Source of the DNA: Candidatus Latescibacterota bacterium
GTDB lineage: Bacteria > Latescibacterota > UBA2968
Reading direction: 5' to 3'
Length of the DNA: 64,000 bases
Assembly (NCBI GenBank): GCA_965204375.1
Contig: OZ241986.1
Span: forward strand, 2,944,001 to 3,008,000
Below, one piece after another: positions 1-64,000 of the stretch (position 1 is the first letter of the stretch; each line of letters opens with the position of its first letter). The notes under the pieces were generated by a model, which saw nothing but the letters and a program-made list of their open reading frames with translations, made no database searches and was not told where the DNA came from. The translations under genes and the position numbers were made by a program.

Positions 1-129
1 CCATCCCTTTGTTTGAATGTACTTTCTCAAGTCAAGCATTAAATCAGCCCGAACTTTTAAGCTCGCTGCTTCTTCCCGATCAAAACCGATATCTTCAAAT
101 ACATTATCAATACCTTGAGTCACTTCCAT
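1..129 (-). CDS. XRE/HTH_37-type transcriptional regulator or antitoxin, 5' part (runs off window)
   Basis: Not in ORF track. AAGGAGG RBS then MEVTQGIDNVFEDIGFDREEAASLKVRADLMLDLRKYIQTKGW..., matching the NVFxDLG...LKxRADLM N-terminus of HigA-like XRE proteins. Confidence 0.75.
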   Translation of the reverse strand, partial: MEVTQGIDNVFEDIGFDREEAASLKVRADLMLDLRKYIQTKGW

Positions 130-225
130 AACTCAGCCTCCTTAGATTTATTCAACATATAATTAAACATACCTAATTTGGCATAAAAAACAAGAACGAC
201 ATGAATCGTACCCGCTTCTTTAGCT

Positions 226-492
226 TTATGACGCTTCTTTACCGAAGTCGTTGGCAAAAATGAGAAAATCACCAAACCCAATCGCGCCATCGCCATCCAG
301 ATCAAACCGCGCATCATACCCCGCATCGCCTCGACTTAATCCGAACTGTGCCACTAAAAGCAAAAAGTCGGCAAAGTCAATAACACCATCGCGATCAAAG
401 TCGGGATTAGCGGTCAGGGGAGTGGGCAGAACGATGGCGTCGCTGGCGGTGCTGGCAAGAATAAAGGTCTTGGGAGATTGTGAGTAGGCCAC
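226..492 (-). pseudogene. Stand-alone dockerin-like double EF-hand fragment
   Basis: PDFDRDGVIDFADFLLLVAQFG...YDARFDLDGDGAIGFGDFLIFANDFGK; no convincing start or signal peptide; upstream frame has stops. Confidence 0.55.
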
Positions 493-667
493 GAAGTGGA
501 GTTACCCCGCTTCGGTGGAGTATTTAGGGCTTGTGTTCCAAGCCTGTGATTGATGCAGCTTTTCATAAGCTATGGGTGCATGGTAGGCGATGGAAGAATA
601 CCTTTTTTGATGTCATAACTTTCGCCTCTATTCAGCTTTTACCATCACTAATGCGTGTTTCGCAACC

Positions 668-1693
668 CTAAACCAGACCCGCCAGGTCCTTCACGAACAC
701 TTCCGTATCTTCCCACCCCAGGCATGGGTCGGTAATCGACTTCCCAAATATCCCCTCTTCGGGTTTTTGCGCGCCCTCCTCCAGATAACTCTCCACCATC
801 AACCCGCGCACCACATTGTGAAGCAGCGCGGAATGGCGCCGGCTGCGCATCACCTCCAGACCAATACGCGGCTGTTCGGAGAATATTTTATCTGAATTAT
901 TGTGATTGGTATCCACAATAATCGTCGGATTGCTCAACTTGCGCGCCAGGTATTGCTCGGCAACACGCATCAAATCTTCGTAGTGATAATTGGGAATACT
1001 CCGCCCATTATACGACATCCCGCGCAACACCGCATGCGTCAACGAATTACCCGACGTACTGACTTCCCATCCATTGTGAAAAAACACATGTGGCATTTGC
1101 GCTGCATAAATGGCATTGAACATCACATCCAGATCGCCACCCGTCGGGTTTTTCATGCCCGCGGGCACATCGACACCGCTAATAGTCAGGCGATGATTCT
1201 GATTTTCAACAGACCGCGCCCCCACGGCAATATAACTCAGCAAATCCTCCACATAAGGCAAATTCGAAGGATAGAGCATCTCATCGGCAGCCGTCAAATG
1301 CGACTCGCGAAAAGCGCGAATCTGCATCTGCCGAATGGTCTTAATCCCAACAACCATATCGGGCATACCCTCGGGATCGGGCTGATGTGCCATACCCTTA
1401 TACCCCTCGCCAGTCGTGCGCGGCTTATTGGTATAAATTCGCGGCACGAGCACCAACTTGTCCATCACCTGCTCTTGAAGCTGCGCCAGGCGATTTACAT
1501 ATTCACACACCGCATCGACATTGTGAGCCGAACACGGACCAATAACCAACAAAAACTTATCGCTCCTACGCTCAAAAATAGCCCGAATCTCGGCATCGCG
1601 CTCTTCCTTCTTAGCCTTCAAATCATCGGGCAGTGGCAAAACATCCTGGATTTCTTCTGCACTGGGAATCGGCTGAATCCGTTTGAAACTCAT
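668..1693 (-). CDS. aroG: 3-deoxy-7-phosphoheptulonate (DAHP) synthase, class I-alpha
   Basis: GPCS, KPRT, GARS, MKN and SITDPC motifs; start trimmed to MSFKR. Confidence 0.9.
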   Translation of the reverse strand: MSFKRIQPIPSAEEIQDVLPLPDDLKAKKEERDAEIRAIFERRSDKFLLVIGPCSAHNVDAVCEYVNRLAQLQEQVMDKLVLVPRIYTNKPRTTGEGYKGMAHQPDPEGMPDMVVGIKTIRQMQIRAFRESHLTAADEMLYPSNLPYVEDLLSYIAVGARSVENQNHRLTISGVDVPAGMKNPTGGDLDVMFNAIYAAQMPHVFFHNGWEVSTSGNSLTHAVLRGMSYNGRSIPNYHYEDLMRVAEQYLARKLSNPTIIVDTNHNNSDKIFSEQPRIGLEVMRSRRHSALLHNVVRGLMVESYLEEGAQKPEEGIFGKSITDPCLGWEDTEVFVKDLAGLV

Positions 1694-1706
1694 AACAATA
1701 CCTTTT

Positions 1707-1988
1707 TTAAGACTCTGAATCTGCGTGATCTTCTTCCAACCGCAGTGACTCATCGATAATCTGTCTAAAAATGCGTTGTGCTGCTTCGTGACTCAAAGGC
1801 CCGCCATTCAATTCGCGAATGCGGTTGAGAATCAGGGTTTCTCGTTCAGGGACATGAAAGGGCAAACCCTCGGCACGCTTAATTTTTCCCACAGACAGCG
1901 CATACTGAGCACGCTCATTGAGCAACTCGAGAATCTGATCATCTAAGGCATCGATTTTCTCGCGCCAGAAATCCAGATCCTTCTCCAT
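1707..1988 (-). CDS. Monofunctional chorismate mutase (AroQ type)
   Basis: REKIDALDDQILELLNER...VGKIK...PERE. Confidence 0.9.
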   Translation of the reverse strand: MEKDLDFWREKIDALDDQILELLNERAQYALSVGKIKRAEGLPFHVPERETLILNRIRELNGGPLSHEAAQRIFRQIIDESLRLEEDHADSES

Positions 1989-1991
1989 AAC

Positions 1992-2795
1992 CTACACACC
2001 CTCTCTCAAAGGGCCGATCAAAGACCCGACAAAAGCACCCACCTTTGAAACCAGGTCGGCATCGTGTTGGTACTCGCCCATGCGACGCACAATCGCGCTA
2101 CCAACCACAACCGCATCGGCATATCGCGCAATTTCGGACACATGCTCGGGCGTTGAAATACCAAACCCAACGGCAATGGGCATATCTGTGTGCTGGCATA
2201 TCGCAGACACCTTGCTTTGAATTTCATCTGCCAGAGAATCGCGCTCTCCCGTCACCCCGGTGCGCGACACATAATAGACAAAACCCCTCGTATGCGATGC
2301 AATCAGCTTCATCCGATCATCGCGCGTGGTAGGCGTCACGAGAAAAATCGTATTCAGCCCGTGCTCATTCATCCGCGCTATATAATCACCGCCCTCTTCC
2401 GGGGGCAGATCCAGCATCAGAACACCATCCACCCCCACATCTGCAGCGCGTTTTACAAAGCGCGCCACACCGTAGCGGTGAATCGGATTGTAATACGTAA
2501 ACAGCACAATGGGTATTTCTGTCTCAGTCCGCACATCTGCAACCATAGACAATACGCCCTCGAGCGTTGCACCAGCGGCCAAAGCGCGTTGAGACGCCTC
2601 CTGAATCACGGGACCATCGGCCAGAGGATCTGAAAAGGGTACACCCAATTCCAGGACATCCACACCTCGCCGATCCAATTCCAACACCATCTGGTGCGTG
2701 GTATTTAAGTCCGGATCACCCGCCGCAATATATGCGACGAACCCGGTCCTACCCGCTTTTCTCAAGTCATCAAACCGCCGTCCAATCCGCGTCAT
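1992..2795 (-). CDS. trpA: Tryptophan synthase alpha chain
   Basis: [36 protein letters not shown]. Confidence 0.97.
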
Positions 2796-3997
2796 CTCGC
2801 TCCTTCTATAAACTGCGCCGCCTGTTGCACATCTTTGTCACCGCGTCCCGATAAATTGACAACCACAATCTGATCTCGACTCATCTCGGGTGCCAACTTG
2901 CAAACATGGGCAATAGCGTGTGAACTCTCCAAAGCGGGAATAATCCCTTCGGTATGACTGAGCAACTCAAAAGCACTGAGTGCCTCTTCATCCGTCGCAT
3001 ACGTATAAGCCGTGCGCGCCATATCTCGCAAATAACAATGCTCTGGCCCCACGCCCGAATAATCGAGACCAGCCGATACCGAATGCGTCAATGCGATTTG
3101 CCCATCATCATCTTGCAACACATAGATGCGCGCACCGTGCAAAACTCCCAAATCACCGCCATTAAAACGCGCAGCGTGCTCGCCAGATTCAATACCGTGC
3201 CCTCCGGCCTCCACACCGATCATCTGCACATCGGCATCATCCAAAAAAGCGTGAAACAACCCGATAGAATTGCTTCCCCCACCCACACAGGCGACGAGTA
3301 CATCGGGCAATCGGCCTTCTCTTTTCAAAATTTGGGCACGGGCTTCAACGCCAATAACCCGCTGAAAATCCCGCACAATCATCGGATACGGATGCGGTCC
3401 CAAAACCGAACCAAAAATGTAAAACGTATCCTCCACATTGGTCACCCAGTCGCGGATGGCCTCATTAATCGCATCCTTCAGGGTTTTGCTACCCGAATGG
3501 ACACCCGTAACTTTCGCTCCCAGGAGCCGCATGCGAAACACATTGAGCGCTTGTCGTTCCATATCTTCAACACCCATGTAAATTTCGCATTTGAGACCAA
3601 ACATCGCCGCCACAGTTGCCGTTGCCACGCCGTGTTGTCCGGCACCAGTCTCGGCAATAATCCGCGTCTTGCCCATCCGGTTGGCGAGCAAAATCTGCCC
3701 CATGGCGTGATTGATTTTATGCGCTCCCGTATGGGCGAGATCTTCGCGCTTGAGATAAATTTTAGGACCGCCGAGTTCTTCTGTCAACCGCTCGGCAAAA
3801 TAAAGCGGCGTGGGCCGCCCGACGTAATCGCGCAAATATCGATCCAGTTCAGCCCAGAACTCGGGGTCGCGCTTTGCCTCTCGATAAGCCGCCTCAAGGT
3901 CTTCCAACAGCGCCATAAGCGTCTCGGGCACATACTGCCCACCATAAGGCCCAAAATGTCCGCGCGCATCGGGCAAATCAATTGCGTTCACAGCCAT
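2792..3997 (-). CDS. trpB: Tryptophan synthase beta chain
   Basis: [39 protein letters not shown]; start trimmed to MAVNA. Confidence 0.97.
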
Positions 3998-4010
3998 ATT
4001 GTATATCCTC

Positions 4011-4988
4011 TTAAATATCCCCAACGACCTGATCGTAAAATGCCAGATACTGATCGCAGTCATCACCATCGAGCAATGCCATTGCCTCGCGGGGATGCTG
4101 GTTGTGCTGGCCCGTGATGTTATAGGGCACCAGAGGTCCCCACGTCATTTCGCGGCGCAACTTGACAAAATACTCTTCCAGCAACTTATAGACGGGACGG
4201 ATCTTAAACTTGGGATTCCGCAAAAAACCGAGCAACAATTCCATGGGACAATTGCCCGCACCGCGCCCCAATCCATCCACAGTGGCATCGACCCGATTAG
4301 CTCCTAAAATAATGGCCTCAATAGTATTGGCAAATGCCAGTTGCTGATTATTGTGCGCGTGAATACCCACCTCTTTGCCCGAACCCTTGGTCGCCTCCAT
4401 GTATTTTCGCACAAGCATATCGACCTGCTCGCGATACAGCGCACCGAAACTATCCACAACGCAAATCGTGCCCACAGGGGTTTGCATCAACACTTCTAAC
4501 GCCTGATCAATCTCGACATCTTGCACAGTCGAAATCGCCATAATATTACAACTCGTTTCATACCCCTTCTCGTGGGCATCGAGCAACATTTCGACAGTCT
4601 CGGGAATCTGATCGACATAACACGCCACGCGTACCATATCGACCACGCTCTCGCTGGCCAGCAGAATATCTTCGGCCCAATCGCTCTTGCCCGCATCGGC
4701 CATAATTGCGAGTTTCATCCCCGTCGCTTCGGGATCGTGATCCCCAGTAATTTTGCGAATATCCTCTTCATCGCTGTGGCGGAACGCACCAAAATCTCTT
4801 TTGGGGAACATCTCCTTGGAGTTTCGGTACCCAATTTCCATATAGTCAACACCTGCCGCGACACATGTTTCATACACGGCCTTCACAAAATCATCATCAA
4901 AATGATGGTCATTCATCAAACCGCCATCGCGGATCGTACAATCGAGTACCTTGAGTTCCGGACGGTAGGTAATCCAGGGTGCTTTCAT
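4011..4988 (-). CDS. DRE-TIM (HMGL-like) aldolase-domain protein, 4-hydroxy-2-oxovalerate aldolase-like
   Basis: [24 protein letters not shown]. Confidence 0.8.
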
Positions 4989-5049
4989 AAAAAAATCCTT
5001 CCTTTGGGGTTAAAGTTAGTGAAAAATTTAATAACATTTATTTCATAGA

Positions 5050-5120
5050 CTGGATTGCGGCTCAAAACCATGCCGCAATGACATCCATCGCTCGTCACTC
5101 CTGCAAAAGCAGGAGTCCAG
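5050..5120. repeat. REP-like inverted doublet of palindromes
   Basis: CTGGATTGCGGC..GCCGCAATGAC (5050-5082) followed by the inverted GTCACTCCTGC..GCAGGAGTCCAG (5094-5120); the first unit recurs at 57361-57392. Confidence 0.7.
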
Positions 5121-5132
5121 CTATCTTCTTTA

Positions 5133-6395
5133 TCACACCGACCACCTCACCAAAAAGTAACTGCGTTTGCCTCGGCGCATCACCAGATATTTTCCAGCCA
5201 GTCTTTCAGAAGGCTCTAAAATATGACCCATATCTGTGCAACGTTGCCCATTGATATAAATGGCACCTGTCCTGATATCTTCGCGAGCCTGTCGCCTGGA
5301 CGAAGAAATTTGCGCATCCACGAGCAAATCGATCAAACCCACTTCATCAGCACCATTGAGCGCGTAAGACGGCACATCGCTAAACCCCTCTGCAATCTCC
5401 TGCTCGTTCAAATCCTGCAAATTGCCGTAAAACAGCGCCTCGGAAATATGCACGGCGCGATCCTTTGCGGCTGCACCGTGGATAAAAGTTGTCACCTCTT
5501 CAGCCAGCACGCGCTGCGCCTCGCGCTTCTCGGGTTGCGCCTCCACCTCTCGTTCCAATTCCTCTATGCGTTCGCGACTCAAAAAAGTGAACAACTTTAA
5601 GAATTTCACCACATCGCGATCTGCCGCATTCACCCAAAACTGATAAAACTGATAGGGCGATGTCTTCTCGGGATCGAGCCATAACGTTCCCGTCTCGGTC
5701 TTGCCAAACTTTGTCCCATCCGACTTTTCCAGCAACGGAAAAGTCAACCCATACACAGTCTTACTGAGTACGCGCCGACACAATTCTATACCCGCCGTAA
5801 TATTGCCCCACTGATCGCTACCCCCGATCTGAAGCTCACAGCCATACTTTCTGTTCAACTCCATAAAGTCATACGCCTGCAAGACCATATAACTAAATTC
5901 GGTAAAAGAAATCCCGGTTGAAAGACGCGACGACACCGACTCTTTCCCCAGCATATACCCCATTGAAAAGTGTTTGCCCACATCGCGCAAAAATTCAATC
6001 GTACGCAACTCTGAAAGCCAGGTATAATTGCTCACCATCAGCGCCGGGTTATCCCTGGTCTCAAAATCCAGATACTTTTCCAACTGCGCGCGCTGGCACT
6101 CTGTATATGCCTGCACCACCTCCAGTGAATTCAACTGTCGCTCTTCTTCTTTCCCACTCGGATCGCCGATCAATCCCGTGCCCCCGCCCACGAGTGCAAT
6201 GGGCTTGTGCCCCGCATCTTGAAAGCGACGCAATCCCATAATGGGAACCAGACTGCCCGCATGCAGACTATCGGCAGTGGGGTCAAATCCGCAATACAAT
6301 GTCACCTGCCCCTCTGCCAAACGCCTGCGGAGCTTATCTTCATCTGTCATCTGAAAAATATAGCCACGAAATGCCAAATCGTCTAACACATCCAC
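5133..6395 (-). CDS. tyrS: Tyrosine--tRNA ligase
   Basis: YCGFDPTADSLHAG, QIGGSDQWGNI, KFGKT, C-terminal S4-like domain. Confidence 0.97.
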   Translation of the reverse strand: MDVLDDLAFRGYIFQMTDEDKLRRRLAEGQVTLYCGFDPTADSLHAGSLVPIMGLRRFQDAGHKPIALVGGGTGLIGDPSGKEEERQLNSLEVVQAYTECQRAQLEKYLDFETRDNPALMVSNYTWLSELRTIEFLRDVGKHFSMGYMLGKESVSSRLSTGISFTEFSYMVLQAYDFMELNRKYGCELQIGGSDQWGNITAGIELCRRVLSKTVYGLTFPLLEKSDGTKFGKTETGTLWLDPEKTSPYQFYQFWVNAADRDVVKFLKLFTFLSRERIEELEREVEAQPEKREAQRVLAEEVTTFIHGAAAKDRAVHISEALFYGNLQDLNEQEIAEGFSDVPSYALNGADEVGLIDLLVDAQISSSRRQAREDIRTGAIYINGQRCTDMGHILEPSERLAGKYLVMRRGKRSYFLVRWSV

Positions 6396-6416
6396 GTTTT
6401 TATCTCCATATTCATA

Positions 6417-7025
6417 TCACGCCTTTACGCGCACCAAAAAATCCTTCACCTTTTTGTGATCCTTCTTCCCCGGCTCAGCTTCTACGCCACTACTCGTATC
6501 CACCGCATAGGGACCAACTCGCTCAATCGCCTCCCGAACATTATCCGGATTTAACCCACCGGAAAGAATAATGCGCCCATACTCTTTTGCCGCCACCGCC
6601 TTTGACCAATCAAATATCTCCCCCGTACCGCCGTAAGAACCCTCTTTCTCTGTATCCAATAAAAATGTATTGACCAGATACGATCCCATGGTCTGCACAT
6701 CAAAATCTCGTCCCACGCGAAGCGCGCGAATCACCGGAACCGCATGCCCCAGACATGCTTCTGGCGATTCATCCCCGTGCAACTGAATCGCCCGCAGCCC
6801 CGCCAACTTCACGGCAACATCAATCTCCCGCTCCGATGCATTCACGAATATCCCTACGGGCGTCACAAACGGCGGCAAATCAAAAATAATTTCTCCGGCT
6901 TTCTCGGGCGCAATATAGCGAAGACTCTTCTCGTAAAAAATAAACCCCAGAGCATCTGCGCCGTGATCAACGGCACACAGCGCATCATCCCGATTTGTAA
7001 CACCGCAAATTTTAGCTCGCACCAT
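6417..7025 (-). CDS. trpF: Phosphoribosylanthranilate isomerase
   Basis: KICG, QLHGDES, GGTG, SGGLNPDNV, VDTSSGVE. Confidence 0.96.
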   Translation of the reverse strand: MVRAKICGVTNRDDALCAVDHGADALGFIFYEKSLRYIAPEKAGEIIFDLPPFVTPVGIFVNASEREIDVAVKLAGLRAIQLHGDESPEACLGHAVPVIRALRVGRDFDVQTMGSYLVNTFLLDTEKEGSYGGTGEIFDWSKAVAAKEYGRIILSGGLNPDNVREAIERVGPYAVDTSSGVEAEPGKKDHKKVKDFLVRVKA

Positions 7026-7806
7026 ATCCCATCAACTCCTTTAACTTGGCGGCAATATCCGATTCTCGCATCAAACTCTCGCCCACCAGCACCGCATCTG
7101 CGCCCGCATCTCGAAGCGCGACAACATCCTCGCGCGTATAAATACCACTTTCACTCACCGTCAACACATCATCGGGGATCTGATCGATCAACCCATAAGT
7201 CGTATCCAGAGACGTATCAAAAGTTTTCAAATTTCGATTATTAATCCCAACAATCTCCGCACCCGCATCGAGCGCGACCATCAGTTCCTCTCTCTCATGT
7301 ACCTCCACCACCGCATCCAGCCCCAATGCCCGACTCGTCGCTATAAATGGGGACAATTTTTCAGGCGTTAAAATCGACACAATCAACAACACAGCCGAAG
7401 CTCCAATCGCCCGCGCCTCGTAAATCTGATAGGGATCAATCGTGAAATCCTTGCGCAAAATGGGCCGATCGACAACTGTTGAAATCCGAGTCAAATAATC
7501 TGCCGACCCCTGAAAAAATTTCTCATCCGTCAATACCGAAAGTGCCGAAGCCCCATTTTCCACATAAATTTTCGCAATATCCACCGCGTCAAAATCCCTG
7601 CGGATCACGCCCTTAGACGGCGAAGCCTTTTTGACTTCGGCGATCACAGCGATATCGTCTCCATCTATTAGCCCATCAAAAAACGAAGGCGGCTCTGGCG
7701 CATCTTCCGCCAACTGCGCCATCTCCTCAAACGGCGTCTGCGCCATACACCTGGCGAGAAACCTGCGTTTATACGCCACAATTTTGTCGAGAATATTGCC
7801 AGCCAT
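7012..7806 (-). CDS. trpC: Indole-3-glycerol phosphate synthase
   Basis: IAEVKKASPSKG, LRKDF, GINNRNL, SESGI. Confidence 0.97.
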   Translation of the reverse strand: MAGNILDKIVAYKRRFLARCMAQTPFEEMAQLAEDAPEPPSFFDGLIDGDDIAVIAEVKKASPSKGVIRRDFDAVDIAKIYVENGASALSVLTDEKFFQGSADYLTRISTVVDRPILRKDFTIDPYQIYEARAIGASAVLLIVSILTPEKLSPFIATSRALGLDAVVEVHEREELMVALDAGAEIVGINNRNLKTFDTSLDTTYGLIDQIPDDVLTVSESGIYTREDVVALRDAGADAVLVGESLMRESDIAAKLKELMGYGAS

Positions 7807-7831
7807 AAAATCCCATCATCCTCAGACAGTG

Positions 7832-8896
7832 CTAAAGCCACGACCGCGGGTCGGGAACGGACACCCATCCATTTTCGCGTACTGACTGCAATCCCGCAAT
7901 ACCGGGCAGTGTCATATCCAGCGCCTGCATCAAATCTATCGGCGATCGCAATCCATTCACAATCGCCTGCACAAAATCCAAAACAATGAGCATACTCGTT
8001 TTGCCGTGCCCTGCACCGAGTGCGTCCGAAAACTGGGACAACTCGGGATGGTGGCATTCTTCTCGCGTCACCTGCTCCTTATTTCCCACCGAATAATAAC
8101 ACACCGTTCGTGCTTCGCGAAATCGCCCCGTCTCAAAAGAACCCTCATCGCCATAAAAACTCAAAAAATGGCTCATCCCATGCACATTCTGAAACGAATT
8201 TGTCAATCTGAACACCGCGCCTTCTTCGGTTCGAAACAAAGCCGTCTGCACCCAATCTGCTTCATATCCCTCTAAAAATTCATCTCTCCCTGAAGCCGAA
8301 ACAGCCATGACCTCAGCCAAACGATCACCCGTCATATTCAAATACGGTGACGTCCCATGTGTCGGATAAAGAAGGGGTTGTAAACTATTCCGCCAGGTAG
8401 ATCGTCCATCGGGATGTCGTCTCAACGCTTTTAGACCGTGAATATACTCGGCCTCGGCATAGTAAATACGCCCCAGTTTCTGCGACTCATAAAGCGACCT
8501 CGCACGCACCACACTGGGTTCATAGACCCAATTCTCAGCCATCATATAAATGCGGTCACTTTTTGAAACGACCTCGACCAATGCCTTTGCCTCATCCATA
8601 GTCAGCGCAGCGGGGACAGCACACAAAACGTGCTTACCAGCCCGAATTGATCGAATCACATGTTCTGCATGAAGCGGCGCAGGAGTAAAAATAGCCACCG
8701 CATCAATCCGTTCATCAGCGACCAGATCATCAAAAGCCGCATAACAAGCATCGACACCCAACTGCTCTTTTGCCTCGTCCCGTCTCTCCTGCTGGATGTC
8801 ACAAACAGCCACCAAATCAGTCTCGGCATACGCATCAAACACCTGCGCCCAGGACATACCAAATCGCAAACCCGCAACACCTACCGAGAGAGCCAT
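7832..8896 (-). CDS. Gfo/Idh/MocA family oxidoreductase
   Basis: N-terminal Rossmann fold (VAGLRFG), GKHVLCAVP, YAEAEYIH, YPTH. Confidence 0.85.
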   Translation of the reverse strand: MALSVGVAGLRFGMSWAQVFDAYAETDLVAVCDIQQERRDEAKEQLGVDACYAAFDDLVADERIDAVAIFTPAPLHAEHVIRSIRAGKHVLCAVPAALTMDEAKALVEVVSKSDRIYMMAENWVYEPSVVRARSLYESQKLGRIYYAEAEYIHGLKALRRHPDGRSTWRNSLQPLLYPTHGTSPYLNMTGDRLAEVMAVSASGRDEFLEGYEADWVQTALFRTEEGAVFRLTNSFQNVHGMSHFLSFYGDEGSFETGRFREARTVCYYSVGNKEQVTREECHHPELSQFSDALGAGHGKTSMLIVLDFVQAIVNGLRSPIDLMQALDMTLPGIAGLQSVRENGWVSVPDPRSWL

Positions 8897-8919
8897 TTTA
8901 CGTTACTCCATCCCCAAAA

Positions 8920-9933
8920 TCATTCTCGACTCGCCGCCACCAAACCCTCCAACTTCTCCAACGCCTTCCCCGAATCAATCACTTCAGCGGCGGCTTGCAC
9001 GCCTTCATTGAGATCACGCGCCTTATCGCCCGCCACAATCGCCGCCGCCGCATTCAACAACACAATATCTCGCCGAGGGCCTTCCTCCCCATTCAGAATC
9101 GACCGCGTAATCTCTGCATTATAATCGGCATCCCCGCCTTTTAGCGCGTCGGCTGGGGCCTGCGCCAGCCCAAAGTCCCCAGGTGATACGTCATACGTCG
9201 AAACCGATCCATTTTTCAATTCACTCACCCTCGTCGGCCCCGTCAAGGTCATCTCATCCAAACCATCCGAACCGTGAACGACAAACGCGCGCTCCGTTCC
9301 CAGAGTCCCCAAAACACCTGCAAGTGTCTCGGTCAATGCCGCGCTGTACACGCCGACCACCTGCCGCGTTGCACCCGCCGGATTGCTCAGCGGCCCCAGC
9401 GCATTGAAAATTGTCCGCGCACCAATTTCCCGACGCGGTCCAATCGCGTATTTCATCGCCCCGTGCAATGAAATGGCAAACAAAAACCCGATACCCACAT
9501 CGTCCAGACACCTGCTCACCGTCTCGGGCGATGCCTCAATATTCACACCCAATGCACTCAGTACGTCCGCGCTACCGCTTTGACTCGTCGCCGCGCGATT
9601 GCCGTGTTTGGCCACACACAAACCCGCCCCAGCCGCGACAAATGCCGCAGTTGTCGAAATATTAAACGTGCCCGAATGATCGCCCCCCGTGCCACAGGTA
9701 TCGACAATCACATCGTGCTTTGTCGCAATAGGCGTCGCCTTCTCGCGCATTACAGACGCGGCCCCGGCAATCTCATCAACACACTCGCCCTTCACGCGCA
9801 ACGCAATCAAAAACGCGCCGATCTGCGCATCCGTCGCCTCGCCCGACATAATCTGATTCATCGCATCCGTCATCTCACCCCGGCTCAAATCTGCACCTTC
9901 AATTACTTTTGCAACCGCCTCTTGTATGTTCAT
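8920..9933 (-). CDS. trpD: Anthranilate phosphoribosyltransferase
   Basis: DTCGTGGD, FNIST, KHGNR, DGLDE; start trimmed to MNIQE (GAGGAG RBS). Confidence 0.97.
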   Translation of the reverse strand: MNIQEAVAKVIEGADLSRGEMTDAMNQIMSGEATDAQIGAFLIALRVKGECVDEIAGAASVMREKATPIATKHDVIVDTCGTGGDHSGTFNISTTAAFVAAGAGLCVAKHGNRAATSQSGSADVLSALGVNIEASPETVSRCLDDVGIGFLFAISLHGAMKYAIGPRREIGARTIFNALGPLSNPAGATRQVVGVYSAALTETLAGVLGTLGTERAFVVHGSDGLDEMTLTGPTRVSELKNGSVSTYDVSPGDFGLAQAPADALKGGDADYNAEITRSILNGEEGPRRDIVLLNAAAAIVAGDKARDLNEGVQAAAEVIDSGKALEKLEGLVAASRE

Positions 9934-9955
9934 ACTCATCTCCTCAGCTAACAAA

Positions 9956-10519
9956 TCATGCATCGAGAAAATTTTGCAGCAAATTCTTGCCTTCACCCGT
10001 CAAAATCGATTCGGGGTGAAACTGCACGCCATCCACCGCCATATCTCGATGGCGCAAACCCATAATCACGCCATCATCGGTCTCTGCTGTAATTTCCAGA
10101 CAAACGGGCAAACTCTCTCGTTCCACCACCAGCGAATGATAGCGTGTGGCAATAAACGGCTCAGGTAACCCCTGAAAAACAGACTCCCCACTATGATGAA
10201 TCTCCGACACCTTCCCGTGCATAATTGTCGGCGCGCCCACAATTTTCCCGCCAAATGCCTGCCCGATGGACTGGTGCCCCAGACAAACCCCTAAAATAGG
10301 AATTTTTCCGGCAAAGTGCTGCACCAGAGCCACGGAAATCCCCGCTTCGTTTGGCGTGCACGGTCCTGGAGAAATTACAATCTTCTCAGGTGCTATATCA
10401 TCAATCTCTTCAAGTGAGATTTGATCATTGCGATATACCATCAGACCCGCACCCAGTTCGCCGAGATATTGAACGAGGTTATAAGTAAACGAATCGTAGT
10501 TATCAATGACGAGAATCAC
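9956..10519 (-). CDS. trpG: Anthranilate synthase component II (glutamine amidotransferase)
   Basis: [28 protein letters not shown]. Confidence 0.95.
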
Positions 10520-11988
10520 AACACTCCTCCTTCAGCCATTTCTACCGCCCGAAACAGTGCCCGCGCTTTGTTCACGGTCTCCTGATATTCGTATTCCGGC
10601 TCTGAATCAAACACCACACCACCTCCCGCCTGCACATACGCTTTGCCATCCTTAATCACCAGCGTGCGAATGGCAATACACGTATCCATATTGCCCGCAA
10701 AATCGATATAACCCACCGCACCGGCATAAGGTCCTCGGCGCGTTGGTTCCATCTCGTCGATAATCTCCATCGCCCGAATTTTCGGCGCACCCGACACCGT
10801 ACCAGCCGGATAACAGGCAAAAAGCGCGTCCAGCGCATCGACACCCTCGTGCAATTCGCCGCGCACATTCGAAACGATATGCATCACATGCGAATAGCGT
10901 TCAATCGTCATCTGCTCGGTCACGCGCACCGTATCAAACCTGGAGACGCGCCCCACATCATTGCGCCCCAGATCCACCAGCATAATATGCTCGGCGCGTT
11001 CTTTTTCATCTGCCAACAACTCCTGTGACAGCACCTGATCTTCTGCCTCTGTTTTGCCGCGCCACCGCGTCCCCGCAATAGGTCGCACCTGCACCACCCC
11101 GTCCTCTACCCTGACGAGCAACTCGGGCGACGCGCCCACGAGTTGATGGTCTGTCAAATCGACGTGAAACATATAAGGCGACGGATTCACCGTCCGCAAA
11201 GCCCGATAAATATCCAGCGCATCAACCGTCACATCCATTGCAAAACGCTGCGAAGGCACCACCTGAAAAATATCACCTGCCACGATGTATTCCCTGCAAC
11301 GCGCCACCACATCCATATACGCTTCTTTGCTCGTATTTGAAGTCACCTCGCACGAACTCGTTCCAGGCATTAGGGACGCATCCGCCGGCTCCGCCAGTGC
11401 CTCAATCAGCGCATCAATCCGTTTGACTGCATCTGCGTAATTCGCCTCCAAATCTCCCTCTGTATGCACATTGGCCATCACATGCACTTTGTGTGTCACA
11501 TTGTCAAACGCCAGCACCGAATCGTAAAATGAGAAAAATATATCGTCTATATCGAGATCGTCTTCAACCGTCTCGGGAATGCGCTCAATCAAACGCACGG
11601 CATCGTAACTCACATAGCCCACAGCACCGCCTGTAAATCGAGGAAACCCTTCCACATGTTGCGAATGGTATTTTTTTAACAACCCACGCAATACCTCAAC
11701 AGGCTCCCCCTCAAATATTCGCAACTCACCCGTCGTCGCATGTTCAATCGAAATTTTTGTTCCGCGCGAACGAAAAACCAAAAACGGATCCACGCCCAAA
11801 AACGAATACCGCCCAATCTGCTCGCCGCCCACCACGCTTTCAAACAAAAACGCATGAGAAGACTTTGCGCGAATTTTCAAATAAGCCGAAACGGGCGTCT
11901 CTGTATCCGCGAGAATTTCTCTTGAAATGGGAACGAGTCCACAGCCTTCGCTCAGCTTCTCGACAGTTTTAAGATCGGGTTGAATCAC
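10516..11988 (-). CDS. trpE: Anthranilate synthase component I
   Basis: [35 protein letters not shown]; GTG start at 11988 after AAGGA (the ORF-track start lies inside the terminator). Confidence 0.96.
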
Positions 11989-12000
11989 CAAAAAATCCTT

Positions 12001-12041
12001 AAAAAAAATAAAAAAGGCCGTGAGCAGTTTGCCCACGACCT
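12001..12041 (-). terminator. Intrinsic terminator (attenuator) upstream of trpE
   Basis: AGGTCGTGGGCA-AAC-TGCTCACGGCCT stem (two G-U pairs) followed by a long T run on the minus strand. Confidence 0.85.
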
Positions 12042-12067
12042 CGTACTTTTATTCACTTACATCACAC

Positions 12068-12172
12068 TTAAAACGCAGGACAAACCACACTCTTGGACGG
12101 GCGGCGATAATAATAATATCGGCCGTCAAATCGACGCCAAAAATACCAGAAGTAGGTTGCAAAAGCGTTCAT
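12068..12172 (-). CDS. Aromatic amino-acid leader peptide (34 aa)
   Basis: Not in ORF track. AAGGA RBS; MNAFATYFWYFWRRFDGRYYYYRRPSKSVVCPAF; 13 of 34 residues are F/Y/W; directly upstream of the terminator. Confidence 0.85.
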   Translation of the reverse strand: MNAFATYFWYFWRRFDGRYYYYRRPSKSVVCPAF

Positions 12173-12250
12173 CACATCAAATTCCTTAAACCAGAGTTAT
12201 ATCGGACGCGCCAAAGATAACAAATTCTAAAACAGTGTCAAGAAAGAAGT

Positions 12251-13021
12251 TTATTCATGACCGTCAATCGTGCCCACCTCAATTTTCAACTCATCGCGAT
12301 CAATAATGCGATCTACGCGGCCATCGCGCACCCACACCACGCGGTCGGATACCGACAGCATCTTGTGATCGTGCGTCGCTGAAATCACAGTCACGCCCGA
12401 CTCCTCGTTCATCTGGCGCAACAGTTCAATAATCTCTCGCCCCGTATTCAAATCGAGATTCCCAGTCGGCTCGTCAGCCAGAATAATCGCTGGATCGTTG
12501 GCAAAGGCCCGCGCAACAGCCACGCGCTGCTGCTGCCCACCCGAAAGCTCAAAAGGTTTGTGCATCACGCGCTCGCCCAGACCGACCTGTGTCAACAATT
12601 CTACGCCCTTGTCGCGCGCCTCGTCGCTCGTCAGTCCGGCGAACACCATCGGCAGAGTCACATTCTCAAGTGCTGTCATCACCGGAATCAAATTATAAGA
12701 TTGAAAAATATAACCGATCTTTCGGCAGCGCAACCATGCGAGTTCATAAGCGTCGAGTTGGGCGACATCGACATCGTCGATATAGACCTTGCCCTCGGTC
12801 GGCTTGTCCAATCCACCCACCATATTGAACAGAGTACTCTTCCCCGAACCAGAAGGTCCCATAATGGACAGGTATTCGCCCTGTGTCACTTCCAGGTCCA
12901 CGCCTTTGAGTGCGTGAATCTGCTCTTCGCCCATTATGTACACCTTCTTCACATCTTGTGTGCGTACAACTGTCGCTTCTTCGGCCTCTGCATTTGTTTC
13001 TGTTTTTTCTTCGGCAGCCAT
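12251..13021 (-). CDS. ABC transporter ATP-binding protein (LolD/MacB-like)
   Basis: GPSGSGKST, LSGGQQQR, ILADEPTGNLD. Confidence 0.93.
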   Translation of the reverse strand: MAAEEKTETNAEAEEATVVRTQDVKKVYIMGEEQIHALKGVDLEVTQGEYLSIMGPSGSGKSTLFNMVGGLDKPTEGKVYIDDVDVAQLDAYELAWLRCRKIGYIFQSYNLIPVMTALENVTLPMVFAGLTSDEARDKGVELLTQVGLGERVMHKPFELSGGQQQRVAVARAFANDPAIILADEPTGNLDLNTGREIIELLRQMNEESGVTVISATHDHKMLSVSDRVVWVRDGRVDRIIDRDELKIEVGTIDGHE

Positions 13022-13041
13022 AAAACACCTCACAATCAGAT

Positions 13042-13713
13042 TTAAACTTCCAACGACATCGCATCAACCGGCTCCATCTTGGCAGCGCGATAGGCCGGCA
13101 AAATACCGCCAACCAGCGACAAAACAGAACCAATAACAATAGCTTTAACACCATCTTCAAGAATTTGAATCATGGGAAGATGATCGAAAATCACCGTGCC
13201 AAAACTCGACATATTGAGCAACGCAGTCAGCAAAAACCCAATGATCACGCCAATAATCGTACCTGCTGTACCCATAAACGTCGATTCGAGAATAAACAGC
13301 TTAATAATAAATCCGTCCAATGCGCCCATACACTTCATGGTGCCAATCTCGCGGAACCGCTCGGTAACAGACATCAGCATAGCATTGGCAATACCCACCA
13401 AACACACGAGCAGTGACAACACCACCAGCCATGCATCCTTAGACCGTTGCTGCATTGCGGCGGCACTGTCGGGATCAATTTCAACGCCCTTTTGTTGCAA
13501 GATCAAATTGATCTTGGGATCGCCAGCACCCATCAAACCGTCAATAATGGAATTGCCCGCCCAAATCGACATCAAAAAAGCGATAGCAAGCACAATACCA
13601 CTCACCGTAATCAAAGACCGGCCAAATCGAATCTTAACGCTATTAAAACTGATCTCAACCGCTTTGGAAAGCGGAAGAGATATCTGGGTATTGAGTTCGT
13701 GCTGCTGTGCCAT
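13042..13713 (-). CDS. FtsX-like ABC permease (short, 4 TM)
   Basis: ANAMLMSVTERFREIGTMKCMGA, PAYRAAKMEP. Confidence 0.88.
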   Translation of the reverse strand: MAQQHELNTQISLPLSKAVEISFNSVKIRFGRSLITVSGIVLAIAFLMSIWAGNSIIDGLMGAGDPKINLILQQKGVEIDPDSAAAMQQRSKDAWLVVLSLLVCLVGIANAMLMSVTERFREIGTMKCMGALDGFIIKLFILESTFMGTAGTIIGVIIGFLLTALLNMSSFGTVIFDHLPMIQILEDGVKAIVIGSVLSLVGGILPAYRAAKMEPVDAMSLEV

Positions 13714-13798
13714 AAACGCCTCCAGTTACAAAAGAACTGCACTAATCGGTGTTCAACATAAACGCCCTGTGCCCCTCTGTCAAGCCAAAATACCAGAC

Positions 13799-14518
13799 TT
13801 ATTTATTATCGGCGTTGGTCTTTTTTCGCAAAAAATAGAATGTCAACAATTGCTTGAGAAATAAATAGTACTCAGTCCAGTTCAACTTGCTGCTGCTGTA
13901 TTGCCGGTTGCGAAACACAAAGGGGACCTCTATAAAAGACTTATAATGCCCCTTGACCAGAATCTCCAGTAAAATTTTATACCCCGGCGAAGTCAATGCC
14001 ATGTCTTTAATAACGCGCCGATGCAAGAAAAAATAGCCCGCCAGCGGGTCTTGTACACCGGTTAATTGCCGCGCGAGAAATACCCCCAATTGAGAAATAA
14101 ACCTGCGGTACCATGCCCATTTTTCGACGTGACTCTCCGAATCAAACCGGCTACCAATAGCCAGATCGTGATCCCGCAACCCGTAAATGAGCTGAGGCAA
14201 GACGATGGGGTCGTGGCTCAAATCGGCATCAATCACCCCCAGGAGATCCCGCTCTGCCCGCTCAAACCCGGCCATCACGGCACTGCCCAAGCCCAATTTC
14301 CCGGCGCGGTGAACCACTTGCACCGGATAGCGCTCCACGAGTGATTCGGCCACCTCTCCCGTGCCATCGGGCGAATTGTCATCAACCACAATTAATTCGA
14401 GATCGATGTCGGGATAGTCTTTCAGAACGTCGAATATTTCTTCGGCCAATAAAGAAATGTTCTCGCGCTCATTATAGGTGGGTGTAATCAGAGAAATACG
14501 GAGTATATTATCAGACAT
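13799..14518 (-). CDS. GT2 polyprenol-phosphate mannosyltransferase-like
   Basis: PTYNERENI, VDDNSPDGT, DADLSH. Confidence 0.88.
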   Translation of the reverse strand: MSDNILRISLITPTYNERENISLLAEEIFDVLKDYPDIDLELIVVDDNSPDGTGEVAESLVERYPVQVVHRAGKLGLGSAVMAGFERAERDLLGVIDADLSHDPIVLPQLIYGLRDHDLAIGSRFDSESHVEKWAWYRRFISQLGVFLARQLTGVQDPLAGYFFLHRRVIKDMALTSPGYKILLEILVKGHYKSFIEVPFVFRNRQYSSSKLNWTEYYLFLKQLLTFYFLRKKTNADNK

Positions 14519-15407
14519 AGGTATTAACCATCCTGTGAAAGACGCCTTTTAATTGCCTCAAGTTATACTCAAAAGAGGCAGGTACAATATCACATAATGT
14601 TCTGGCAAGTGCGGTTGTCAACCCGGCTCGCAACGGGCGCTGTGCGAGTTGCCCAAATTCTGCGGACGTTATGGAAGACACCAGTGAAAAGTCAAGCTCC
14701 ATCACAGCACAAATCCGTTCGACCATTTCAAAGCGCGTCAAAAAATCCGCCCCGCCAAAATGCACCACACCACAGAAGTCAGTGCGGCACAGTTTAAAAA
14801 TAAATGCGGCGAGTTCATCGACAAAAGTCGGATTTGCCCACTCGTCTATCACCACGCGAATCGCCTCGCGTCCTGCCAGCGATGAAATGGCCCAGGTCAC
14901 AAAATTGGGCCGACAAGACGGGCGAAAACCGTACAATACCGCCGTTCGCACCACAATGCCGGGGCAAAGTGCATTCAGCAGAATAACTTCGCTTTCTAAC
15001 TTGGTCTGCCCATACACATTCACCGGATGTGCTTCATCGCCCTCGGCATAAGACCCTTTCTCTCCATCAAACACATAATTGGTCGATAAGTTCACCAGGC
15101 CGCATCCAACCCGTTCACACGCTTGAACCAAATTGCGCGTTCCATCGACGTGTATCGCACGCGCAAGCGCAGGATTGCGCTCGCATCCATCAACGCTTGT
15201 CATAGCTGCCGAATTGATCACCCACCGGGGGCGTACCTGTGCCACCACCTCGTGTACCAAATCGGGCCGTGTCAAATCTACGACGAGATGACCTTTTTCA
15301 CCGCTGCGTGACGCAGGCACTCGCTCCCAATCACTGCAGGATGCATCGCAAAGCGCCTGTCCCAAAAAACCCGATGCGCCGATAATGAGCAACCGATTAT
15401 TAGCCAT
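14511..15407 (-). CDS. dTDP-4-dehydrorhamnose reductase (RmlD)-like SDR
   Basis: IIGASGFLG, LSTNYVFDG, YGQTK; start trimmed to MANNR. Confidence 0.85.
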   Translation of the reverse strand: MANNRLLIIGASGFLGQALCDASCSDWERVPASRSGEKGHLVVDLTRPDLVHEVVAQVRPRWVINSAAMTSVDGCERNPALARAIHVDGTRNLVQACERVGCGLVNLSTNYVFDGEKGSYAEGDEAHPVNVYGQTKLESEVILLNALCPGIVVRTAVLYGFRPSCRPNFVTWAISSLAGREAIRVVIDEWANPTFVDELAAFIFKLCRTDFCGVVHFGGADFLTRFEMVERICAVMELDFSLVSSITSAEFGQLAQRPLRAGLTTALARTLCDIVPASFEYNLRQLKGVFHRMVNTYV

Positions 15408-16909
15408 TAGTTTTCGCTTTCCCGCACAAATAATGCCAATGCGCGATTCAGCGCGCCAGCATATCCGATGCGATCTATATTGGGTCCTATCAGAGCTGTC
15501 AAAATCGCTTCGGTCCGATCTCGATAGCGCGGCATCTTCGTATGCACAAAAAGCCGCATAAAAACCTGCGCCGCCACGCCATTTCCCGAAGGCAACCACC
15601 GATCAATGGCGGGCGAGAGCGCGACATCAGTCTCGGGCATTCGGTCTCTCAAAGCGCCCGAAGAATCGGCAAAAACTGTCATAATCCGATCTGCATGCGC
15701 CCGCGCAAATAACAAATCGGCCTCGCGTTCCTGCACCTCAAACAAATCGAGAGCAGCGCGGATGATTAAAACCTGATCCAGCAAAAAACGAGGTTTCAAA
15801 GATCGCGCGTGGGCAAACAGACTATCATCCTGTACAAATCTCATCTTAACCGCTTCAAAAATTCGTCGCCCAGCATCTAAAAAACGCCCCTCCCGAGTTT
15901 CGAGAAACGCCGCGCACAAACCCGAAACTACCAGTGCATTCCAGCCCGAATAAATCTCTGCATCCCGCAATACATTTCCCGCCTGATCTCGAAAGCCAGC
16001 CAGCCCGGCCCCCAACAAAACATCGCCAGATACGGCAAATTGTTCGAGCACCGCATCGGCCAGATCGCGGGACAAATTTACCCGTGCAAACGCCCGCAGT
16101 AATTGGGCATTGACCGCCAGGTGTTTTTCCGCATCAATCACAGGTCCACGATGCGTTAATACCTCCAATACATAAACGCCATCTGTATCGCGCCGTGCGC
16201 TGTGTGCAAAATTGATCAAAGGCGAATCAATACCCGCTTCTGCAAGCGCGAGAAGACCTTCGGGACCTGGATCAAAACCGCTTTTTATCACCGATTTCAA
16301 ACTATCGCGCACGCGGTGCAAAAGCGCTGTGCTCGGATTGATACGAGGGCGCGGATCTTTCTTTTCATCGCGTTCCGCTCGCCGCTTCAACTCTGCCCGC
16401 TGCACCTCGAGCCTGACGAGCCTATCGGGATTGTCGTACAAAATTTGCACCCACCGCAACAGATCTATCATATCATCGGGATCGAGATAGGTACTGCCCG
16501 TGATCCATTGTCCATCGGGCGTTAAAAAAGAGAGTGATGGAACCCCACCCAGACCAAAACGCTCAAATAAATCGGGTCGTTGATCGGCATCAACCCATAT
16601 CGGCAGAGTATAACGGGCAACCGCCCGCGCAATTTCTGAATTTTCAAAGCATCTCTCTGCCAGATCGCGGCACCAAACCGATCGCTGCGTATAAAAAAAT
16701 AACAAGATGGGACGCCCGAGGATTTGGGCAGAATCTCTTTGGCTCCATGTCCGCCAGTTTATGCTTCCGCCATCCAACGCCGTTACATCTAATTTTGCCG
16801 TCTCATCTCCCCCACCACATGCACCGGATAAAAACCCAAACACGAGCGCGATCCAGACATTCTGCCGCAAAATGACCCTCCTGTGAACAATATTACATAA
16901 ATTTTGCAA
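15407..16909 (-). CDS. DUF255 thioredoxin-like / six-hairpin (YyaL/Spata20-like) protein, possible lipoprotein
   Basis: INWRTW, VDADQRPDL, GGVPS...TPDG, WNALVVSGL, PSGNG; LSGAC lipobox-like; start uncertain. Confidence 0.7.
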   Translation of the reverse strand: MQNLCNIVHRRVILRQNVWIALVFGFLSGACGGGDETAKLDVTALDGGSINWRTWSQRDSAQILGRPILLFFYTQRSVWCRDLAERCFENSEIARAVARYTLPIWVDADQRPDLFERFGLGGVPSLSFLTPDGQWITGSTYLDPDDMIDLLRWVQILYDNPDRLVRLEVQRAELKRRAERDEKKDPRPRINPSTALLHRVRDSLKSVIKSGFDPGPEGLLALAEAGIDSPLINFAHSARRDTDGVYVLEVLTHRGPVIDAEKHLAVNAQLLRAFARVNLSRDLADAVLEQFAVSGDVLLGAGLAGFRDQAGNVLRDAEIYSGWNALVVSGLCAAFLETREGRFLDAGRRIFEAVKMRFVQDDSLFAHARSLKPRFLLDQVLIIRAALDLFEVQEREADLLFARAHADRIMTVFADSSGALRDRMPETDVALSPAIDRWLPSGNGVAAQVFMRLFVHTKMPRYRDRTEAILTALIGPNIDRIGYAGALNRALALFVRESEN

Positions 16910-17019
16910 AAAAAATATGGAACTCGCTGCATGGGAAAACGTCTAAACCGATCAAAAAAGGCTTGACACATGGAAAGGATTTGCTGAAGTTCTAAAATAC
17001 TTCAGAAACGGGAAAAAAC

Positions 17020-17283
17020 CTATTGAGGCGCGAATTTTTCTATTGAGATGGCTTCGTCGATCAACATAATAGGTATCGCGTCTTGAATGGGATATAAAAA
17101 GACGCGGTCTTCGCGCACCAGGCCTCCATCAATTGGCTGTTTAATTTTTTGCCCGCCCCGGTTTTTAACCTCGCCTTTTTCAATCGCGCTGTTGATGGTG
17201 TCAATCAGCGATTGATCGGCCAATTTCACGGGCGTTTTATTCTCTGGGCAGGCCAAAATATCGAGTAAATCCCGATCAATCAC
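17020..17283 (-). CDS. Trm112-like (UPF0434) protein
   Basis: IDRDLLDILACPENK...YPIQDAIPIMLIDEA; GTG start after AAGGAG. Confidence 0.8.
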   Translation of the reverse strand: MIDRDLLDILACPENKTPVKLADQSLIDTINSAIEKGEVKNRGGQKIKQPIDGGLVREDRVFLYPIQDAIPIMLIDEAISIEKFAPQ

Positions 17284-17579
17284 GGTTCTCTCCTTTATCG
17301 AAAAAATTCGTGATCTGAAAATAGGCAACACACGAGTCTCAAACAAGCGATTTTTTAATCTCACCATTAATCAGGGAATTTATCTATCGCATCACCGCTA
17401 AAGCGCTTTTTTTTACATCAGTAAAATCCCATCGGCTATTTGTCCGATATCCGAGATGTGTCTGCTTTAGCGCGCGATGTTAGAATGCCCCCCGGTTGGC
17501 GGCGCGTTCACACGCGCTCACGGCCGGGTTTTTTCATATCTTGCAGGCTTTTCGGCTAATTCTATAAAGGAGAATCCCC

Positions 17580-18644
17580 ATGAAACACCGCCTTCTCACC
17601 CTGTTCACACTTGGTATTGGCCTGCTCAGCACCCCTGCTTATGCAACGCCAGAAAGCCATGCCGCAGCCACTTTTTTGTTATTCGCACCATCGGCTCGCG
17701 CAGCGGGTATGGGCAATGCGTATGTCGCTATTGCCGATGACGCCAATGCCACGTACTACAATCCCGCCGCACTGGCCTCATTACAAATTCACAGTCTCAG
17801 CACCACCCTTTACAAACCCGTTCCCCGACTGGCCAGCGACATCTTTTCGTCATTTGGTGCTTACACACACCCGTTTAGTGACATTGGCAATCTGGGATAT
17901 AGCCTCATTTATAGTTCTTTGGGCGAACAACAACGCACCGATGAAGAGGGAAATCTTTTAGGTACATTTAAGAGCTACGGCATGGCCCTGGGCGTATCTT
18001 ATGGCACGCATCTCTTCAAAAATCTGGCCATGGGCATCACAGTTAAATTCATCTATGAACACCTCTCCGACACAGGTGCAGGTATTGAGCAAGGCAAAGG
18101 TACAGCGACTTCTTTTGCCGGAGACATAGGTCTCATGTGGGCTGCCACAGACCGGCTTAGCTTCGGCAGTGTGTTGCACAATGTTGGCCCAAACATGACT
18201 TTTATCGATGCCGATCAGGCAGATCCACTGCCACAGAATTTCGTTTTTGGCATTGCGTACAAAGTGATCAAAAACAACTCGTCTTCCCTGATGCTCACCG
18301 CTGATGTTTATAAACCCCTCGCCGCTGATGGTTTCTTTTCATTTATTTCGGGCTGGAATGACGACACCTTTGGCTGGAAGCCCAATCCGGGCGGCAATGG
18401 TTTTACGGAATTTGACGACATGGACTATCGAGTCGGTGCCGAATGGATGTACCAGCTTTCTGAAGATTCGGCTTTTGCCCTGCGCAGTGGCTACTCCTAT
18501 GATAAAGATGGCAAACGCAACTTTCCCACCTTTGGACTGGGCTTGAAATACAACTGGGCAAATTTCGATATCTCGTATTTTGTGCCGACAGAAGATACGC
18601 CTGCCAGCAATACATTCCGCTTCACGGGTGGATTTATATTTTAA
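17580..18644 (+). CDS. PorV/PorQ family outer-membrane beta-barrel (T9SS shuttle-like)
   Basis: Signal peptide, FL..PSARAAGMGNAYVAIADDANATYYNPAAL, terminal Phe. Confidence 0.85.
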   Translation: MKHRLLTLFTLGIGLLSTPAYATPESHAAATFLLFAPSARAAGMGNAYVAIADDANATYYNPAALASLQIHSLSTTLYKPVPRLASDIFSSFGAYTHPFSDIGNLGYSLIYSSLGEQQRTDEEGNLLGTFKSYGMALGVSYGTHLFKNLAMGITVKFIYEHLSDTGAGIEQGKGTATSFAGDIGLMWAATDRLSFGSVLHNVGPNMTFIDADQADPLPQNFVFGIAYKVIKNNSSSLMLTADVYKPLAADGFFSFISGWNDDTFGWKPNPGGNGFTEFDDMDYRVGAEWMYQLSEDSAFALRSGYSYDKDGKRNFPTFGLGLKYNWANFDISYFVPTEDTPASNTFRFTGGFIF

Positions 18645-18701
18645 TCCTCGCAGGTTCAGCAAACCGACTCTCTTTGCGACGAAGACATCAATTGAAATAC
18701 A

Positions 18702-20045
18702 ATGCTAAATCTCTTGAGATATAATGCTAAACCCCGCCTTCTCGTGCTCGGTACCGCCAGTTTGCTGAACTTCGCGCTCTTAATTTCGCCTCTTTTCTCC
18801 CAAAATAGTAGCCCCCCCTCTTCGGACTTTAATGGCAATGGTGTCGTCGATTTCCCCGACTTCTTACTATTTGTCACCGCGTTTGGATCTCAAGCCAGTC
18901 AAGAGCGGTACGATGCGAAATACGATCTGGATGGAAATGGCGAGATTGCATTTGACGATTTTCTGTTATTTGTCGATAGCTTTGCGGCATCATCACAGCC
19001 ACCACCCCCCAGCGATCCACGCCTGACGCGGATTGAACTACCTGAAGGATTCCACATTCGCATATACGCCGAAGGGGTAACAGGCGCTCGCTCGATGAGC
19101 CTCAGCCCAGACGGCACCCTGTTTGTCGGCACCCGCCCCAGCGGCCGTGTGTACGCACTGCGCGACGAAGACGGCGACCACAAAGCAGAGCGGGTCATCC
19201 TCCTCGCCCGCGACCTGAATAACCCCAACGGCGTCGCCTTCAAGGATGGCGACCTGTACGTAGCCGAAATCAACCGCATCCTGCGCTATACCAATATCGA
19301 ATCACAACTCGACAACCCGCCGCAACCTGAAATTGTCAACGACGCTTTCCCCACGAATCGATCGCACGGCTGGAAGTTCATCCGCTTTGGTCCCGACGGT
19401 TTGCTGTACGTACCTGTCGGCGCGCCGTGCAACATCTGCAATCGCGGCGACCCATACGCATCAATCGGAAGATTGGACACCAATGGCAACTTCAGCATCA
19501 TAGCGCGGGGCATTCGCAACACAGTCGGCTTTGATTGGCACCCGGAAACGGGCGAACTGTGGTTCACGGACAATGGAAGAGACAGGATGGGCGACGATGT
19601 GCCACCGGACGAACTGAACAGAATAACCGCCAATGGACAGCACTTCGGCTATCCCTACTGCCACGGCACCAACATCGCCGATCCCGTATTCGGCGATCAG
19701 CGTGCTTGCGGCGAGTTCGTCGCGCCGGTCCAGAATCTCGGCCCGCACGTAGCGGCTCTGGGAATGCGCTTCTACACCGGCAACATGTTTCCAGAGGAGT
19801 ACCGCAATCAGATCTTCATCGCTGAACACGGATCCTGGAATCGCAGCAGCAAGATCGGCTACCGCGTCACCCTGGTGCGCCTGAATGGCAATAGGGCGGT
19901 CAGCTACGAGCCATTCGCAAAAGGCTGGCTTCAGGGCGAATCGAACTGGGGAAGACCCGTCGATGTACTCGTCATGCCCGACGGTTCCCTGCTGGTATCG
20001 GATGACCAGGCCGGTCTAATCTACCGCATCAGCTATTCTCACTAA
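18702..20045 (+). CDS. PQQ-dependent sorbosone/sugar dehydrogenase with N-terminal dockerin-like domain
   Basis: DFNGNGVVDFPDFL; HGWKFIRFGPDG, GAPCNIC, GIRNTVG, AEHGSWNR, GRPVDV. Confidence 0.88.
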   Translation: MLNLLRYNAKPRLLVLGTASLLNFALLISPLFSQNSSPPSSDFNGNGVVDFPDFLLFVTAFGSQASQERYDAKYDLDGNGEIAFDDFLLFVDSFAASSQPPPPSDPRLTRIELPEGFHIRIYAEGVTGARSMSLSPDGTLFVGTRPSGRVYALRDEDGDHKAERVILLARDLNNPNGVAFKDGDLYVAEINRILRYTNIESQLDNPPQPEIVNDAFPTNRSHGWKFIRFGPDGLLYVPVGAPCNICNRGDPYASIGRLDTNGNFSIIARGIRNTVGFDWHPETGELWFTDNGRDRMGDDVPPDELNRITANGQHFGYPYCHGTNIADPVFGDQRACGEFVAPVQNLGPHVAALGMRFYTGNMFPEEYRNQIFIAEHGSWNRSSKIGYRVTLVRLNGNRAVSYEPFAKGWLQGESNWGRPVDVLVMPDGSLLVSDDQAGLIYRISYSH

Positions 20046-20054
20046 TCTCGCATT

Positions 20055-23000
20055 ATGAATCTGAACTCACGCTTGACTATGATCCTTCTGTGCAGATGCG
20101 GGATACCCTGCGCAATCCTCCTGTATCTTATGGCTCTTTTTGTACAGCCCGTTATGGCTGTGGACTCCTATCGCGTCTTAGCCGTGCGCGTCTCTTTTCC
20201 CCCCGAAGACCCCGACAACGAAACCACCAGTGGGAACGGCACATTCAATCTCAGTACAGCCGAAAGTTCTGATCGCATCTATCCCTTTGACGCACCTCCC
20301 CACAACCGCGCCTATTTTGAAGCTCACCTGCAAGCTCTTTCCAATTATTATCGCGACATATCCCAGGGGCAATTGGCCATCGAATACGATGTCTATCCAC
20401 AAGACCCCACCGCGAGTTACGTCCTCGACACCCCCTTGATCGAATACGGCAATGGACGCACGAGGCGCGAAATAAATGAGCGCGTCACGCGGCTCTTTCG
20501 AGATGGTATTCGCGCCGCAGATGCCGCAGATGGTACAACCATAGATTTCTCAAAATATCGCGCCTTTGCAGTATTTCACGCGGGACTCGGCGGAGAAGCA
20601 GGTCAAAAACTCAACGACATACCCTCGGCTTTTATTTTTAAACGCGATCTCATCGAGTTCGCCGACGGCGCAATTGCCGTCAACAACGGAGCTTTTCAGG
20701 TCACATCGGGCATGCTATTGCCCGAAGCCATCAGCACAAACGGTCAGGGCGGTCTCAATGGCACGCTCGCCCGATTTTTTGCCTCGCAACTCGGCTTGCC
20801 CGGTCTTTCGGACTTTGAAAACGACCTGCCCGCCATTGGCGACTGGAGTTTGATGGATACGGGCGCCAACAATCAAATTGACGCCGCTCGCCTGGGTCTC
20901 CAATCCCTGAGAAACGATCCCGAATCCACCAGCACAAATTTGATCGGATTTTTGCCCAGTCGCCTGACGGCCTGGTCGCGCATAAAACTCGGCTGGCTCG
21001 AACCACTTGTGATCACCCACAACGACACCGTGGAAATCGCTGCATCCGGCAGCGCATCCGATCTTCCGCAGGCTATTCGCGTCCCCATCAGCGCCACGGA
21101 ATACTTTCTGATCGAAAATCGCATCTCGCGCCTCAATATTGAAAATCGCATCCCGCAAATCGAATTTTCCACCCCTCATAACGTCTGGCTTTCCTCAGAT
21201 GATTACGATGCATTCATACCCGGCTCGGGTATTCTCATCTACCACATTGACGATGCGATTATTCGAGCCAGCGACGCAGAAAAACACATCAACAGCCACC
21301 CCGATTACAAAATTGCACCTGCTCAATATCGCCGCGGTATTGCTCTCGAAGAAGCCGATGGTTTGCAAGACATCGGCAATGTATCGGCCAGCCGCATCAT
21401 TCAAGCTGGTATCATCTCATTAAGCAGTATCGAAGGCGCGCCAGAAGACGCCTTTTACGTAGGCAACAACGCCTTATTTGGTCCCGATACCTCGCCGAAT
21501 ACCCGCAGCAATTTGGGCTATGAAAGCGGCATAACCATCGAAGTGCTCAGTCCACCCGGTGAAGTAATGACAGTTGCAATCCGTTTTGCCAATCGGCTGG
21601 ACAACTGGCCGATTACAGACTTGAATCCCACGCGAGAGTCGCCCCGCGTCATCGACCTCGATAGAGATGGAATCAAAGAAATCCTTCACAGTTCTGGCAC
21701 GTGGAAAATCGCGGGTGTACAGCACAGCACAGACGAGTCATTTGCCACAACCCCTGCAATTGGCGACCCGGAAATAGCCGGATTCATCTACCATCGCGGA
21801 GAAACAACCCGAACGCACTGGCGTCCCAGTGGTACAGTCCACGAAACCGTCGATATCAATCCCCCTTCATCTTTTTCCACAACACCCGTCATTGCAAAAT
21901 TCCCCACAATATCTGTCGATATTTGGGGATGGAGCGATGGAAAAATCGAATGGGGCAATTTTCTATCTGAAATCGCAGGCAACATCGCCCTGAGCGACGC
22001 TATCCAATCGCTCGCCGTGGGCAATATCGACAGCGATTCGGACAATGAACTCATCGCCATTACCAGCAGTGCTCAGATCCACCTCATTCACGACACCGGC
22101 CAATCCACGCCACTCGCCACATTTGCGTCTCCCATCATCGGCGGCCCGGCAATAGGCGACCTCGACCGCGATGGCAATGACGACATTGCAGTCGTCTCAA
22201 CAGACGGCATCCTCTCCATCCTCGACGCCAACGGCCTCGCCTTTGCAAGCGACCCCGTGCCCGGCGGCGCGCATTCACCCCCTGTTGTCGCCGACCTCGA
22301 CCGCGACGGATTTATCGAAGTCCTCTTTGGCGGCAACGGCAAACTCTATATTTATCGCTTCAACGCCATCTTGCAAACCGAAGGCGCACTCGCCCTCCCG
22401 ATAAAAGACGGCGCCGGCCCCATTGAAGCACCGCCCATTCTCGCCGACATCAATAACGACACAATCCCCGATATTTTTGCGGGTACACGCGGTGGCCTCC
22501 TCTACGGACTGACCGCCGAAGGACATACCCTACCGGGCTTTCCCCTATTAGTACCCGGCCCCATTCTCTCATCGCCACTTATCGACGACCTTGACAACGA
22601 CGGCACCCTGGAACTCATTATCTATACCGCCGACGGCAGCGTACACCTCTTCCACCTGGAAACAATTGACCCATCTTATACAGGCAACAAAATTATCTGG
22701 GGGCAACTCGGAGGAGGACCGGGCAACGCGGGCAAATTGCTCCAACAGCCTCTCGAAACCAAAACCCCAACGGACACCTCGCTCTTACCCGCGACGCGAG
22801 CATACCTCTACCCCAACCCGGTCCGCAATGGCGACAGGGCGCGCATTCGCTTTTTTTTATTAGAACCCGCCGAAATCACTATGACTATCTACAACCCCCT
22901 CGGTGAAAAGATCGCCGACCTCACACACGACAATCCCATGCCCAACACCGACAACGAAATCGCATGGGATGTAGCCGATTACGCCAGCGGCCTCTATATT

Positions 23001-23069
23001 TGTCGCCTGCAAGCGAGCAATAGCACGCGCACAGAGGTGCGATTTATCAAAGCCGCGATAATTAAATAA
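20055..23069 (+). CDS. Immune inhibitor A (M6)-like domain + FG-GAP repeats + T9SS-type C-terminal sorting domain
   Basis: WSLMDTG, YFLIENR, GILIYHID; GDLDRDG repeats; YPNP...IYN..GE...ASGLY C-terminal domain. Confidence 0.8.
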   Translation: MNLNSRLTMILLCRCGIPCAILLYLMALFVQPVMAVDSYRVLAVRVSFPPEDPDNETTSGNGTFNLSTAESSDRIYPFDAPPHNRAYFEAHLQALSNYYRDISQGQLAIEYDVYPQDPTASYVLDTPLIEYGNGRTRREINERVTRLFRDGIRAADAADGTTIDFSKYRAFAVFHAGLGGEAGQKLNDIPSAFIFKRDLIEFADGAIAVNNGAFQVTSGMLLPEAISTNGQGGLNGTLARFFASQLGLPGLSDFENDLPAIGDWSLMDTGANNQIDAARLGLQSLRNDPESTSTNLIGFLPSRLTAWSRIKLGWLEPLVITHNDTVEIAASGSASDLPQAIRVPISATEYFLIENRISRLNIENRIPQIEFSTPHNVWLSSDDYDAFIPGSGILIYHIDDAIIRASDAEKHINSHPDYKIAPAQYRRGIALEEADGLQDIGNVSASRIIQAGIISLSSIEGAPEDAFYVGNNALFGPDTSPNTRSNLGYESGITIEVLSPPGEVMTVAIRFANRLDNWPITDLNPTRESPRVIDLDRDGIKEILHSSGTWKIAGVQHSTDESFATTPAIGDPEIAGFIYHRGETTRTHWRPSGTVHETVDINPPSSFSTTPVIAKFPTISVDIWGWSDGKIEWGNFLSEIAGNIALSDAIQSLAVGNIDSDSDNELIAITSSAQIHLIHDTGQSTPLATFASPIIGGPAIGDLDRDGNDDIAVVSTDGILSILDANGLAFASDPVPGGAHSPPVVADLDRDGFIEVLFGGNGKLYIYRFNAILQTEGALALPIKDGAGPIEAPPILADINNDTIPDIFAGTRGGLLYGLTAEGHTLPGFPLLVPGPILSSPLIDDLDNDGTLELIIYTADGSVHLFHLETIDPSYTGNKIIWGQLGGGPGNAGKLLQQPLETKTPTDTSLLPATRAYLYPNPVRNGDRARIRFFLLEPAEITMTIYNPLGEKIADLTHDNPMPNTDNEIAWDVADYASGLYICRLQASNSTRTEVRFIKAAIIK

Positions 23070-23074
23070 ACACT

Positions 23075-26000
23075 ATGTCTCGCAAATTCACACAAACAAT
23101 TCTCATTCTCCTGACCCTGAGCACACAGGCTCTCGCGCAATTTGGCGCCAATCATCCCGAACTGGACTGGCGCGTCATTGAAACCGAACACTTTAAAGTC
23201 TATTACCATCAGGGCCTGGAAAAACTGGCTCCGCGTGCTGCCCAGATCGCCGAAGACGCGTACGGCCCAATCGCGTCCTTTTACAATTTTGACCCCGACA
23301 GCAAAGTCCGCATCATCCTCAAAGACACCGAAGACTACGCCAATGGCGCGGCGTATTATTACCACAACACCATCGAAATCTGGGTCTCCAACCTCGACTT
23401 TGCACTGCGCGGCAGTACAGATTGGCTCCCAAATGTGATAACGCACGAATTGACGCACATCATCGCCCTTCAACTCGCCCGAAAATCCTCGCGACGCATC
23501 CCCGCCATCTTCGTCAACTACCTGCAATATCAGGGCGAAGGCAAACGCGCCGACATCCTCGCTGGCTATCCCAATGTCCTGGCCGCTTACGCCATTCCAG
23601 CCACCATCATTCCACCCTGGTTTGCCGAAGGCACGGCGCAATACATGGCACCGGGCGCACAACACGACCGCTGGGACTCGCACCGCGATATGGTCTTGCG
23701 CCAGGCCATGCGCAATGGGAGCTTGCTCACCCGCGACGAAATGTCCGTCTTTGGCGCGAAAACAGGTCTCGGATTTGAAAAAGTATATGACCACGGCTAT
23801 TCGCTCACCCTCTTTATTGTCGATACCTTTGGGCGCGACAAACTCCCCGAATTGTATCGGCAAATGAAAGTCTGGTGGCGCACGGATTTCGGCGGCGCAA
23901 TCCGCGCAACTCTGGGCATCTCTGCAAGCGAATTGCACACGCGCTGGGTCGCATCGCTCAAAAAACGCTATGCGGATCAAAACGCACAGATCGAAACCAA
24001 CCCCGCACAGGGCGACCTCATCCGCGACGATGGCTACCTCAACCTGCACCCCCGCTGGTCGCCCGATGGCACAAAACTCGCCTACCTCTCCAATAAAGGG
24101 CGCGATTATGGGCGCACGAGTTTGATGGTCTATACCCTCGCCGACAGCAGCGTGGAACTCGCCGCCCCCAGTGCGGTCACAGCCTTTGACTGGTCAACCG
24201 ATGGCGAGCAATTCCTCTACGCGCGCCACAGCCAGCCCAACAAATACGGCGGGCGGCAATGGGATTTCTATACCATAGATCCCAAAGCCTCAAAATCGAG
24301 CCTGTTCCAAAATGTCAAAACTGCCATTGGCCTCGCGCGTGCCACCTTCCCGGGCGAAACGCGACTCAGCACAGGCTTGCGCGGCATTTACCCGACCTAT
24401 TCGCCAGACGGAACGCAAATTGCATTTGCCAAAAATGGTGGAGGCAGCACCAACCTCTGTATCCTCGACATTGCAGCAGACACCATTCGCTACCTCACAT
24501 CCTTCGACGATGGCTCACAGGTTGCCACCCCGCGCTGGTCGCCCGATGGATCGCAAATCGCATTCTCGCTCTACCGAAGCGGCACCTCGCGAGACATAGC
24601 CACCATTCCCGCAACAGGTGGCGACTACACAGTTCGCGTTGCCTCCCGCGAAACTGACCGCGACCCGTGCTGGACACCCGATGGATCATCCCTCGTATTT
24701 GCCTCTGACCACGACGGCATCTTCAATCTGTATCGCGCCAATCTGTCCAACGGCACAATAGACCGCCTCACCCGCGTGTACGGCGGAGCATTTCAACCCC
24801 ACGTGCATCCAGATGGCGACCGCATTGCCTATGCCCACTACGGCAAAAACGCCTACGAAATTCGCGTTATCTCCCAGCCGTTAAATGAACCCGTGGCGAG
24901 CAACATCTTTCAGATCAAACCCTTCGCGCCCGCAACGCCCAAACCCGCAATAGCGAGCCGTCCATACAAAAATGAATTTTCATCCACCACCATACTTCCG
25001 CGTCTGGCAATCGACAGTGGAAAACTTAAACTCGGCGCCATAGCGGGATCCGACGACGTCTTGCGAAAGCAAACCTTTTTTATCAGTGGCCTGATCGCCC
25101 ACGATCTGGACATGGACCTGTACGCGCTTTACGAATACCGCAAAAGACGGCCCACCTTTTTTCTGGAAGCCTACCGTATATCGCGCCACGTTGAAGAAGA
25201 TATAATCAGCCGCGACGAAGACTTCCGCATCTACAACCGCACCTTCGCGCTGACGGGCATTGAAATAGGCGGCAAGTACACCCTGAGACGCGGCGGTACG
25301 ATCGACGCTCGTCTCGTGTATCATCGCACGGGCGCGGTTCTGGATCAAGCGCGGTTCAACGGCCTTAATCGCGACATAGTCGGTGCCACAACCCTCAACG
25401 GATTTGACCTCGCTCTCACCTATCGTCTCAATGCCATAGGCCGCTCGCGCGACTCGGAAATCAACCCCCGATCCGGACGCCGTCTCGCGCTGCGTTACGA
25501 CCGCTATTTCAACTGGTTCATCAGCGGCTTTGAGGAAAATACCTCGCTAATTATCGAAACCTACGACCGCTATTTTTACAACCAACTCTCCCTCGACTGG
25601 AACGAATTTATCCCGGTTGCTCCCGGCCGCAGTGCGCTGAGTTTCCGCTTTTTTGGCGGCGTGATCGACAGCGAAGTTGACGACACCTTTGACTTCTTCC
25701 TCGGCGGCTTGCCCGGCATGAAAGGATATACGTTTTACAGCCTGGAAGGCCGCCGCGCCCTGATGTTGCGGTCGGCTTATCGCTTTCCCTTATGGTCGCG
25801 CATCGATCGACAAACCGGTCCGATCTACTCCGACCAACTCTACGGCGCATTCTTTGCCGGAATCGCTCGCGCCTGGGATGGCACATCCGATGACGCGATA
25901 CTCAAACGCGGCTGGAAACGCGAACTGGGCACGCAATTGCGCTACGACGCCACCTCATTTTATCTTTTTCCTACACGCGCCAGCATCGACGTAGCCTATG

Positions 26001-26116
26001 GTTTTGACCATGTGCCTTTGCAACGGGCTGGCGATCCACTTGAACGAAGCGGCTTGAAGATTTATTTTACATTGTTATTTGGATTTGTCACAGATGTTGG
26101 GAAGGGTAGCTTTTAG
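23075..26116 (+). CDS. Gluzincin-like peptidase + PD40/TolB propeller + BamA/TamA-like barrel protein
   Basis: ETEHF, HELTH, PWFAEG, repeated PRWSPDG, barrel-like C-terminus. Confidence 0.8.
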   Translation: MSRKFTQTILILLTLSTQALAQFGANHPELDWRVIETEHFKVYYHQGLEKLAPRAAQIAEDAYGPIASFYNFDPDSKVRIILKDTEDYANGAAYYYHNTIEIWVSNLDFALRGSTDWLPNVITHELTHIIALQLARKSSRRIPAIFVNYLQYQGEGKRADILAGYPNVLAAYAIPATIIPPWFAEGTAQYMAPGAQHDRWDSHRDMVLRQAMRNGSLLTRDEMSVFGAKTGLGFEKVYDHGYSLTLFIVDTFGRDKLPELYRQMKVWWRTDFGGAIRATLGISASELHTRWVASLKKRYADQNAQIETNPAQGDLIRDDGYLNLHPRWSPDGTKLAYLSNKGRDYGRTSLMVYTLADSSVELAAPSAVTAFDWSTDGEQFLYARHSQPNKYGGRQWDFYTIDPKASKSSLFQNVKTAIGLARATFPGETRLSTGLRGIYPTYSPDGTQIAFAKNGGGSTNLCILDIAADTIRYLTSFDDGSQVATPRWSPDGSQIAFSLYRSGTSRDIATIPATGGDYTVRVASRETDRDPCWTPDGSSLVFASDHDGIFNLYRANLSNGTIDRLTRVYGGAFQPHVHPDGDRIAYAHYGKNAYEIRVISQPLNEPVASNIFQIKPFAPATPKPAIASRPYKNEFSSTTILPRLAIDSGKLKLGAIAGSDDVLRKQTFFISGLIAHDLDMDLYALYEYRKRRPTFFLEAYRISRHVEEDIISRDEDFRIYNRTFALTGIEIGGKYTLRRGGTIDARLVYHRTGAVLDQARFNGLNRDIVGATTLNGFDLALTYRLNAIGRSRDSEINPRSGRRLALRYDRYFNWFISGFEENTSLIIETYDRYFYNQLSLDWNEFIPVAPGRSALSFRFFGGVIDSEVDDTFDFFLGGLPGMKGYTFYSLEGRRALMLRSAYRFPLWSRIDRQTGPIYSDQLYGAFFAGIARAWDGTSDDAILKRGWKRELGTQLRYDATSFYLFPTRASIDVAYGFDHVPLQRAGDPLERSGLKIYFTLLFGFVTDVGKGSF

Positions 26117-26132
26117 ATAGAGGAATTTCCCC

Positions 26133-26804
26133 ATGCGAAAATTCACACTCTGCACGCTTGTTTTCGCGCTGATGTGCGGGCAGGCCGCCGCGGAAAAATC
26201 GCCAAAAACGGCTTTCTTTCTCTCACTACTTGTACCGGGTTTGGGTGAATTATATGCCGGGGCCAAAATACGCGCCGTCGGGTTTATGGGCGCAGAAGCC
26301 CTCACCTGGACCGCTTATATTTCATGGCGAGGCAAAGGCAATGACATTAAGGAAGAATTTCGAGCGTATGCCGATCGGCATTGGCGGGAAGCGCGGTACA
26401 GCGCCTGGCGGGAATGGAACAAAACTCAGCCCGAGCCATATCATGAAACCCACGCCCTGCCCTCCAAAAGCGAAGACACGCAACAGTATTACGAACTCAT
26501 TGGCAAATACCATCAATTTGTCTATGGCTGGGACGATGTGACGGCTGACTTTTCCACCGATAACAAGAACGTGCCATCGTCACGCAGGCTGGACTATGAA
26601 ACCCGTCGCAACGACAGCAACAAATACCTCAAACGCGCGTCTGTTGTCACAGGCCTGGCCGTGCTCAACCACATTGCCAGTGCCATACACGCCTCGGCCT
26701 ATACGCGCACGTTACAAAAACAGACCGGGCCGGGCTTGTGGATCTACATCACGCCGGTTGATAGCCATGGACGGTCCATGGTCGAATTGAAAACGAGATT
26801 TTAG
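26133..26804 (+). CDS. Hypothetical protein (DUF5683-like)
   Basis: KSPKTAFFLSLLVPGLGELYAG, QQYYELIGKY. Confidence 0.7.
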   Translation: MRKFTLCTLVFALMCGQAAAEKSPKTAFFLSLLVPGLGELYAGAKIRAVGFMGAEALTWTAYISWRGKGNDIKEEFRAYADRHWREARYSAWREWNKTQPEPYHETHALPSKSEDTQQYYELIGKYHQFVYGWDDVTADFSTDNKNVPSSRRLDYETRRNDSNKYLKRASVVTGLAVLNHIASAIHASAYTRTLQKQTGPGLWIYITPVDSHGRSMVELKTRF

Positions 26805-26808
26805 CATC

Positions 26809-27447
26809 ATGAAAACATCATCTCAAAAATCGCGTATTCTGATCGCATTCTCAATCGCCTGTTTGCTCGCGCCGTCTGCCGCCTTTGCACAAGAAGCGAA
26901 ATCACCGAAAAAAGCCGCCTTTTTATCGGTACTTTTACCCGGCCTGGGCGAGCGATATGCGGGCGGGCGAAAATCCGCGAAATTTTTTCTTTTCACCGAA
27001 GGCATGTTCTGGACGGGCGTATTTGCATTTAAAAAACTCAACACCACGCGAGAAAACACCTTCCGCGCCTATGCCGCGGCACGCGCTGGTGCAACCGCGG
27101 TCAAAAAACCCAACTCCCATTACGACCGCCTGTCCAGTTACAACAGCATCTACGACTACAATGCCCGGTTGCACTATGTCGAGGGCACATCGGCCACCCC
27201 ACTGCCAGAAACATCCGAAAACTTTTGGGAATGGGATACACCGTCTTCCCGCGAACACTTTCGAGAACTGAGGAGCAAAGCCACCTGGGCGCGCACACGC
27301 AGCTTTCTCTTTGTGGGCGCACTCATCTTCAACCGCTTTGCCAGCGCGTTAAATGCCGCCAGCATCGCCGCCAAAACCCGTCCTATTGCAACAGTCTCCC
27401 CCAACACCTCTGGGGAATTACAGGTGCGATTCTCAGTCCGGTTTTGA
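26809..27447 (+). CDS. Hypothetical protein, tandem paralogue of the previous gene
   Basis: KSPKKAAFLSVLLPGLGERYAG; same N-terminal motif and C-terminal helix. Confidence 0.7.
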   Translation: MKTSSQKSRILIAFSIACLLAPSAAFAQEAKSPKKAAFLSVLLPGLGERYAGGRKSAKFFLFTEGMFWTGVFAFKKLNTTRENTFRAYAAARAGATAVKKPNSHYDRLSSYNSIYDYNARLHYVEGTSATPLPETSENFWEWDTPSSREHFRELRSKATWARTRSFLFVGALIFNRFASALNAASIAAKTRPIATVSPNTSGELQVRFSVRF

Positions 27448-27449
27448 CA

Positions 27450-29039
27450 ATGCCTCTGCCAACAACTCCCAAACGCGACCACCTCTTCGCGAATATAACA
27501 GCCGGATTGCGGTCTTATTGCGTTACCCACTTATTGCGTTTTAGGCTGTACTGCTTTTATCTGTGCGCATCTGCGTTCATCTGCGGATGGTTTTCCGTCC
27601 ACGCCCAACCCATCCCCCAAAGCGGAACCCACCTGATTCCACGCCAAACCACACCCTATCGCCCCGCAACCAAAATACCCCTCTCCACGCCTTTCCGCGT
27701 TGGCGATACGCTCACGCTACCCGCATACAGTTTTCAACTCGTTGGCGGAGGGAAATACCACACCACAACAACCTGTCGCTATGTGGGCAACCACTGTTAC
27801 ATTTTTGTAGAAGATGACATGTGGAACACTCCGCGCGTGACACAAACGGGCATTGAATCCCTTGCCCTTGCATTTGATAAATCCACCGCACGCCATCCCA
27901 ACCGCGGCATTTACGAGACTGTCACCGACCTCTTTGGCGATCCCCCGGATGTCGATGCCGATCCCCGCATACTCATCTTGGTGCTCGACGTGCTCGACAG
28001 TCCTATCACGGGCATCACATTTGTCGGTTATATCGACACCGATAACCAAGCCCCGCCCGTCTCGCGCGAAATTATTTATATCGACGCCCGTCCTCTCGAC
28101 ATTGGCAGCAACCTCGCACGTGCCACACTCGCCCACGAATTTCAGCACCTGATCCACTGGAAAGCCGACTCCGACGAAGCCAAATGGCTCGACGAAGGGT
28201 GCTCGGAATACGCCGAACTCGCCTGTGGATACAAAGACACGACGGCAGCCGCGACCGAAAATTTTCTCTCGCTCGCGGTCAATACAGACCTCACCTATTG
28301 GGAAGATCAGTTCTTTGATTTTGACCAGGCATATCTCTATATGACGTACTTCGCCCAGCGCTATGGTGACAGCGCACTCCGCAAACTCGTCGCAGACCCG
28401 GACAGCAGCATAGTGAGCATCGACAATGTCCTTCAATCGCTCAACGCGCCCGAACGCTTCGATCACCTCTTTGGACAATGGGCTGCTGCTATGTACCTCG
28501 ACGGTGCGGACGACCTCGGCTATCGCGCCATTGACCTGCATCCCGCAAAGCGCGAAATCCTCACCATCCCGACCAATAACCTCACGCGACGCGCCACGCG
28601 CTGGGGCATAGACTATCTCGCTTTGGGCGAAACACCCCGCCTCGCCTTCACAATTCAATCCACAGGTGACAACGACCTCCTCGTCACACTCATTGCCGAA
28701 GGGAATCAACCCTTTGCCGCACCGATCCCCATTTCAGCCTCACAGGGCAAACGCATCCACACATCGGGCAATATTGCCAGAAGCCTCGCCATCACCTCCA
28801 CATCTGGCACAACAATCGGTTACACCCTCTCCGTATCTAAACTCGCTCCCGGTCCCGCAGCCGCAGACTTTGACGGGGACGGGGAAATCGGCTTCTCGGA
28901 CTTCCTCGCCTTTGCCTCTGCCTTTGGCAAAACCGCAGGCGACATTGGCTTTGACCCCACCTTTGACCTCGACGGCGACCTGCGCGTTACCTTCTCGGAC
29001 TTCCTCATCTTTGTCCAGAACTTCGGCGCAGACCTTTAA
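27450..29039 (+). CDS. Secreted zinc metallopeptidase (M30-like) with C-terminal dockerin-like domain
   Basis: TLAHEFQHLIH, WLDEGCSE, ADFDGDGEIGFSDFL; the true start may be near 27534. Confidence 0.78.
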   Translation: MPLPTTPKRDHLFANITAGLRSYCVTHLLRFRLYCFYLCASAFICGWFSVHAQPIPQSGTHLIPRQTTPYRPATKIPLSTPFRVGDTLTLPAYSFQLVGGGKYHTTTTCRYVGNHCYIFVEDDMWNTPRVTQTGIESLALAFDKSTARHPNRGIYETVTDLFGDPPDVDADPRILILVLDVLDSPITGITFVGYIDTDNQAPPVSREIIYIDARPLDIGSNLARATLAHEFQHLIHWKADSDEAKWLDEGCSEYAELACGYKDTTAAATENFLSLAVNTDLTYWEDQFFDFDQAYLYMTYFAQRYGDSALRKLVADPDSSIVSIDNVLQSLNAPERFDHLFGQWAAAMYLDGADDLGYRAIDLHPAKREILTIPTNNLTRRATRWGIDYLALGETPRLAFTIQSTGDNDLLVTLIAEGNQPFAAPIPISASQGKRIHTSGNIARSLAITSTSGTTIGYTLSVSKLAPGPAAADFDGDGEIGFSDFLAFASAFGKTAGDIGFDPTFDLDGDLRVTFSDFLIFVQNFGADL

Positions 29040-29063
29040 CATAAAAAAACGAAAGGCAATCCC

Positions 29064-30656
29064 ATGCCAATCACGACCCTTATTCACTCAGGCAAAATAA
29101 TCGACGGCACTGGCAACCCCTATTTCTACGGCGACATAGCTCTTGAGAACGGCAAAATATCCGCCATCGAACCACCGGGGTCCATCTCCCGCGATGGCAT
29201 CGGCGAAATCGTCGATGCATCCGGTCACATCGTCTGTCCCGGCTTCATCGACATACAGAGCCACTCAATCGTCCCGCTCATGCGCGATGGCCGATGCCTC
29301 TCCAAAATCACCCAGGGCATCACGACCGAAATCATGGGCGAAGCGTGGACCCCAGCACCTATCGGAGGCTCCAATACCCTCTCGCGATCTCTACCCAAAA
29401 ACTGGCGGGAACGCGCGCGGAACTGGCACCGCTTTGGCAACTGGCTCGACGCCATGATCGAAGCTGGCGTCTCTCCCAACGTCGGCTCCTTCCTCGGCGC
29501 GGGCACCCTGCGCGCGCACGCAATGGGCATGCGGATGGGCGAACCAACCCCCGACGAAATGAAAACCATGCACCGCATCATGGCCGAATCCCTGGAAGAC
29601 GGCGCCTTTGGTCCCTCCTATGCCCTCATCTACCCGCCGGACACATATACCAGCACGGATGAAATCGTCGAAATCTGCAAAACAGTAGCGCGATTCGGCG
29701 GCATCTACATCACCCACATCCGATCCGAAGCCGACAAACTTCTCGAAGCCCTGGACGAAGCCATCGAAATCGGACAGCGCGCCAACATCCCGGTCGAAAT
29801 CTACCACCTCAAAGCCGTCCCCGAGCGCAACTACCCCAAGATGCACCAAGTCATTGCGCGCGTGAACCAGGTACGCACCGAGGGCCTCGACATCACCGCC
29901 GATATGTATCCCTACACCGCCAGCGGCACCGGCCTATCCACTGTCCTGCCCACCTGGGTGGCCGCAGACGGCAAATTCTTCGACAACCTGCGCGACCCCG
30001 ACATCCGCGCGAAAATCGTCTCCGAAGTCAGAAACCGCCAGGGCGAGATACCCCGTCGTCCGGACCGAATCGCTCCGGTCGGATTTAAAAAACCCGAAAA
30101 TCAACAGTACATCGGCAAGCGCCTCTCTGAGATTGCCGAGATGCGCGGCCAGGATTGGGTAGAAGCCACCATTGACCTCCTGCTATCGGAAAACCAGCGC
30201 ATCTTCACCATCTACCACACCATATCCGAAGACAACGTCCGTCTCCAACTCCAACTCCCCTGGATCAAAGTCTCCACAGATGCGGGCGGCGTAGATCCAG
30301 AACGGGTGGCTGCTGAGGGACCGCTCCACCCCCGGTCGTACGGCACCTATCCCCGCGTCCTCGGCCACTATGTCCGCGACGAAAAGCTCATGCCACTCGA
30401 AGAAGCCATCCGCAAAATGACCTCCTCAGTTGCCAATCGCCTCTCACTGTGGGACCGCGGGCGGCTCCAGCCCGGCTGCTGGGCCGACGTCGTCGTCTTT
30501 GACCCCGACACCGTCGCCGACCGCTCGACATTCGACGACACCCATCAACTCTCTATCGGCATCCGCGACGTCTTCGTCAACGGCATCCGCGTCCTCGAAA
30601 ATGGCGAACACACGGGTGCAACCCCTGGAATGTTCGTCAAAGGTCCGGGGGCGTAG
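29064..30656 (+). CDS. N-acyl-D-amino-acid deacylase
   Basis: PGFIDIQSHS, THIRSE, YPYTASGT, HPRSYGTYPRVL. Confidence 0.92.
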   Translation: MPITTLIHSGKIIDGTGNPYFYGDIALENGKISAIEPPGSISRDGIGEIVDASGHIVCPGFIDIQSHSIVPLMRDGRCLSKITQGITTEIMGEAWTPAPIGGSNTLSRSLPKNWRERARNWHRFGNWLDAMIEAGVSPNVGSFLGAGTLRAHAMGMRMGEPTPDEMKTMHRIMAESLEDGAFGPSYALIYPPDTYTSTDEIVEICKTVARFGGIYITHIRSEADKLLEALDEAIEIGQRANIPVEIYHLKAVPERNYPKMHQVIARVNQVRTEGLDITADMYPYTASGTGLSTVLPTWVAADGKFFDNLRDPDIRAKIVSEVRNRQGEIPRRPDRIAPVGFKKPENQQYIGKRLSEIAEMRGQDWVEATIDLLLSENQRIFTIYHTISEDNVRLQLQLPWIKVSTDAGGVDPERVAAEGPLHPRSYGTYPRVLGHYVRDEKLMPLEEAIRKMTSSVANRLSLWDRGRLQPGCWADVVVFDPDTVADRSTFDDTHQLSIGIRDVFVNGIRVLENGEHTGATPGMFVKGPGA

Positions 30657-31605
30657 GCGGAATTACACCGCGTTTGCGAAGCACATCATCCACCTTATCA
30701 TCGCCGCCCGTCGCTTTGTCGGCAAAGTTGAACTCCGATCCCGCATTGAGCAATAACTCAATCACCCCGGCGTAATCGGCACCTATCACGGGATGATTCG
30801 CCAGAAAATACATCGTTGAACCAAGAGATGTACCACCATAATCATTTTTCAACTCAACAGAAGCCCCGTACCCCAAAAGCATCTCCACCGTATTTCTCCG
30901 ACCGCGTTGTGATGCCAGCATTAACCCTGTATTATTTGCCCCACCCCTTGCGTCTATATCCACGCCGCGTTTGAGAAGATATTCTGCCACATCAGTTTGT
31001 CCATACTTGCAAGCGCACCAGAACGCCTCTTCCAATTCCCCGCAGGAGATACTTCCCTCATCAACGAATCGCTCGACCAGTTCAAGCTCCCCCAGACCAG
31101 CGGCGATTTCGACATTCGCGATTTTTGCACCGCATTCAATAAGAGCCTGAACTGACTCGGGATACTCAAAACCAAGCGCGAGCCTTAGTGGTTCACCATC
31201 TCCCTTTAACCCATCTACCCTGGCACCCGCATTGACGAATACGCTCACAAGCTCAGCAGCGACACCTGATTTATGTGGATGAAAACTGGTCACCAACGAC
31301 ACAAGCGGTGTAGTCCCCGATCCCCCATCCAGGAACGTGGCATCTATCTCGGCACCAGCATCGATAAGCACATTTGCTACATCAACCGCGTTGACCGGTG
31401 TTCTCTGCCGTTCATCTTCCACGCCATTTGCCGCCACATAGTGGATCAACATCGCCCTATGCGCTCTGGAGGACCGCATGCGAATCAGATCAGGCTCTCT
31501 CCTGATCAGCGATTTAAGCGTCTCAATATCACCTGAAATCACGGCATCAACAGCTTCTTCAAATTCCTCGCACCTTAAGACACGTAGAGCATTTTCTTTA
31601 GCCAT
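30637..31605 (-). CDS. Ankyrin-repeat protein
   Basis: ACKYGQTDVAEYLLKRGVDI, TGLMLASQRG; start trimmed to MAKEN. Confidence 0.85.
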   Translation of the reverse strand: MAKENALRVLRCEEFEEAVDAVISGDIETLKSLIRREPDLIRMRSSRAHRAMLIHYVAANGVEDERQRTPVNAVDVANVLIDAGAEIDATFLDGGSGTTPLVSLVTSFHPHKSGVAAELVSVFVNAGARVDGLKGDGEPLRLALGFEYPESVQALIECGAKIANVEIAAGLGELELVERFVDEGSISCGELEEAFWCACKYGQTDVAEYLLKRGVDIDARGGANNTGLMLASQRGRRNTVEMLLGYGASVELKNDYGGTSLGSTMYFLANHPVIGADYAGVIELLLNAGSEFNFADKATGGDDKVDDVLRKRGVIPPTPPDL

Positions 31606-31916
31606 CTTTATTCCTTTTTTTCCGAATATCACGGACAGAATGCGTCCGAGAAATCCAATGGCTATGGATGTCCGTCGAGTATTTTTTTCCCCTGTGGCTA
31701 CACAAAAAAATCTTGACAGGACAATTAGAGGGATTAATTTATTTCTGAATTTTTCTCATCCTATTCACGGGAACGGGTATTGTGAAGACCTCTCATCCTG
31801 TTTCAGACATTCTTGCCAGCGCAGCACCGTTTATCGGTATCCCGATGAACGCACCAAAATGTTCTACGACCTTCCCGAATAGCGCACAAGTGATTCATTT
31901 ATTTAAACTTATATTC

Positions 31917-31940
31917 GGGGGGGGGGGGGGGGGGGGGGGG
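31917..31940 (+). repeat. G24 homopolymer
   Basis: 24 consecutive G counted directly. Confidence 0.9.
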
Positions 31941-32309
31941 TAGAAGTACTTCTACTATCTGACTTTCCTCTTTCTCCGCCTTTCGCGCATTCGCGCAGCC
32001 CTTCCTCTCACACATCACGCGATTCTCCCACACCATCTTTCTTTGACAGACCACCCCGGCATTCTGTTACCCTGCCGACGTCCATTCTTCAACGACGCAT
32101 CTCTACACACGGATATATAGGCGTGCATGGGATACGTCTGTGTGAACGGTGGAGAGCCTTCACGGTTGGCAAGCCTGTTAGCCCTCCACCGCTACAACAT
32201 ACAGAGACAGGAACGGTTTGGCAGCCGTCACCTGCTCTGTGTCTCAATTTACAATGCCAAAACCACAAAATCAAGTTGCTGGTGATTTATACACAAAAAG
32301 GAGAACACC

Positions 32310-35300
32310 ATGTGTAAACGCATCACACCTCTTGCCATCATCGCTCTCGCGCTGCTGATCTGCATCCCAGCCTTTGCCCAACGCTTTTTGGGTGCGTTTT
32401 CAGGGACAGCACTTCAGGTAGATACCCAGATCGAAACGCCCGCACAAAACAACAACGCGAAAACCCTGCCCGAACAACAGGCGGGCGATACCATTCGATT
32501 TCAGCTTTTCGCACCTGCAGGTGGGGGACATTCCACCAATGGTTATACTGTGGAACTCGACCTGCCGAGCAAGACCTTTTCCAGCTATATCGGGACTGTA
32601 TCGGGTCGAAATTGGACCGGGTCAGCCCTGACCAGCACCGGCTCTGCGACATTGTCCGCGTTGCTCCTCACAGGTGGGACTGTGCCCTCGACGGGGTATT
32701 TGGGACATATTGACTTGCAGGTGACGCAGCCGCTTGAAGAAGGTGCAACTCTGATCGTCAAAAGCTTTGTGATGACCAGCGGGAATGATGTTGACCAATT
32801 GGATGTGTCCAATGCGATGATTACCTTTACTGCCACATCAGCGTGTCCTGGTGATTTTGACGACAATGGACGTGTTGATATAGCTGATTTTCTATCTTTT
32901 GTGAACGTGTTTGGTAGCAGTTCATCGGATGCTACTTACAATGCCCAGATGGACCTTGACAGCAGTGGGAGCGTTGATATAGCCGATTTTCTATCCTTTG
33001 TGAACGTGTTTGGCACTGAATGCGGTGGAACACCACCTCCGATTACCGGCAATCAGGATTCGGTATTCACACTGCCAGGAGGTGCATCGCTGGAGATGGT
33101 GTGGATAGAGCCAGGAACATTTCAGATGGGATCGCCTGACTCGGAGCAGGGGCGAGACAGTGATGAGGGACCGGTGCATAGCGTGACGATCAGTGAGGGT
33201 TTCTACTTGGGGAAGTACGAGGTGACGCAGGGGCAGTGGGAAAGTGTGATGGGGACACGTCCCTGGCAAGGTGAGAATAATGTGCGTTTGGGATCGAATT
33301 ATCCTGCGGTGTATGTATCGTGGGAGGATGTTCAGGAATTTATCCGTCGCTTGAATGGGTCGGGAGGGTCCGATGTGTACCGTTTGCCAACAGAGGCAGA
33401 GTGGGAATATGCGTGTCGGGCAGGGACAAGAACGCGCTGGTCTTTTGGTGATGATGAGAGTCAATTAGGGGATTATGCTTGGTATGGAAGAAATGCGTCG
33501 GATGTGGGAGAGCGGTATGGTCACATCGTGGGAACAAAGCGAGCGAATCCCTGGGGGTTATATGATATGCATGGCAATGTATGGGAGCGAGTGCAGGATT
33601 GGTTTGATGGTAATTATTATCGTTCTTCACCATCGGTGGATCCACAAGGTCCGGCGACGGGCTCGCGTCGCGTTGTACGGGGCGGTCACTTCAACAGCAG
33701 CCCCCAGCGTGTGCGGTCAGCGGTTCGCGTCGGCGATTTGCCCAGCTACCGCACCCCCAGTGCTGGGTTTCGGCTTGCCCTGGACATGGGTGGTGTAAAC
33801 GATGATAGAGGTGAGGGTGCGACGACTGTTGTCATCCCAGACGCCAACCTGCGTGCTGTAATCGCAGACAGCCTGGGCAAGGCGAGCGGTGAGGAGATTA
33901 CAGCCGCCGAGATGGCAACCCTAACACGCCTTGATGCGGATTCTAAGGACATTCGCGATTTGACCGGCTTGGAGTATGCAACCAACTTGGACTCTCTGAC
34001 ACTTGACTACAACGACATCTCGGATATATCTGCACTGTCTAACTTGACAAAGCTAAGAAACCTCTCTTTCACCTACAACGACATCTCGGATATATCTGCA
34101 CTGTCTAACTTGACCAACCTAGAAAGGCTGATATTTCACGTCAACAACGTCTCGGATATATCTGCTCTGTCCAACTTGACCAGTCTGGATTGGCTGGATG
34201 TTTCCCTCAACGACATCTCGGATATATCTACTCTGTCCAACTTGACCAATCTGTCATCGCTGAACTTTGGCGGCAGACGGGCCAACCCCCACAACATCTC
34301 GGATATATCTGCTCTGTCTAACTTGACAAAGCTAAGAAGGCTGGAATTTAAATACTGCAACGTCTCGGATATATCACCGTTGTCTAACTTGACAAATCTG
34401 GCAACCCTGACTTGTATCCGCAACAGCATCTCGGATATATCACCGTTGTCTAACTTGACAAATCTGACATATATATGGATTTCCAACAACAGCATCTCGG
34501 ATATATCACCGCTGTCTAACTTGACAAATCTGGGACTGCTGATCATTTACAACAACAACATCTCGAACCTTGCCCCACTGGTGGCAAATACAGGATTGGG
34601 TAACAACAACTCTGTTGACGTGCGAGGAAACCCTCTAAGTGCTCTATCACGGAACACACATATCCCCACCCTTCAAGCCAGAGGTGTCAACGTGCGGTTT
34701 GACGCCCCATCCACACCAACAACGTCAGTGAGCATCCCAGACGCCAACCTGCGTGCTGTGATCGCAGACAGCCTGGGCAAGGCGAGCGGCGAGGCGATCA
34801 CCGCCGCTGAGATGGCGACTCTTACCCGTCTTGACGCGCCGAATAAGGACATTCGCGATTTGACCGGGCTGGAATTTGCAACCAATCTGACAAGGCTGGA
34901 TTTGGGTACTGAGTTCGTGTCTGGTAGTGGGGTCGTCAACAGCAACTCAATCTCAGATTTTTCATCCCTATCCAACTTGACCAGCCTGACATGGCTGGAT
35001 ATTGGCAACACCTCCATCTCAGATGTGTCTTGGCTGTCTTCCTTGACCAATCTGGAATGGTTGACTCTTAGCTACAACTCGATCTCAGACGTGTCTGCGC
35101 TGTCTTCCTTGACCAATCTAAGATGGCTGCACCTTAGCGACAATTCGATTTCGGATGTGTCTGCACTGGTGTCTGCACTGTCTAACTTGACCAGTCTGAT
35201 AAGCCTGTCCCTTGGCGGCAATCCGATTTCTGATTTTTCACCTCTATCAAACTGGACCAGTCTAGAAAGGCTGTCTCTTATCGGCAGTTCGATTTCGGAT

Positions 35301-35825
35301 GTGTCTTGGCTGTCTTCCTTGACCAATCTGGAATGGTTGACTCTTAGCTACAACTCGATCTCAGATTTGTCTGCGCTATCAAATTTGACAAATCTGGAAA
35401 CGCTGTGGCTTCGCAGCAACAACAATATCTCGGATATCTCGGCGTTGTCTGGCTTGACCAGTCTGGAATGGCTGACTCTTGACAACAACAACATCTCAGA
35501 CCTCACACCTCTATCTGGCTTGACCAGTCTCCGGTTGCTGTATCTCGGCAACAACAGCATCTCGAACCTTGCCCCATTGGTGGCAAACACGGGATTGAGC
35601 AGCGGAGACCGAGTGGATGTGCAGCGTAACCCCTTGAGTGCGACCTCAATCAACACACACATTCCCGCGCTTCAGGCCAGAGGGGTTGAGGTAAGGTTTG
35701 GCTCATCGAAACCCACGGTTGGGGAGAACGATGATCTGAGGGATATGCCCGTTTCGAGCAGGGAAGAAGCACTGGATCGTGCAGAATGGGAGCGGGAGAT
35801 GAGAGGCAAGATTTTTGAGCGGTGA
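32310..35825 (+). CDS. Secreted multidomain protein: cohesin-like, dockerin-like, FGE-sulfatase (CLec fold), two internalin-like LRR blocks
   Basis: CPGDFDDNG..DIADFL; YRLPTEAEWEYACRAG, NPWGLYDMHGNVWE, RGG...GFR; 22-aa LRRs (ISDISALSNLTNL); LRR cap duplicated 900 bp apart (33834/34734). Confidence 0.88.
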   Translation: MCKRITPLAIIALALLICIPAFAQRFLGAFSGTALQVDTQIETPAQNNNAKTLPEQQAGDTIRFQLFAPAGGGHSTNGYTVELDLPSKTFSSYIGTVSGRNWTGSALTSTGSATLSALLLTGGTVPSTGYLGHIDLQVTQPLEEGATLIVKSFVMTSGNDVDQLDVSNAMITFTATSACPGDFDDNGRVDIADFLSFVNVFGSSSSDATYNAQMDLDSSGSVDIADFLSFVNVFGTECGGTPPPITGNQDSVFTLPGGASLEMVWIEPGTFQMGSPDSEQGRDSDEGPVHSVTISEGFYLGKYEVTQGQWESVMGTRPWQGENNVRLGSNYPAVYVSWEDVQEFIRRLNGSGGSDVYRLPTEAEWEYACRAGTRTRWSFGDDESQLGDYAWYGRNASDVGERYGHIVGTKRANPWGLYDMHGNVWERVQDWFDGNYYRSSPSVDPQGPATGSRRVVRGGHFNSSPQRVRSAVRVGDLPSYRTPSAGFRLALDMGGVNDDRGEGATTVVIPDANLRAVIADSLGKASGEEITAAEMATLTRLDADSKDIRDLTGLEYATNLDSLTLDYNDISDISALSNLTKLRNLSFTYNDISDISALSNLTNLERLIFHVNNVSDISALSNLTSLDWLDVSLNDISDISTLSNLTNLSSLNFGGRRANPHNISDISALSNLTKLRRLEFKYCNVSDISPLSNLTNLATLTCIRNSISDISPLSNLTNLTYIWISNNSISDISPLSNLTNLGLLIIYNNNISNLAPLVANTGLGNNNSVDVRGNPLSALSRNTHIPTLQARGVNVRFDAPSTPTTSVSIPDANLRAVIADSLGKASGEAITAAEMATLTRLDAPNKDIRDLTGLEFATNLTRLDLGTEFVSGSGVVNSNSISDFSSLSNLTSLTWLDIGNTSISDVSWLSSLTNLEWLTLSYNSISDVSALSSLTNLRWLHLSDNSISDVSALVSALSNLTSLISLSLGGNPISDFSPLSNWTSLERLSLIGSSISDVSWLSSLTNLEWLTLSYNSISDLSALSNLTNLETLWLRSNNNISDISALSGLTSLEWLTLDNNNISDLTPLSGLTSLRLLYLGNNSISNLAPLVANTGLSSGDRVDVQRNPLSATSINTHIPALQARGVEVRFGSSKPTVGENDDLRDMPVSSREEALDRAEWEREMRGKIFER

Positions 35826-35836
35826 GCGGGGAAAAC

Positions 35837-36133
35837 TGTCTGAATCAGGATTTACAGGATGAAAGGATGAACAGGATAAAGGCAGTGTGCTAAATTAGGG
35901 CCTTGGCAAATTCGAGACAGGGATTGCTGGTATGGTCTGGTGACAAGTCAGTGCAGGTGGGAGATGAGATTTGGGACGGGCGAGTAGTGTGGTATCCTGA
36001 ACATCCCAAAATCTTGCCCACTTGCCTGCCAGAGACAGACACACCTGTCTGCCGACCTGTCTGCGTGCAACGCATAGGCAGATGCACAGGCCCGCCTGCA
36101 GCAGCGCGGGCAGGCAGGTCCTGATTTCAGACA
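35837..36133. repeat. MITE-like element copy 1 with nested palindromic insert
   Basis: Ends TGTCTGAATCAGGA...TCCTGATTTCAGACA with periodic AGGAT/ATCCT units; CTTGCCTGCC...GGCAGGCAGG insert near the right end. Confidence 0.7.
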
Positions 36134-36336
36134 CGGGGTGGCGGGGGATACATTCACAACAGAGGCAGGGGCGAGGGCGGTCAGTTGGAAAGATAGTGAG
36201 CCTGAAGAGAAAGAATTTAATGACCGTGGAATTGGACGCGAAGGATAACGTATTGCACCTGTCTATACGCACAATTCACACATTAAGACGATGTGTATGA
36301 ATTCGGCACACCCCATATCGAATAGGAGAATGTCCG

Positions 36337-38007
36337 ATGACGAAGAAAAAAGAAACACAATGCCGCAAGCTGAGTAAATGGATTGCCGCTTTTGCCATCG
36401 CGCTTTTAATCGGCTTCTCATCTACTGCCGCATCAGCGTGTCCTGGGGATTTTGACGGTAATGGGAGCGTTAATATAGCCGATTTTCTGGCTTTTGTGAA
36501 CGTCTATGGCACCAGTTCTACGGATGCCAATTACAATGCACAGATGGATCTTGACAGTAGTGGGAGTATTGATACAGCCGATTTTCTGGCCTTTGTAAAG
36601 GTTTATGGTACTGAATGTACCCCAGCACCAAATGGTGGCGGTGATAGTTCGAATGCGATTACCCGGATGGCGTTTGAATCACACATAGGCTTGGGCTCTA
36701 TCTGGTACATTAGTGACGCTGGCTACATGGCTGTTAATCTGAAGGATAACGGCACGGTTTGGGGTGTTCCGACGCAGTACACTGATGATTCCGACATTGG
36801 CACAGTGGCCTATATGCTGCTGGCAAAATTAAAGGGATGTAACTTCGCTGATGCAGAGGCTGATCGAGAAAGTAAGGTGTACATCAAGACACAGGCATTG
36901 GGGAGATTGTCCAATTTTGTGTCTGAAAGTGTGTGCCGAAAGACGAGCAATTCGTATGGTTCCTGGCGCGGAGTTCGGATCACCCATCTGCGTTTTTTTG
37001 ATGAAAGCAGTCCCACCAATATCAGGGAGGCTGTGTACAATACCTCAACGGGTCAATATAGTGTTGTAGAATTCGAAAGAGAAGTTGTTGACTTTGAAAG
37101 TAGGGGGAGCACGCCAACGATATACATGACTCACGGTAGCGGAATCTTTCGTACAAACCTCATCGCTGTCCAGGATCTCGTCACGACGGAAAGAGGACCA
37201 AACAACATCGCCCTGGACGTAGATAGAGGCAAGATATATTGGACTTCTGGCCACAACAAGATTTGGCGTGCCGACCTCAATGGCTCCAATGTCGAAAATA
37301 TCTATAATAGCGGCATATCAGACCTCGCCCTGGACACGAGTGGCGGCAAGATATACTGGACGGCAAGAGACACGACGCACTGGACCGAAGGTCAAATCTT
37401 CCGTGCGAATCTCGATGGCTCTAATGTCCAACTTATTGCTTCCGCGTTTAAAAAAAATCCACACGAACTTGGCGGGTTAGTCGGCGCACCTCATCATATT
37501 GCTGTGGCCGGGAGCAAGATGTATTGGTTGAATCCCTTCTCTATTTATCGTGCGGATATCAATGGATTTAATGGCGAAACGCTCGTTGAGGGGGACGCGA
37601 CCCCATACATCGTATTTCAGGGTCCATTAGCAGGCTGGGGACATTCTTTCGCTTTGGACGTAGCTGGGGACAAGATGTATTGGACGGTTTATAATCCAAA
37701 GAATATAGAATATGAACCGGCCCCTTATAAGCATACTACGATTCGTCGTGCAAACCTCAATGGCTCCAATGTTGAAAACTTCATAACGAAAAAAACTGAT
37801 GGCTGGTCGGATGTTTTCGTTTGGGCCGTGGCTGGGGGTAAAGTGTACTGGACGGAGCATGGCTATCAAATCTGGCGTGCGAACCTTGATGGCACCAACG
37901 TCGAAGAGATTTTCAATTATGGAACGGTAAGCTTAAATCATTACAATACGTCCATCTATAGTCTTGCCGTGGACAGGGGTGGTGCAAGCGGTGATAGCGG
38001 CAGGTGA
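36337..38007 (+). CDS. Secreted dockerin-like + YWTD (LDL-receptor class B) beta-propeller protein
   Basis: Signal peptide, CPGDFDGNG..DFL, repeated IALD..GKIYWT..I.RANLDG. Confidence 0.85.
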   Translation: MTKKKETQCRKLSKWIAAFAIALLIGFSSTAASACPGDFDGNGSVNIADFLAFVNVYGTSSTDANYNAQMDLDSSGSIDTADFLAFVKVYGTECTPAPNGGGDSSNAITRMAFESHIGLGSIWYISDAGYMAVNLKDNGTVWGVPTQYTDDSDIGTVAYMLLAKLKGCNFADAEADRESKVYIKTQALGRLSNFVSESVCRKTSNSYGSWRGVRITHLRFFDESSPTNIREAVYNTSTGQYSVVEFEREVVDFESRGSTPTIYMTHGSGIFRTNLIAVQDLVTTERGPNNIALDVDRGKIYWTSGHNKIWRADLNGSNVENIYNSGISDLALDTSGGKIYWTARDTTHWTEGQIFRANLDGSNVQLIASAFKKNPHELGGLVGAPHHIAVAGSKMYWLNPFSIYRADINGFNGETLVEGDATPYIVFQGPLAGWGHSFALDVAGDKMYWTVYNPKNIEYEPAPYKHTTIRRANLNGSNVENFITKKTDGWSDVFVWAVAGGKVYWTEHGYQIWRANLDGTNVEEIFNYGTVSLNHYNTSIYSLAVDRGGASGDSGR

Positions 38008-38033
38008 TTGCAGGCAGTGAGTGGGGCGAAAAT

Positions 38034-38265
38034 TGTCTGAATCAGGATTTTCAGAGCCTGCACTGGAGTGGTTCTATCCAGTGATGAGAGGATGAACAGG
38101 ATAAAGGCAGTGCTCTGAAACATGGCCTTCGCAAGTTCGAAGTGGGGTGCTTTTTGCGCGGCAAAAGAGGAAAGGTAAGATGGCGGAGGGATGGGATTTA
38201 GGACAGGTGGGTTGGTGGGGCTATCCTGCCTATCCTTACATCTAGCCCATCCTGATTTTTTGACA
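38034..38265. repeat. MITE-like element copy 2
   Basis: TGTCTGAATCAGGATTT...GGATGAACAGGATAAAGGCAGTG shared with copy 1; ends ATCCTGATTTTTTGACA; carries a 28-nt hairpin insert. Confidence 0.7.
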
Positions 38266-38266
38266 G

Positions 38267-39699
38267 GGTCAAGTCCTATATTTAGTTGAAATAATCGAGG
38301 CGGTTGGTTTCAGTCAGCAGCCATTGCGTCTTGATTGTCTGTATCGAGTTTCAAGTTCTTCATAAGTGCGCGTCTGAGTCTGGGTAGGCTTTTGTAGCCT
38401 TTCACTCTTCGCAGGCGGGGTTCAATATCCAATAATGCGGTAGCTAACCAGCGCCGGCGTTGATTCGAGTTTGTCCACCGCTTCACATTCTTGGTGAGTT
38501 GTGCCACCATCGAGTTTAGCGACTCGATACAGTTGGTGGTACGGAAAGACTGCTTCAACCGTGGCATGAGTCCGAGGCGATGTAGGGCAAGGGTTTCTTC
38601 TATTCCTTCTTCAAGGCTTTTTAGTGCGTCTTCATTGATCAGTGCCAATTCGGATTTGAGGGATAAGAGCGCGGCTTTAGCTTCTTTGTAGGTGGGCAGG
38701 TCATAGGCGTGTTGGAGTGCCTTTTTGATTTCATCTTGTTTATTTTTCGGCAGATAGGACATGACATTCTCCCTTTTGTGCCATTGGCAACGTTGGATAA
38801 TCACGTAGCCATCCAATGCTTTTGTAAGGGCAGCATACAGCCCTTTTGAGCCGTCAATGATACACAGCAGACCCTTGTCATAGCTCAGGTCACGTTCTAT
38901 GAGAGAGCCTATAAACTGCCGGCAGACACGCTCGTTCTCAGTCGCAGCTTGGACAAAGCCTATGGGGATCTTCTCGCCTTCTACTGTGACGCCGAGGGCA
39001 ATGATCATCTCCTGATCTGCAAAGGTCTTCCCATCTATAAACAGGGCGACTATATCATAGGGTGCTAACGAGCGTTCTTTGAACTGCTTCAGCTTTTGTG
39101 CTGACGCCTTGATAAAGCGTCTCGATACCGTGGATGAGGACAGGCCAAAGGCTTTGGGTATCGCCTGTGCACAGGCTTGATAAGATCGTGTCGCAATGCC
39201 TTTTATCATACGCAGAAGCAGTCCTTCATCCATACGTCTGGGAACCTGGAGATGATGGTAGGTAGAAAGGGCGACTTCCTCATCCCGCTCCACATTACGC
39301 ACCCTCGGCACAGAGATAGGTACTTTTTGATCTGAAAGATACACAGACCCTTGTTGACTGCCCCACCGACGATTGGGGTTTTGAGTGTCTTTGCGGCTGT
39401 ATCTGTCCCCGGCTAAGCGGGTCACTTCGCTCTGTAATTCTTCTGCCACGGCGTCTAATCCTAACGGGATCAAGGCCTGGATCAACGCGATGCGGGTATC
39501 CCATGCGTCCAGTTCTTCTTCTCTGGATGGATCGGACGTTGCATCGTCTTTGTGGATGGCCTTGACTTTGGGGGCTTTGTGCGATACTTTTTTCATCACG
39601 GGCTCCTTTGGTTGTGGACACAGCGGTTTCTGGTGTGAATCTGCTGTATCCAATTTACATTGGAGCCTCTATTATTTCAACTAAGATAAGCACAACCTC
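38267..39699 (-). mobile_element. IS256-family insertion sequence
   Basis: Inverted core TTAGTTGAAATAATCGAGGC (38282-38301) vs GCCTCTATTATTTCAACTAA (39665-39684), 19/20 match; outer ends approximate; no TSD seen. Confidence 0.8.
38310..39596 (-). CDS. IS256-family transposase
   Basis: LFIDG, IIDGSKGL, QRCQWHK, RTTNCIESLN; start uncertain (39596 or 39653). Confidence 0.92.
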   Translation of the reverse strand: MKKVSHKAPKVKAIHKDDATSDPSREEELDAWDTRIALIQALIPLGLDAVAEELQSEVTRLAGDRYSRKDTQNPNRRWGSQQGSVYLSDQKVPISVPRVRNVERDEEVALSTYHHLQVPRRMDEGLLLRMIKGIATRSYQACAQAIPKAFGLSSSTVSRRFIKASAQKLKQFKERSLAPYDIVALFIDGKTFADQEMIIALGVTVEGEKIPIGFVQAATENERVCRQFIGSLIERDLSYDKGLLCIIDGSKGLYAALTKALDGYVIIQRCQWHKRENVMSYLPKNKQDEIKKALQHAYDLPTYKEAKAALLSLKSELALINEDALKSLEEGIEETLALHRLGLMPRLKQSFRTTNCIESLNSMVAQLTKNVKRWTNSNQRRRWLATALLDIEPRLRRVKGYKSLPRLRRALMKNLKLDTDNQDAMAAD

Positions 39700-39885
39700 G
39701 TAGCAGAAAAAGAACAGATAACCACAGGTTCTTGTGAAGGTGGAACTGCAAATGAAGGATGGGAGAGTAGCGTTCCCGAACCCGGCAAAAAAGGAGAATG
39801 GTTAATAGACTGTGACCGGAAACTTAAAGGATTTAAATTGACAATAGTAAGAGAAACACAAACAAGAATACAAAAGGGCAGATGA
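39700..39885 (+). pseudogene. Orphan 3' gene fragment starting at the IS256 end
   Basis: 61 open codons (VAEKEQITTGSCEGG...RIQKGR*) with no start, beginning exactly at the IS boundary. Confidence 0.4.
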
Positions 39886-39931
39886 TTGAGCTTGAAACAA
39901 CAGGTGAAAATAAAAGGAGGATCACAAATTG

Positions 39932-42900
39932 ATGAACCATTTTATTTTTTTATTCAAATTGTTCGCGTGTTTGTTCGCGTTGTTTTGCTTGACAGCTATC
40001 GGACACGCTTCACCACACCCATCCACAGGGCACAACAGGCATATTTGTGAAGTTCTCGATTACAAAGATATGCTGGAACGCGATAGTATCTATGCCGCGA
40101 CAAAGCACGCCCTTAATTTAAATGTGGGCGAACCCCGCACCGTGAGAATGATCTACTTCTTACCCAATGACCGCCCATTTCGTCAAGAGATGGTGGATTC
40201 AATGAAAGTTGCGATGCGCCAGATTCAGACCTTTTATGCCGAGCAGATGGCGGTACACGGCTATGGCCGCAAAACTTTCCGCTTTGAAACCGATGATCGA
40301 GGCGAGCCTGTGGTTCATCGCCTGAATGGGCAACATTCCGACAGTCACTATCTTGACAATACATTTCTTACTGTGCTTGACGAGGTTGAACAGGCGTTTG
40401 ATTGGGAAAAAAATATTTACCTCACTGTTATTGACTATAGTATAGATGTAATTGGTCGCGGTAGTTCGGTTGCAGGAGAGGCATTATTAGGAGGTGGATT
40501 TGCGTTAGTTCCTGATGAATTTCATTGGACAACAGCGGCACATGAAATTGGACATACCTTAGGAATGCACCATGATTTCAGGGATGGAACATACATCATG
40601 TCCTATGGCCCTGGAGAAAATCGGTTATCTATGTGCCATGCCGAATTTTTGGCCGTGCATCCCTATTTTAATACCGACAGCGAATATAAGGACACACCTT
40701 CACCAAAAATAGACCTCATCTCGCCGCCTACATATCCAACAGGCGCAACAAATGTCACTTTTCAACTCAAAGTCAGCGATCCAGATGGACTTCATCAGGT
40801 GATCCTATTCGTTGGAACAGAATCTGACGTGAAAGCATGTCGCGGATTATCAGGCGAAAGAGATGCCATTGTGGAATTTGATTATGATGGCGTTATTCCA
40901 TCTCCTGATGATCCTCAGGGCACGGGTACGAGTCTTTCCGATCTTCTCATTCATCCGATTTATGTTGAGGCTGTTGATTCTTTCGGGAATGTTGCCCAAG
41001 CCGATTTTGTTTTGGCAGATGTTTCTACACAACAACAATATATCGCCACGCTTACGGGGCATACGAATCGGGTCAATTCTGTGGCATTTTCACCTGATGG
41101 AACAACGCTGGCTTCAGGGTCAAATGATCGAACAGTCAGACTATGGAATGTTGCTACGCAAAGAGAAATTACGACCCTTACAGGACATACGGATTGGGTC
41201 AATTCTATGGCGTTTTCACCCGACGGCAAAATCCTTGCTTCAGGATCAGATGATCAAACAGTCAGGCTGTGGGACGTTGCCACGCAAAGAGAAATTACGA
41301 CCCTTACAGGACATATAGGTTGGGTCAATTCTGTGGCATTTTCTCCCGATGGGGAAATCCTCGCTTCAGGGTCAAATGATCGAACAGTCAGACTATGGAA
41401 TGTTGCCACGCAAAGAGAAATTACGACCCTTACAGGACATATAGGTTGGGTCAATTCTGTGGCATTTTCTCCCGATGGGAAAATTCTCGCTTCGGGGTCA
41501 GATGATCAAACGGTCAAGCTATGGAATGTTGCCACGCAAAGAGAAATTACGACCCTTATGGAGCATTTGAATGTAGTCAGTTCTGTTGCGTTCTCTCCAG
41601 ATGGTTCAACGCTGGCTTCAGGGGCGGTGAGCTGGGAGGCGGTCAGGCTGTGGGATGTTGCTACGCGAACAAATACTGCCACGCTTTCGGAACATACGGA
41701 TTGGGTCAATTCTGTGGCATTTTCTCCCGATGGAAAAACACTCGCTTCGGGGTCAGATGATCAAACGGTCAAGCTATGGAATGTTGAAACAGGACGTAAT
41801 GTTGCTACCTTTTTTAAGCATACAGGTGTGGTCCAGTCTGTTGCGTTCTCGCCCGATGGTAGCACACTTGCCAGTGGGAATGAGGATGGCTCAGTTTTGC
41901 TGTGGGATTCTTCTGAAGTACTGTTATCCTATCCGACGCAACTTGTGAAAATTTCAGGCGATGGGCAAGAAGGGGTACTTGGTGCTGCGTTGCCAAATCC
42001 TCTGATCGTCGAGGTGAGAGGTACGTACGATCAGGTACTTGCAGGTGTTCAGGTCATGTTTACTGTCACCACAGGGGACGGGAAGCTCAATGTGGAGACC
42101 ACGATGACCGATGCCACCGGGCGGGTGGAAAGCATGCTGACACTGGGGAGCGATCCGGGGACAACCATTGTTGAAGTAACAGTTCCCGGACTTGAGCCTG
42201 TAATTTTTGTCAGTGCGGCCTTGGCAATGGCGGATATTTCTACACAACATATCGTCACGTTTGTCGGGCATACGGATAATGTCAATTCTGTTGTGTTCTC
42301 ACCCTATGGCACAATACTCGCGTCGGGATCATTAGAGGGTGCGGTTAAGTTGTGGGATGTTGAGACTCAAGAAAATATCGCCACGCTTGAGGCTTATCCG
42401 GTCACTTCAGTAGCATTCTCTCCCGATGGGACAATACTCGCGTCGGGTTCAGGTGACTTCTCTGAATTTTCTCCCAATAGCAGAAGCTTCTTTGTACCCT
42501 CGTCAGGAAATGCGATCAAGTTGTGGGATGTTGAGACAAAAAAAAATATCGCTACCATTGAAGTGCGGACTTCTCCGATCACTTCAATTGCGTTCTCTCC
42601 CGATGGGACAATACTCGCGTCGGGTTCAATAAAGGGTAAGGGTATAGTCGCTTTATGGGATGTTGAGACGAAAAAAAATATCGCTACTATTGGGGAGAAT
42701 ACTTCTCTGCTGGTCACTTCAATTGCGTTCTCGCCTGATGGTAGGATGCTCGCGTCGGGATCAGAGGATAACACAGTCGTGTTGTGGGATGTTGCAACGC
42801 GGAGAAGTCTCGCTACGCTTGAAGGACATACTGTGGCATTTTCGCCTGATGGTAGGATGCTCGCGTCGGGATCAGTATTATTCGGTACAGTCCATTTGTG

Positions 42901-43360
42901 GGATGTTGAGACGAAAAAAAATATCGCTACCATTGAGACATCTACGAGTTTTTTCAATTCTGTCAATTCTGTGGCATTCTCGCCTGATGGTAGGATGCTC
43001 GCGTCGGGATCAGAGGATGGTACAGTCAAACTATGGAATGTTGAAACGCAAAGAGAAATTACCACTCTCAAGGGGCATCCGAATTGGGTTAATTCTGTGG
43101 CATTTTCTCCCGATGGCGGTACTCTTGCCAGTGGAGATGAGGATGGCCTGGTTCTGCTGTGGAAGACAGATTTGGCAACGCCCGACTTTAATGGTGATGA
43201 GCGTGTTGATTTTTCTGATTTTTTACTTTTTGCGGGACAGTTCGGGGTCAGTCAGGGCGATCAGGAGTATGACGCGAGGTACGATTTGGATGGGGATGGT
43301 GTGATTGGTTTTAGCGATTTTCTGATTTTTGTCAATGCCTTTGGCAAGAAAGGCTCATAA
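39932..43360 (+). CDS. Secreted metzincin-like peptidase + WD40 repeats + Ig-like + dockerin-like protein
   Basis: HEIGHTLGMHH and Met-turn YIMSY; about 14 WD40 units (GH..WVNSVAFSPDG..LASGS.D.TV.LW); KISGDGQEG Ig-like segment; PDFNGDERVDFSDFL. Confidence 0.88.
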   Translation: MNHFIFLFKLFACLFALFCLTAIGHASPHPSTGHNRHICEVLDYKDMLERDSIYAATKHALNLNVGEPRTVRMIYFLPNDRPFRQEMVDSMKVAMRQIQTFYAEQMAVHGYGRKTFRFETDDRGEPVVHRLNGQHSDSHYLDNTFLTVLDEVEQAFDWEKNIYLTVIDYSIDVIGRGSSVAGEALLGGGFALVPDEFHWTTAAHEIGHTLGMHHDFRDGTYIMSYGPGENRLSMCHAEFLAVHPYFNTDSEYKDTPSPKIDLISPPTYPTGATNVTFQLKVSDPDGLHQVILFVGTESDVKACRGLSGERDAIVEFDYDGVIPSPDDPQGTGTSLSDLLIHPIYVEAVDSFGNVAQADFVLADVSTQQQYIATLTGHTNRVNSVAFSPDGTTLASGSNDRTVRLWNVATQREITTLTGHTDWVNSMAFSPDGKILASGSDDQTVRLWDVATQREITTLTGHIGWVNSVAFSPDGEILASGSNDRTVRLWNVATQREITTLTGHIGWVNSVAFSPDGKILASGSDDQTVKLWNVATQREITTLMEHLNVVSSVAFSPDGSTLASGAVSWEAVRLWDVATRTNTATLSEHTDWVNSVAFSPDGKTLASGSDDQTVKLWNVETGRNVATFFKHTGVVQSVAFSPDGSTLASGNEDGSVLLWDSSEVLLSYPTQLVKISGDGQEGVLGAALPNPLIVEVRGTYDQVLAGVQVMFTVTTGDGKLNVETTMTDATGRVESMLTLGSDPGTTIVEVTVPGLEPVIFVSAALAMADISTQHIVTFVGHTDNVNSVVFSPYGTILASGSLEGAVKLWDVETQENIATLEAYPVTSVAFSPDGTILASGSGDFSEFSPNSRSFFVPSSGNAIKLWDVETKKNIATIEVRTSPITSIAFSPDGTILASGSIKGKGIVALWDVETKKNIATIGENTSLLVTSIAFSPDGRMLASGSEDNTVVLWDVATRRSLATLEGHTVAFSPDGRMLASGSVLFGTVHLWDVETKKNIATIETSTSFFNSVNSVAFSPDGRMLASGSEDGTVKLWNVETQREITTLKGHPNWVNSVAFSPDGGTLASGDEDGLVLLWKTDLATPDFNGDERVDFSDFLLFAGQFGVSQGDQEYDARYDLDGDGVIGFSDFLIFVNAFGKKGS

Positions 43361-43477
43361 CTTGCGCTTCGCCATTGAGCAACACATCAACAGTACGGTT
43401 AGAATTGCAAAATCGGTTGAGGTTTGCGATATTATCCAATACGCTGTGCAAAAAACCTTATAGTGTGGACAACTTAT

Positions 43478-45198
43478 CCTGAAAAATTCATAAAAAAGGT
43501 AGTTTCCTTATTCAAGTCATTGTATTATTATAGGTTATCACCATAACCATTAAACAATAGACTTGGAGGAAACTACCATGGGGTCACAAGATAAACATCG
43601 CAAGGTTCCTTTGGCAAGCATTTTCGGCAAACGTGTCAATATCGCCTTTGATGGGGGCATTCTCACCAGCGATAGCGGCGCGTTATTGCTTCGAGAAGTA
43701 GAGGCAAAATCTGGCATTTTAACACGCATGAGTGCTGCGATCAGGGATCGTCGGCATAAGAGTTATGTGAGGCACGCCGTCGCAGAGTTGGTCAAGCAAC
43801 GGGTGTTCCAGATAGCCTGTGGGTATGAAGATGGCAATGATTGTGATGCCTTACGCAGCGATCCGGGTATCAAGGCCGCCTGTGGTGTCTTGCCGCTTTC
43901 AGGTAAAGACTTGGGCAGTCAACCCACGATGAGCCGGTTTGAGAACCAGATCAGGCGAAGCGACTTGTATCGGATTGCCCGTGCCTTCCTCGATTGTTTT
44001 ATCGCTTCGTATAAAAAGCCGCCCGAGGCGATCATCTTAGATATTGATGATACACAGGATACGGTTTATGGGACCCAGCAGTTGTCCCTATTCAATGGCT
44101 ATTACAATGCCTACACCTATCAGCCCTTGCATATTTATGAGGGACAAACCGGTAAGTTGATCACTACGATATTGCGTCCCGGTATCCGTCCGACCGGCCA
44201 ACAGATAGTCGCCATTATCAAGCGTTTGGTGGCCTATCTGCGTCAGGCTTGGCCTGATGTGGCGATCATCTTGCGGGGTGATGCCCACTTTTCTTGTCCG
44301 CAAGTCCATCACCTTTGTGAGACTGATGACCTGTATTTTATCTTAGGACAGACCAGCAATGCCAAGCTTTGTGAGGCGGCACAACCCCTTATCGCGCAGG
44401 CCAAAAGGCTTTATGCACATACAAAGGAGGCCGTGCGTCTTTTTACCTCGTTTTCCTATCAGGCAAAGAGTTGGAACAAGGCACAACGCATCGTATGCAA
44501 GGTCGAAATCAGTGACCGAGGCCAAAACACACGCTTTGTCGTGACCAACCTGAAAAGTTCAATGGCGTCCTTTATCTATCAAAGCGTCTATTGTGCGCGC
44601 GGACAGATGGAAAACTTCATTAAAAATCACAAAACCTTTCTCCACTCTGACCGCACATCCTGTCACAGCTTTACTGCCAATCAGTTCCGCCTCTTTCTCC
44701 ATTCTGCCGCCTATGTCTTGATACAGACATTGGCGCAAATAGGATTCAATGGCACAAGGTGGATAAACGCGCAGGTCAATACCATTCAAAATCGCTTCCT
44801 CAAAGTCGCAGGACGCGTCTGTGAGTTGAAAACAAGGATCACCTTCCATCTGCCTGTGTCCTATCCTTTGCAACATCTGTATCATAAAATCCTACACAAT
44901 CTGAAAAGGGCAGGACCTTAACCCAAAACGCAGGAGGGCAGAGATGGCAAGCAGAAGGCAGACAACATCACTGGCGCACACCGCCTTGTGCTGGGCAAAG
45001 ACTCGGCAGGCAAGGGCAAGGGGGAACCTCTGCCCTTTTTGACTACCACAGGCACGCTCTACCAATGACATTGACCTGTCAGAACCCGGTAAAAACACAA
45101 TCGGGAGCAACAAAAACAGAAAAACACGGACAGAGGGCTTACAACATCGAAATGATGACATAAATAGACTATTCAAAAACTTTCATGAATTAGTCGGG
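43478..45198 (+). mobile_element. IS1380-family insertion sequence
   Basis: Imperfect TIRs CCTGAAAAATTCATAAAA / TTTCATGAATTAGTCGGG; TTAT duplicated at 43474-43477 and 45199-45202. Confidence 0.88.
43563..44921 (+). CDS. IS1380-family transposase
   Basis: FDGG.LTSDSG, GYEDGND, SQPTMSRFEN, LDIDDT, RGDAHF, YCARGQMENFIK. Confidence 0.94.
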   Translation: MEETTMGSQDKHRKVPLASIFGKRVNIAFDGGILTSDSGALLLREVEAKSGILTRMSAAIRDRRHKSYVRHAVAELVKQRVFQIACGYEDGNDCDALRSDPGIKAACGVLPLSGKDLGSQPTMSRFENQIRRSDLYRIARAFLDCFIASYKKPPEAIILDIDDTQDTVYGTQQLSLFNGYYNAYTYQPLHIYEGQTGKLITTILRPGIRPTGQQIVAIIKRLVAYLRQAWPDVAIILRGDAHFSCPQVHHLCETDDLYFILGQTSNAKLCEAAQPLIAQAKRLYAHTKEAVRLFTSFSYQAKSWNKAQRIVCKVEISDRGQNTRFVVTNLKSSMASFIYQSVYCARGQMENFIKNHKTFLHSDRTSCHSFTANQFRLFLHSAAYVLIQTLAQIGFNGTRWINAQVNTIQNRFLKVAGRVCELKTRITFHLPVSYPLQHLYHKILHNLKRAGP

Positions 45199-45336
45199 TT
45201 ATGAAAACAACGCAAATGGAAATTTTAGAAAAGGCAATTAGCCCTTGACGGCTTATGAGTTGAAATTGGGGCAAATTAGACACGACTAAATTAACAATAA
45301 GGGCAAGGTCAGGCAACGTTAAGACCTCGCCCTTGT

Positions 45337-45405
45337 TTACATGTCACCCGATTCGAGTTTCTTATCAATCTCCTGTTCAGCATTACCAATTTCATCGGAT
45401 GTCAC
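45337..45405 (-). CDS. Putative 22-aa acidic micropeptide
   Basis: AGGAGGTG RBS 7 nt before GTG; MTSDEIGNAEQEIDKKLESGDM*; followed by hairpin 45299-45334. Confidence 0.45.
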   Translation of the reverse strand: MTSDEIGNAEQEIDKKLESGDM

Positions 45406-45542
45406 AAGGCCTCACCTCCTTTTGAGTCATTATGGTAACTAATACCAATTACAAGAGTCTTAGAATGCTAATAAATATGGATTTATAGACAATAAATTAG
45501 TATATAGTTAATAAAAAGTTGCAAAAAGTCAAAGTAATTTTC

Positions 45543-45635
45543 TCGTTTTGCTGGCTTATAACCTGCGAAAAGGAAGGTAAGGGAACGATTAGCGGTCGAT
45601 CCCTTACCCAGACCAATCACCCGCCACCAAAACGA
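45543..45635 (+). ncRNA. Putative structured leader RNA (three-way junction) before the IS1595 transposase
   Basis: TCGTTTTG-c-TGGC pairs with GCCA-c-CAAAACGA; GGTAAGGGA pairs with TCCCTTACC; short CCT/AGG hairpin. Confidence 0.45.
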
Positions 45636-45652
45636 ATGAAAGGGTATAAGAA

Positions 45653-46546
45653 ATGATGGATATATTTGAAATGTTTAAGAGGTTGAAAAGTCAAGAGGAT
45701 TGTATAAAGTATCTGGAAGATATACGATTTAAAGAGCAAGCATATTGTCCGCATTGTAACGGAACAAAGGTTGCTCGAAAGCGAGAAAATGACGTTGTAG
45801 GTCGCTGGAATTGCTATGAGTGCGGGAGTAGTTTCAATGTAATGTCGGGAACTATATTTCATAGAACGCGATACCCTTTAATGATCTGGTTCATTGGGAT
45901 AGCTTTAATGTTGCATTCAAAGAGTAGCCTATCAAGTAATGAAATGGCGGAGCATCTTAAAATCTCGCAAAAGGGAGCGTATAGAATGCAAATGAAGATA
46001 CGCAAGGAATTTATGAGCGAAGAAAAATCAACGAAATTGAACGGAATACTTGAAGCTGATGAAACGTATCTTGACATTAAAATAGGCAAGCCAAATAAAC
46101 AGGGTCGCGGAGCCAATAAGCTCAAGATACTTGGGGTTGTTGAACGAGGCGGTCAGGTAATCACAAAAGTAGTTGACGATGTTAAAGGCAAGACTATTAG
46201 AAAGTTCATAAGGGAATCAATTAGACCTGAAGGGTCGGTATTGATAACAGATAATTTCAAGTCTTACAGTAAGATGTATAAAATAGTGAGGCACGAAGTA
46301 ATAACAAGAAAAGGTAAAGTGTTCACAAATGGGATTCATACGAATACGATAGAGGGCTTTTGGTTCCACCTGAAAAAGTCGCTTTATGGAACGCATCATC
46401 ATTATAGCGAGAATAGAGCAAAGATGTATCTGGCAGAAGTTTGCTATAAATACAATCACAGATTTTACAGTACTGAAAAGACATTCCATCGTTTCCTATG
46501 CCATAGTTTGAGAGCTTACGAATTTATACCCAGATGGGATGTATAA
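45653..46546 (+). CDS. IS1595-family transposase
   Basis: CPHC..CYEC zinc ribbon, GTIF, EADETY, TDNFKSY, HTNTIEGFW..LK, YLAE..YKYN. Confidence 0.94.
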   Translation: MMDIFEMFKRLKSQEDCIKYLEDIRFKEQAYCPHCNGTKVARKRENDVVGRWNCYECGSSFNVMSGTIFHRTRYPLMIWFIGIALMLHSKSSLSSNEMAEHLKISQKGAYRMQMKIRKEFMSEEKSTKLNGILEADETYLDIKIGKPNKQGRGANKLKILGVVERGGQVITKVVDDVKGKTIRKFIRESIRPEGSVLITDNFKSYSKMYKIVRHEVITRKGKVFTNGIHTNTIEGFWFHLKKSLYGTHHHYSENRAKMYLAEVCYKYNHRFYSTEKTFHRFLCHSLRAYEFIPRWDV

Positions 46547-46621
46547 ATAACTTACAAACGCAATGGATAAGCCCGTAATAATGAGCAGTTAAGTGTAACT
46601 TAAAGAAAGGAGTAAATTATG

Positions 46622-46650
46622 TTGTGACGTAAGTAGAAATCCCGTATATT
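46622..46650 (+). promoter_or_regulatory. Putative sigma70 promoter for the structured RNA
   Basis: TTGTGA-17 nt-TATATT; predicted +1 near 46657, the first base of the long stem. Confidence 0.4.
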
Positions 46651-46656
46651 TTAGCC

Positions 46657-46911
46657 GTCAACAGTTTTTGCAGAACCCGCTACGTCGGGTATCTGCTGAA
46701 TAAAACAGCCACGAGACAAGTTGAGTTAAGGGTAGCTCCCGTGACTCGACTGGCGAATAAGCAGAACATTCCGCGTTTCTATTCTGCGAGAACTGTTGAC
46801 AATGCCCGACTCCCATTTTACGGGTAGGGCAGAAAGTCAACGCGCAGTTATAGAAATGCGTTTTTATTTGTACAAAGTGATACGGAGTGATGGGTAAGAT
46901 CACCCCGTATC
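46657..46911 (+). ncRNA. Putative highly structured RNA / riboregulatory leader
   Basis: 19-bp stem 46657-46675/46782-46800 with G-U pairs on the + strand, several internal stems, an alternative helix and hairpin 46879-46911. Confidence 0.6.
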
Positions 46912-46954
46912 GAAACCCCTTCATCACAATCGAGTGTAGAAAGGATTTATCACA

Positions 46955-47518
46955 ATGTATCAGAATATACGTGAAGTTGCAAATGCTATTGATCAAGAGG
47001 TAATAACAGGTCAATACGCAATCGGGAATCTGCAAGAGATCAGAAAACAATTGAGAGGCTTGAGATGTCGAGCAGGGTCAACGATATTCAAATTCCCTCG
47101 TAATCAACCAGTTAGAGACTACGCCTATCATTGGGGCGGACGCAGGGAATGTCAATTCAATATCCAGTTCCACAACAAACTTGACGGAAACTATATTGAG
47201 TTTGGTCTTGCATTCTCGCTTGAAGATATGCGAGGATGCGATATAGTAGAAGAACTTGAACCAAGAATTTGCAGATTTAACGAGTTCACTAATGGCGCAA
47301 ACGGTGACTTCGGAAACTACCAACTTGCAGTAACATATCAGAACGGAGGATTTGAACCAAGAGACCGCGACCTAATCATCCCTGAAGAATGGGTAGAAGT
47401 AGGCAACTTTATACAGTTCTTCAATATGTATAAAGAACGCGCCAATCTCGCAGGAGTCCGCCACGTATTGAGCGAGTTTGATAGCCTGTTACCGTTGTAT
47501 GAATACACAATGCAATAA
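46955..47518 (+). CDS. Hypothetical passenger protein (187 aa)
   Basis: AAGGA RBS; motifs YAYHWGGRRECQFNI, FGLAFSLE, FDSLLPLYEY. Confidence 0.75.
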   Translation: MYQNIREVANAIDQEVITGQYAIGNLQEIRKQLRGLRCRAGSTIFKFPRNQPVRDYAYHWGGRRECQFNIQFHNKLDGNYIEFGLAFSLEDMRGCDIVEELEPRICRFNEFTNGANGDFGNYQLAVTYQNGGFEPRDRDLIIPEEWVEVGNFIQFFNMYKERANLAGVRHVLSEFDSLLPLYEYTMQ

Positions 47519-47790
47519 GTTACGCTAAAGAACGGTATTTCAAGCAGTTGGGATACCGTTCTGGCATTCTACTGTATAAAATTCCGCAATCAAGTCAAGC
47601 AAAATTAAGCAATAGGAGCAACCAAAATGGCAACTGCAATTGGAATCTTGCTTATCGTCTTTGCCTTTATAGTGTTAATCGTCACTATTCAAGGGATGAG
47701 AGACCCCAAATCGTACGGGAACAAAGATATGACGAGTTCCCAAATCTTGAAGACCAACTCAATAATAATTATTGTTCTGCTATCTGTAAG

Positions 47791-49189
47791 TGTTATGCTT
47801 CAGATAAAACTGGACTTTTGCGGATCTTTGATAAGCTATAAATTGGGCTCAGACAAAGGAGGAGTCCATGTCGAAGAAGCGTAAGCAATATACCCCTGAG
47901 GAGAAGGTGTCGATTTTGCGTCGTCATCTGTTAGATGGCGTACCCGTGTCAGATTTGTGCGATGCCCATGGGATTCACCCGACGATGTTCTACAAGTGGC
48001 AGAAGGTGTTTTTCGAGCAAGGTGCCTCAGCCTTTGCGCCAAAGCAGAGTGTGCACGAGAAACAGCAAGCCAAAAAGATTGCGGTCCTACAGGCCAAATT
48101 GACCACAAAGAACGAAGTGTTGTCAGAACTGATGGAAGAGCACATTTTTCTAAAAAAAAGTCTTGGGGAGACCTGAGTCCGCGCAAGGTATCGCGTGCCA
48201 TTCGCGATGCGGTGATTGATTTTGTCGTCCATTGGCACAAGCAAACTGGTATCTGCATCGGTCAGTTTTTATCCTTATTAGAGTTATCCAAAAGCACATA
48301 CTATGACTGGAAAGCCCGGTATGGTGTGCCCAATGTCTCTTATGCATCACTGCCCAAGACATCCTGGCTCTTAGACTGGGAGAAGCAAGCCATTATCACT
48401 TATGCCTTATCGCATCCCGACTTGGGGTATCGTCGTCTTTCGTATCAGATGATAGATGAAGATGTGGTCGCCGTTTCGCCCAGCAGCGTGTATCGCGTGC
48501 TCAAAAGGGCCGATTTGCTTGGTCGAACTTTAAAAGAGGTCTCAAAGAAGGGGACAGGATTTGACCAGCCAACAGGCGCACACCAGCATTGGCATGTGGA
48601 TGTATCCTATCTGAATATCTGCGGGACCTTCTACTACTTATGTGCCCTTTTAGATGGCTATAGTCGATACCTCGTCCATTTTGAGATCCGAGAAGCGATG
48701 CGAGAAGCAGATGTCGAGATCATTATTCAAAGAGGTAGAGAAAAGTTCCCGAAGGCTACACCGCGTATCATCTCGGATAACGGCCCGCAGTTTATCGCGC
48801 ACGCCTTCAAGTCCTTTATTAGACACTGCGGGATGACCCATGTGCGAACCTCGCCGTTTTATCCGCAATCCAATGGCAAGATCGAGCGGTGGCACCAGTC
48901 GCTCAAGCGCGAGTGCATTCGTCCCAAAACACCGACGAATTTGGAGGAGGCGCGAGAGGTCGTTGCCAGATTTGTCGCGCATTACAACCACAGGAGATAC
49001 CACGCCGGGATTGGGTATATCGCACCTGTTGATAAATTGTGTGGTCGAGCACCGATTATTGTTAAAGAACGAAAACGCAAGTTGGCGCAGGCAAAATGCC
49101 TGCGTGCCCAACTCAGAGCCGTCAAACCCGTTGCCTATTTGTAGCTTAACTATAACACGCAAAATTCCACTTTACTTTGAACCATTACA
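47791..49189 (+). mobile_element. IS3-family insertion sequence
   Basis: TG...CA ends, about 48-bp imperfect IRs, TAAG TSD (47787-47790 / 49190-49193). Confidence 0.92.
47868..49144 (+). CDS. IS3 transposase OrfA (47868-48176) / OrfB joined by -1 frameshift
   Basis: HTH OrfA; A8G slippery run at 48152-48160; OrfB WHVDVSY, SDNGPQF, PQSNGKIERWH..LK. Confidence 0.92.
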
Positions 49190-49760
49190 TAAGTATATAC
49201 CTCTTCAATTCGCCTTACGATATGACGAAAGAAGTAGTTAATAATGAATCGGAACAAGCAGAACAACCAGAGTTTTCTTTTACTGTCAACGAATTTATCC
49301 GTAGATACAACCAAGCAACACAGAACTTTCCAGAAGATCAAGCTATCGAGAAAATGAGAGAGCCTATTATTGTTGAGGATAAATGGGAAATAGAAGGCGG
49401 ACTTCAATACCAACTAACAAAAGCCGATACAAAATCTTTGCTATATGTCACAACGAACGGAAACAATTTCGCAAGCTCCATCTACTATATGATATTTATA
49501 CCAAAGGATTCAGAGATTATGTCTATTCTGGCACACTTGATTTTTAGATTCTCAGCAACTATTATGGCAGTTGAAAATCCTGATATGTCACCAACAGAAA
49601 GGGGCAAGCGATTGAAAGAAATCGGATTTTTCAAAGCCATTGAAGAACAGAGCGAAATTGTCACGAGAAAAAACAATGTGGACTACAAAGTTGATCTATC
49701 AGTCGCGCTTGGTGCTGTAACCCTCTCAATAAAACCGAGCAAATGAAAGGATCAGGAACA

Positions 49761-50318
49761 ATGAAAATATTGACCATCGCGATAATAATCGCTATATCGT
49801 TTATCCGTGCCGAATGTGATATACTCCACAATGACGTGCTGTATTTCTCAGGCGAGCGAGTTGAGACGACAGAACGGGACAAGAAAGTATCCCGTGAGCC
49901 TCTCAAGGCGTATATGAAACAACGTCCTAACGGGCAAATATACGGCTACGTGACGGGAGTATCAGTTAGCAAGAGTAGGAGACATCTGTTGATACGTTGC
50001 GTAATCCGTAATAAGGATAGCCCGATAAGTCGGGTATTAGGCAGCCTATCGGTTGAGTATTACAACCCATCGAACGGCTACTACAAATCAGCGAGTTTAG
50101 ACTACATAGAATTCAAGACGTTCAACGTTGCTATTGATGATACGATAGCAGCGAATGAGACCAGAACATACGTATTCAAGCAATTCATAGATTTTCTGGA
50201 AGCGTCCAATAACTATGGCTTGCAAATGCTCTGGAATCGTCACAGGCTCACGAGTGATACAAGGTCATTCAGATGGACGTTTGAACCGTCATACGTCAGG
50301 CAATTTCGTAATCAGTAG
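49761..50318 (+). CDS. Hypothetical secreted passenger protein
   Basis: MKILTIAIIIAISFIRA signal-like N-terminus; no family recognised. Confidence 0.65.
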   Translation: MKILTIAIIIAISFIRAECDILHNDVLYFSGERVETTERDKKVSREPLKAYMKQRPNGQIYGYVTGVSVSKSRRHLLIRCVIRNKDSPISRVLGSLSVEYYNPSNGYYKSASLDYIEFKTFNVAIDDTIAANETRTYVFKQFIDFLEASNNYGLQMLWNRHRLTSDTRSFRWTFEPSYVRQFRNQ

Positions 50319-50378
50319 AGCAGAACTTGACAGACGTATCGACAGAGACTACCTTTAATCACAAACAAGGAAAAGAAT

Positions 50379-50633
50379 ATGACAACAGCAGAGAGACTAA
50401 TAGAGCATAAATTAAAAGATGTTAGGTATGAATACAGTAAAGAGGACACGCAGAATAAAGCTGATTCTGAATTCTACTGGCGTATAAGATTTGGGAAGGA
50501 CAAGATAGCGAGATCAAATGAAACCTTCACAAATTTTAACAAGTGCAAAGATGACTTGATAGAATTCGTATCGAAGATAAAGGGTGACGAGAGAAAAATT
50601 ACAAGGGAAGATATAAAGTTTGTAAAAGGCTAA
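50379..50633 (+). CDS. YegP/DUF1508-like small protein
   Basis: FYWRI.....IARSNETF....C pattern; AAGGA RBS. Confidence 0.55.
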   Translation: MTTAERLIEHKLKDVRYEYSKEDTQNKADSEFYWRIRFGKDKIARSNETFTNFNKCKDDLIEFVSKIKGDERKITREDIKFVKG

Positions 50634-50864
50634 TCAAGGTATCTCAAGTGTTACCTCATTGCCGCTGGCAATAGTATAAGGATGATTCTTTTTAACCTGC
50701 TCTATCTTACTTTCTAAATCCTTATCAGTCACATTTCTACTCGCGTATCCAAAGTCATCAATATAGACAGGTTGCTTTACAATAAAGTCTCCGTTATACT
50801 TCTCCTCAACAATAATATCTGGTTGCCCTTCTCCTAATGATATGCGCCTAACTTCTTTTGACAT
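50634..50864 (-). CDS. Hypothetical passenger protein (76 aa)
   Basis: AAGGAG RBS, clean ORF just inside the right TIR. Confidence 0.6.
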   Translation of the reverse strand: MSKEVRRISLGEGQPDIIVEEKYNGDFIVKQPVYIDDFGYASRNVTDKDLESKIEQVKKNHPYTIASGNEVTLEIP

Positions 50865-51044
50865 AGCTAAATACTCCTTATGCTAATTAGTTAGCACTTT
50901 TTGAGCAAAATTTTTTCGGGTTTGCGTGAACCTCGTAAGCCGTCAAGGGCTAATTGCCTAAAAAATACCCCGTGACAGAAGGTGAATTTGACATCTGGGA
51001 AACAGAACAAATTTGGGGTGATCAATTTATACAGGGAACTAAAA

Positions 51045-51239
51045 ATGAAATTCGACCGCATAACATTTGATCCCAAAATGATGGGCGGACGCACATGTAT
51101 CCGAGGCATGCGTGTAACGGTTTCTCTTTTGGTCAATTTGGTTGCAAACCGCATGTCAACAGAAGAGATTCTTGAAGCTTATCCTTATCTCGAAGCTGAA
51201 GATGTTCAACAAGCACTTCAATTCGATACCTTGACGTAG
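51045..51239 (+). CDS. DUF433 family antitoxin-like protein
   Basis: RITFDPKMMGGRTCIRGMRVTV...EEILEAYPYLEAEDV. Confidence 0.88.
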   Translation: MKFDRITFDPKMMGGRTCIRGMRVTVSLLVNLVANRMSTEEILEAYPYLEAEDVQQALQFDTLT

Positions 51240-51243
51240 ATTA

Positions 51244-51918
51244 TCACACCCCCTCATCCCTCACTACCTCTCCATCGAGCAGATGCACAATGCGTTTGCT
51301 ATAGCCCGCCCACTTTTCCGAATGCGTCACCTGCACAATCGTTGTCCCTTCTCCGTGTAACTTAGTGAACAAATCCATCACATGCTCGCCCTGCGTCGAA
51401 TTTAAATTTCCCGTGGGTTCATCAGCCAGAATCACGCGCGGTTTAATCACCACGGCGCGTGCGACACCCACGCGCTGTTGTTCACCGCCAGACAATTGGT
51501 GGGGAAACAAATCCTTCTTCTCTACCAGATCAAACTCATCCAGCATCGCATTCACCATCTCCTCGCGTTCATCGCTCTTCACCTTCTTGTATAACAACGG
51601 CGTCTCGATATTACCGTACACAGTCAGTTCGTCAATCAAATGATAGCTCTGAAACACAAAGCCGATATTGTTCTTGTGACAATCCGACCGCTCGCGCTCG
51701 CGCATCTTATGCACGGTTTCGCCATCAAACAAGTACTCCCCTCTATTTGACGAATCCAGCATCCCCATAATATGCAACAATGTAGATTTGCCCGAACCAG
51801 AAGGCCCCATAATAGATACAAACTCCCCAGACGAAATCTCCAGATCAATCCCCTGCAACACAACCGTACGAATAAAACGCGACGAATACCACTTTTGAAT
51901 ACCCGACATCTGAATCAT
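51244..51918 (-). CDS. ABC transporter ATP-binding protein (MacB/LolD-like), no adjacent permease
   Basis: GPSGSGKST, LSGGEQQR, LADEPTGNL. Confidence 0.92.
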   Translation of the reverse strand: MIQMSGIQKWYSSRFIRTVVLQGIDLEISSGEFVSIMGPSGSGKSTLLHIMGMLDSSNRGEYLFDGETVHKMRERERSDCHKNNIGFVFQSYHLIDELTVYGNIETPLLYKKVKSDEREEMVNAMLDEFDLVEKKDLFPHQLSGGEQQRVGVARAVVIKPRVILADEPTGNLNSTQGEHVMDLFTKLHGEGTTIVQVTHSEKWAGYSKRIVHLLDGEVVRDEGV

Positions 51919-51977
51919 CTCGAACCTCCTTTATAATCCACTTCTGAAAAACCGATCAAATTGTAACTCCCATCCTA

Positions 51978-51993
51978 TGCAATATCCGTGCCA
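51978..51993 (-). promoter_or_regulatory. Sigma-54 (-24/-12) promoter
   Basis: TGGCACG-GATA-TTGCA on the minus strand, 60 nt upstream of the ABC ATPase. Confidence 0.75.
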
Positions 51994-52054
51994 AAGTATT
52001 TATCTCATTATTTTTCAACCTGTTATAAAAAACGGCCAAATTTTACATTCCTAA

Positions 52055-52095
52055 AAGTGTTCGAAAATGATACACAAGTGTCCGAAAATGAACAC
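52055..52095. promoter_or_regulatory. Tandem enhancer-binding-protein-like sites
   Basis: AAGTGTTCGAAAATGATACAC / AAGTGTCCGAAAATGAACAC; each is a GTGT..ACAC dyad upstream of the sigma-54 site. Confidence 0.55.
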
Positions 52096-52105
52096 TTAAA
52101 ACCAA

Positions 52106-53002
52106 CTATACCTTCACCTTCAATGCACCCGGAACAACCTCAATCTTCGCGGGAATCTCACACATCGGTTCGCCATCCGCAAAAATCCACAGGGAATCAT
52201 CGGACTCAATCTGCAAAGTTCTCGTCTGCACAACGCGCACAGCAGAATGACCAATATGCACGCCGGAATACGCGCTCAAAAACATCCGCAAAACCGTCCA
52301 GCGCGAAACATCTGCCACAATACACACATCCAGCACCCCATCATCAACAATAGCATCAGGTGCAATTTTGATCCCACTCCCATAAAAAGGCGCATTCGCC
52401 GTTGCCGCCAGCAAAACACACCCTTCAAAAACGCCAAAATCTCCCCGCAGACGCACAAAAGAAGATCGATATCCAGATAGTGTTCGCAAAACTGTCAGCC
52501 CATAAGACACCGTTCCCCCCACCTCCAAAGCCCGCGTGAGAAAACCGGTCCCCTGATTCCGCATCCTTTGCGCCACCGCCGTATCGAAACCCAAACTTGC
52601 AACAGTCGCAAAAAATCGGTCACCAGCTTTCCCCAGATCAATCGCGCGATCCACCCCATGCACCAGCGTATTGACAACAGCCTTCACATCTCTGGACAAC
52701 CCCAATGCCCGCGCCAAATCATTCCCGCGACCACAGGGCACAACCCCCAAAACCGCATCTGAATTTGCGAGACCATTGACCACCTCATGCACTGTCCCAT
52801 CCCCCCCACACGCAGCAACCCGTCGCCCACCTCGCGCCAACACTTCCCGCGCTAACCGCTCGCAATCGCCCAGCGCCTCCGACACCATCAAATCGGCATT
52901 TACACCGCGCTCGCGCAATAAATCCGCAACCCGCTCACCCATGCGCCCTGCACGGCCACGCCCTGAAACCGGATTTGCAATAATTGTCCAGTGATTTGAC
53001 AT
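52106..53002 (-). CDS. YegS/DAGK-family lipid kinase
   Basis: NPVSG, GGDGTVHEVVNG, PCGRGNDLAR, YGSG, ADGE; start trimmed to MSNHW. Confidence 0.9.
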   Translation of the reverse strand: MSNHWTIIANPVSGRGRAGRMGERVADLLRERGVNADLMVSEALGDCERLAREVLARGGRRVAACGGDGTVHEVVNGLANSDAVLGVVPCGRGNDLARALGLSRDVKAVVNTLVHGVDRAIDLGKAGDRFFATVASLGFDTAVAQRMRNQGTGFLTRALEVGGTVSYGLTVLRTLSGYRSSFVRLRGDFGVFEGCVLLAATANAPFYGSGIKIAPDAIVDDGVLDVCIVADVSRWTVLRMFLSAYSGVHIGHSAVRVVQTRTLQIESDDSLWIFADGEPMCEIPAKIEVVPGALKVKV

Positions 53003-53072
53003 AAGATTAAAAAGAAAACTCACCTCGCAATGAGATGAGTGAAAGGTAAGTGAAATCGAATTTCTGAAGCAA

Positions 53073-53171
53073 CTACCTCGGTAACTTCCCCGGTAACTTC
53101 TCCGGTAATTTGAACTCAAGCGTCGTACCTTCGCCTTCTTGAATAAGAATTTCAAGGTCCGAAAATGTCAT
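53073..53171 (-). pseudogene. Collapsed AlbA_2/Schlafen-domain gene remnant
   Basis: MTFSDLEILIQEGEGTTLEFK, then out-of-frame 12-nt repeats encoding ITGEVTGEVTEV. Confidence 0.6.
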
Positions 53172-53180
53172 GCTCTCTCC

Positions 53181-54263
53181 TTAAATCCCGAACCTCTGCT
53201 TCAATCTTTGAATCCGATTAAAAGATTCGCAAATGCGATCTTCTTCAATAACGCCATCTGCTACCGCCTGTACAATGGCATTTTTTACATCGTACACCTG
53301 ATCAATATTGTATTCCCCAATCTGGTTGGCGAGCAGAATCATATCAACACCTGCTTTTACGGCTTCAACAACCGCCTCAGTCAACCCATACGCCTCGACA
53401 ATCGCCCCCATTTGCATATCATCGGAAATAACGACCCCATCAAAGCCCATCTCATATCGGAGAAGCTTCGTCACAATATCATGCGACAAAGTTGCCGGTC
53501 TTCCACTTTTATCGAGCTTCTGATTGACAATATGCGCCGTAAGAATCGGATCGTCATAGCCCCTCTGGATGAACTTTTGATACGGCAAAAGCTCTTTCGC
53601 GCGTCGGTATGTCTCCGTAACATCAGTAACACCCAGATGCGTATCGCCCGCCGCACTTCCGTGCCCGGGAAAGTGTTTCAGCGTCGGTATCATCTGCTGT
53701 TCTTGATGCGCCTTAATAAACGCATTGGCATGCGCTATCACATCCCCCGGAACATCGCTAAATGACCGTTCTATCGCGCCAATAGCCGGGCTTTTGGAAT
53801 CTATATTCACATCGACAACCGGAGCAAAATTCCAATTAATCCCCATCTCTTTCAATTCGCGCGCAAGGGCATCTGCCACTCTTTTTGTCTTATTCGGAGA
53901 CTGCCTGCCGAGTTCTTGAGCAGACGGCACAGAAATAGTAAAACCATACGCCTCTTTCAGCCGGTTGACATACCCACCTTCTGCGTCAACCGCAATAAAG
54001 TAGGGAGCTATACCCTGAAGCGCTGAGGTCAAAGCGCGAAGTTGACGCGGAGACGTAATATTCCGCACCATCTCACCTTTGCTCGACAAATCATAGTCAA
54101 AAAGCACAACCCCACCGGGTTGAATATCCCGCAGGAGCGCAGCAATATCCCCATCTAAAACATCGCCGCGAAAACCGATCATCAGCATCTGCCCCACGGC
54201 TTCCTCTAACGCGAGACAGTCCGCGCCCTCCCGAATCGAGATTTCATGATCATCGGGCGTCAC
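53181..54263 (-). CDS. GH3 beta-N-acetylhexosaminidase (NagZ-like)
   Basis: VDAEGG, NFAPVVD, KHFPGHGS..GDTH, SDDMQMGA; GTG start overlaps the SDR stop. Confidence 0.88.
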   Translation of the reverse strand: MTPDDHEISIREGADCLALEEAVGQMLMIGFRGDVLDGDIAALLRDIQPGGVVLFDYDLSSKGEMVRNITSPRQLRALTSALQGIAPYFIAVDAEGGYVNRLKEAYGFTISVPSAQELGRQSPNKTKRVADALARELKEMGINWNFAPVVDVNIDSKSPAIGAIERSFSDVPGDVIAHANAFIKAHQEQQMIPTLKHFPGHGSAAGDTHLGVTDVTETYRRAKELLPYQKFIQRGYDDPILTAHIVNQKLDKSGRPATLSHDIVTKLLRYEMGFDGVVISDDMQMGAIVEAYGLTEAVVEAVKAGVDMILLANQIGEYNIDQVYDVKNAIVQAVADGVIEEDRICESFNRIQRLKQRFGI

Positions 54264-55072
54264 ACCACATCCCCCAAACCCTGATCCCTCATCTTCCTCC
54301 TCACCAGCCACTCGATAATTTTAGGATGAATCAATTGCAGATAGGGCAATGCGCGGTGGTGCCAGGGAAGCACCAATTCGCGCTTCTGTTTTCGCATCGC
54401 TTTCAAAATTGCCACGCAACAATATTTAAGAGAAAGTGCCTCTTTGTTGTGCCGCTGTGAGGAATCGCCCAGTACTTCGCCATCCTTCCCAAAAGCGTGC
54501 CGCCTCAAATTTGTTCCCTGAAGCCAATGCGGCAAAACCGTCAACACATGCACATCTCCAACTTCCAGGCGCAGGGCGTTTAAAAAACCCAGCACCGCGT
54601 GCTTTGACGCGCCATATCCCGTGTGCAAAGGCACGCCAAACTTGCTCTGCAAAGATGCAATGGCCACAATCATACCCTTCGAAACTTTCAAATGTGGCAA
54701 TGCCGCATGCACGCAATAGACCAGACCGAGATAATTGGTCTCCATCAACTTGCGAAACACCTCCAAATCTTCTACCTCATCAAACCGCGCCCACATACTG
54801 ATCCCGGCATTGGCAATCAAATAATCGATGCGACCATAAGCAGCAACCGTCGCCTCAATCAATTGTTCGCAATCTTCGATCTTCGTAACATCCCCCACCA
54901 CTGTCACCACCTGTGCGCCCAAATCCCGACACTGCTCAGCCGTCTCGCCCAGCTTTTCCTCTCGCCGTGCAAATAATGTTAGGTGTGCGCCCTGTTTCGC
55001 CAATTCCAGAGCCAACGCAGCCCCAAGCCCCGAAGACGCGCCTGTAATAATCGCTACCTTATCCCTAAACAT
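54260..55072 (-). CDS. SDR oxidoreductase (DHRS7/DHRS7B-like)
   Basis: ITGASSGLG, ARR, ANAG, METNYLG, YGASKHA; start trimmed to MFRDK. Confidence 0.88.
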   Translation of the reverse strand: MFRDKVAIITGASSGLGAALALELAKQGAHLTLFARREEKLGETAEQCRDLGAQVVTVVGDVTKIEDCEQLIEATVAAYGRIDYLIANAGISMWARFDEVEDLEVFRKLMETNYLGLVYCVHAALPHLKVSKGMIVAIASLQSKFGVPLHTGYGASKHAVLGFLNALRLEVGDVHVLTVLPHWLQGTNLRRHAFGKDGEVLGDSSQRHNKEALSLKYCCVAILKAMRKQKRELVLPWHHRALPYLQLIHPKIIEWLVRRKMRDQGLGDVV

Positions 55073-55376
55073 CGCGCCACTCAAAATTGGTCCTTTCCAT
55101 TCTTTCAAGTGCCCGCTCAAAGCTGACGAGGCGGCGAATGAGACTGTTGTAGCGGGAATGTGTGTCTCCGGGATACATGGCACCAAGGGCCTTGTAGAGC
55201 GCGAGTTCCGGCTGGTCCGGCAACGCCACCTGGGGAATCTCCAAACCAGCAGCACGCAGACGTGTCGCACCAATAGCGACGAGCAAGGCTTCGACCGTCA
55301 TCTCACCGCGCTGCAACGCTTCAATGCCCGACATCACGAGATCTGCACCGGGCAGATTTTTTGGCACCCTATTCAT
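55065..55376 (-). CDS. Hypothetical protein (103 aa)
   Basis: LPGADLV..GI..L, ALLVAIG, PELALY, HSRYNSLIRRLVSFERAL; GGAGGAG RBS. Confidence 0.75.
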   Translation of the reverse strand: MNRVPKNLPGADLVMSGIEALQRGEMTVEALLVAIGATRLRAAGLEIPQVALPDQPELALYKALGAMYPGDTHSRYNSLIRRLVSFERALERMERTNFEWRDV

Positions 55377-55455
55377 TGCTCCTCCATCGCGTTCACCGCA
55401 TTCCGCACCTTCACGGTCGTTTCTCGCATGGTATCGGCGTTCCTCTCACTGTCAC

Positions 55456-57291
55456 TCAATCCGCAAACGCCCCATTGCCAATGGCAAAAATATTATTTGG
55501 ATCCATCGCCTTTTTCATTTGCCGCAACACTGCAATGCTATTTTCGCTTTGAATCTGCGGCAAAAATCCACTGCGGAGCTTGCCCACGCCGTGATGGTGT
55601 GACAAAGACCCGCCGTGGTCTAAAATCTCCTGTCGCAACTGGCGCTCAATCGCGTGATAAACGCCAACCGAATCCTCAAGCCCCTGCGCACAAAAACCCA
55701 TAGTAAAATAAATGCACACGCCCGTGTGATAGGTCTGCGTCACGCGATAAGCCAGAAAGGGCTTGCCCGGCACGCCGTATTCTTCACACAAAACAACCAA
55801 CTTCTTTTCCACCGCACCAATAACATCGTGAATATTAGTCCACGGCACAGAAGTTTCAAATGTCTCGCCCAAAATGTGAAACTGAGTGAAAAAATCGCGA
55901 ATATACGCAATCCCAAACGTCAACATATACCCTCGCTCGCCTCTGTGCGCCCCGCCCGAAATACCGCCGTATTTCTTCGCCAAACGGAAAATCGTCTTTG
56001 CCTGCTGCCGAACCTCGTCTTTTGTGCCCTCCATCACAATCGTACACGCCACCAACTGCTTTGGATCAAACCCCTTGATCTTAACCAAAAAAAATTGCTG
56101 AATATCCTGCTGCAGTTTCTTGAACCCTTTTGCCTCGGGCTTCAGCGCCTGCCCAAGTTGTAATTCCGTATTGTTCACCAGCCGAATACTCGCTGGAACT
56201 TGCCCCGTTGGCCGAAGTGCTTTTAAGTAACTTACACCTCGTTCAAATGACGGAAACACCAGCGAGCCAAACTCCTGTGCCTCGGGCTGTTTGTGGATCT
56301 TTATCGTCGCCCGGGTAATAATCCCCAAATTGCCCTCACTCCCAAACAAAAACGACCGGGGTTGCACACCTGTCGAATTGCGCGGCGTTGCATGGTGTGT
56401 CTCCACCTCCCCTGTTGGCGTCACAAGCGTGGCCTCTATCACAATATCCTCAATATTGCCATACCGATTCTTTTTCATACCGCTGGCATTGGTCGCAATC
56501 CATCCCCCCAGAGTTGAAAACTCCAGACTATCTGGATCGTGTCCCGACGTGTACCCCAACTCATTCAGCGCAATCTCCAATTGCTTACCCGAAATACCCG
56601 CCTGCACACACGCTTGAAAATTCTCTTCATCCACCTGCACAATGCGATTCATGCGACGCATATCCACCGACGCGACCATTCGCGTCTCCAAAGTCGGAAT
56701 TGCGAGCGCACCGCTCACATTCGTCCCGCCACCATAGGGCACCAGCACCACATTGTGTTCATTTGCAAGCTGAATAATAGCCTGAATATCTGTGTCTTCC
56801 TCCGGGAACAACACCACATCCACCAGGCGTTCGGGCGGCCGATGATACAAAATTTGATACACCTCATCCACACTCAACTGCCCGTGGCTATGCACCAGAC
56901 GCTCTGTGTCCTCTTGAGAAACCCCATCTTCATTGAGCGCATCGCGCACCGCCCTCAAAAATTCGTCATTTGCGACAGGCGCGGGCAAATCGCGATGCTC
57001 GACCTCTTGCCCCATATCTTCGGGACGGATCGGCACATCGAGCACCTCTTCGACAAAAGGCAAAAAATACGGCATCCGATAGCCACACAACGGATACCGC
57101 GTTCCCGTCACATGCACGGTCCTGTCATCGTCAAACTCAAACCGCGTATCCTCATACCCCCACTTGTGAGCAAACCGCTCGCCTTCTGCTGCTCCATCAG
57201 AAAAACGGCCTTTACTGGCAAAAGCGCGACGCCCTCGAACGAACAAAAATACCAGCGCCAGTAAAAATGCGACAACCATCAGTTCATTCAT
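55456..57291 (-). CDS. agpS: Alkyl-dihydroxyacetone-phosphate synthase (FAD-dependent), eukaryote-like
   Basis: HSHGQ, PYGGGT, GHDPDSLEFSTLGGWIATNASGMKKNRYGNIED, RGYMLTF.IAYIRD, ETFETSVPW, RVTQTY, GGSLSHHHGVGKLR. Confidence 0.92.
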   Translation of the reverse strand: MNELMVVAFLLALVFLFVRGRRAFASKGRFSDGAAEGERFAHKWGYEDTRFEFDDDRTVHVTGTRYPLCGYRMPYFLPFVEEVLDVPIRPEDMGQEVEHRDLPAPVANDEFLRAVRDALNEDGVSQEDTERLVHSHGQLSVDEVYQILYHRPPERLVDVVLFPEEDTDIQAIIQLANEHNVVLVPYGGGTNVSGALAIPTLETRMVASVDMRRMNRIVQVDEENFQACVQAGISGKQLEIALNELGYTSGHDPDSLEFSTLGGWIATNASGMKKNRYGNIEDIVIEATLVTPTGEVETHHATPRNSTGVQPRSFLFGSEGNLGIITRATIKIHKQPEAQEFGSLVFPSFERGVSYLKALRPTGQVPASIRLVNNTELQLGQALKPEAKGFKKLQQDIQQFFLVKIKGFDPKQLVACTIVMEGTKDEVRQQAKTIFRLAKKYGGISGGAHRGERGYMLTFGIAYIRDFFTQFHILGETFETSVPWTNIHDVIGAVEKKLVVLCEEYGVPGKPFLAYRVTQTYHTGVCIYFTMGFCAQGLEDSVGVYHAIERQLRQEILDHGGSLSHHHGVGKLRSGFLPQIQSENSIAVLRQMKKAMDPNNIFAIGNGAFAD

Positions 57292-57309
57292 TTCATACCT
57301 CGCAAAATG

Positions 57310-57453
57310 CGAATAGACGAATAGACGAATAGACGAACCCCGCCCAACCACCCAAAACCTCTGGATTGCGACTTAAAGCATGCCGCAATGACGATGGATG
57401 GGATTGATCGCTGATTTTTGACCACTGACCGTTGATTCGTTGATTCGTTGATT
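57310..57453. repeat. Inverted octamer arrays enclosing a REP-like palindrome
   Basis: (CGAATAGA)3 at 57310-57333, (CGTTGATT)3 at 57430-57453, REP-like unit at 57361-57392. Confidence 0.65.
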
Positions 57454-59393
57454 TAAGACTCTTCCGGATTCAACAACGTCGCAATATGCACCGCTTGAAA
57501 CAGCGCAGCAGCCTCGGACTGAATCCGCAGCGACCGTCTTTTGGGCAACAGGGTCGTCTCCCCCAGCATAGGCGGCGAGACCCACACATCGACCTGCCCC
57601 GGATTGATATTGATATTGCCCTTTGGACACTTGGGCCACAGCGCATGAAGCCCGCGGTACGCAATCGGCACAATCACCACATCCTGGGGCAACTGTGCAA
57701 ACACTCCGTGTTGAAGTGGAAATTGCTGAATCGCAAAAGCCGCGGTCGTCGCCATGGGATAAATAACGCCCGGTCGCTCTGTCAATGCCTGTGCCACGCG
57801 CTGTGTCGTATGGCCCGCAGCATGGGACCGCTCGAGCATCACATAGCCATCGACATTTTCCAGAATCTGATCAAAAACCTCAGACGTCATCCCAAACTGC
57901 GTGATCTGTTTCGATCCAATTTTAATACCCGAACGCGCCAGCCCCGTGCGCGCCAAAATCACACACGGTTCGGGTCTTTCCCATCCCATCGCATTCAAAA
58001 ATTCTCGAGACTGCAAAACCCTGTACAAAACGGGATGATCAAACAAACTCTGATGCGTTGGCAAAAAAATAAGACGCCGATCTTCCGCATCAGCTCCCAA
58101 ATCTCGTACAATAGCTTCAAAATGGGGATCGATATAAATATCGATGCGAATATCAAAAATATCCAGTGTGCGACGCCCCCAATCGAGCCAGGTGCGCCAT
58201 CCGGCTTCGCGACGACGAATGGGATCGGATTCTCTTTCCAACAATTTCTTTTTTTCTCGCCCCACCTTGAGTGAAGTCCCCATCCACCTCACAAAACGCA
58301 TCCCTCTCTGCAATTTCGAAAATTGCCCTCGACGCCCGACACTGGGATATTCCAAAAATCGCCCTCGCGCCGTATCTGCGAGCAAAGCGGGAATTTCTAC
58401 ACGCGAAATTTTTTGCCCAACGCGATCGATTTGCGCATTCACATCGCATATCAGCCTAACTGACAAATCAATCATATCCCGCGTTAAATAACTATATTCC
58501 TGCCCATACCAATACAGCCTGGGACGCAACCTGGTGGGATCTTCCTGATGCGCGTGCAAAAATTCAATCAACAGCGCCTTGATGTGCAACACATCATCAT
58601 CTATCCCAGCCAGATCCGCATCGTCGCGCAACTGCGCCAAAGCCACCTCTGCATCCACAATAACCTTCCACACCGACACGCCAAACCAGCCAAAATTCGT
58701 CAAATAATTATACCGCGTTGAGAGCAACCCCCCCGCGGCGATCAAATTGAGCGTGCGCTGTGCCACATCTTGCAACAAATCGCGCAAAGTGCCCTCAATC
58801 CGCTCGCTATCTCGTTCACAACTGTACTCCTCGGCCCAGTGTTCGTCCTCATCCGCCTCCACATTGTCGAGCGCCTCTGCAACGGCGCGGGCGTGCGACA
58901 TCGGCACCTGTGTAATATGCACCTGGGCCAATGCCTCTTCCACGGCTTCGGGCGCGTGCAACTCCGCCTGTGCCAGAGCCTTCAAATACAGGGATTGATA
59001 CAACCTCAAAAAGTCTTTCGCATCCCCGTGTCCGCGCTCAATAAATTGTCGTCTGAGTTGCAAATACATTCGGCTGCCCGTGTGATATTGCGGAAGCAAC
59101 GCCGCAAAAGGACGATACGCCTCGTCCAAACGATCATCGCGAACCTCCGGCAGACCTTGAAAAATCGCATCTACAAGCTGCACGCGAAATTGCAGTGCCT
59201 CCATATCCATCGCTCCGCTCTGACTTTTGGGCCAGACCACCGCATCTGCATCGAGGTCGTCAAAATAGCCATCGTGACGCACCGCTTCGAGCATAAGCTG
59301 AACCGATTGATCATAAATAGCCAACATCTGCTCCAGATCGTCGAGCAGCGCTTCGTGCAATGGGCGAGTATCCGATCTATCGCGTGAGGTCAT
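57453..59393 (-). CDS. Glycerolipid acyltransferase (HxxxxD) domain protein with a large unknown N-terminal region
   Basis: FLPTHQSLFDH, IYPMAT (block III-like), VIVPIAYRG. Confidence 0.7.
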   Translation of the reverse strand: MTSRDRSDTRPLHEALLDDLEQMLAIYDQSVQLMLEAVRHDGYFDDLDADAVVWPKSQSGAMDMEALQFRVQLVDAIFQGLPEVRDDRLDEAYRPFAALLPQYHTGSRMYLQLRRQFIERGHGDAKDFLRLYQSLYLKALAQAELHAPEAVEEALAQVHITQVPMSHARAVAEALDNVEADEDEHWAEEYSCERDSERIEGTLRDLLQDVAQRTLNLIAAGGLLSTRYNYLTNFGWFGVSVWKVIVDAEVALAQLRDDADLAGIDDDVLHIKALLIEFLHAHQEDPTRLRPRLYWYGQEYSYLTRDMIDLSVRLICDVNAQIDRVGQKISRVEIPALLADTARGRFLEYPSVGRRGQFSKLQRGMRFVRWMGTSLKVGREKKKLLERESDPIRRREAGWRTWLDWGRRTLDIFDIRIDIYIDPHFEAIVRDLGADAEDRRLIFLPTHQSLFDHPVLYRVLQSREFLNAMGWERPEPCVILARTGLARSGIKIGSKQITQFGMTSEVFDQILENVDGYVMLERSHAAGHTTQRVAQALTERPGVIYPMATTAAFAIQQFPLQHGVFAQLPQDVVIVPIAYRGLHALWPKCPKGNININPGQVDVWVSPPMLGETTLLPKRRSLRIQSEAAALFQAVHIATLLNPEES

Positions 59394-59402
59394 GAGAGAA
59401 AC

Positions 59403-61007
59403 CTAAGCACCTGTCTTGAGCACATGGCGTTGCAAGCCGGGAATATGCACCTCTTTTACATAAGAGGGCCAATCTATGCGCGAAACATCACAATTAAAAA
59501 TCTCTTTATCTTCTGCATCCATGCTGTCAAACAACCGATTCATATTGTCGTTTTGAAATACGCAATCCAGAGAAATATAAGAACCGTAAATATCGGTAAG
59601 CGACAGTGTATTTTCCAAAGTGGCATTCAAAATCGATAATTGGCGTTTCTGCTTTGAAACATCGACCAGCGGCACCAAATTCAGTGCCCGTTGCAAAATT
59701 TTGAGTGGCAACAAATACTTATAGCGCAACTTGCGACGAAATTGTGACAGTGTCGGATAGGTCCACGGCGTCACCACAATGGGTTTGCCATTGCGATCGC
59801 GCATTGGATTGTTCACAAAATACTCGTACACATATTGGACGACCTCACCTACCGTCACCGGATTCTTTGCACTTGTTGTCACATGATAAACCTTCAAATC
59901 GGCATTTTCACGAATGAAAGGCAAAACACCGATAATCACATTGATAATAATATCCACAGGAATAACGTCTAAAACCGCTTCTGGACGTGCGGGAAAATCC
60001 CTCAAACGCCCCTTGCCGTAGTGTGCAATAAGCGGGTCGGCCACTTTTAGCCCCTCCAGCCATCCCGGCTCTGGATCGGACAAACTGCTCTCAATAATAG
60101 AAGGACGCACAATCACAGTTGGCAAATCGTCCCGGGTCTTGGCAATCATCTGCTCGCCCATGGCCTTGGTAAAAGAATAACTGTCGTGCCAGCCCAACTC
60201 TCGCCCGCGCTTTATGCCGCGTGCCACCATCCGTTCTCGCACCCAGCGCAGGCGCAAAGCCTCCAACTGGTGTTCCCGCCGATGCGCTGTAACGCGCTTG
60301 CCCCGATCCTGCCGGTCCAGCAACCGCGTAAATTCCGCAAACCGCTCGGGACTCCGCGACGCCGCCTCTACTTCGCGGCTATACGCCAGAATATCTTCAA
60401 TTTCCGAATCCAGACTATAATCGGGCGCGCGACCATTTCCCATCTGTTGTGCCACAGTTTGATCGGGCACGGGCGCGTCTTCAGAAATGTTCCGCTTTTG
60501 CCGCCCATTGACATAAGCCGTTGAAACATGCACGAGCACAGCATCTCGACACGCCTTGGCAAATTCGACCACGCGTCTGGCCCCAAGTGTATTTTGCGTC
60601 AGAGCCGTATCCAGTGGCTCGTCAAAAACCACATTGGCTGCACTGTTAATCACAATATCGACTTCACGGGTCAACCGCGCATATGTCCCGGCATCCATGC
60701 CGAGGTGGTCTTGTGTCAAATCGCTCGGCACGGCAATGACTTTTTCGCGCATCACAGCATCAAAACGATCCCCGAGTTCTGCACGCAATCGCGCAAAGGC
60801 ACTGGATTGCAAAATCTCCTTTTGCAGCCGGTCTTCGGCACTAATGGTCTTGCCCCCTCCCCGCCTTTGGGGACGCACCATCAGATAAATGCGCCCAACA
60901 TCTGGCACATGGCAAAGGATTTTTTCCACCAATCCCTTGCCCAAAAAACCAGTTGCACCCGTAACAAAAAGAACCTTGTGGTTCAAAAATGGAATAACGA
61001 CACTCAT
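59403..61007 (-). CDS. Alcohol-forming fatty acyl-CoA reductase (NAD_binding_4 + Sterile domains)
   Basis: TGATGFLGK, NSAA, HVSTAYV, YSFTKAMGE, IVRPSII, EPGWLEG, DVIPVD, F.CD...IDW..Y....HIPGL. Confidence 0.92.
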   Translation of the reverse strand: MSVVIPFLNHKVLFVTGATGFLGKGLVEKILCHVPDVGRIYLMVRPQRRGGGKTISAEDRLQKEILQSSAFARLRAELGDRFDAVMREKVIAVPSDLTQDHLGMDAGTYARLTREVDIVINSAANVVFDEPLDTALTQNTLGARRVVEFAKACRDAVLVHVSTAYVNGRQKRNISEDAPVPDQTVAQQMGNGRAPDYSLDSEIEDILAYSREVEAASRSPERFAEFTRLLDRQDRGKRVTAHRREHQLEALRLRWVRERMVARGIKRGRELGWHDSYSFTKAMGEQMIAKTRDDLPTVIVRPSIIESSLSDPEPGWLEGLKVADPLIAHYGKGRLRDFPARPEAVLDVIPVDIIINVIIGVLPFIRENADLKVYHVTTSAKNPVTVGEVVQYVYEYFVNNPMRDRNGKPIVVTPWTYPTLSQFRRKLRYKYLLPLKILQRALNLVPLVDVSKQKRQLSILNATLENTLSLTDIYGSYISLDCVFQNDNMNRLFDSMDAEDKEIFNCDVSRIDWPSYVKEVHIPGLQRHVLKTGA

Positions 61008-61223
61008 AAAAAGACCCCGGCATACCAAAAAAATTAAAATGCAACAGCACTAAAAACCACCTTCCCAATTAAAGGCGTCCATTGGACTTGTGTCAACCCC
61101 TTTCTCGCGCAGTTCACAAGCGCAAATCCTTATCAAAAATGAGGTTGACAAAAAAATGATCAACTCCTATCTTGTCCATCTTCAAACCGATACAAGCCGT
61201 ATTTCTCACAGGGAATTTTATGC

Positions 61224-61622
61224 ATGGAACGCACCTTGCTCATCGTCAAACCCGACGCTGTTGCACAAAATGTAATCGGTGAAATCATTCGCCGACTCGA
61301 AGAAAAAAACTTTTGGATTGTAAACCTAAAAATGGTTTGTCTCACGCGCCAACAGGCCGCCGAGTTTTATGCAGTACATCGCCAACGGCCTTTTTACAAC
61401 GACTTGCTCGATTTTATGACCTCTGGCCCCTGTGTGCCCGTGGCACTCGAGCGAGACAATGCCGTTGCATTTTTGCGCGAGGCCATTGGCAGCACCAATC
61501 CCGAAGAAGCCGCAGAAGGCACCATTCGCAAAGACTTTGCAACCAATATTCAAAACAATGCCGTACACGCCTCAGATTCACTGGAAAACGCAGCCAAAGA
61601 AGTGGCTTTCTTTTTTGGGTAA
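61224..61622 (+). CDS. ndk: Nucleoside diphosphate kinase
   Basis: ERTLLIVKPD, GTIR, NAVHASDS. Confidence 0.96.
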   Translation: MERTLLIVKPDAVAQNVIGEIIRRLEEKNFWIVNLKMVCLTRQQAAEFYAVHRQRPFYNDLLDFMTSGPCVPVALERDNAVAFLREAIGSTNPEEAAEGTIRKDFATNIQNNAVHASDSLENAAKEVAFFFG

Positions 61623-61628
61623 AACCTT

Positions 61629-62141
61629 ATGAAAATCGACCTGAGAGATATACAGGAAGGCGAGACCGAATTTGCGTTTGAAGAAACGCCGACCGACCTG
61701 CACATTACCGAAGAAGACATCCAATTTGCAGGTGCCATCAACACCCGGCTCGTCGTGTACAAATACGGCGACTCGCTCTCGGCCAAAGGGCAAACCACCT
61801 GTCTGGTGCGCCCCGAATGCGCGCGGTGCCTGGAACCCATCGAATTTCCCATCGTCATCTCATACGCATTCGTTTTTCAAAAAGGTCGTCCCGACCAGAT
61901 GGACGATGACGATGATGAAACGCTGATCTGGCTCAATGAAGAACCCGGCGAAATAGATCTGGGCAATGACGTGAAAGACTATATTTTGCTCGAATTACCC
62001 ATGATTCCAACCTGTGCTGCATCGCCTTCTGGCCCTTGTGAACGCTATGAGCAAGACCCCCACGAATTGCTGGAATACGAGCGTGAAAAGAGCCACGACC
62101 CGCGTTGGGATGCTCTCCGCGCACTTAAAGAAAGCGAGTAG
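61629..62141 (+). CDS. yceD: DUF177/YceD family protein
   Basis: ECARCLEP, DPRWDALR; canonical position before rpmF. Confidence 0.85.
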   Translation: MKIDLRDIQEGETEFAFEETPTDLHITEEDIQFAGAINTRLVVYKYGDSLSAKGQTTCLVRPECARCLEPIEFPIVISYAFVFQKGRPDQMDDDDDETLIWLNEEPGEIDLGNDVKDYILLELPMIPTCAASPSGPCERYEQDPHELLEYEREKSHDPRWDALRALKESE

Positions 62142-62213
62142 CTGGCTCTATCACGCCTCAAGCGCGGTACACATTTCTAAATAAACGATGCATTAATCAA
62201 AAAGGAATACCTC

Positions 62214-62396
62214 ATGGCCAACCCCAAACGAAAAAGTTCAAATTCTCGCACCGGCAAACGCCGTGCCAATTGGAAGCTGCGTCAACCCACTTTTAACGCA
62301 TGCCCCAACTGTGGGCAGCCAAAAATACCCCATCGGATCTGTGGAAATTGCGGTTATTACAATGGGCGCGAAGTGGTTGAAATCGATGGCTTTTAG
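62214..62396 (+). CDS. rpmF: 50S ribosomal protein L32
   Basis: MANPKRK..CPNCG..PHRICGNCGYY. Confidence 0.97.
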   Translation: MANPKRKSSNSRTGKRRANWKLRQPTFNACPNCGQPKIPHRICGNCGYYNGREVVEIDGF

Positions 62397-62441
62397 TTTG
62401 GTCTAACGTCGCGCATACTTTTTTGAGGAGCAGAGTACATC

Positions 62442-63434
62442 ATGTATCCCCTTACAGCCACCATCACCGGGGTTGGGCACTATGTCCCAGAACAAAAGCT
62501 GACCAATACCGACCTCGAAAAAATGGTCGATACATCCGACGAGTGGATCACTTCCCGCACAGGTATTAAAGAACGCCGCATCCTCAACGAAGGGTTGGGC
62601 ACATCTTTTATGGCTCTAAAATCTCTGGAAGCCATTCTGCACAACAAAGGACTCGATGCCAGAGATATCGACTTGCTCATCGTCGCAACCATCACGCCCG
62701 ACATGGTATTTCCATCAACGGCCTGTCTGGTACAGGACCAAATTGGTGCCACAAATGCCTGGGCTTTTGATCTGGCGGCAGCCTGTAGCGGTTTTTTATA
62801 TGCTCTGATGGTGGGGGGGCAATTTATTGAAACGGGCGCACACAAACGCGTGGTCGTCATTGGAGCCGACAAAATGAGCAGCATTACAGACTACACCGAT
62901 CGCGACACCTGTGTGCTCTTTGGCGATGGCGCGGGCGCCGTTTTACTCGAGCCCGGCGAACCCGGTTTGGGACTTAAAGACTTTATCCTCTATTCTGATG
63001 GTAGCGGCGTAAAACATCTGCGACAACCCGCTGGCGGCAGTCTGCTTCCCGCCTCTCGTGAAACCGTTGATAAGAAAATGCACTATATTTATCAAGATGG
63101 TCGCGAAGTTTTCAAATTTGCAGTTCCCAAGATGGCCGAAGTTTCCGCTCAAATCCTCGAACGCAACGGCCTTGTCGGCAAAGACATCGCGCTTTTTGTG
63201 CCGCATCAGGCCAACAAGCGCATTATCGACGCATGTGTTAAACGCACAGATATACCCAAAGACCGCGTTGTAGTCAATATCGACCGCTATGCCAACACCT
63301 CGGCTGCCACCATTCCCATTGGCCTGTCTGAAGCAGTCGAACAGGGCCGTCTCAGCCGCGGTGACAATGTGCTGCTCGCCAGTGCCGGTGCGGGATATAC
63401 CTGGGGCAGCACCCTGCTAACCTGGGCTTATTAA
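62442..63434 (+). CDS. fabH: Beta-ketoacyl-ACP synthase III
   Basis: DTSDEWI, AACSGF, LFGDGAGA, PHQAN, NTS. Confidence 0.96.
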   Translation: MYPLTATITGVGHYVPEQKLTNTDLEKMVDTSDEWITSRTGIKERRILNEGLGTSFMALKSLEAILHNKGLDARDIDLLIVATITPDMVFPSTACLVQDQIGATNAWAFDLAAACSGFLYALMVGGQFIETGAHKRVVVIGADKMSSITDYTDRDTCVLFGDGAGAVLLEPGEPGLGLKDFILYSDGSGVKHLRQPAGGSLLPASRETVDKKMHYIYQDGREVFKFAVPKMAEVSAQILERNGLVGKDIALFVPHQANKRIIDACVKRTDIPKDRVVVNIDRYANTSAATIPIGLSEAVEQGRLSRGDNVLLASAGAGYTWGSTLLTWAY

Positions 63435-64000
63435 ATGACAAAAAAAGCTTTCCTATTTCCAGGGCAAGGCTCCCAATTTGTTGGCATGGGACACGACCTG
63501 TACAGGACCGCACCAGAAGCGCACAAGATTTTTGATCTTGCCGACGACATGCTCGACATAGACATCAAATCATTCTGCTTTAGCGGTCCTGCCGAGTCAC
63601 TCAAACAAACCGCAGTCACACAACCGGCAATTTTTGCCCACAGCATTGCCGCTCTTGAAGTACTTAAAAGCCGGGGACTGCACCCCGACCTCGTGGCAGG
63701 ACACAGTGTTGGGGAACTCGCCGCCCTCGTTGCAGCAGGTGTCATGCGCGTCGAAGACGGCTTTCGGGTCGTCAGCGTTCGCGGACATGCCATGCAAGTC
63801 GCGGGAAAAATTCGGCCAGGCACCATGGCTGCAGTGCTCGGTCTCGATGACGACGTAATGATTCGTCTTTGCGCTGACCTCAGTTCTTCGGGCCATGTTA
63901 CAACAGCCAATTTCAATTGCCCCGGACAAGTGGTCCTATCTGGCGAGGAAAATGCCGTTGACGAAGCACTCGAAAAAGCCAAAGCACTGGGAGCCAAACG
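63435..64000 (+). CDS. fabD: Malonyl-CoA:ACP transacylase (partial, runs off window)
   Basis: Not in ORF track. MTKKAFLFPGQGSQFVGMG, TQPAI, GHSVGE, ANFNCPGQVV. Confidence 0.95.
   Translation, partial: MTKKAFLFPGQGSQFVGMGHDLYRTAPEAHKIFDLADDMLDIDIKSFCFSGPAESLKQTAVTQPAIFAHSIAALEVLKSRGLHPDLVAGHSVGELAALVAAGVMRVEDGFRVVSVRGHAMQVAGKIRPGTMAAVLGLDDDVMIRLCADLSSSGHVTTANFNCPGQVVLSGEENAVDEALEKAKALGAK

Follow-up and report, generated by a model that had tools for sequence, protein, structure and literature searches.

We identified six co-oriented minus-strand ORFs at 52106-61028 of a Latescibacterota genome that encode FAR (a fatty acyl-CoA reductase), AT646 (a 646-aa HxxxxD protein), AGPS (alkyl-DHAP synthase), an SDR, a GH3 hydrolase and a YegS-type lipid kinase. 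Our best reading is that this cluster provides an AGPS-type (peroxisome-like) route to 1-O-alkyl-glycerol-3-phosphate. The sequence analysed, called the window here, comprises 64,000 nt of Candidatus Latescibacterota bacterium (GCA_965204375.1, contig OZ241986.1, positions 2,944,001-3,008,000), and coordinates are given in window numbering. In the proposed pathway, FAR would convert acyl-CoA or acyl-ACP to a fatty alcohol, AT646 would make 1-acyl-DHAP, and a membrane-anchored AGPS would exchange the acyl group for the alcohol, creating the ether bond. The SDR would reduce alkyl-DHAP, and probably acyl-DHAP too, to the sn-glycerol-3-phosphate form, which the single PlsC-like enzyme of the genome would then acylate. 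We place moderate confidence in this assignment of DHAP acylation to AT646, exchange with the FAR-made alcohol to AGPS and reduction of the product to the SDR. Because PlsX, PlsY, GpsA and PlsB are missing from the lineage, a DHAP route with AT646 is probably its main entry into glycerolipids and may be its only one. An earlier reading of the same DNA made from the sequence alone (the sequence-only reading) had proposed a complete FAR-acyltransferase-AGPS-SDR ether-lipid route. AGPS, FAR, an acyltransferase-fold protein and the SDR are indeed co-conserved, but the acyltransferase is no recognisable GNPAT.

Gene identities within the cluster

ORF calls and domain matches bore out the six-gene co-oriented arrangement that the sequence-only reading had described. 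The FAR ORF (59403-61028, minus strand) opens with a TTG at 61028, and the likely start is the ATG at 61007, giving 534 aa. The protein has the two domains of a eukaryote-type FAR (PF07993, 227 bits; PF03015, Sterile, 58 bits). Among solved structures it scored highest against 7eoz, 'Fatty acyl-CoA reductase' (298 bits). The translation contains GATGFLG and YSFTK, which we take to be the GxxGxxG and YxxxK motifs. FAR is present in one copy only in the genome.

The AGPS ORF (55456-57351, minus strand) likely starts at ATG 57291, giving 611 aa; homologues of 606-616 aa begin at the corresponding Met. The protein matched PF01565 (131 bits) and PF02913 (127 bits), and it aligned to guinea-pig AGPS (4bby) with 512 bits over residues 63-623 (561 residues) and to the Dictyostelium enzyme (2uuu) with 304 bits. 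The next-best matches after the AGPS structures were D-lactate/glycolate oxidases at 87 bits or less, so the enzyme is an AGPS and no lactate or glycolate oxidase. All AGPS motifs quoted in the sequence-only reading were found in the translation. The catalytic residues Y528, R370, R465 and H565-567 (611-aa numbering) are present and are invariant in 20/20 bacterial homologues. They align to H615-617, to the residues substituted in the mutant entries 4bca (Y to F) and 4bc7 (R to H), and, in the Dictyostelium chain, to R349/R444/Y505. If the offset is +3, the latter are R352/R447/Y508 as given, along with AGPS mutant structures, in the accessible portions of two papers (PMC3509576, PMC13019191). 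AGPS membership thus follows from sequence and conserved catalytic residues, and the exchange activity is predicted from them. A hydrophobic N-terminal helix, LMVVAFLLALVFLFV (Kyte-Doolittle 2.16), may anchor the protein in the membrane.

The SDR ORF (54260-55273, minus strand) likely starts at ATG 55072 (270 aa) and encodes a classical SDR (PF00106, 163 bits; NF004825, 297 bits), a candidate alkyl/acyl-DHAP reductase. It contains TGASSGLG and YGASK, presumably the TGxxxGxG and YxxxK motifs. The nearest solved structures were clavaldehyde dehydrogenase and 11beta-HSD1, the latter placed near the DHRS7 subfamily in the part of PMC13200781 that was available.

The two remaining genes differ in how they are conserved. 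The GH3/NagZ-like hydrolase (53181-54311, minus strand) matched PF00933 with 225 bits and NF003740 with 190 bits, under the cut-off of 207 of the latter. It occurs in 13 of the 17 close loci and is absent from the more distant ones (L015, L016, L017, L019) and from other families; it is a genus-level insert and probably lies outside the pathway. The kinase (ORF 52106-53155, minus strand; from ATG 53002, 52106-53002, 298 aa) is a YegS/BmrU-type lipid kinase (DAGK) by TIGR00147 (167 bits, cut-off 118.65), PF00781 (108 bits) and PF19279 (123 bits). It adjoins the cluster in 14/17 loci, and in the genomes G008, G037 and G031 it is found next to FAR-AT646 or ElbD clusters that have no AGPS. The kinase is a conserved neighbour, and it may have a role in the pathway, such as the alkylglycerol salvage suggested in the sequence-only reading.

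The intergenic regions vary among strains. A short repeated element between AT646 and AGPS (57310-57357), which lies inside the GTG-extended AGPS ORF, contains 3.5 copies of the 8-mer CGAATAGA at 57310-57337, and its core matched about 60 other places in the genome. In related strains, a joint in the contigs shows 57304-57454 to be missing. The 368-nt spacer between AGPS and SDR (55088-55455) is single-copy in the genome and is likewise missing in related strains, where contigs of runs X3 and X4 join 55087 to 55456. Contigs from RNA libraries span the cluster, a coverage that does not prove transcription.

AT646, a divergent acyltransferase-fold protein

The sequence-only reading had assigned an acyltransferase domain to AT646 (57453-59393, minus strand). 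The fold of that assignment stood, and kinship with GNPAT was not recognisable. AT646 had no Pfam or NCBIfam match above threshold: PF01553 scored 12.3 bits against a cut-off of 23. The same profile was the weak top match in 11/30 and 7/10 members of the AT646 family, always at the same C-terminal place and with 15.1 bits or less where shown. Searches of PDB sequences with AT646, by phmmer and with profiles, found nothing.

A structure model (pLDDT 84.3, pTM 0.88) divided the protein into two domains. The N-terminal domain (residues 1-355, 58329-59393, minus strand) is modelled as almost all-helical, with long helices at 64-119, 203-255 and 298-325. It belongs to no known family: neither Pfam nor searches of PDB sequences, of the ESM Atlas (where the best value was 0.79) or with hhalign controls gave a lead on it. 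The C-terminal domain (residues 356-646, 57453-58328, minus strand) is, in a confident model, a GPAT/PlsC-fold acyltransferase with an invariant His. Its best Foldseek match was PlsC (5kym_A, E 2.1e-5, TM 0.67 by target length, 272 columns), followed by squash GPAT 1k30, human GPAT1 8e4y, 1iuq, 8ia1 and PatA 5oce, with plant, human and algal GPATs among them; just two matches had E <= 0.001. All 30 of 30 ESM Atlas matches of this domain were PF01553 clusters. Comparison with the acyltransferase domain of ElbD by hhalign gave 67% probability (E 5e-5), and no control exceeded 3.3%. The motif HQSLFD occupies residues 447-452, with the codon of His447 at 58053-58055; H447 is conserved in 30/30 sequences, and the residue at 452 is always acidic (D in 23 sequences, E in 7).

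Residues ~356-646 thus share the fold of the solved GPAT/LPLAT enzymes (5kym, 1k30/1iuq, 8e4y, 5oce) as well as H(x4)D/E and VPhxxRG, and a YPxGTT block lines up with FPEGTR; we take FPEGTR and VPhxxRG to be GPAT/LPLAT motifs. Unlike these enzymes, AT646 has other residues in place of the Glu and Arg of FPEGTR, shows 9-16% identity to them, reaches half of the Pfam threshold and carries the large extra helical domain. AT646 looks like a new, separate and very divergent acyltransferase family, previously unrecognised.

Gene order and the absence of canonical initiation genes

We compared 17 related loci from species-representative genomes. The order FAR-AT646-AGPS-SDR is kept in 16/17, which upholds the cluster conservation asked about in the sequence-only reading, and the arrangement exceeds chance. 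The gap between FAR and AT646 is 16-118 nt, and that between AGPS and SDR is 22-23 nt in 7/17 loci. The four-gene linkage also occurs in families f1, f2, f3 (G038) and f14. AT646 and AGPS both occur across four families, with which the AT646 tree largely agrees. The SDR follows AGPS in 17/17 close loci and in 7/9 AGPS loci of more distant genomes, and the two remain paired even where AT646 is unlinked. They are also lost together, and we found no SDR orthologue in 5/5 AGPS-less genomes tested. The 17/17 adjacency and the joint loss suggest that the SDR is functionally tied to AGPS. Two observations count against our reading: in family f4 there is no linkage between AT646 and AGPS, and in seven genomes AT646 occurs without AGPS or SDR, with a HAD-Zn-ADH module in their place.

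Textbook bacterial phospholipid synthesis begins with the acylation of G3P by PlsB or by PlsX/PlsY. We surveyed 168 genomes of the phylum, 132 species-level genomes of the window's class and 36 outside it. AT646 is present in 132/168 genomes (130/132 in the class), and FAR in 131/168, with the same spread and a single copy each. In contrast, PlsY is found in 0/132 genomes of the class versus 29/36 outside, PlsX above cut-off in 1/132 versus 33/36, and GpsA in 0/132 versus 29/36. In the window's genome (G000), PF02504, PF02660 and PF07479 were not matched, while they were matched in 8-10 of 14 control genomes. The best E value of a tblastn search of the closed 6.34-Mb genome with same-phylum PlsX and PlsY was 0.097. 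Its sole PF01553 gene, in a 223-aa frame adjoining cmk, is PlsC-like, so that AT646 and this protein are the only two LPLAT-type proteins; no long PF01553 protein (PlsB) is present. Canonical initiation by PlsX/PlsY or PlsB, with GpsA, is thus absent from this genome. Exactly one PF01553 gene occurs in 21/21 genomes of the genus. It counts against our reading that a few class genomes have PF01553 genes in 810-981-aa frames. A true glycerol kinase (659 bits) in the window's genome also counts against it, because G3P could be obtained from glycerol.

The absence of plsX can be seen right next to the cluster. A divergent plus-strand block, ndk-yceD-rpmF-fabH by Pfam matches (61224-63434; rpmF at 62214-62396), cleanly lacks the plsX expected before fabH; in the relatives G010 and G034 the corresponding order is ndk/yceD-plsX-fabH. 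Families f1 and f2 likewise have the plsX-less block next to the cluster. Outside the class, PlsX, PlsY and GpsA are also missing from two lineages, of which one (G008) has FAR-AT646 and the other (G031) an ElbD fusion. PlsX, PlsY and GpsA are therefore absent where FAR and AT646, or an ElbD-type fusion, are present, with the exceptions of one PlsX in the class and of G034, which has both gene sets, its cluster being on a 7-kb contig. Besides G034, it counts against our reading that the complementary pattern comes down to about three lineages and thus to few independent events. The lineage-wide absence of these genes suggests that the cluster is more than an accessory pathway. The sequence-only reading had missed this absence.

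It is possible, and we offer the idea tentatively, that the whole class and the two outside lineages dropped GpsA, PlsX/PlsY and PlsB for a peroxisome-like DHAP pathway that rests on FAR together with AT646 or an ElbD-type fusion. Acyl- or alkyl-DHAP would then be the starting point of every glycerolipid, ether lipids would be ordinary constituents of the membrane and no speciality, and the downstream modules, AGPS-SDR or HAD-Zn-ADH, would be interchangeable. If true, a class of bacteria, be they free-living or symbiotic, without PlsB, PlsX/PlsY and GpsA yet carrying FAR and AT646 would be a clear exception to the textbook. AT646 is a candidate for the bacterial DHAP acyltransferase that has been missing. 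Surveys for GNPAT by sequence miss this family, which bears on counts of 'complete' bacterial ether-lipid pathways and on the origin of the eukaryotic pathway. Latescibacterota are common in sponges and marine sediments, which would make them plausible sources of monoalkyl glycerol ether lipids, whether biomarkers or lipids attributed to a host.

Alternative readings and relation to known systems

AGPS requires acyl-DHAP. That AT646 supplies it is suggested by circumstantial evidence, namely its adjacency to AGPS and SDR, the absence of GpsA and the lack of another sn-1 candidate. Rather unlikely, in our view, is that AT646 is a housekeeping G3P acyltransferase that replaced PlsB/PlsY and perhaps accepts both G3P and DHAP, as yeast Gat1/Gat2 do, its adjacency to FAR and AGPS reflecting general clustering of lipid genes beside fabH. 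This would suit its near-universal presence in the class, also where AGPS is unlinked or absent, its GPAT-like fold, the presence of GlpK and the neighbouring ndk-yceD-rpmF-fabH block. However, without GpsA the class would have no de novo G3P, and with a PlsC-like protein as the one remaining LPLAT, nothing would supply AGPS with acyl-DHAP. Moreover, a reductase that a pure G3P route would make superfluous (the SDR, or Zn-ADH in AGPS-less genomes) always accompanies the system. We consider it improbable that AT646 acts later, in sn-2 acylation of 1-alkyl-G3P (AGPAT) or in making wax esters from the FAR alcohol, while another enzyme performs the sn-1 step. PlsC is an sn-2 acyltransferase, and that AT646 has its closest fold match there and misses the PF01553 threshold speaks against the DHAP role. 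A later step would also fit the annotation of the ElbD acyltransferase domain as AGPAT, the name '1-acyl-sn-glycerol-3-phosphate acyltransferase' given to one family member (P0038) in one source, the position of AT646 in G037 where G031 has the ElbD acyltransferase domain, and the survival of the FAR-AT646 pair without AGPS. Yet it would account neither for the supply of acyl-DHAP nor for any sn-1 acylation in this closed genome, which lacks PlsB, PlsX and PlsY and already has a canonical PlsC-like gene.

That the genes form no single pathway at all, with the AGPS homologue serving another FAD-dependent function and the FAR alcohols or aldehydes going to other uses, is very improbable: AGPS is similar over its full length, keeps all catalytic residues and is far from the oxidases in score, and the conserved order, the constant AGPS-SDR pairing and their joint loss argue for a common function. 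On the other side, the identities of the Latescibacterota enzymes are assigned from their sequences, and a sponge-holobiont preprint reports, in its available part, that no short-chain plasmalogens were detected (10.64898/2026.06.23.733905). We give almost no credence to a eukaryotic host having supplied the cluster, by recent transfer or as contamination, as the eukaryote-type FAR and the high score to animal AGPS might suggest. One bacterial contig of 6.34 Mb holds the cluster, the GC of the cluster (0.49-0.52) resembles that of the remaining window, bacterial homologues are 60-97% identical and far closer than the animal enzyme, and AT646 and AGPS have the distribution over four families described above.

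Under the AGPS-type reading that we prefer, the kind of system is already known; what look new are the AT646 family and the absence pattern of PlsX/PlsY/GpsA. The sequence-only reading had put the system forward as a candidate for an undescribed one, but this type of operon is known from M. xanthus, where MXAN_1676-1674 encodes AGPS, a FAR-acyltransferase and a reductase, with genetic evidence that AGPS contributes to ether lipids, according to the accessible text (PMC13012113 / 10.1101/2025.10.10.681575). Its view that bacterial AGPS is mainly myxobacterial is outdated as well, since Agps homologues are reported, in the parts of the sources available, in 67/92 MAGs of Latescibacterota from the Black Sea (PMC11868695) and in MAGs of the phylum from sponges (10.64898/2026.06.23.733905). 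Like the myxobacterial operon, the window cluster joins AGPS with FAR, an acyltransferase and an NAD(P) reductase. Unlike it, FAR and acyltransferase are separate genes, the acyltransferase comes from another family, Pfam-negative and with a helical N-domain of 355 residues, there is a linked YegS kinase, and the lineage lacks PlsX, PlsY and GpsA; the reductase is a classical SDR, not of the epimerase family described for M. xanthus (PMC13012113, in part).

The mammalian FAR1/2 - GNPAT (DHAPAT) - AGPS - DHRS7B/DHRS7 pathway has the same four chemical steps that we propose, and acyl-DHAP reduction there can also feed ester lipids, as far as the available sections of PMC13012113, PMC5146282 and PMC13200781 describe it. 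The window AGPS is clearly orthologous to the mammalian enzyme, FAR has the same two domains, and the reductase is an SDR. In contrast to mammals, AT646 is no GNPAT homologue detectable by sequence, AGPS has a hydrophobic N-terminal helix and no peroxisomal targeting signal, and the genes are clustered. PEDS1/CarF (PF10520) had no match in the window's genome, but 0/14 control genomes matched either.

The elb ether-lipid clusters, reported from M. xanthus and, as elb-like clusters, from sponge Poribacteria and Acidobacteriota, are also said to have DAG-kinase neighbours (10.64898/2026.06.23.733905, available part). Unlike them, the window has no adenylation or ACP domains, HAD or Zn-ADH, and the ether bond is here assigned to AGPS and not to an ElbD mechanism. 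AT646 takes the place of the ElbD acyltransferase domain when the gene order of G037 (ACS-FAR-AT646-HAD-ADH-LarN-kinase) is set beside that of G031 (ElbD-HAD-ADH-LarN-kinase). The reductase domain of ElbD-like proteins of 1400 aa shares 42-51% identity with the window FAR, and such FAR genes probably account for the 'standalone elbD hits' that have been reported in Latescibacterota.

Layout of the cluster and identity of its enzymes

The genome carrying the window, G000, is a single contig of 6.34 Mb (completeness 96%, contamination 5.5%), and the window corresponds to G000:C1:2944001-3008000. Six co-oriented ORFs fill window positions 52106-61028 on the minus strand. They encode a fatty acyl-CoA reductase (FAR, likely ATG at 61007; PF07993 and PF03015), a 646-residue HxxxxD-motif protein that we call AT646 (57453-59393), an alkyl-DHAP synthase (AGPS, likely ATG at 57291; PF01565 and PF02913), a classical SDR (likely ATG at 55072; PF00106, and NF004825 at 297 bits), a GH3/NagZ-like hydrolase and a YegS/BmrU lipid kinase (likely ATG at 53002; TIGR00147 at 167 bits). 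Start codons were chosen from the lengths of homologues and from the point where the alignment of relatives begins. Upstream of the cluster and divergent from it, ndk, yceD, rpmF and fabH occupy 61224-63434 on the plus strand; an ABC ATPase gene and three transposase genes lie downstream. Scans for promoters and terminators gave scores near background, and no Rfam family and no tRNA was found in the window.

The gene called alkyl-DHAP synthase in the sequence-only reading could have been a D-lactate or glycolate oxidase. We rejected this identity: the protein scored 512 bits across 561 residues against guinea-pig AGPS (4bby) and 304 bits against that of Dictyostelium, whereas the oxidases reached at most 87 bits. 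The key residues are also kept. Two key positions can be located from the substitutions in mutant PDB chains (CIYF to CIFF in 4bca, SIRL to SIHL in 4bc7); the window AGPS retains Tyr and Arg there, and it also has the HHH loop and, within YIRD, the second Arg. From these chains we take the two positions to be Tyr578 and Arg419. Given an offset of +3, the Tyr and the two Arg correspond to Y508, R352 and R447 of the Dictyostelium enzyme, residues called catalytically important in a passage of one paper (PMC3509576); a passage of another names H616 and H617 as AGPS active-site residues (PMC13019191). Six key residues were unchanged in 20/20 bacterial homologues. The N-terminal hydrophobic helix of AGPS suggests a membrane anchor. 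A complex prediction for AGPS 41-611 with AT646 356-646 gave no answer (score 0.00, mark 0.32).

FAR has a eukaryote-type Sterile domain and scored 298 bits against the solved FAR 7eoz. Its closest longer relatives, 42-51% identical, are FAR-adenylation-ACP-acyltransferase proteins resembling ElbD, the ether-lipid fusion protein of M. xanthus. Three other genomes (G038:C96, G094:C428 and G151:C4) encode a divergent AGPS of a second type, which shares 46-47% identity with that of the window; in G038 its gene lies inside the cluster, and the SDR after it is a different one (27% identical).

The AT646 acyltransferase family

AT646 (ACYLTRANSFERASE) matched no Pfam or NCBIfam family over threshold, and comparison with PDB chains, by single sequence and by profile, returned chance matches only. 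At E <= 0.001 we found 182 relatives among 7999 scored candidates, and the family has only 51 representatives in 1.84 billion proteins. Among the matches listed, 0/120 relatives had a precomputed Pfam domain, and all named relatives were 'hypothetical protein' save one JGI entry, '1-acyl-sn-glycerol-3-phosphate acyltransferase'. As judged from their sequences, the relatives are a narrow, isolated family.

PF01553 was a weak, recurrent top match at the same AT646 position in 11/30 and 7/10 members. With hhalign, the C-terminal part aligned to the acyltransferase domain of ElbD with 67% probability (E 5e-5), compared with at most 3.3% for the FAR and adenylation domains as controls; the untrimmed alignment to the acyltransferase domain gave 18.8%. 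All 30 of 30 ESM Atlas neighbours fell into PF01553 clusters (best score 0.94). An AlphaFold2 model (pLDDT 84.3, pTM 0.88) had T. maritima PlsC as its best fold match (E 2.1e-5, TM 0.67 by target length), followed in order by squash GPAT, human GPAT1, algal GPAT and PatA. His447 is invariant and the residue at +5 is Asp or Glu. Four lines of sequence and model evidence thus agree in pointing to a GPAT/LPLAT-type acyltransferase at residues ~356-646. In the model, residues 1-355 make up a domain that consists almost entirely of helices. For this domain the ESM Atlas gave no lead (best 0.79), and hhalign gave at most 0.2% against the FAR, adenylation and acyltransferase domains.

Distribution of the cluster and of PlsX, PlsY and GpsA

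We compared 17 related loci from Latescibacterota, with AGPS identities of 68-97%. Co-conservation of the genes, a requirement of the sequence-only reading, was borne out, since the order FAR-AT646-AGPS-SDR is kept in 16/17 of these close loci; the exception, L017, has AGPS-SDR only, with 3.5 kb of upstream sequence covered. The same order occurs in the distant genomes G071 (family f1), G042 (f2), G038 (f3, with the divergent AGPS) and G034 (f14). AT646 occurs by itself in family f4; there, FAR is separate or within an ElbD-like protein, and AGPS and SDR are paired elsewhere in 4/5 genomes examined; one f4 genome, G102, has no SDR beside AGPS. Because AT646 lies apart from AGPS-SDR in f4, the genes form two modules, FAR-AT646 and AGPS-SDR. 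The YegS kinase gene is a recurrent neighbour in several families. The GH3 gene, present only in the 13 closest of the 17 loci, was rejected as a pathway member, and host contamination was rejected as the origin of the cluster. The cluster is real, and its assignment to ether-lipid synthesis was largely right.

PlsY, PlsX and GpsA were not found in G000, in searches whose positive controls matched in 8-10 of 14 known genomes, and tblastn of PlsX and PlsY from two same-phylum genomes against G000 gave a best E of 0.097. There is no long PF01553 protein in G000, where PF01553 matches a single gene, a PlsC-like ORF that follows cmk. Among the 168 Latescibacterota genomes, AT646 was found in 130/132 members of the window's class and in 2/36 outside it, and FAR in 128/132 and 3/36. 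FAR occurs once per positive genome and in 0/29 genomes of families f5-7 and f9-12. PlsY and GpsA were each found in 0/132 class genomes and 29/36 outside, and PlsX over the cut-off in 1/132 and 33/36. This only class PlsX (G145:C8:68072-69016) sits on a small, separate contig, its genome is 7% contaminated, and it could reflect a binning error.

Two lineages outside the class also have no PlsX, PlsY or GpsA: G008 (99% complete) carries FAR-AT646, and G031 carries an ElbD-type FAR-A-ACP-acyltransferase fusion. Both gene sets occur together only in G034, whose cluster is carried by a 7-kb contig and whose AT646 groups within the f1/f2 sequences. The complementary presence/absence pattern represents roughly three lineages, not many independent events. 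PlsX-bearing relatives have an ndk/yceD-plsX-fabH block; immediately next to the ether-lipid cluster, this block recurs in the window and at the f1/f2 loci, but lacks plsX. plsX is cleanly absent between rpmF and fabH at window 61224-63434 and at loci L072 and L073, and in PlsY-bearing relatives plsY adjoins gpsA (e.g. G034 contig C80).

Seven AT646-positive genomes truly without AGPS have genes for a HAD phosphatase and a Zn-dependent alcohol dehydrogenase (Zn-ADH) after FAR-AT646. Zn-ADH orthologues occur in exactly 8/168 genomes, those seven and G031, and in 0/123 genomes with both AT646 and AGPS; the orthologue and AGPS-SDR are mutually exclusive. The arrangement at L053 (G008) and L056 (G037) is (ACS)-FAR-AT646-HAD-ZnADH-LarA_N-like-YegS kinase, and at L081 (G031) an ElbD fusion stands in place of ACS, FAR and AT646. 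A reductase, SDR or Zn-ADH, is thus a constant companion of the system, which may point to a keto intermediate.

Proposed pathway and related systems

AGPS requires two substrates, a fatty alcohol and acyl-DHAP. In the pathway that we consider most likely, FAR would supply the alcohol and AT646, the sole candidate for its step, would make acyl-DHAP, with DHAP as the putative acceptor. The SDR is the candidate alkyl/acyl-DHAP reductase because, G102 apart, it always adjoins AGPS and is lost together with it; acylation at sn-2 would follow, by PlsC. With GpsA absent and no de novo G3P, such a DHAP-first route would explain how the class makes any glycerolipid. Mammalian acyl-DHAP can also be reduced and feed ester lipids, according to a passage in PMC13200781. 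Counting against the DHAP-first reading, the best fold match of AT646 is PlsC, not GPAT, GlpK is present in G000, and AT646 is also found without AGPS or SDR. In some class genomes (G042, G066, G094, G037, G039 and G040) we observed PF01553 matches in open frames of 810-981 aa. Such frames might encode PlsB-like or Aas-like proteins, and they may undercut the view that class members beyond the window's genus have no sn-1 enzyme. PF10520 (PEDS1/CarF) and PF03007 (WS/DGAT) had no match in G000, in a search whose controls also matched nowhere.

The closest known systems are the elb cluster and the AGPS operon of M. xanthus, the latter described in PMC13012113 as AGPS, a FAR-GNPAT fusion and an NAD-dependent epimerase-family protein. 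Agps homologues in Latescibacterota already appear in two papers (PMC11868695; 10.64898/2026.06.23.733905), the second of which mentions 'standalone elbD hits' there; these are probably FAR genes of the window's type. According to a PNAS study, the full set of four eukaryote-type enzymes is encoded by 73 bacterial genomes, of which 61 belong to Myxococcota. AT646 would escape a GNPAT search based on sequence. Our literature search returned no paper on the AT646 family, the Latescibacterota operon or PlsX/PlsY/GpsA loss in the phylum; supplements of two key papers may list these loci. The suggestion of an undescribed system stands in part: operons of the AGPS type were known, whereas the family of AT646 and the apparent replacement of canonical initiation genes throughout the lineage look new, and these two merit follow-up.

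Metatranscriptome-library contigs from two studies, labelled as coral and sponge metagenomes, cover the cluster; they show presence only, not transcription, strand or operon, and bins without contig cover carry no meaning. Contigs of run X1 lie over all 30 bins, in pieces differing at 2-4 positions per 500-1100 nt, and runs X3 and X4 each gave one 3.6-kb contig across FAR and AT646 from a strain ~7% divergent. Window 32310-43360 encodes eukaryote-like repeat proteins (LRR plus FGE-sulfatase, 1171 aa; LDL-receptor class B/DUF5050, 556 aa; WD40, 1143 aa). Genes of this kind are frequently reported from sponge symbionts. Just downstream of the cluster region, 43563-49144 holds the three transposase or integrase genes, of DDE_Tnp_1_4, IS1595 and rve type, at a low GC of 0.41-0.45. 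GC skew is strongly negative to ~32 kb, positive to ~50 kb and negative again across the cluster, sign changes in step with the coding strand of the genes.

Two spacers of the cluster differ among strains. A single-copy 368-nt insertion between AGPS and SDR (55088-55455) is missing from related strains, in which 22-23 nt separate AGPS from SDR; in further relatives the spacer at this spot measures 660-1575 nt. The AT646-AGPS spacer (57304-57454) contains a short repeat, also missing from related strains, with 8-mer tandem units CGAATAGA x3.5 at 57310-57337 and CGTTGATT x3 at 57430-57453. The predicted fold of the intergenic repeat was not better than those of shuffles (z -1.67). Its core (~57310-57357) matched at ~60 other places in the genome, and the summed depth of RNA-library contigs on the repeat was 215-2042, compared with ~20-100 nearby.
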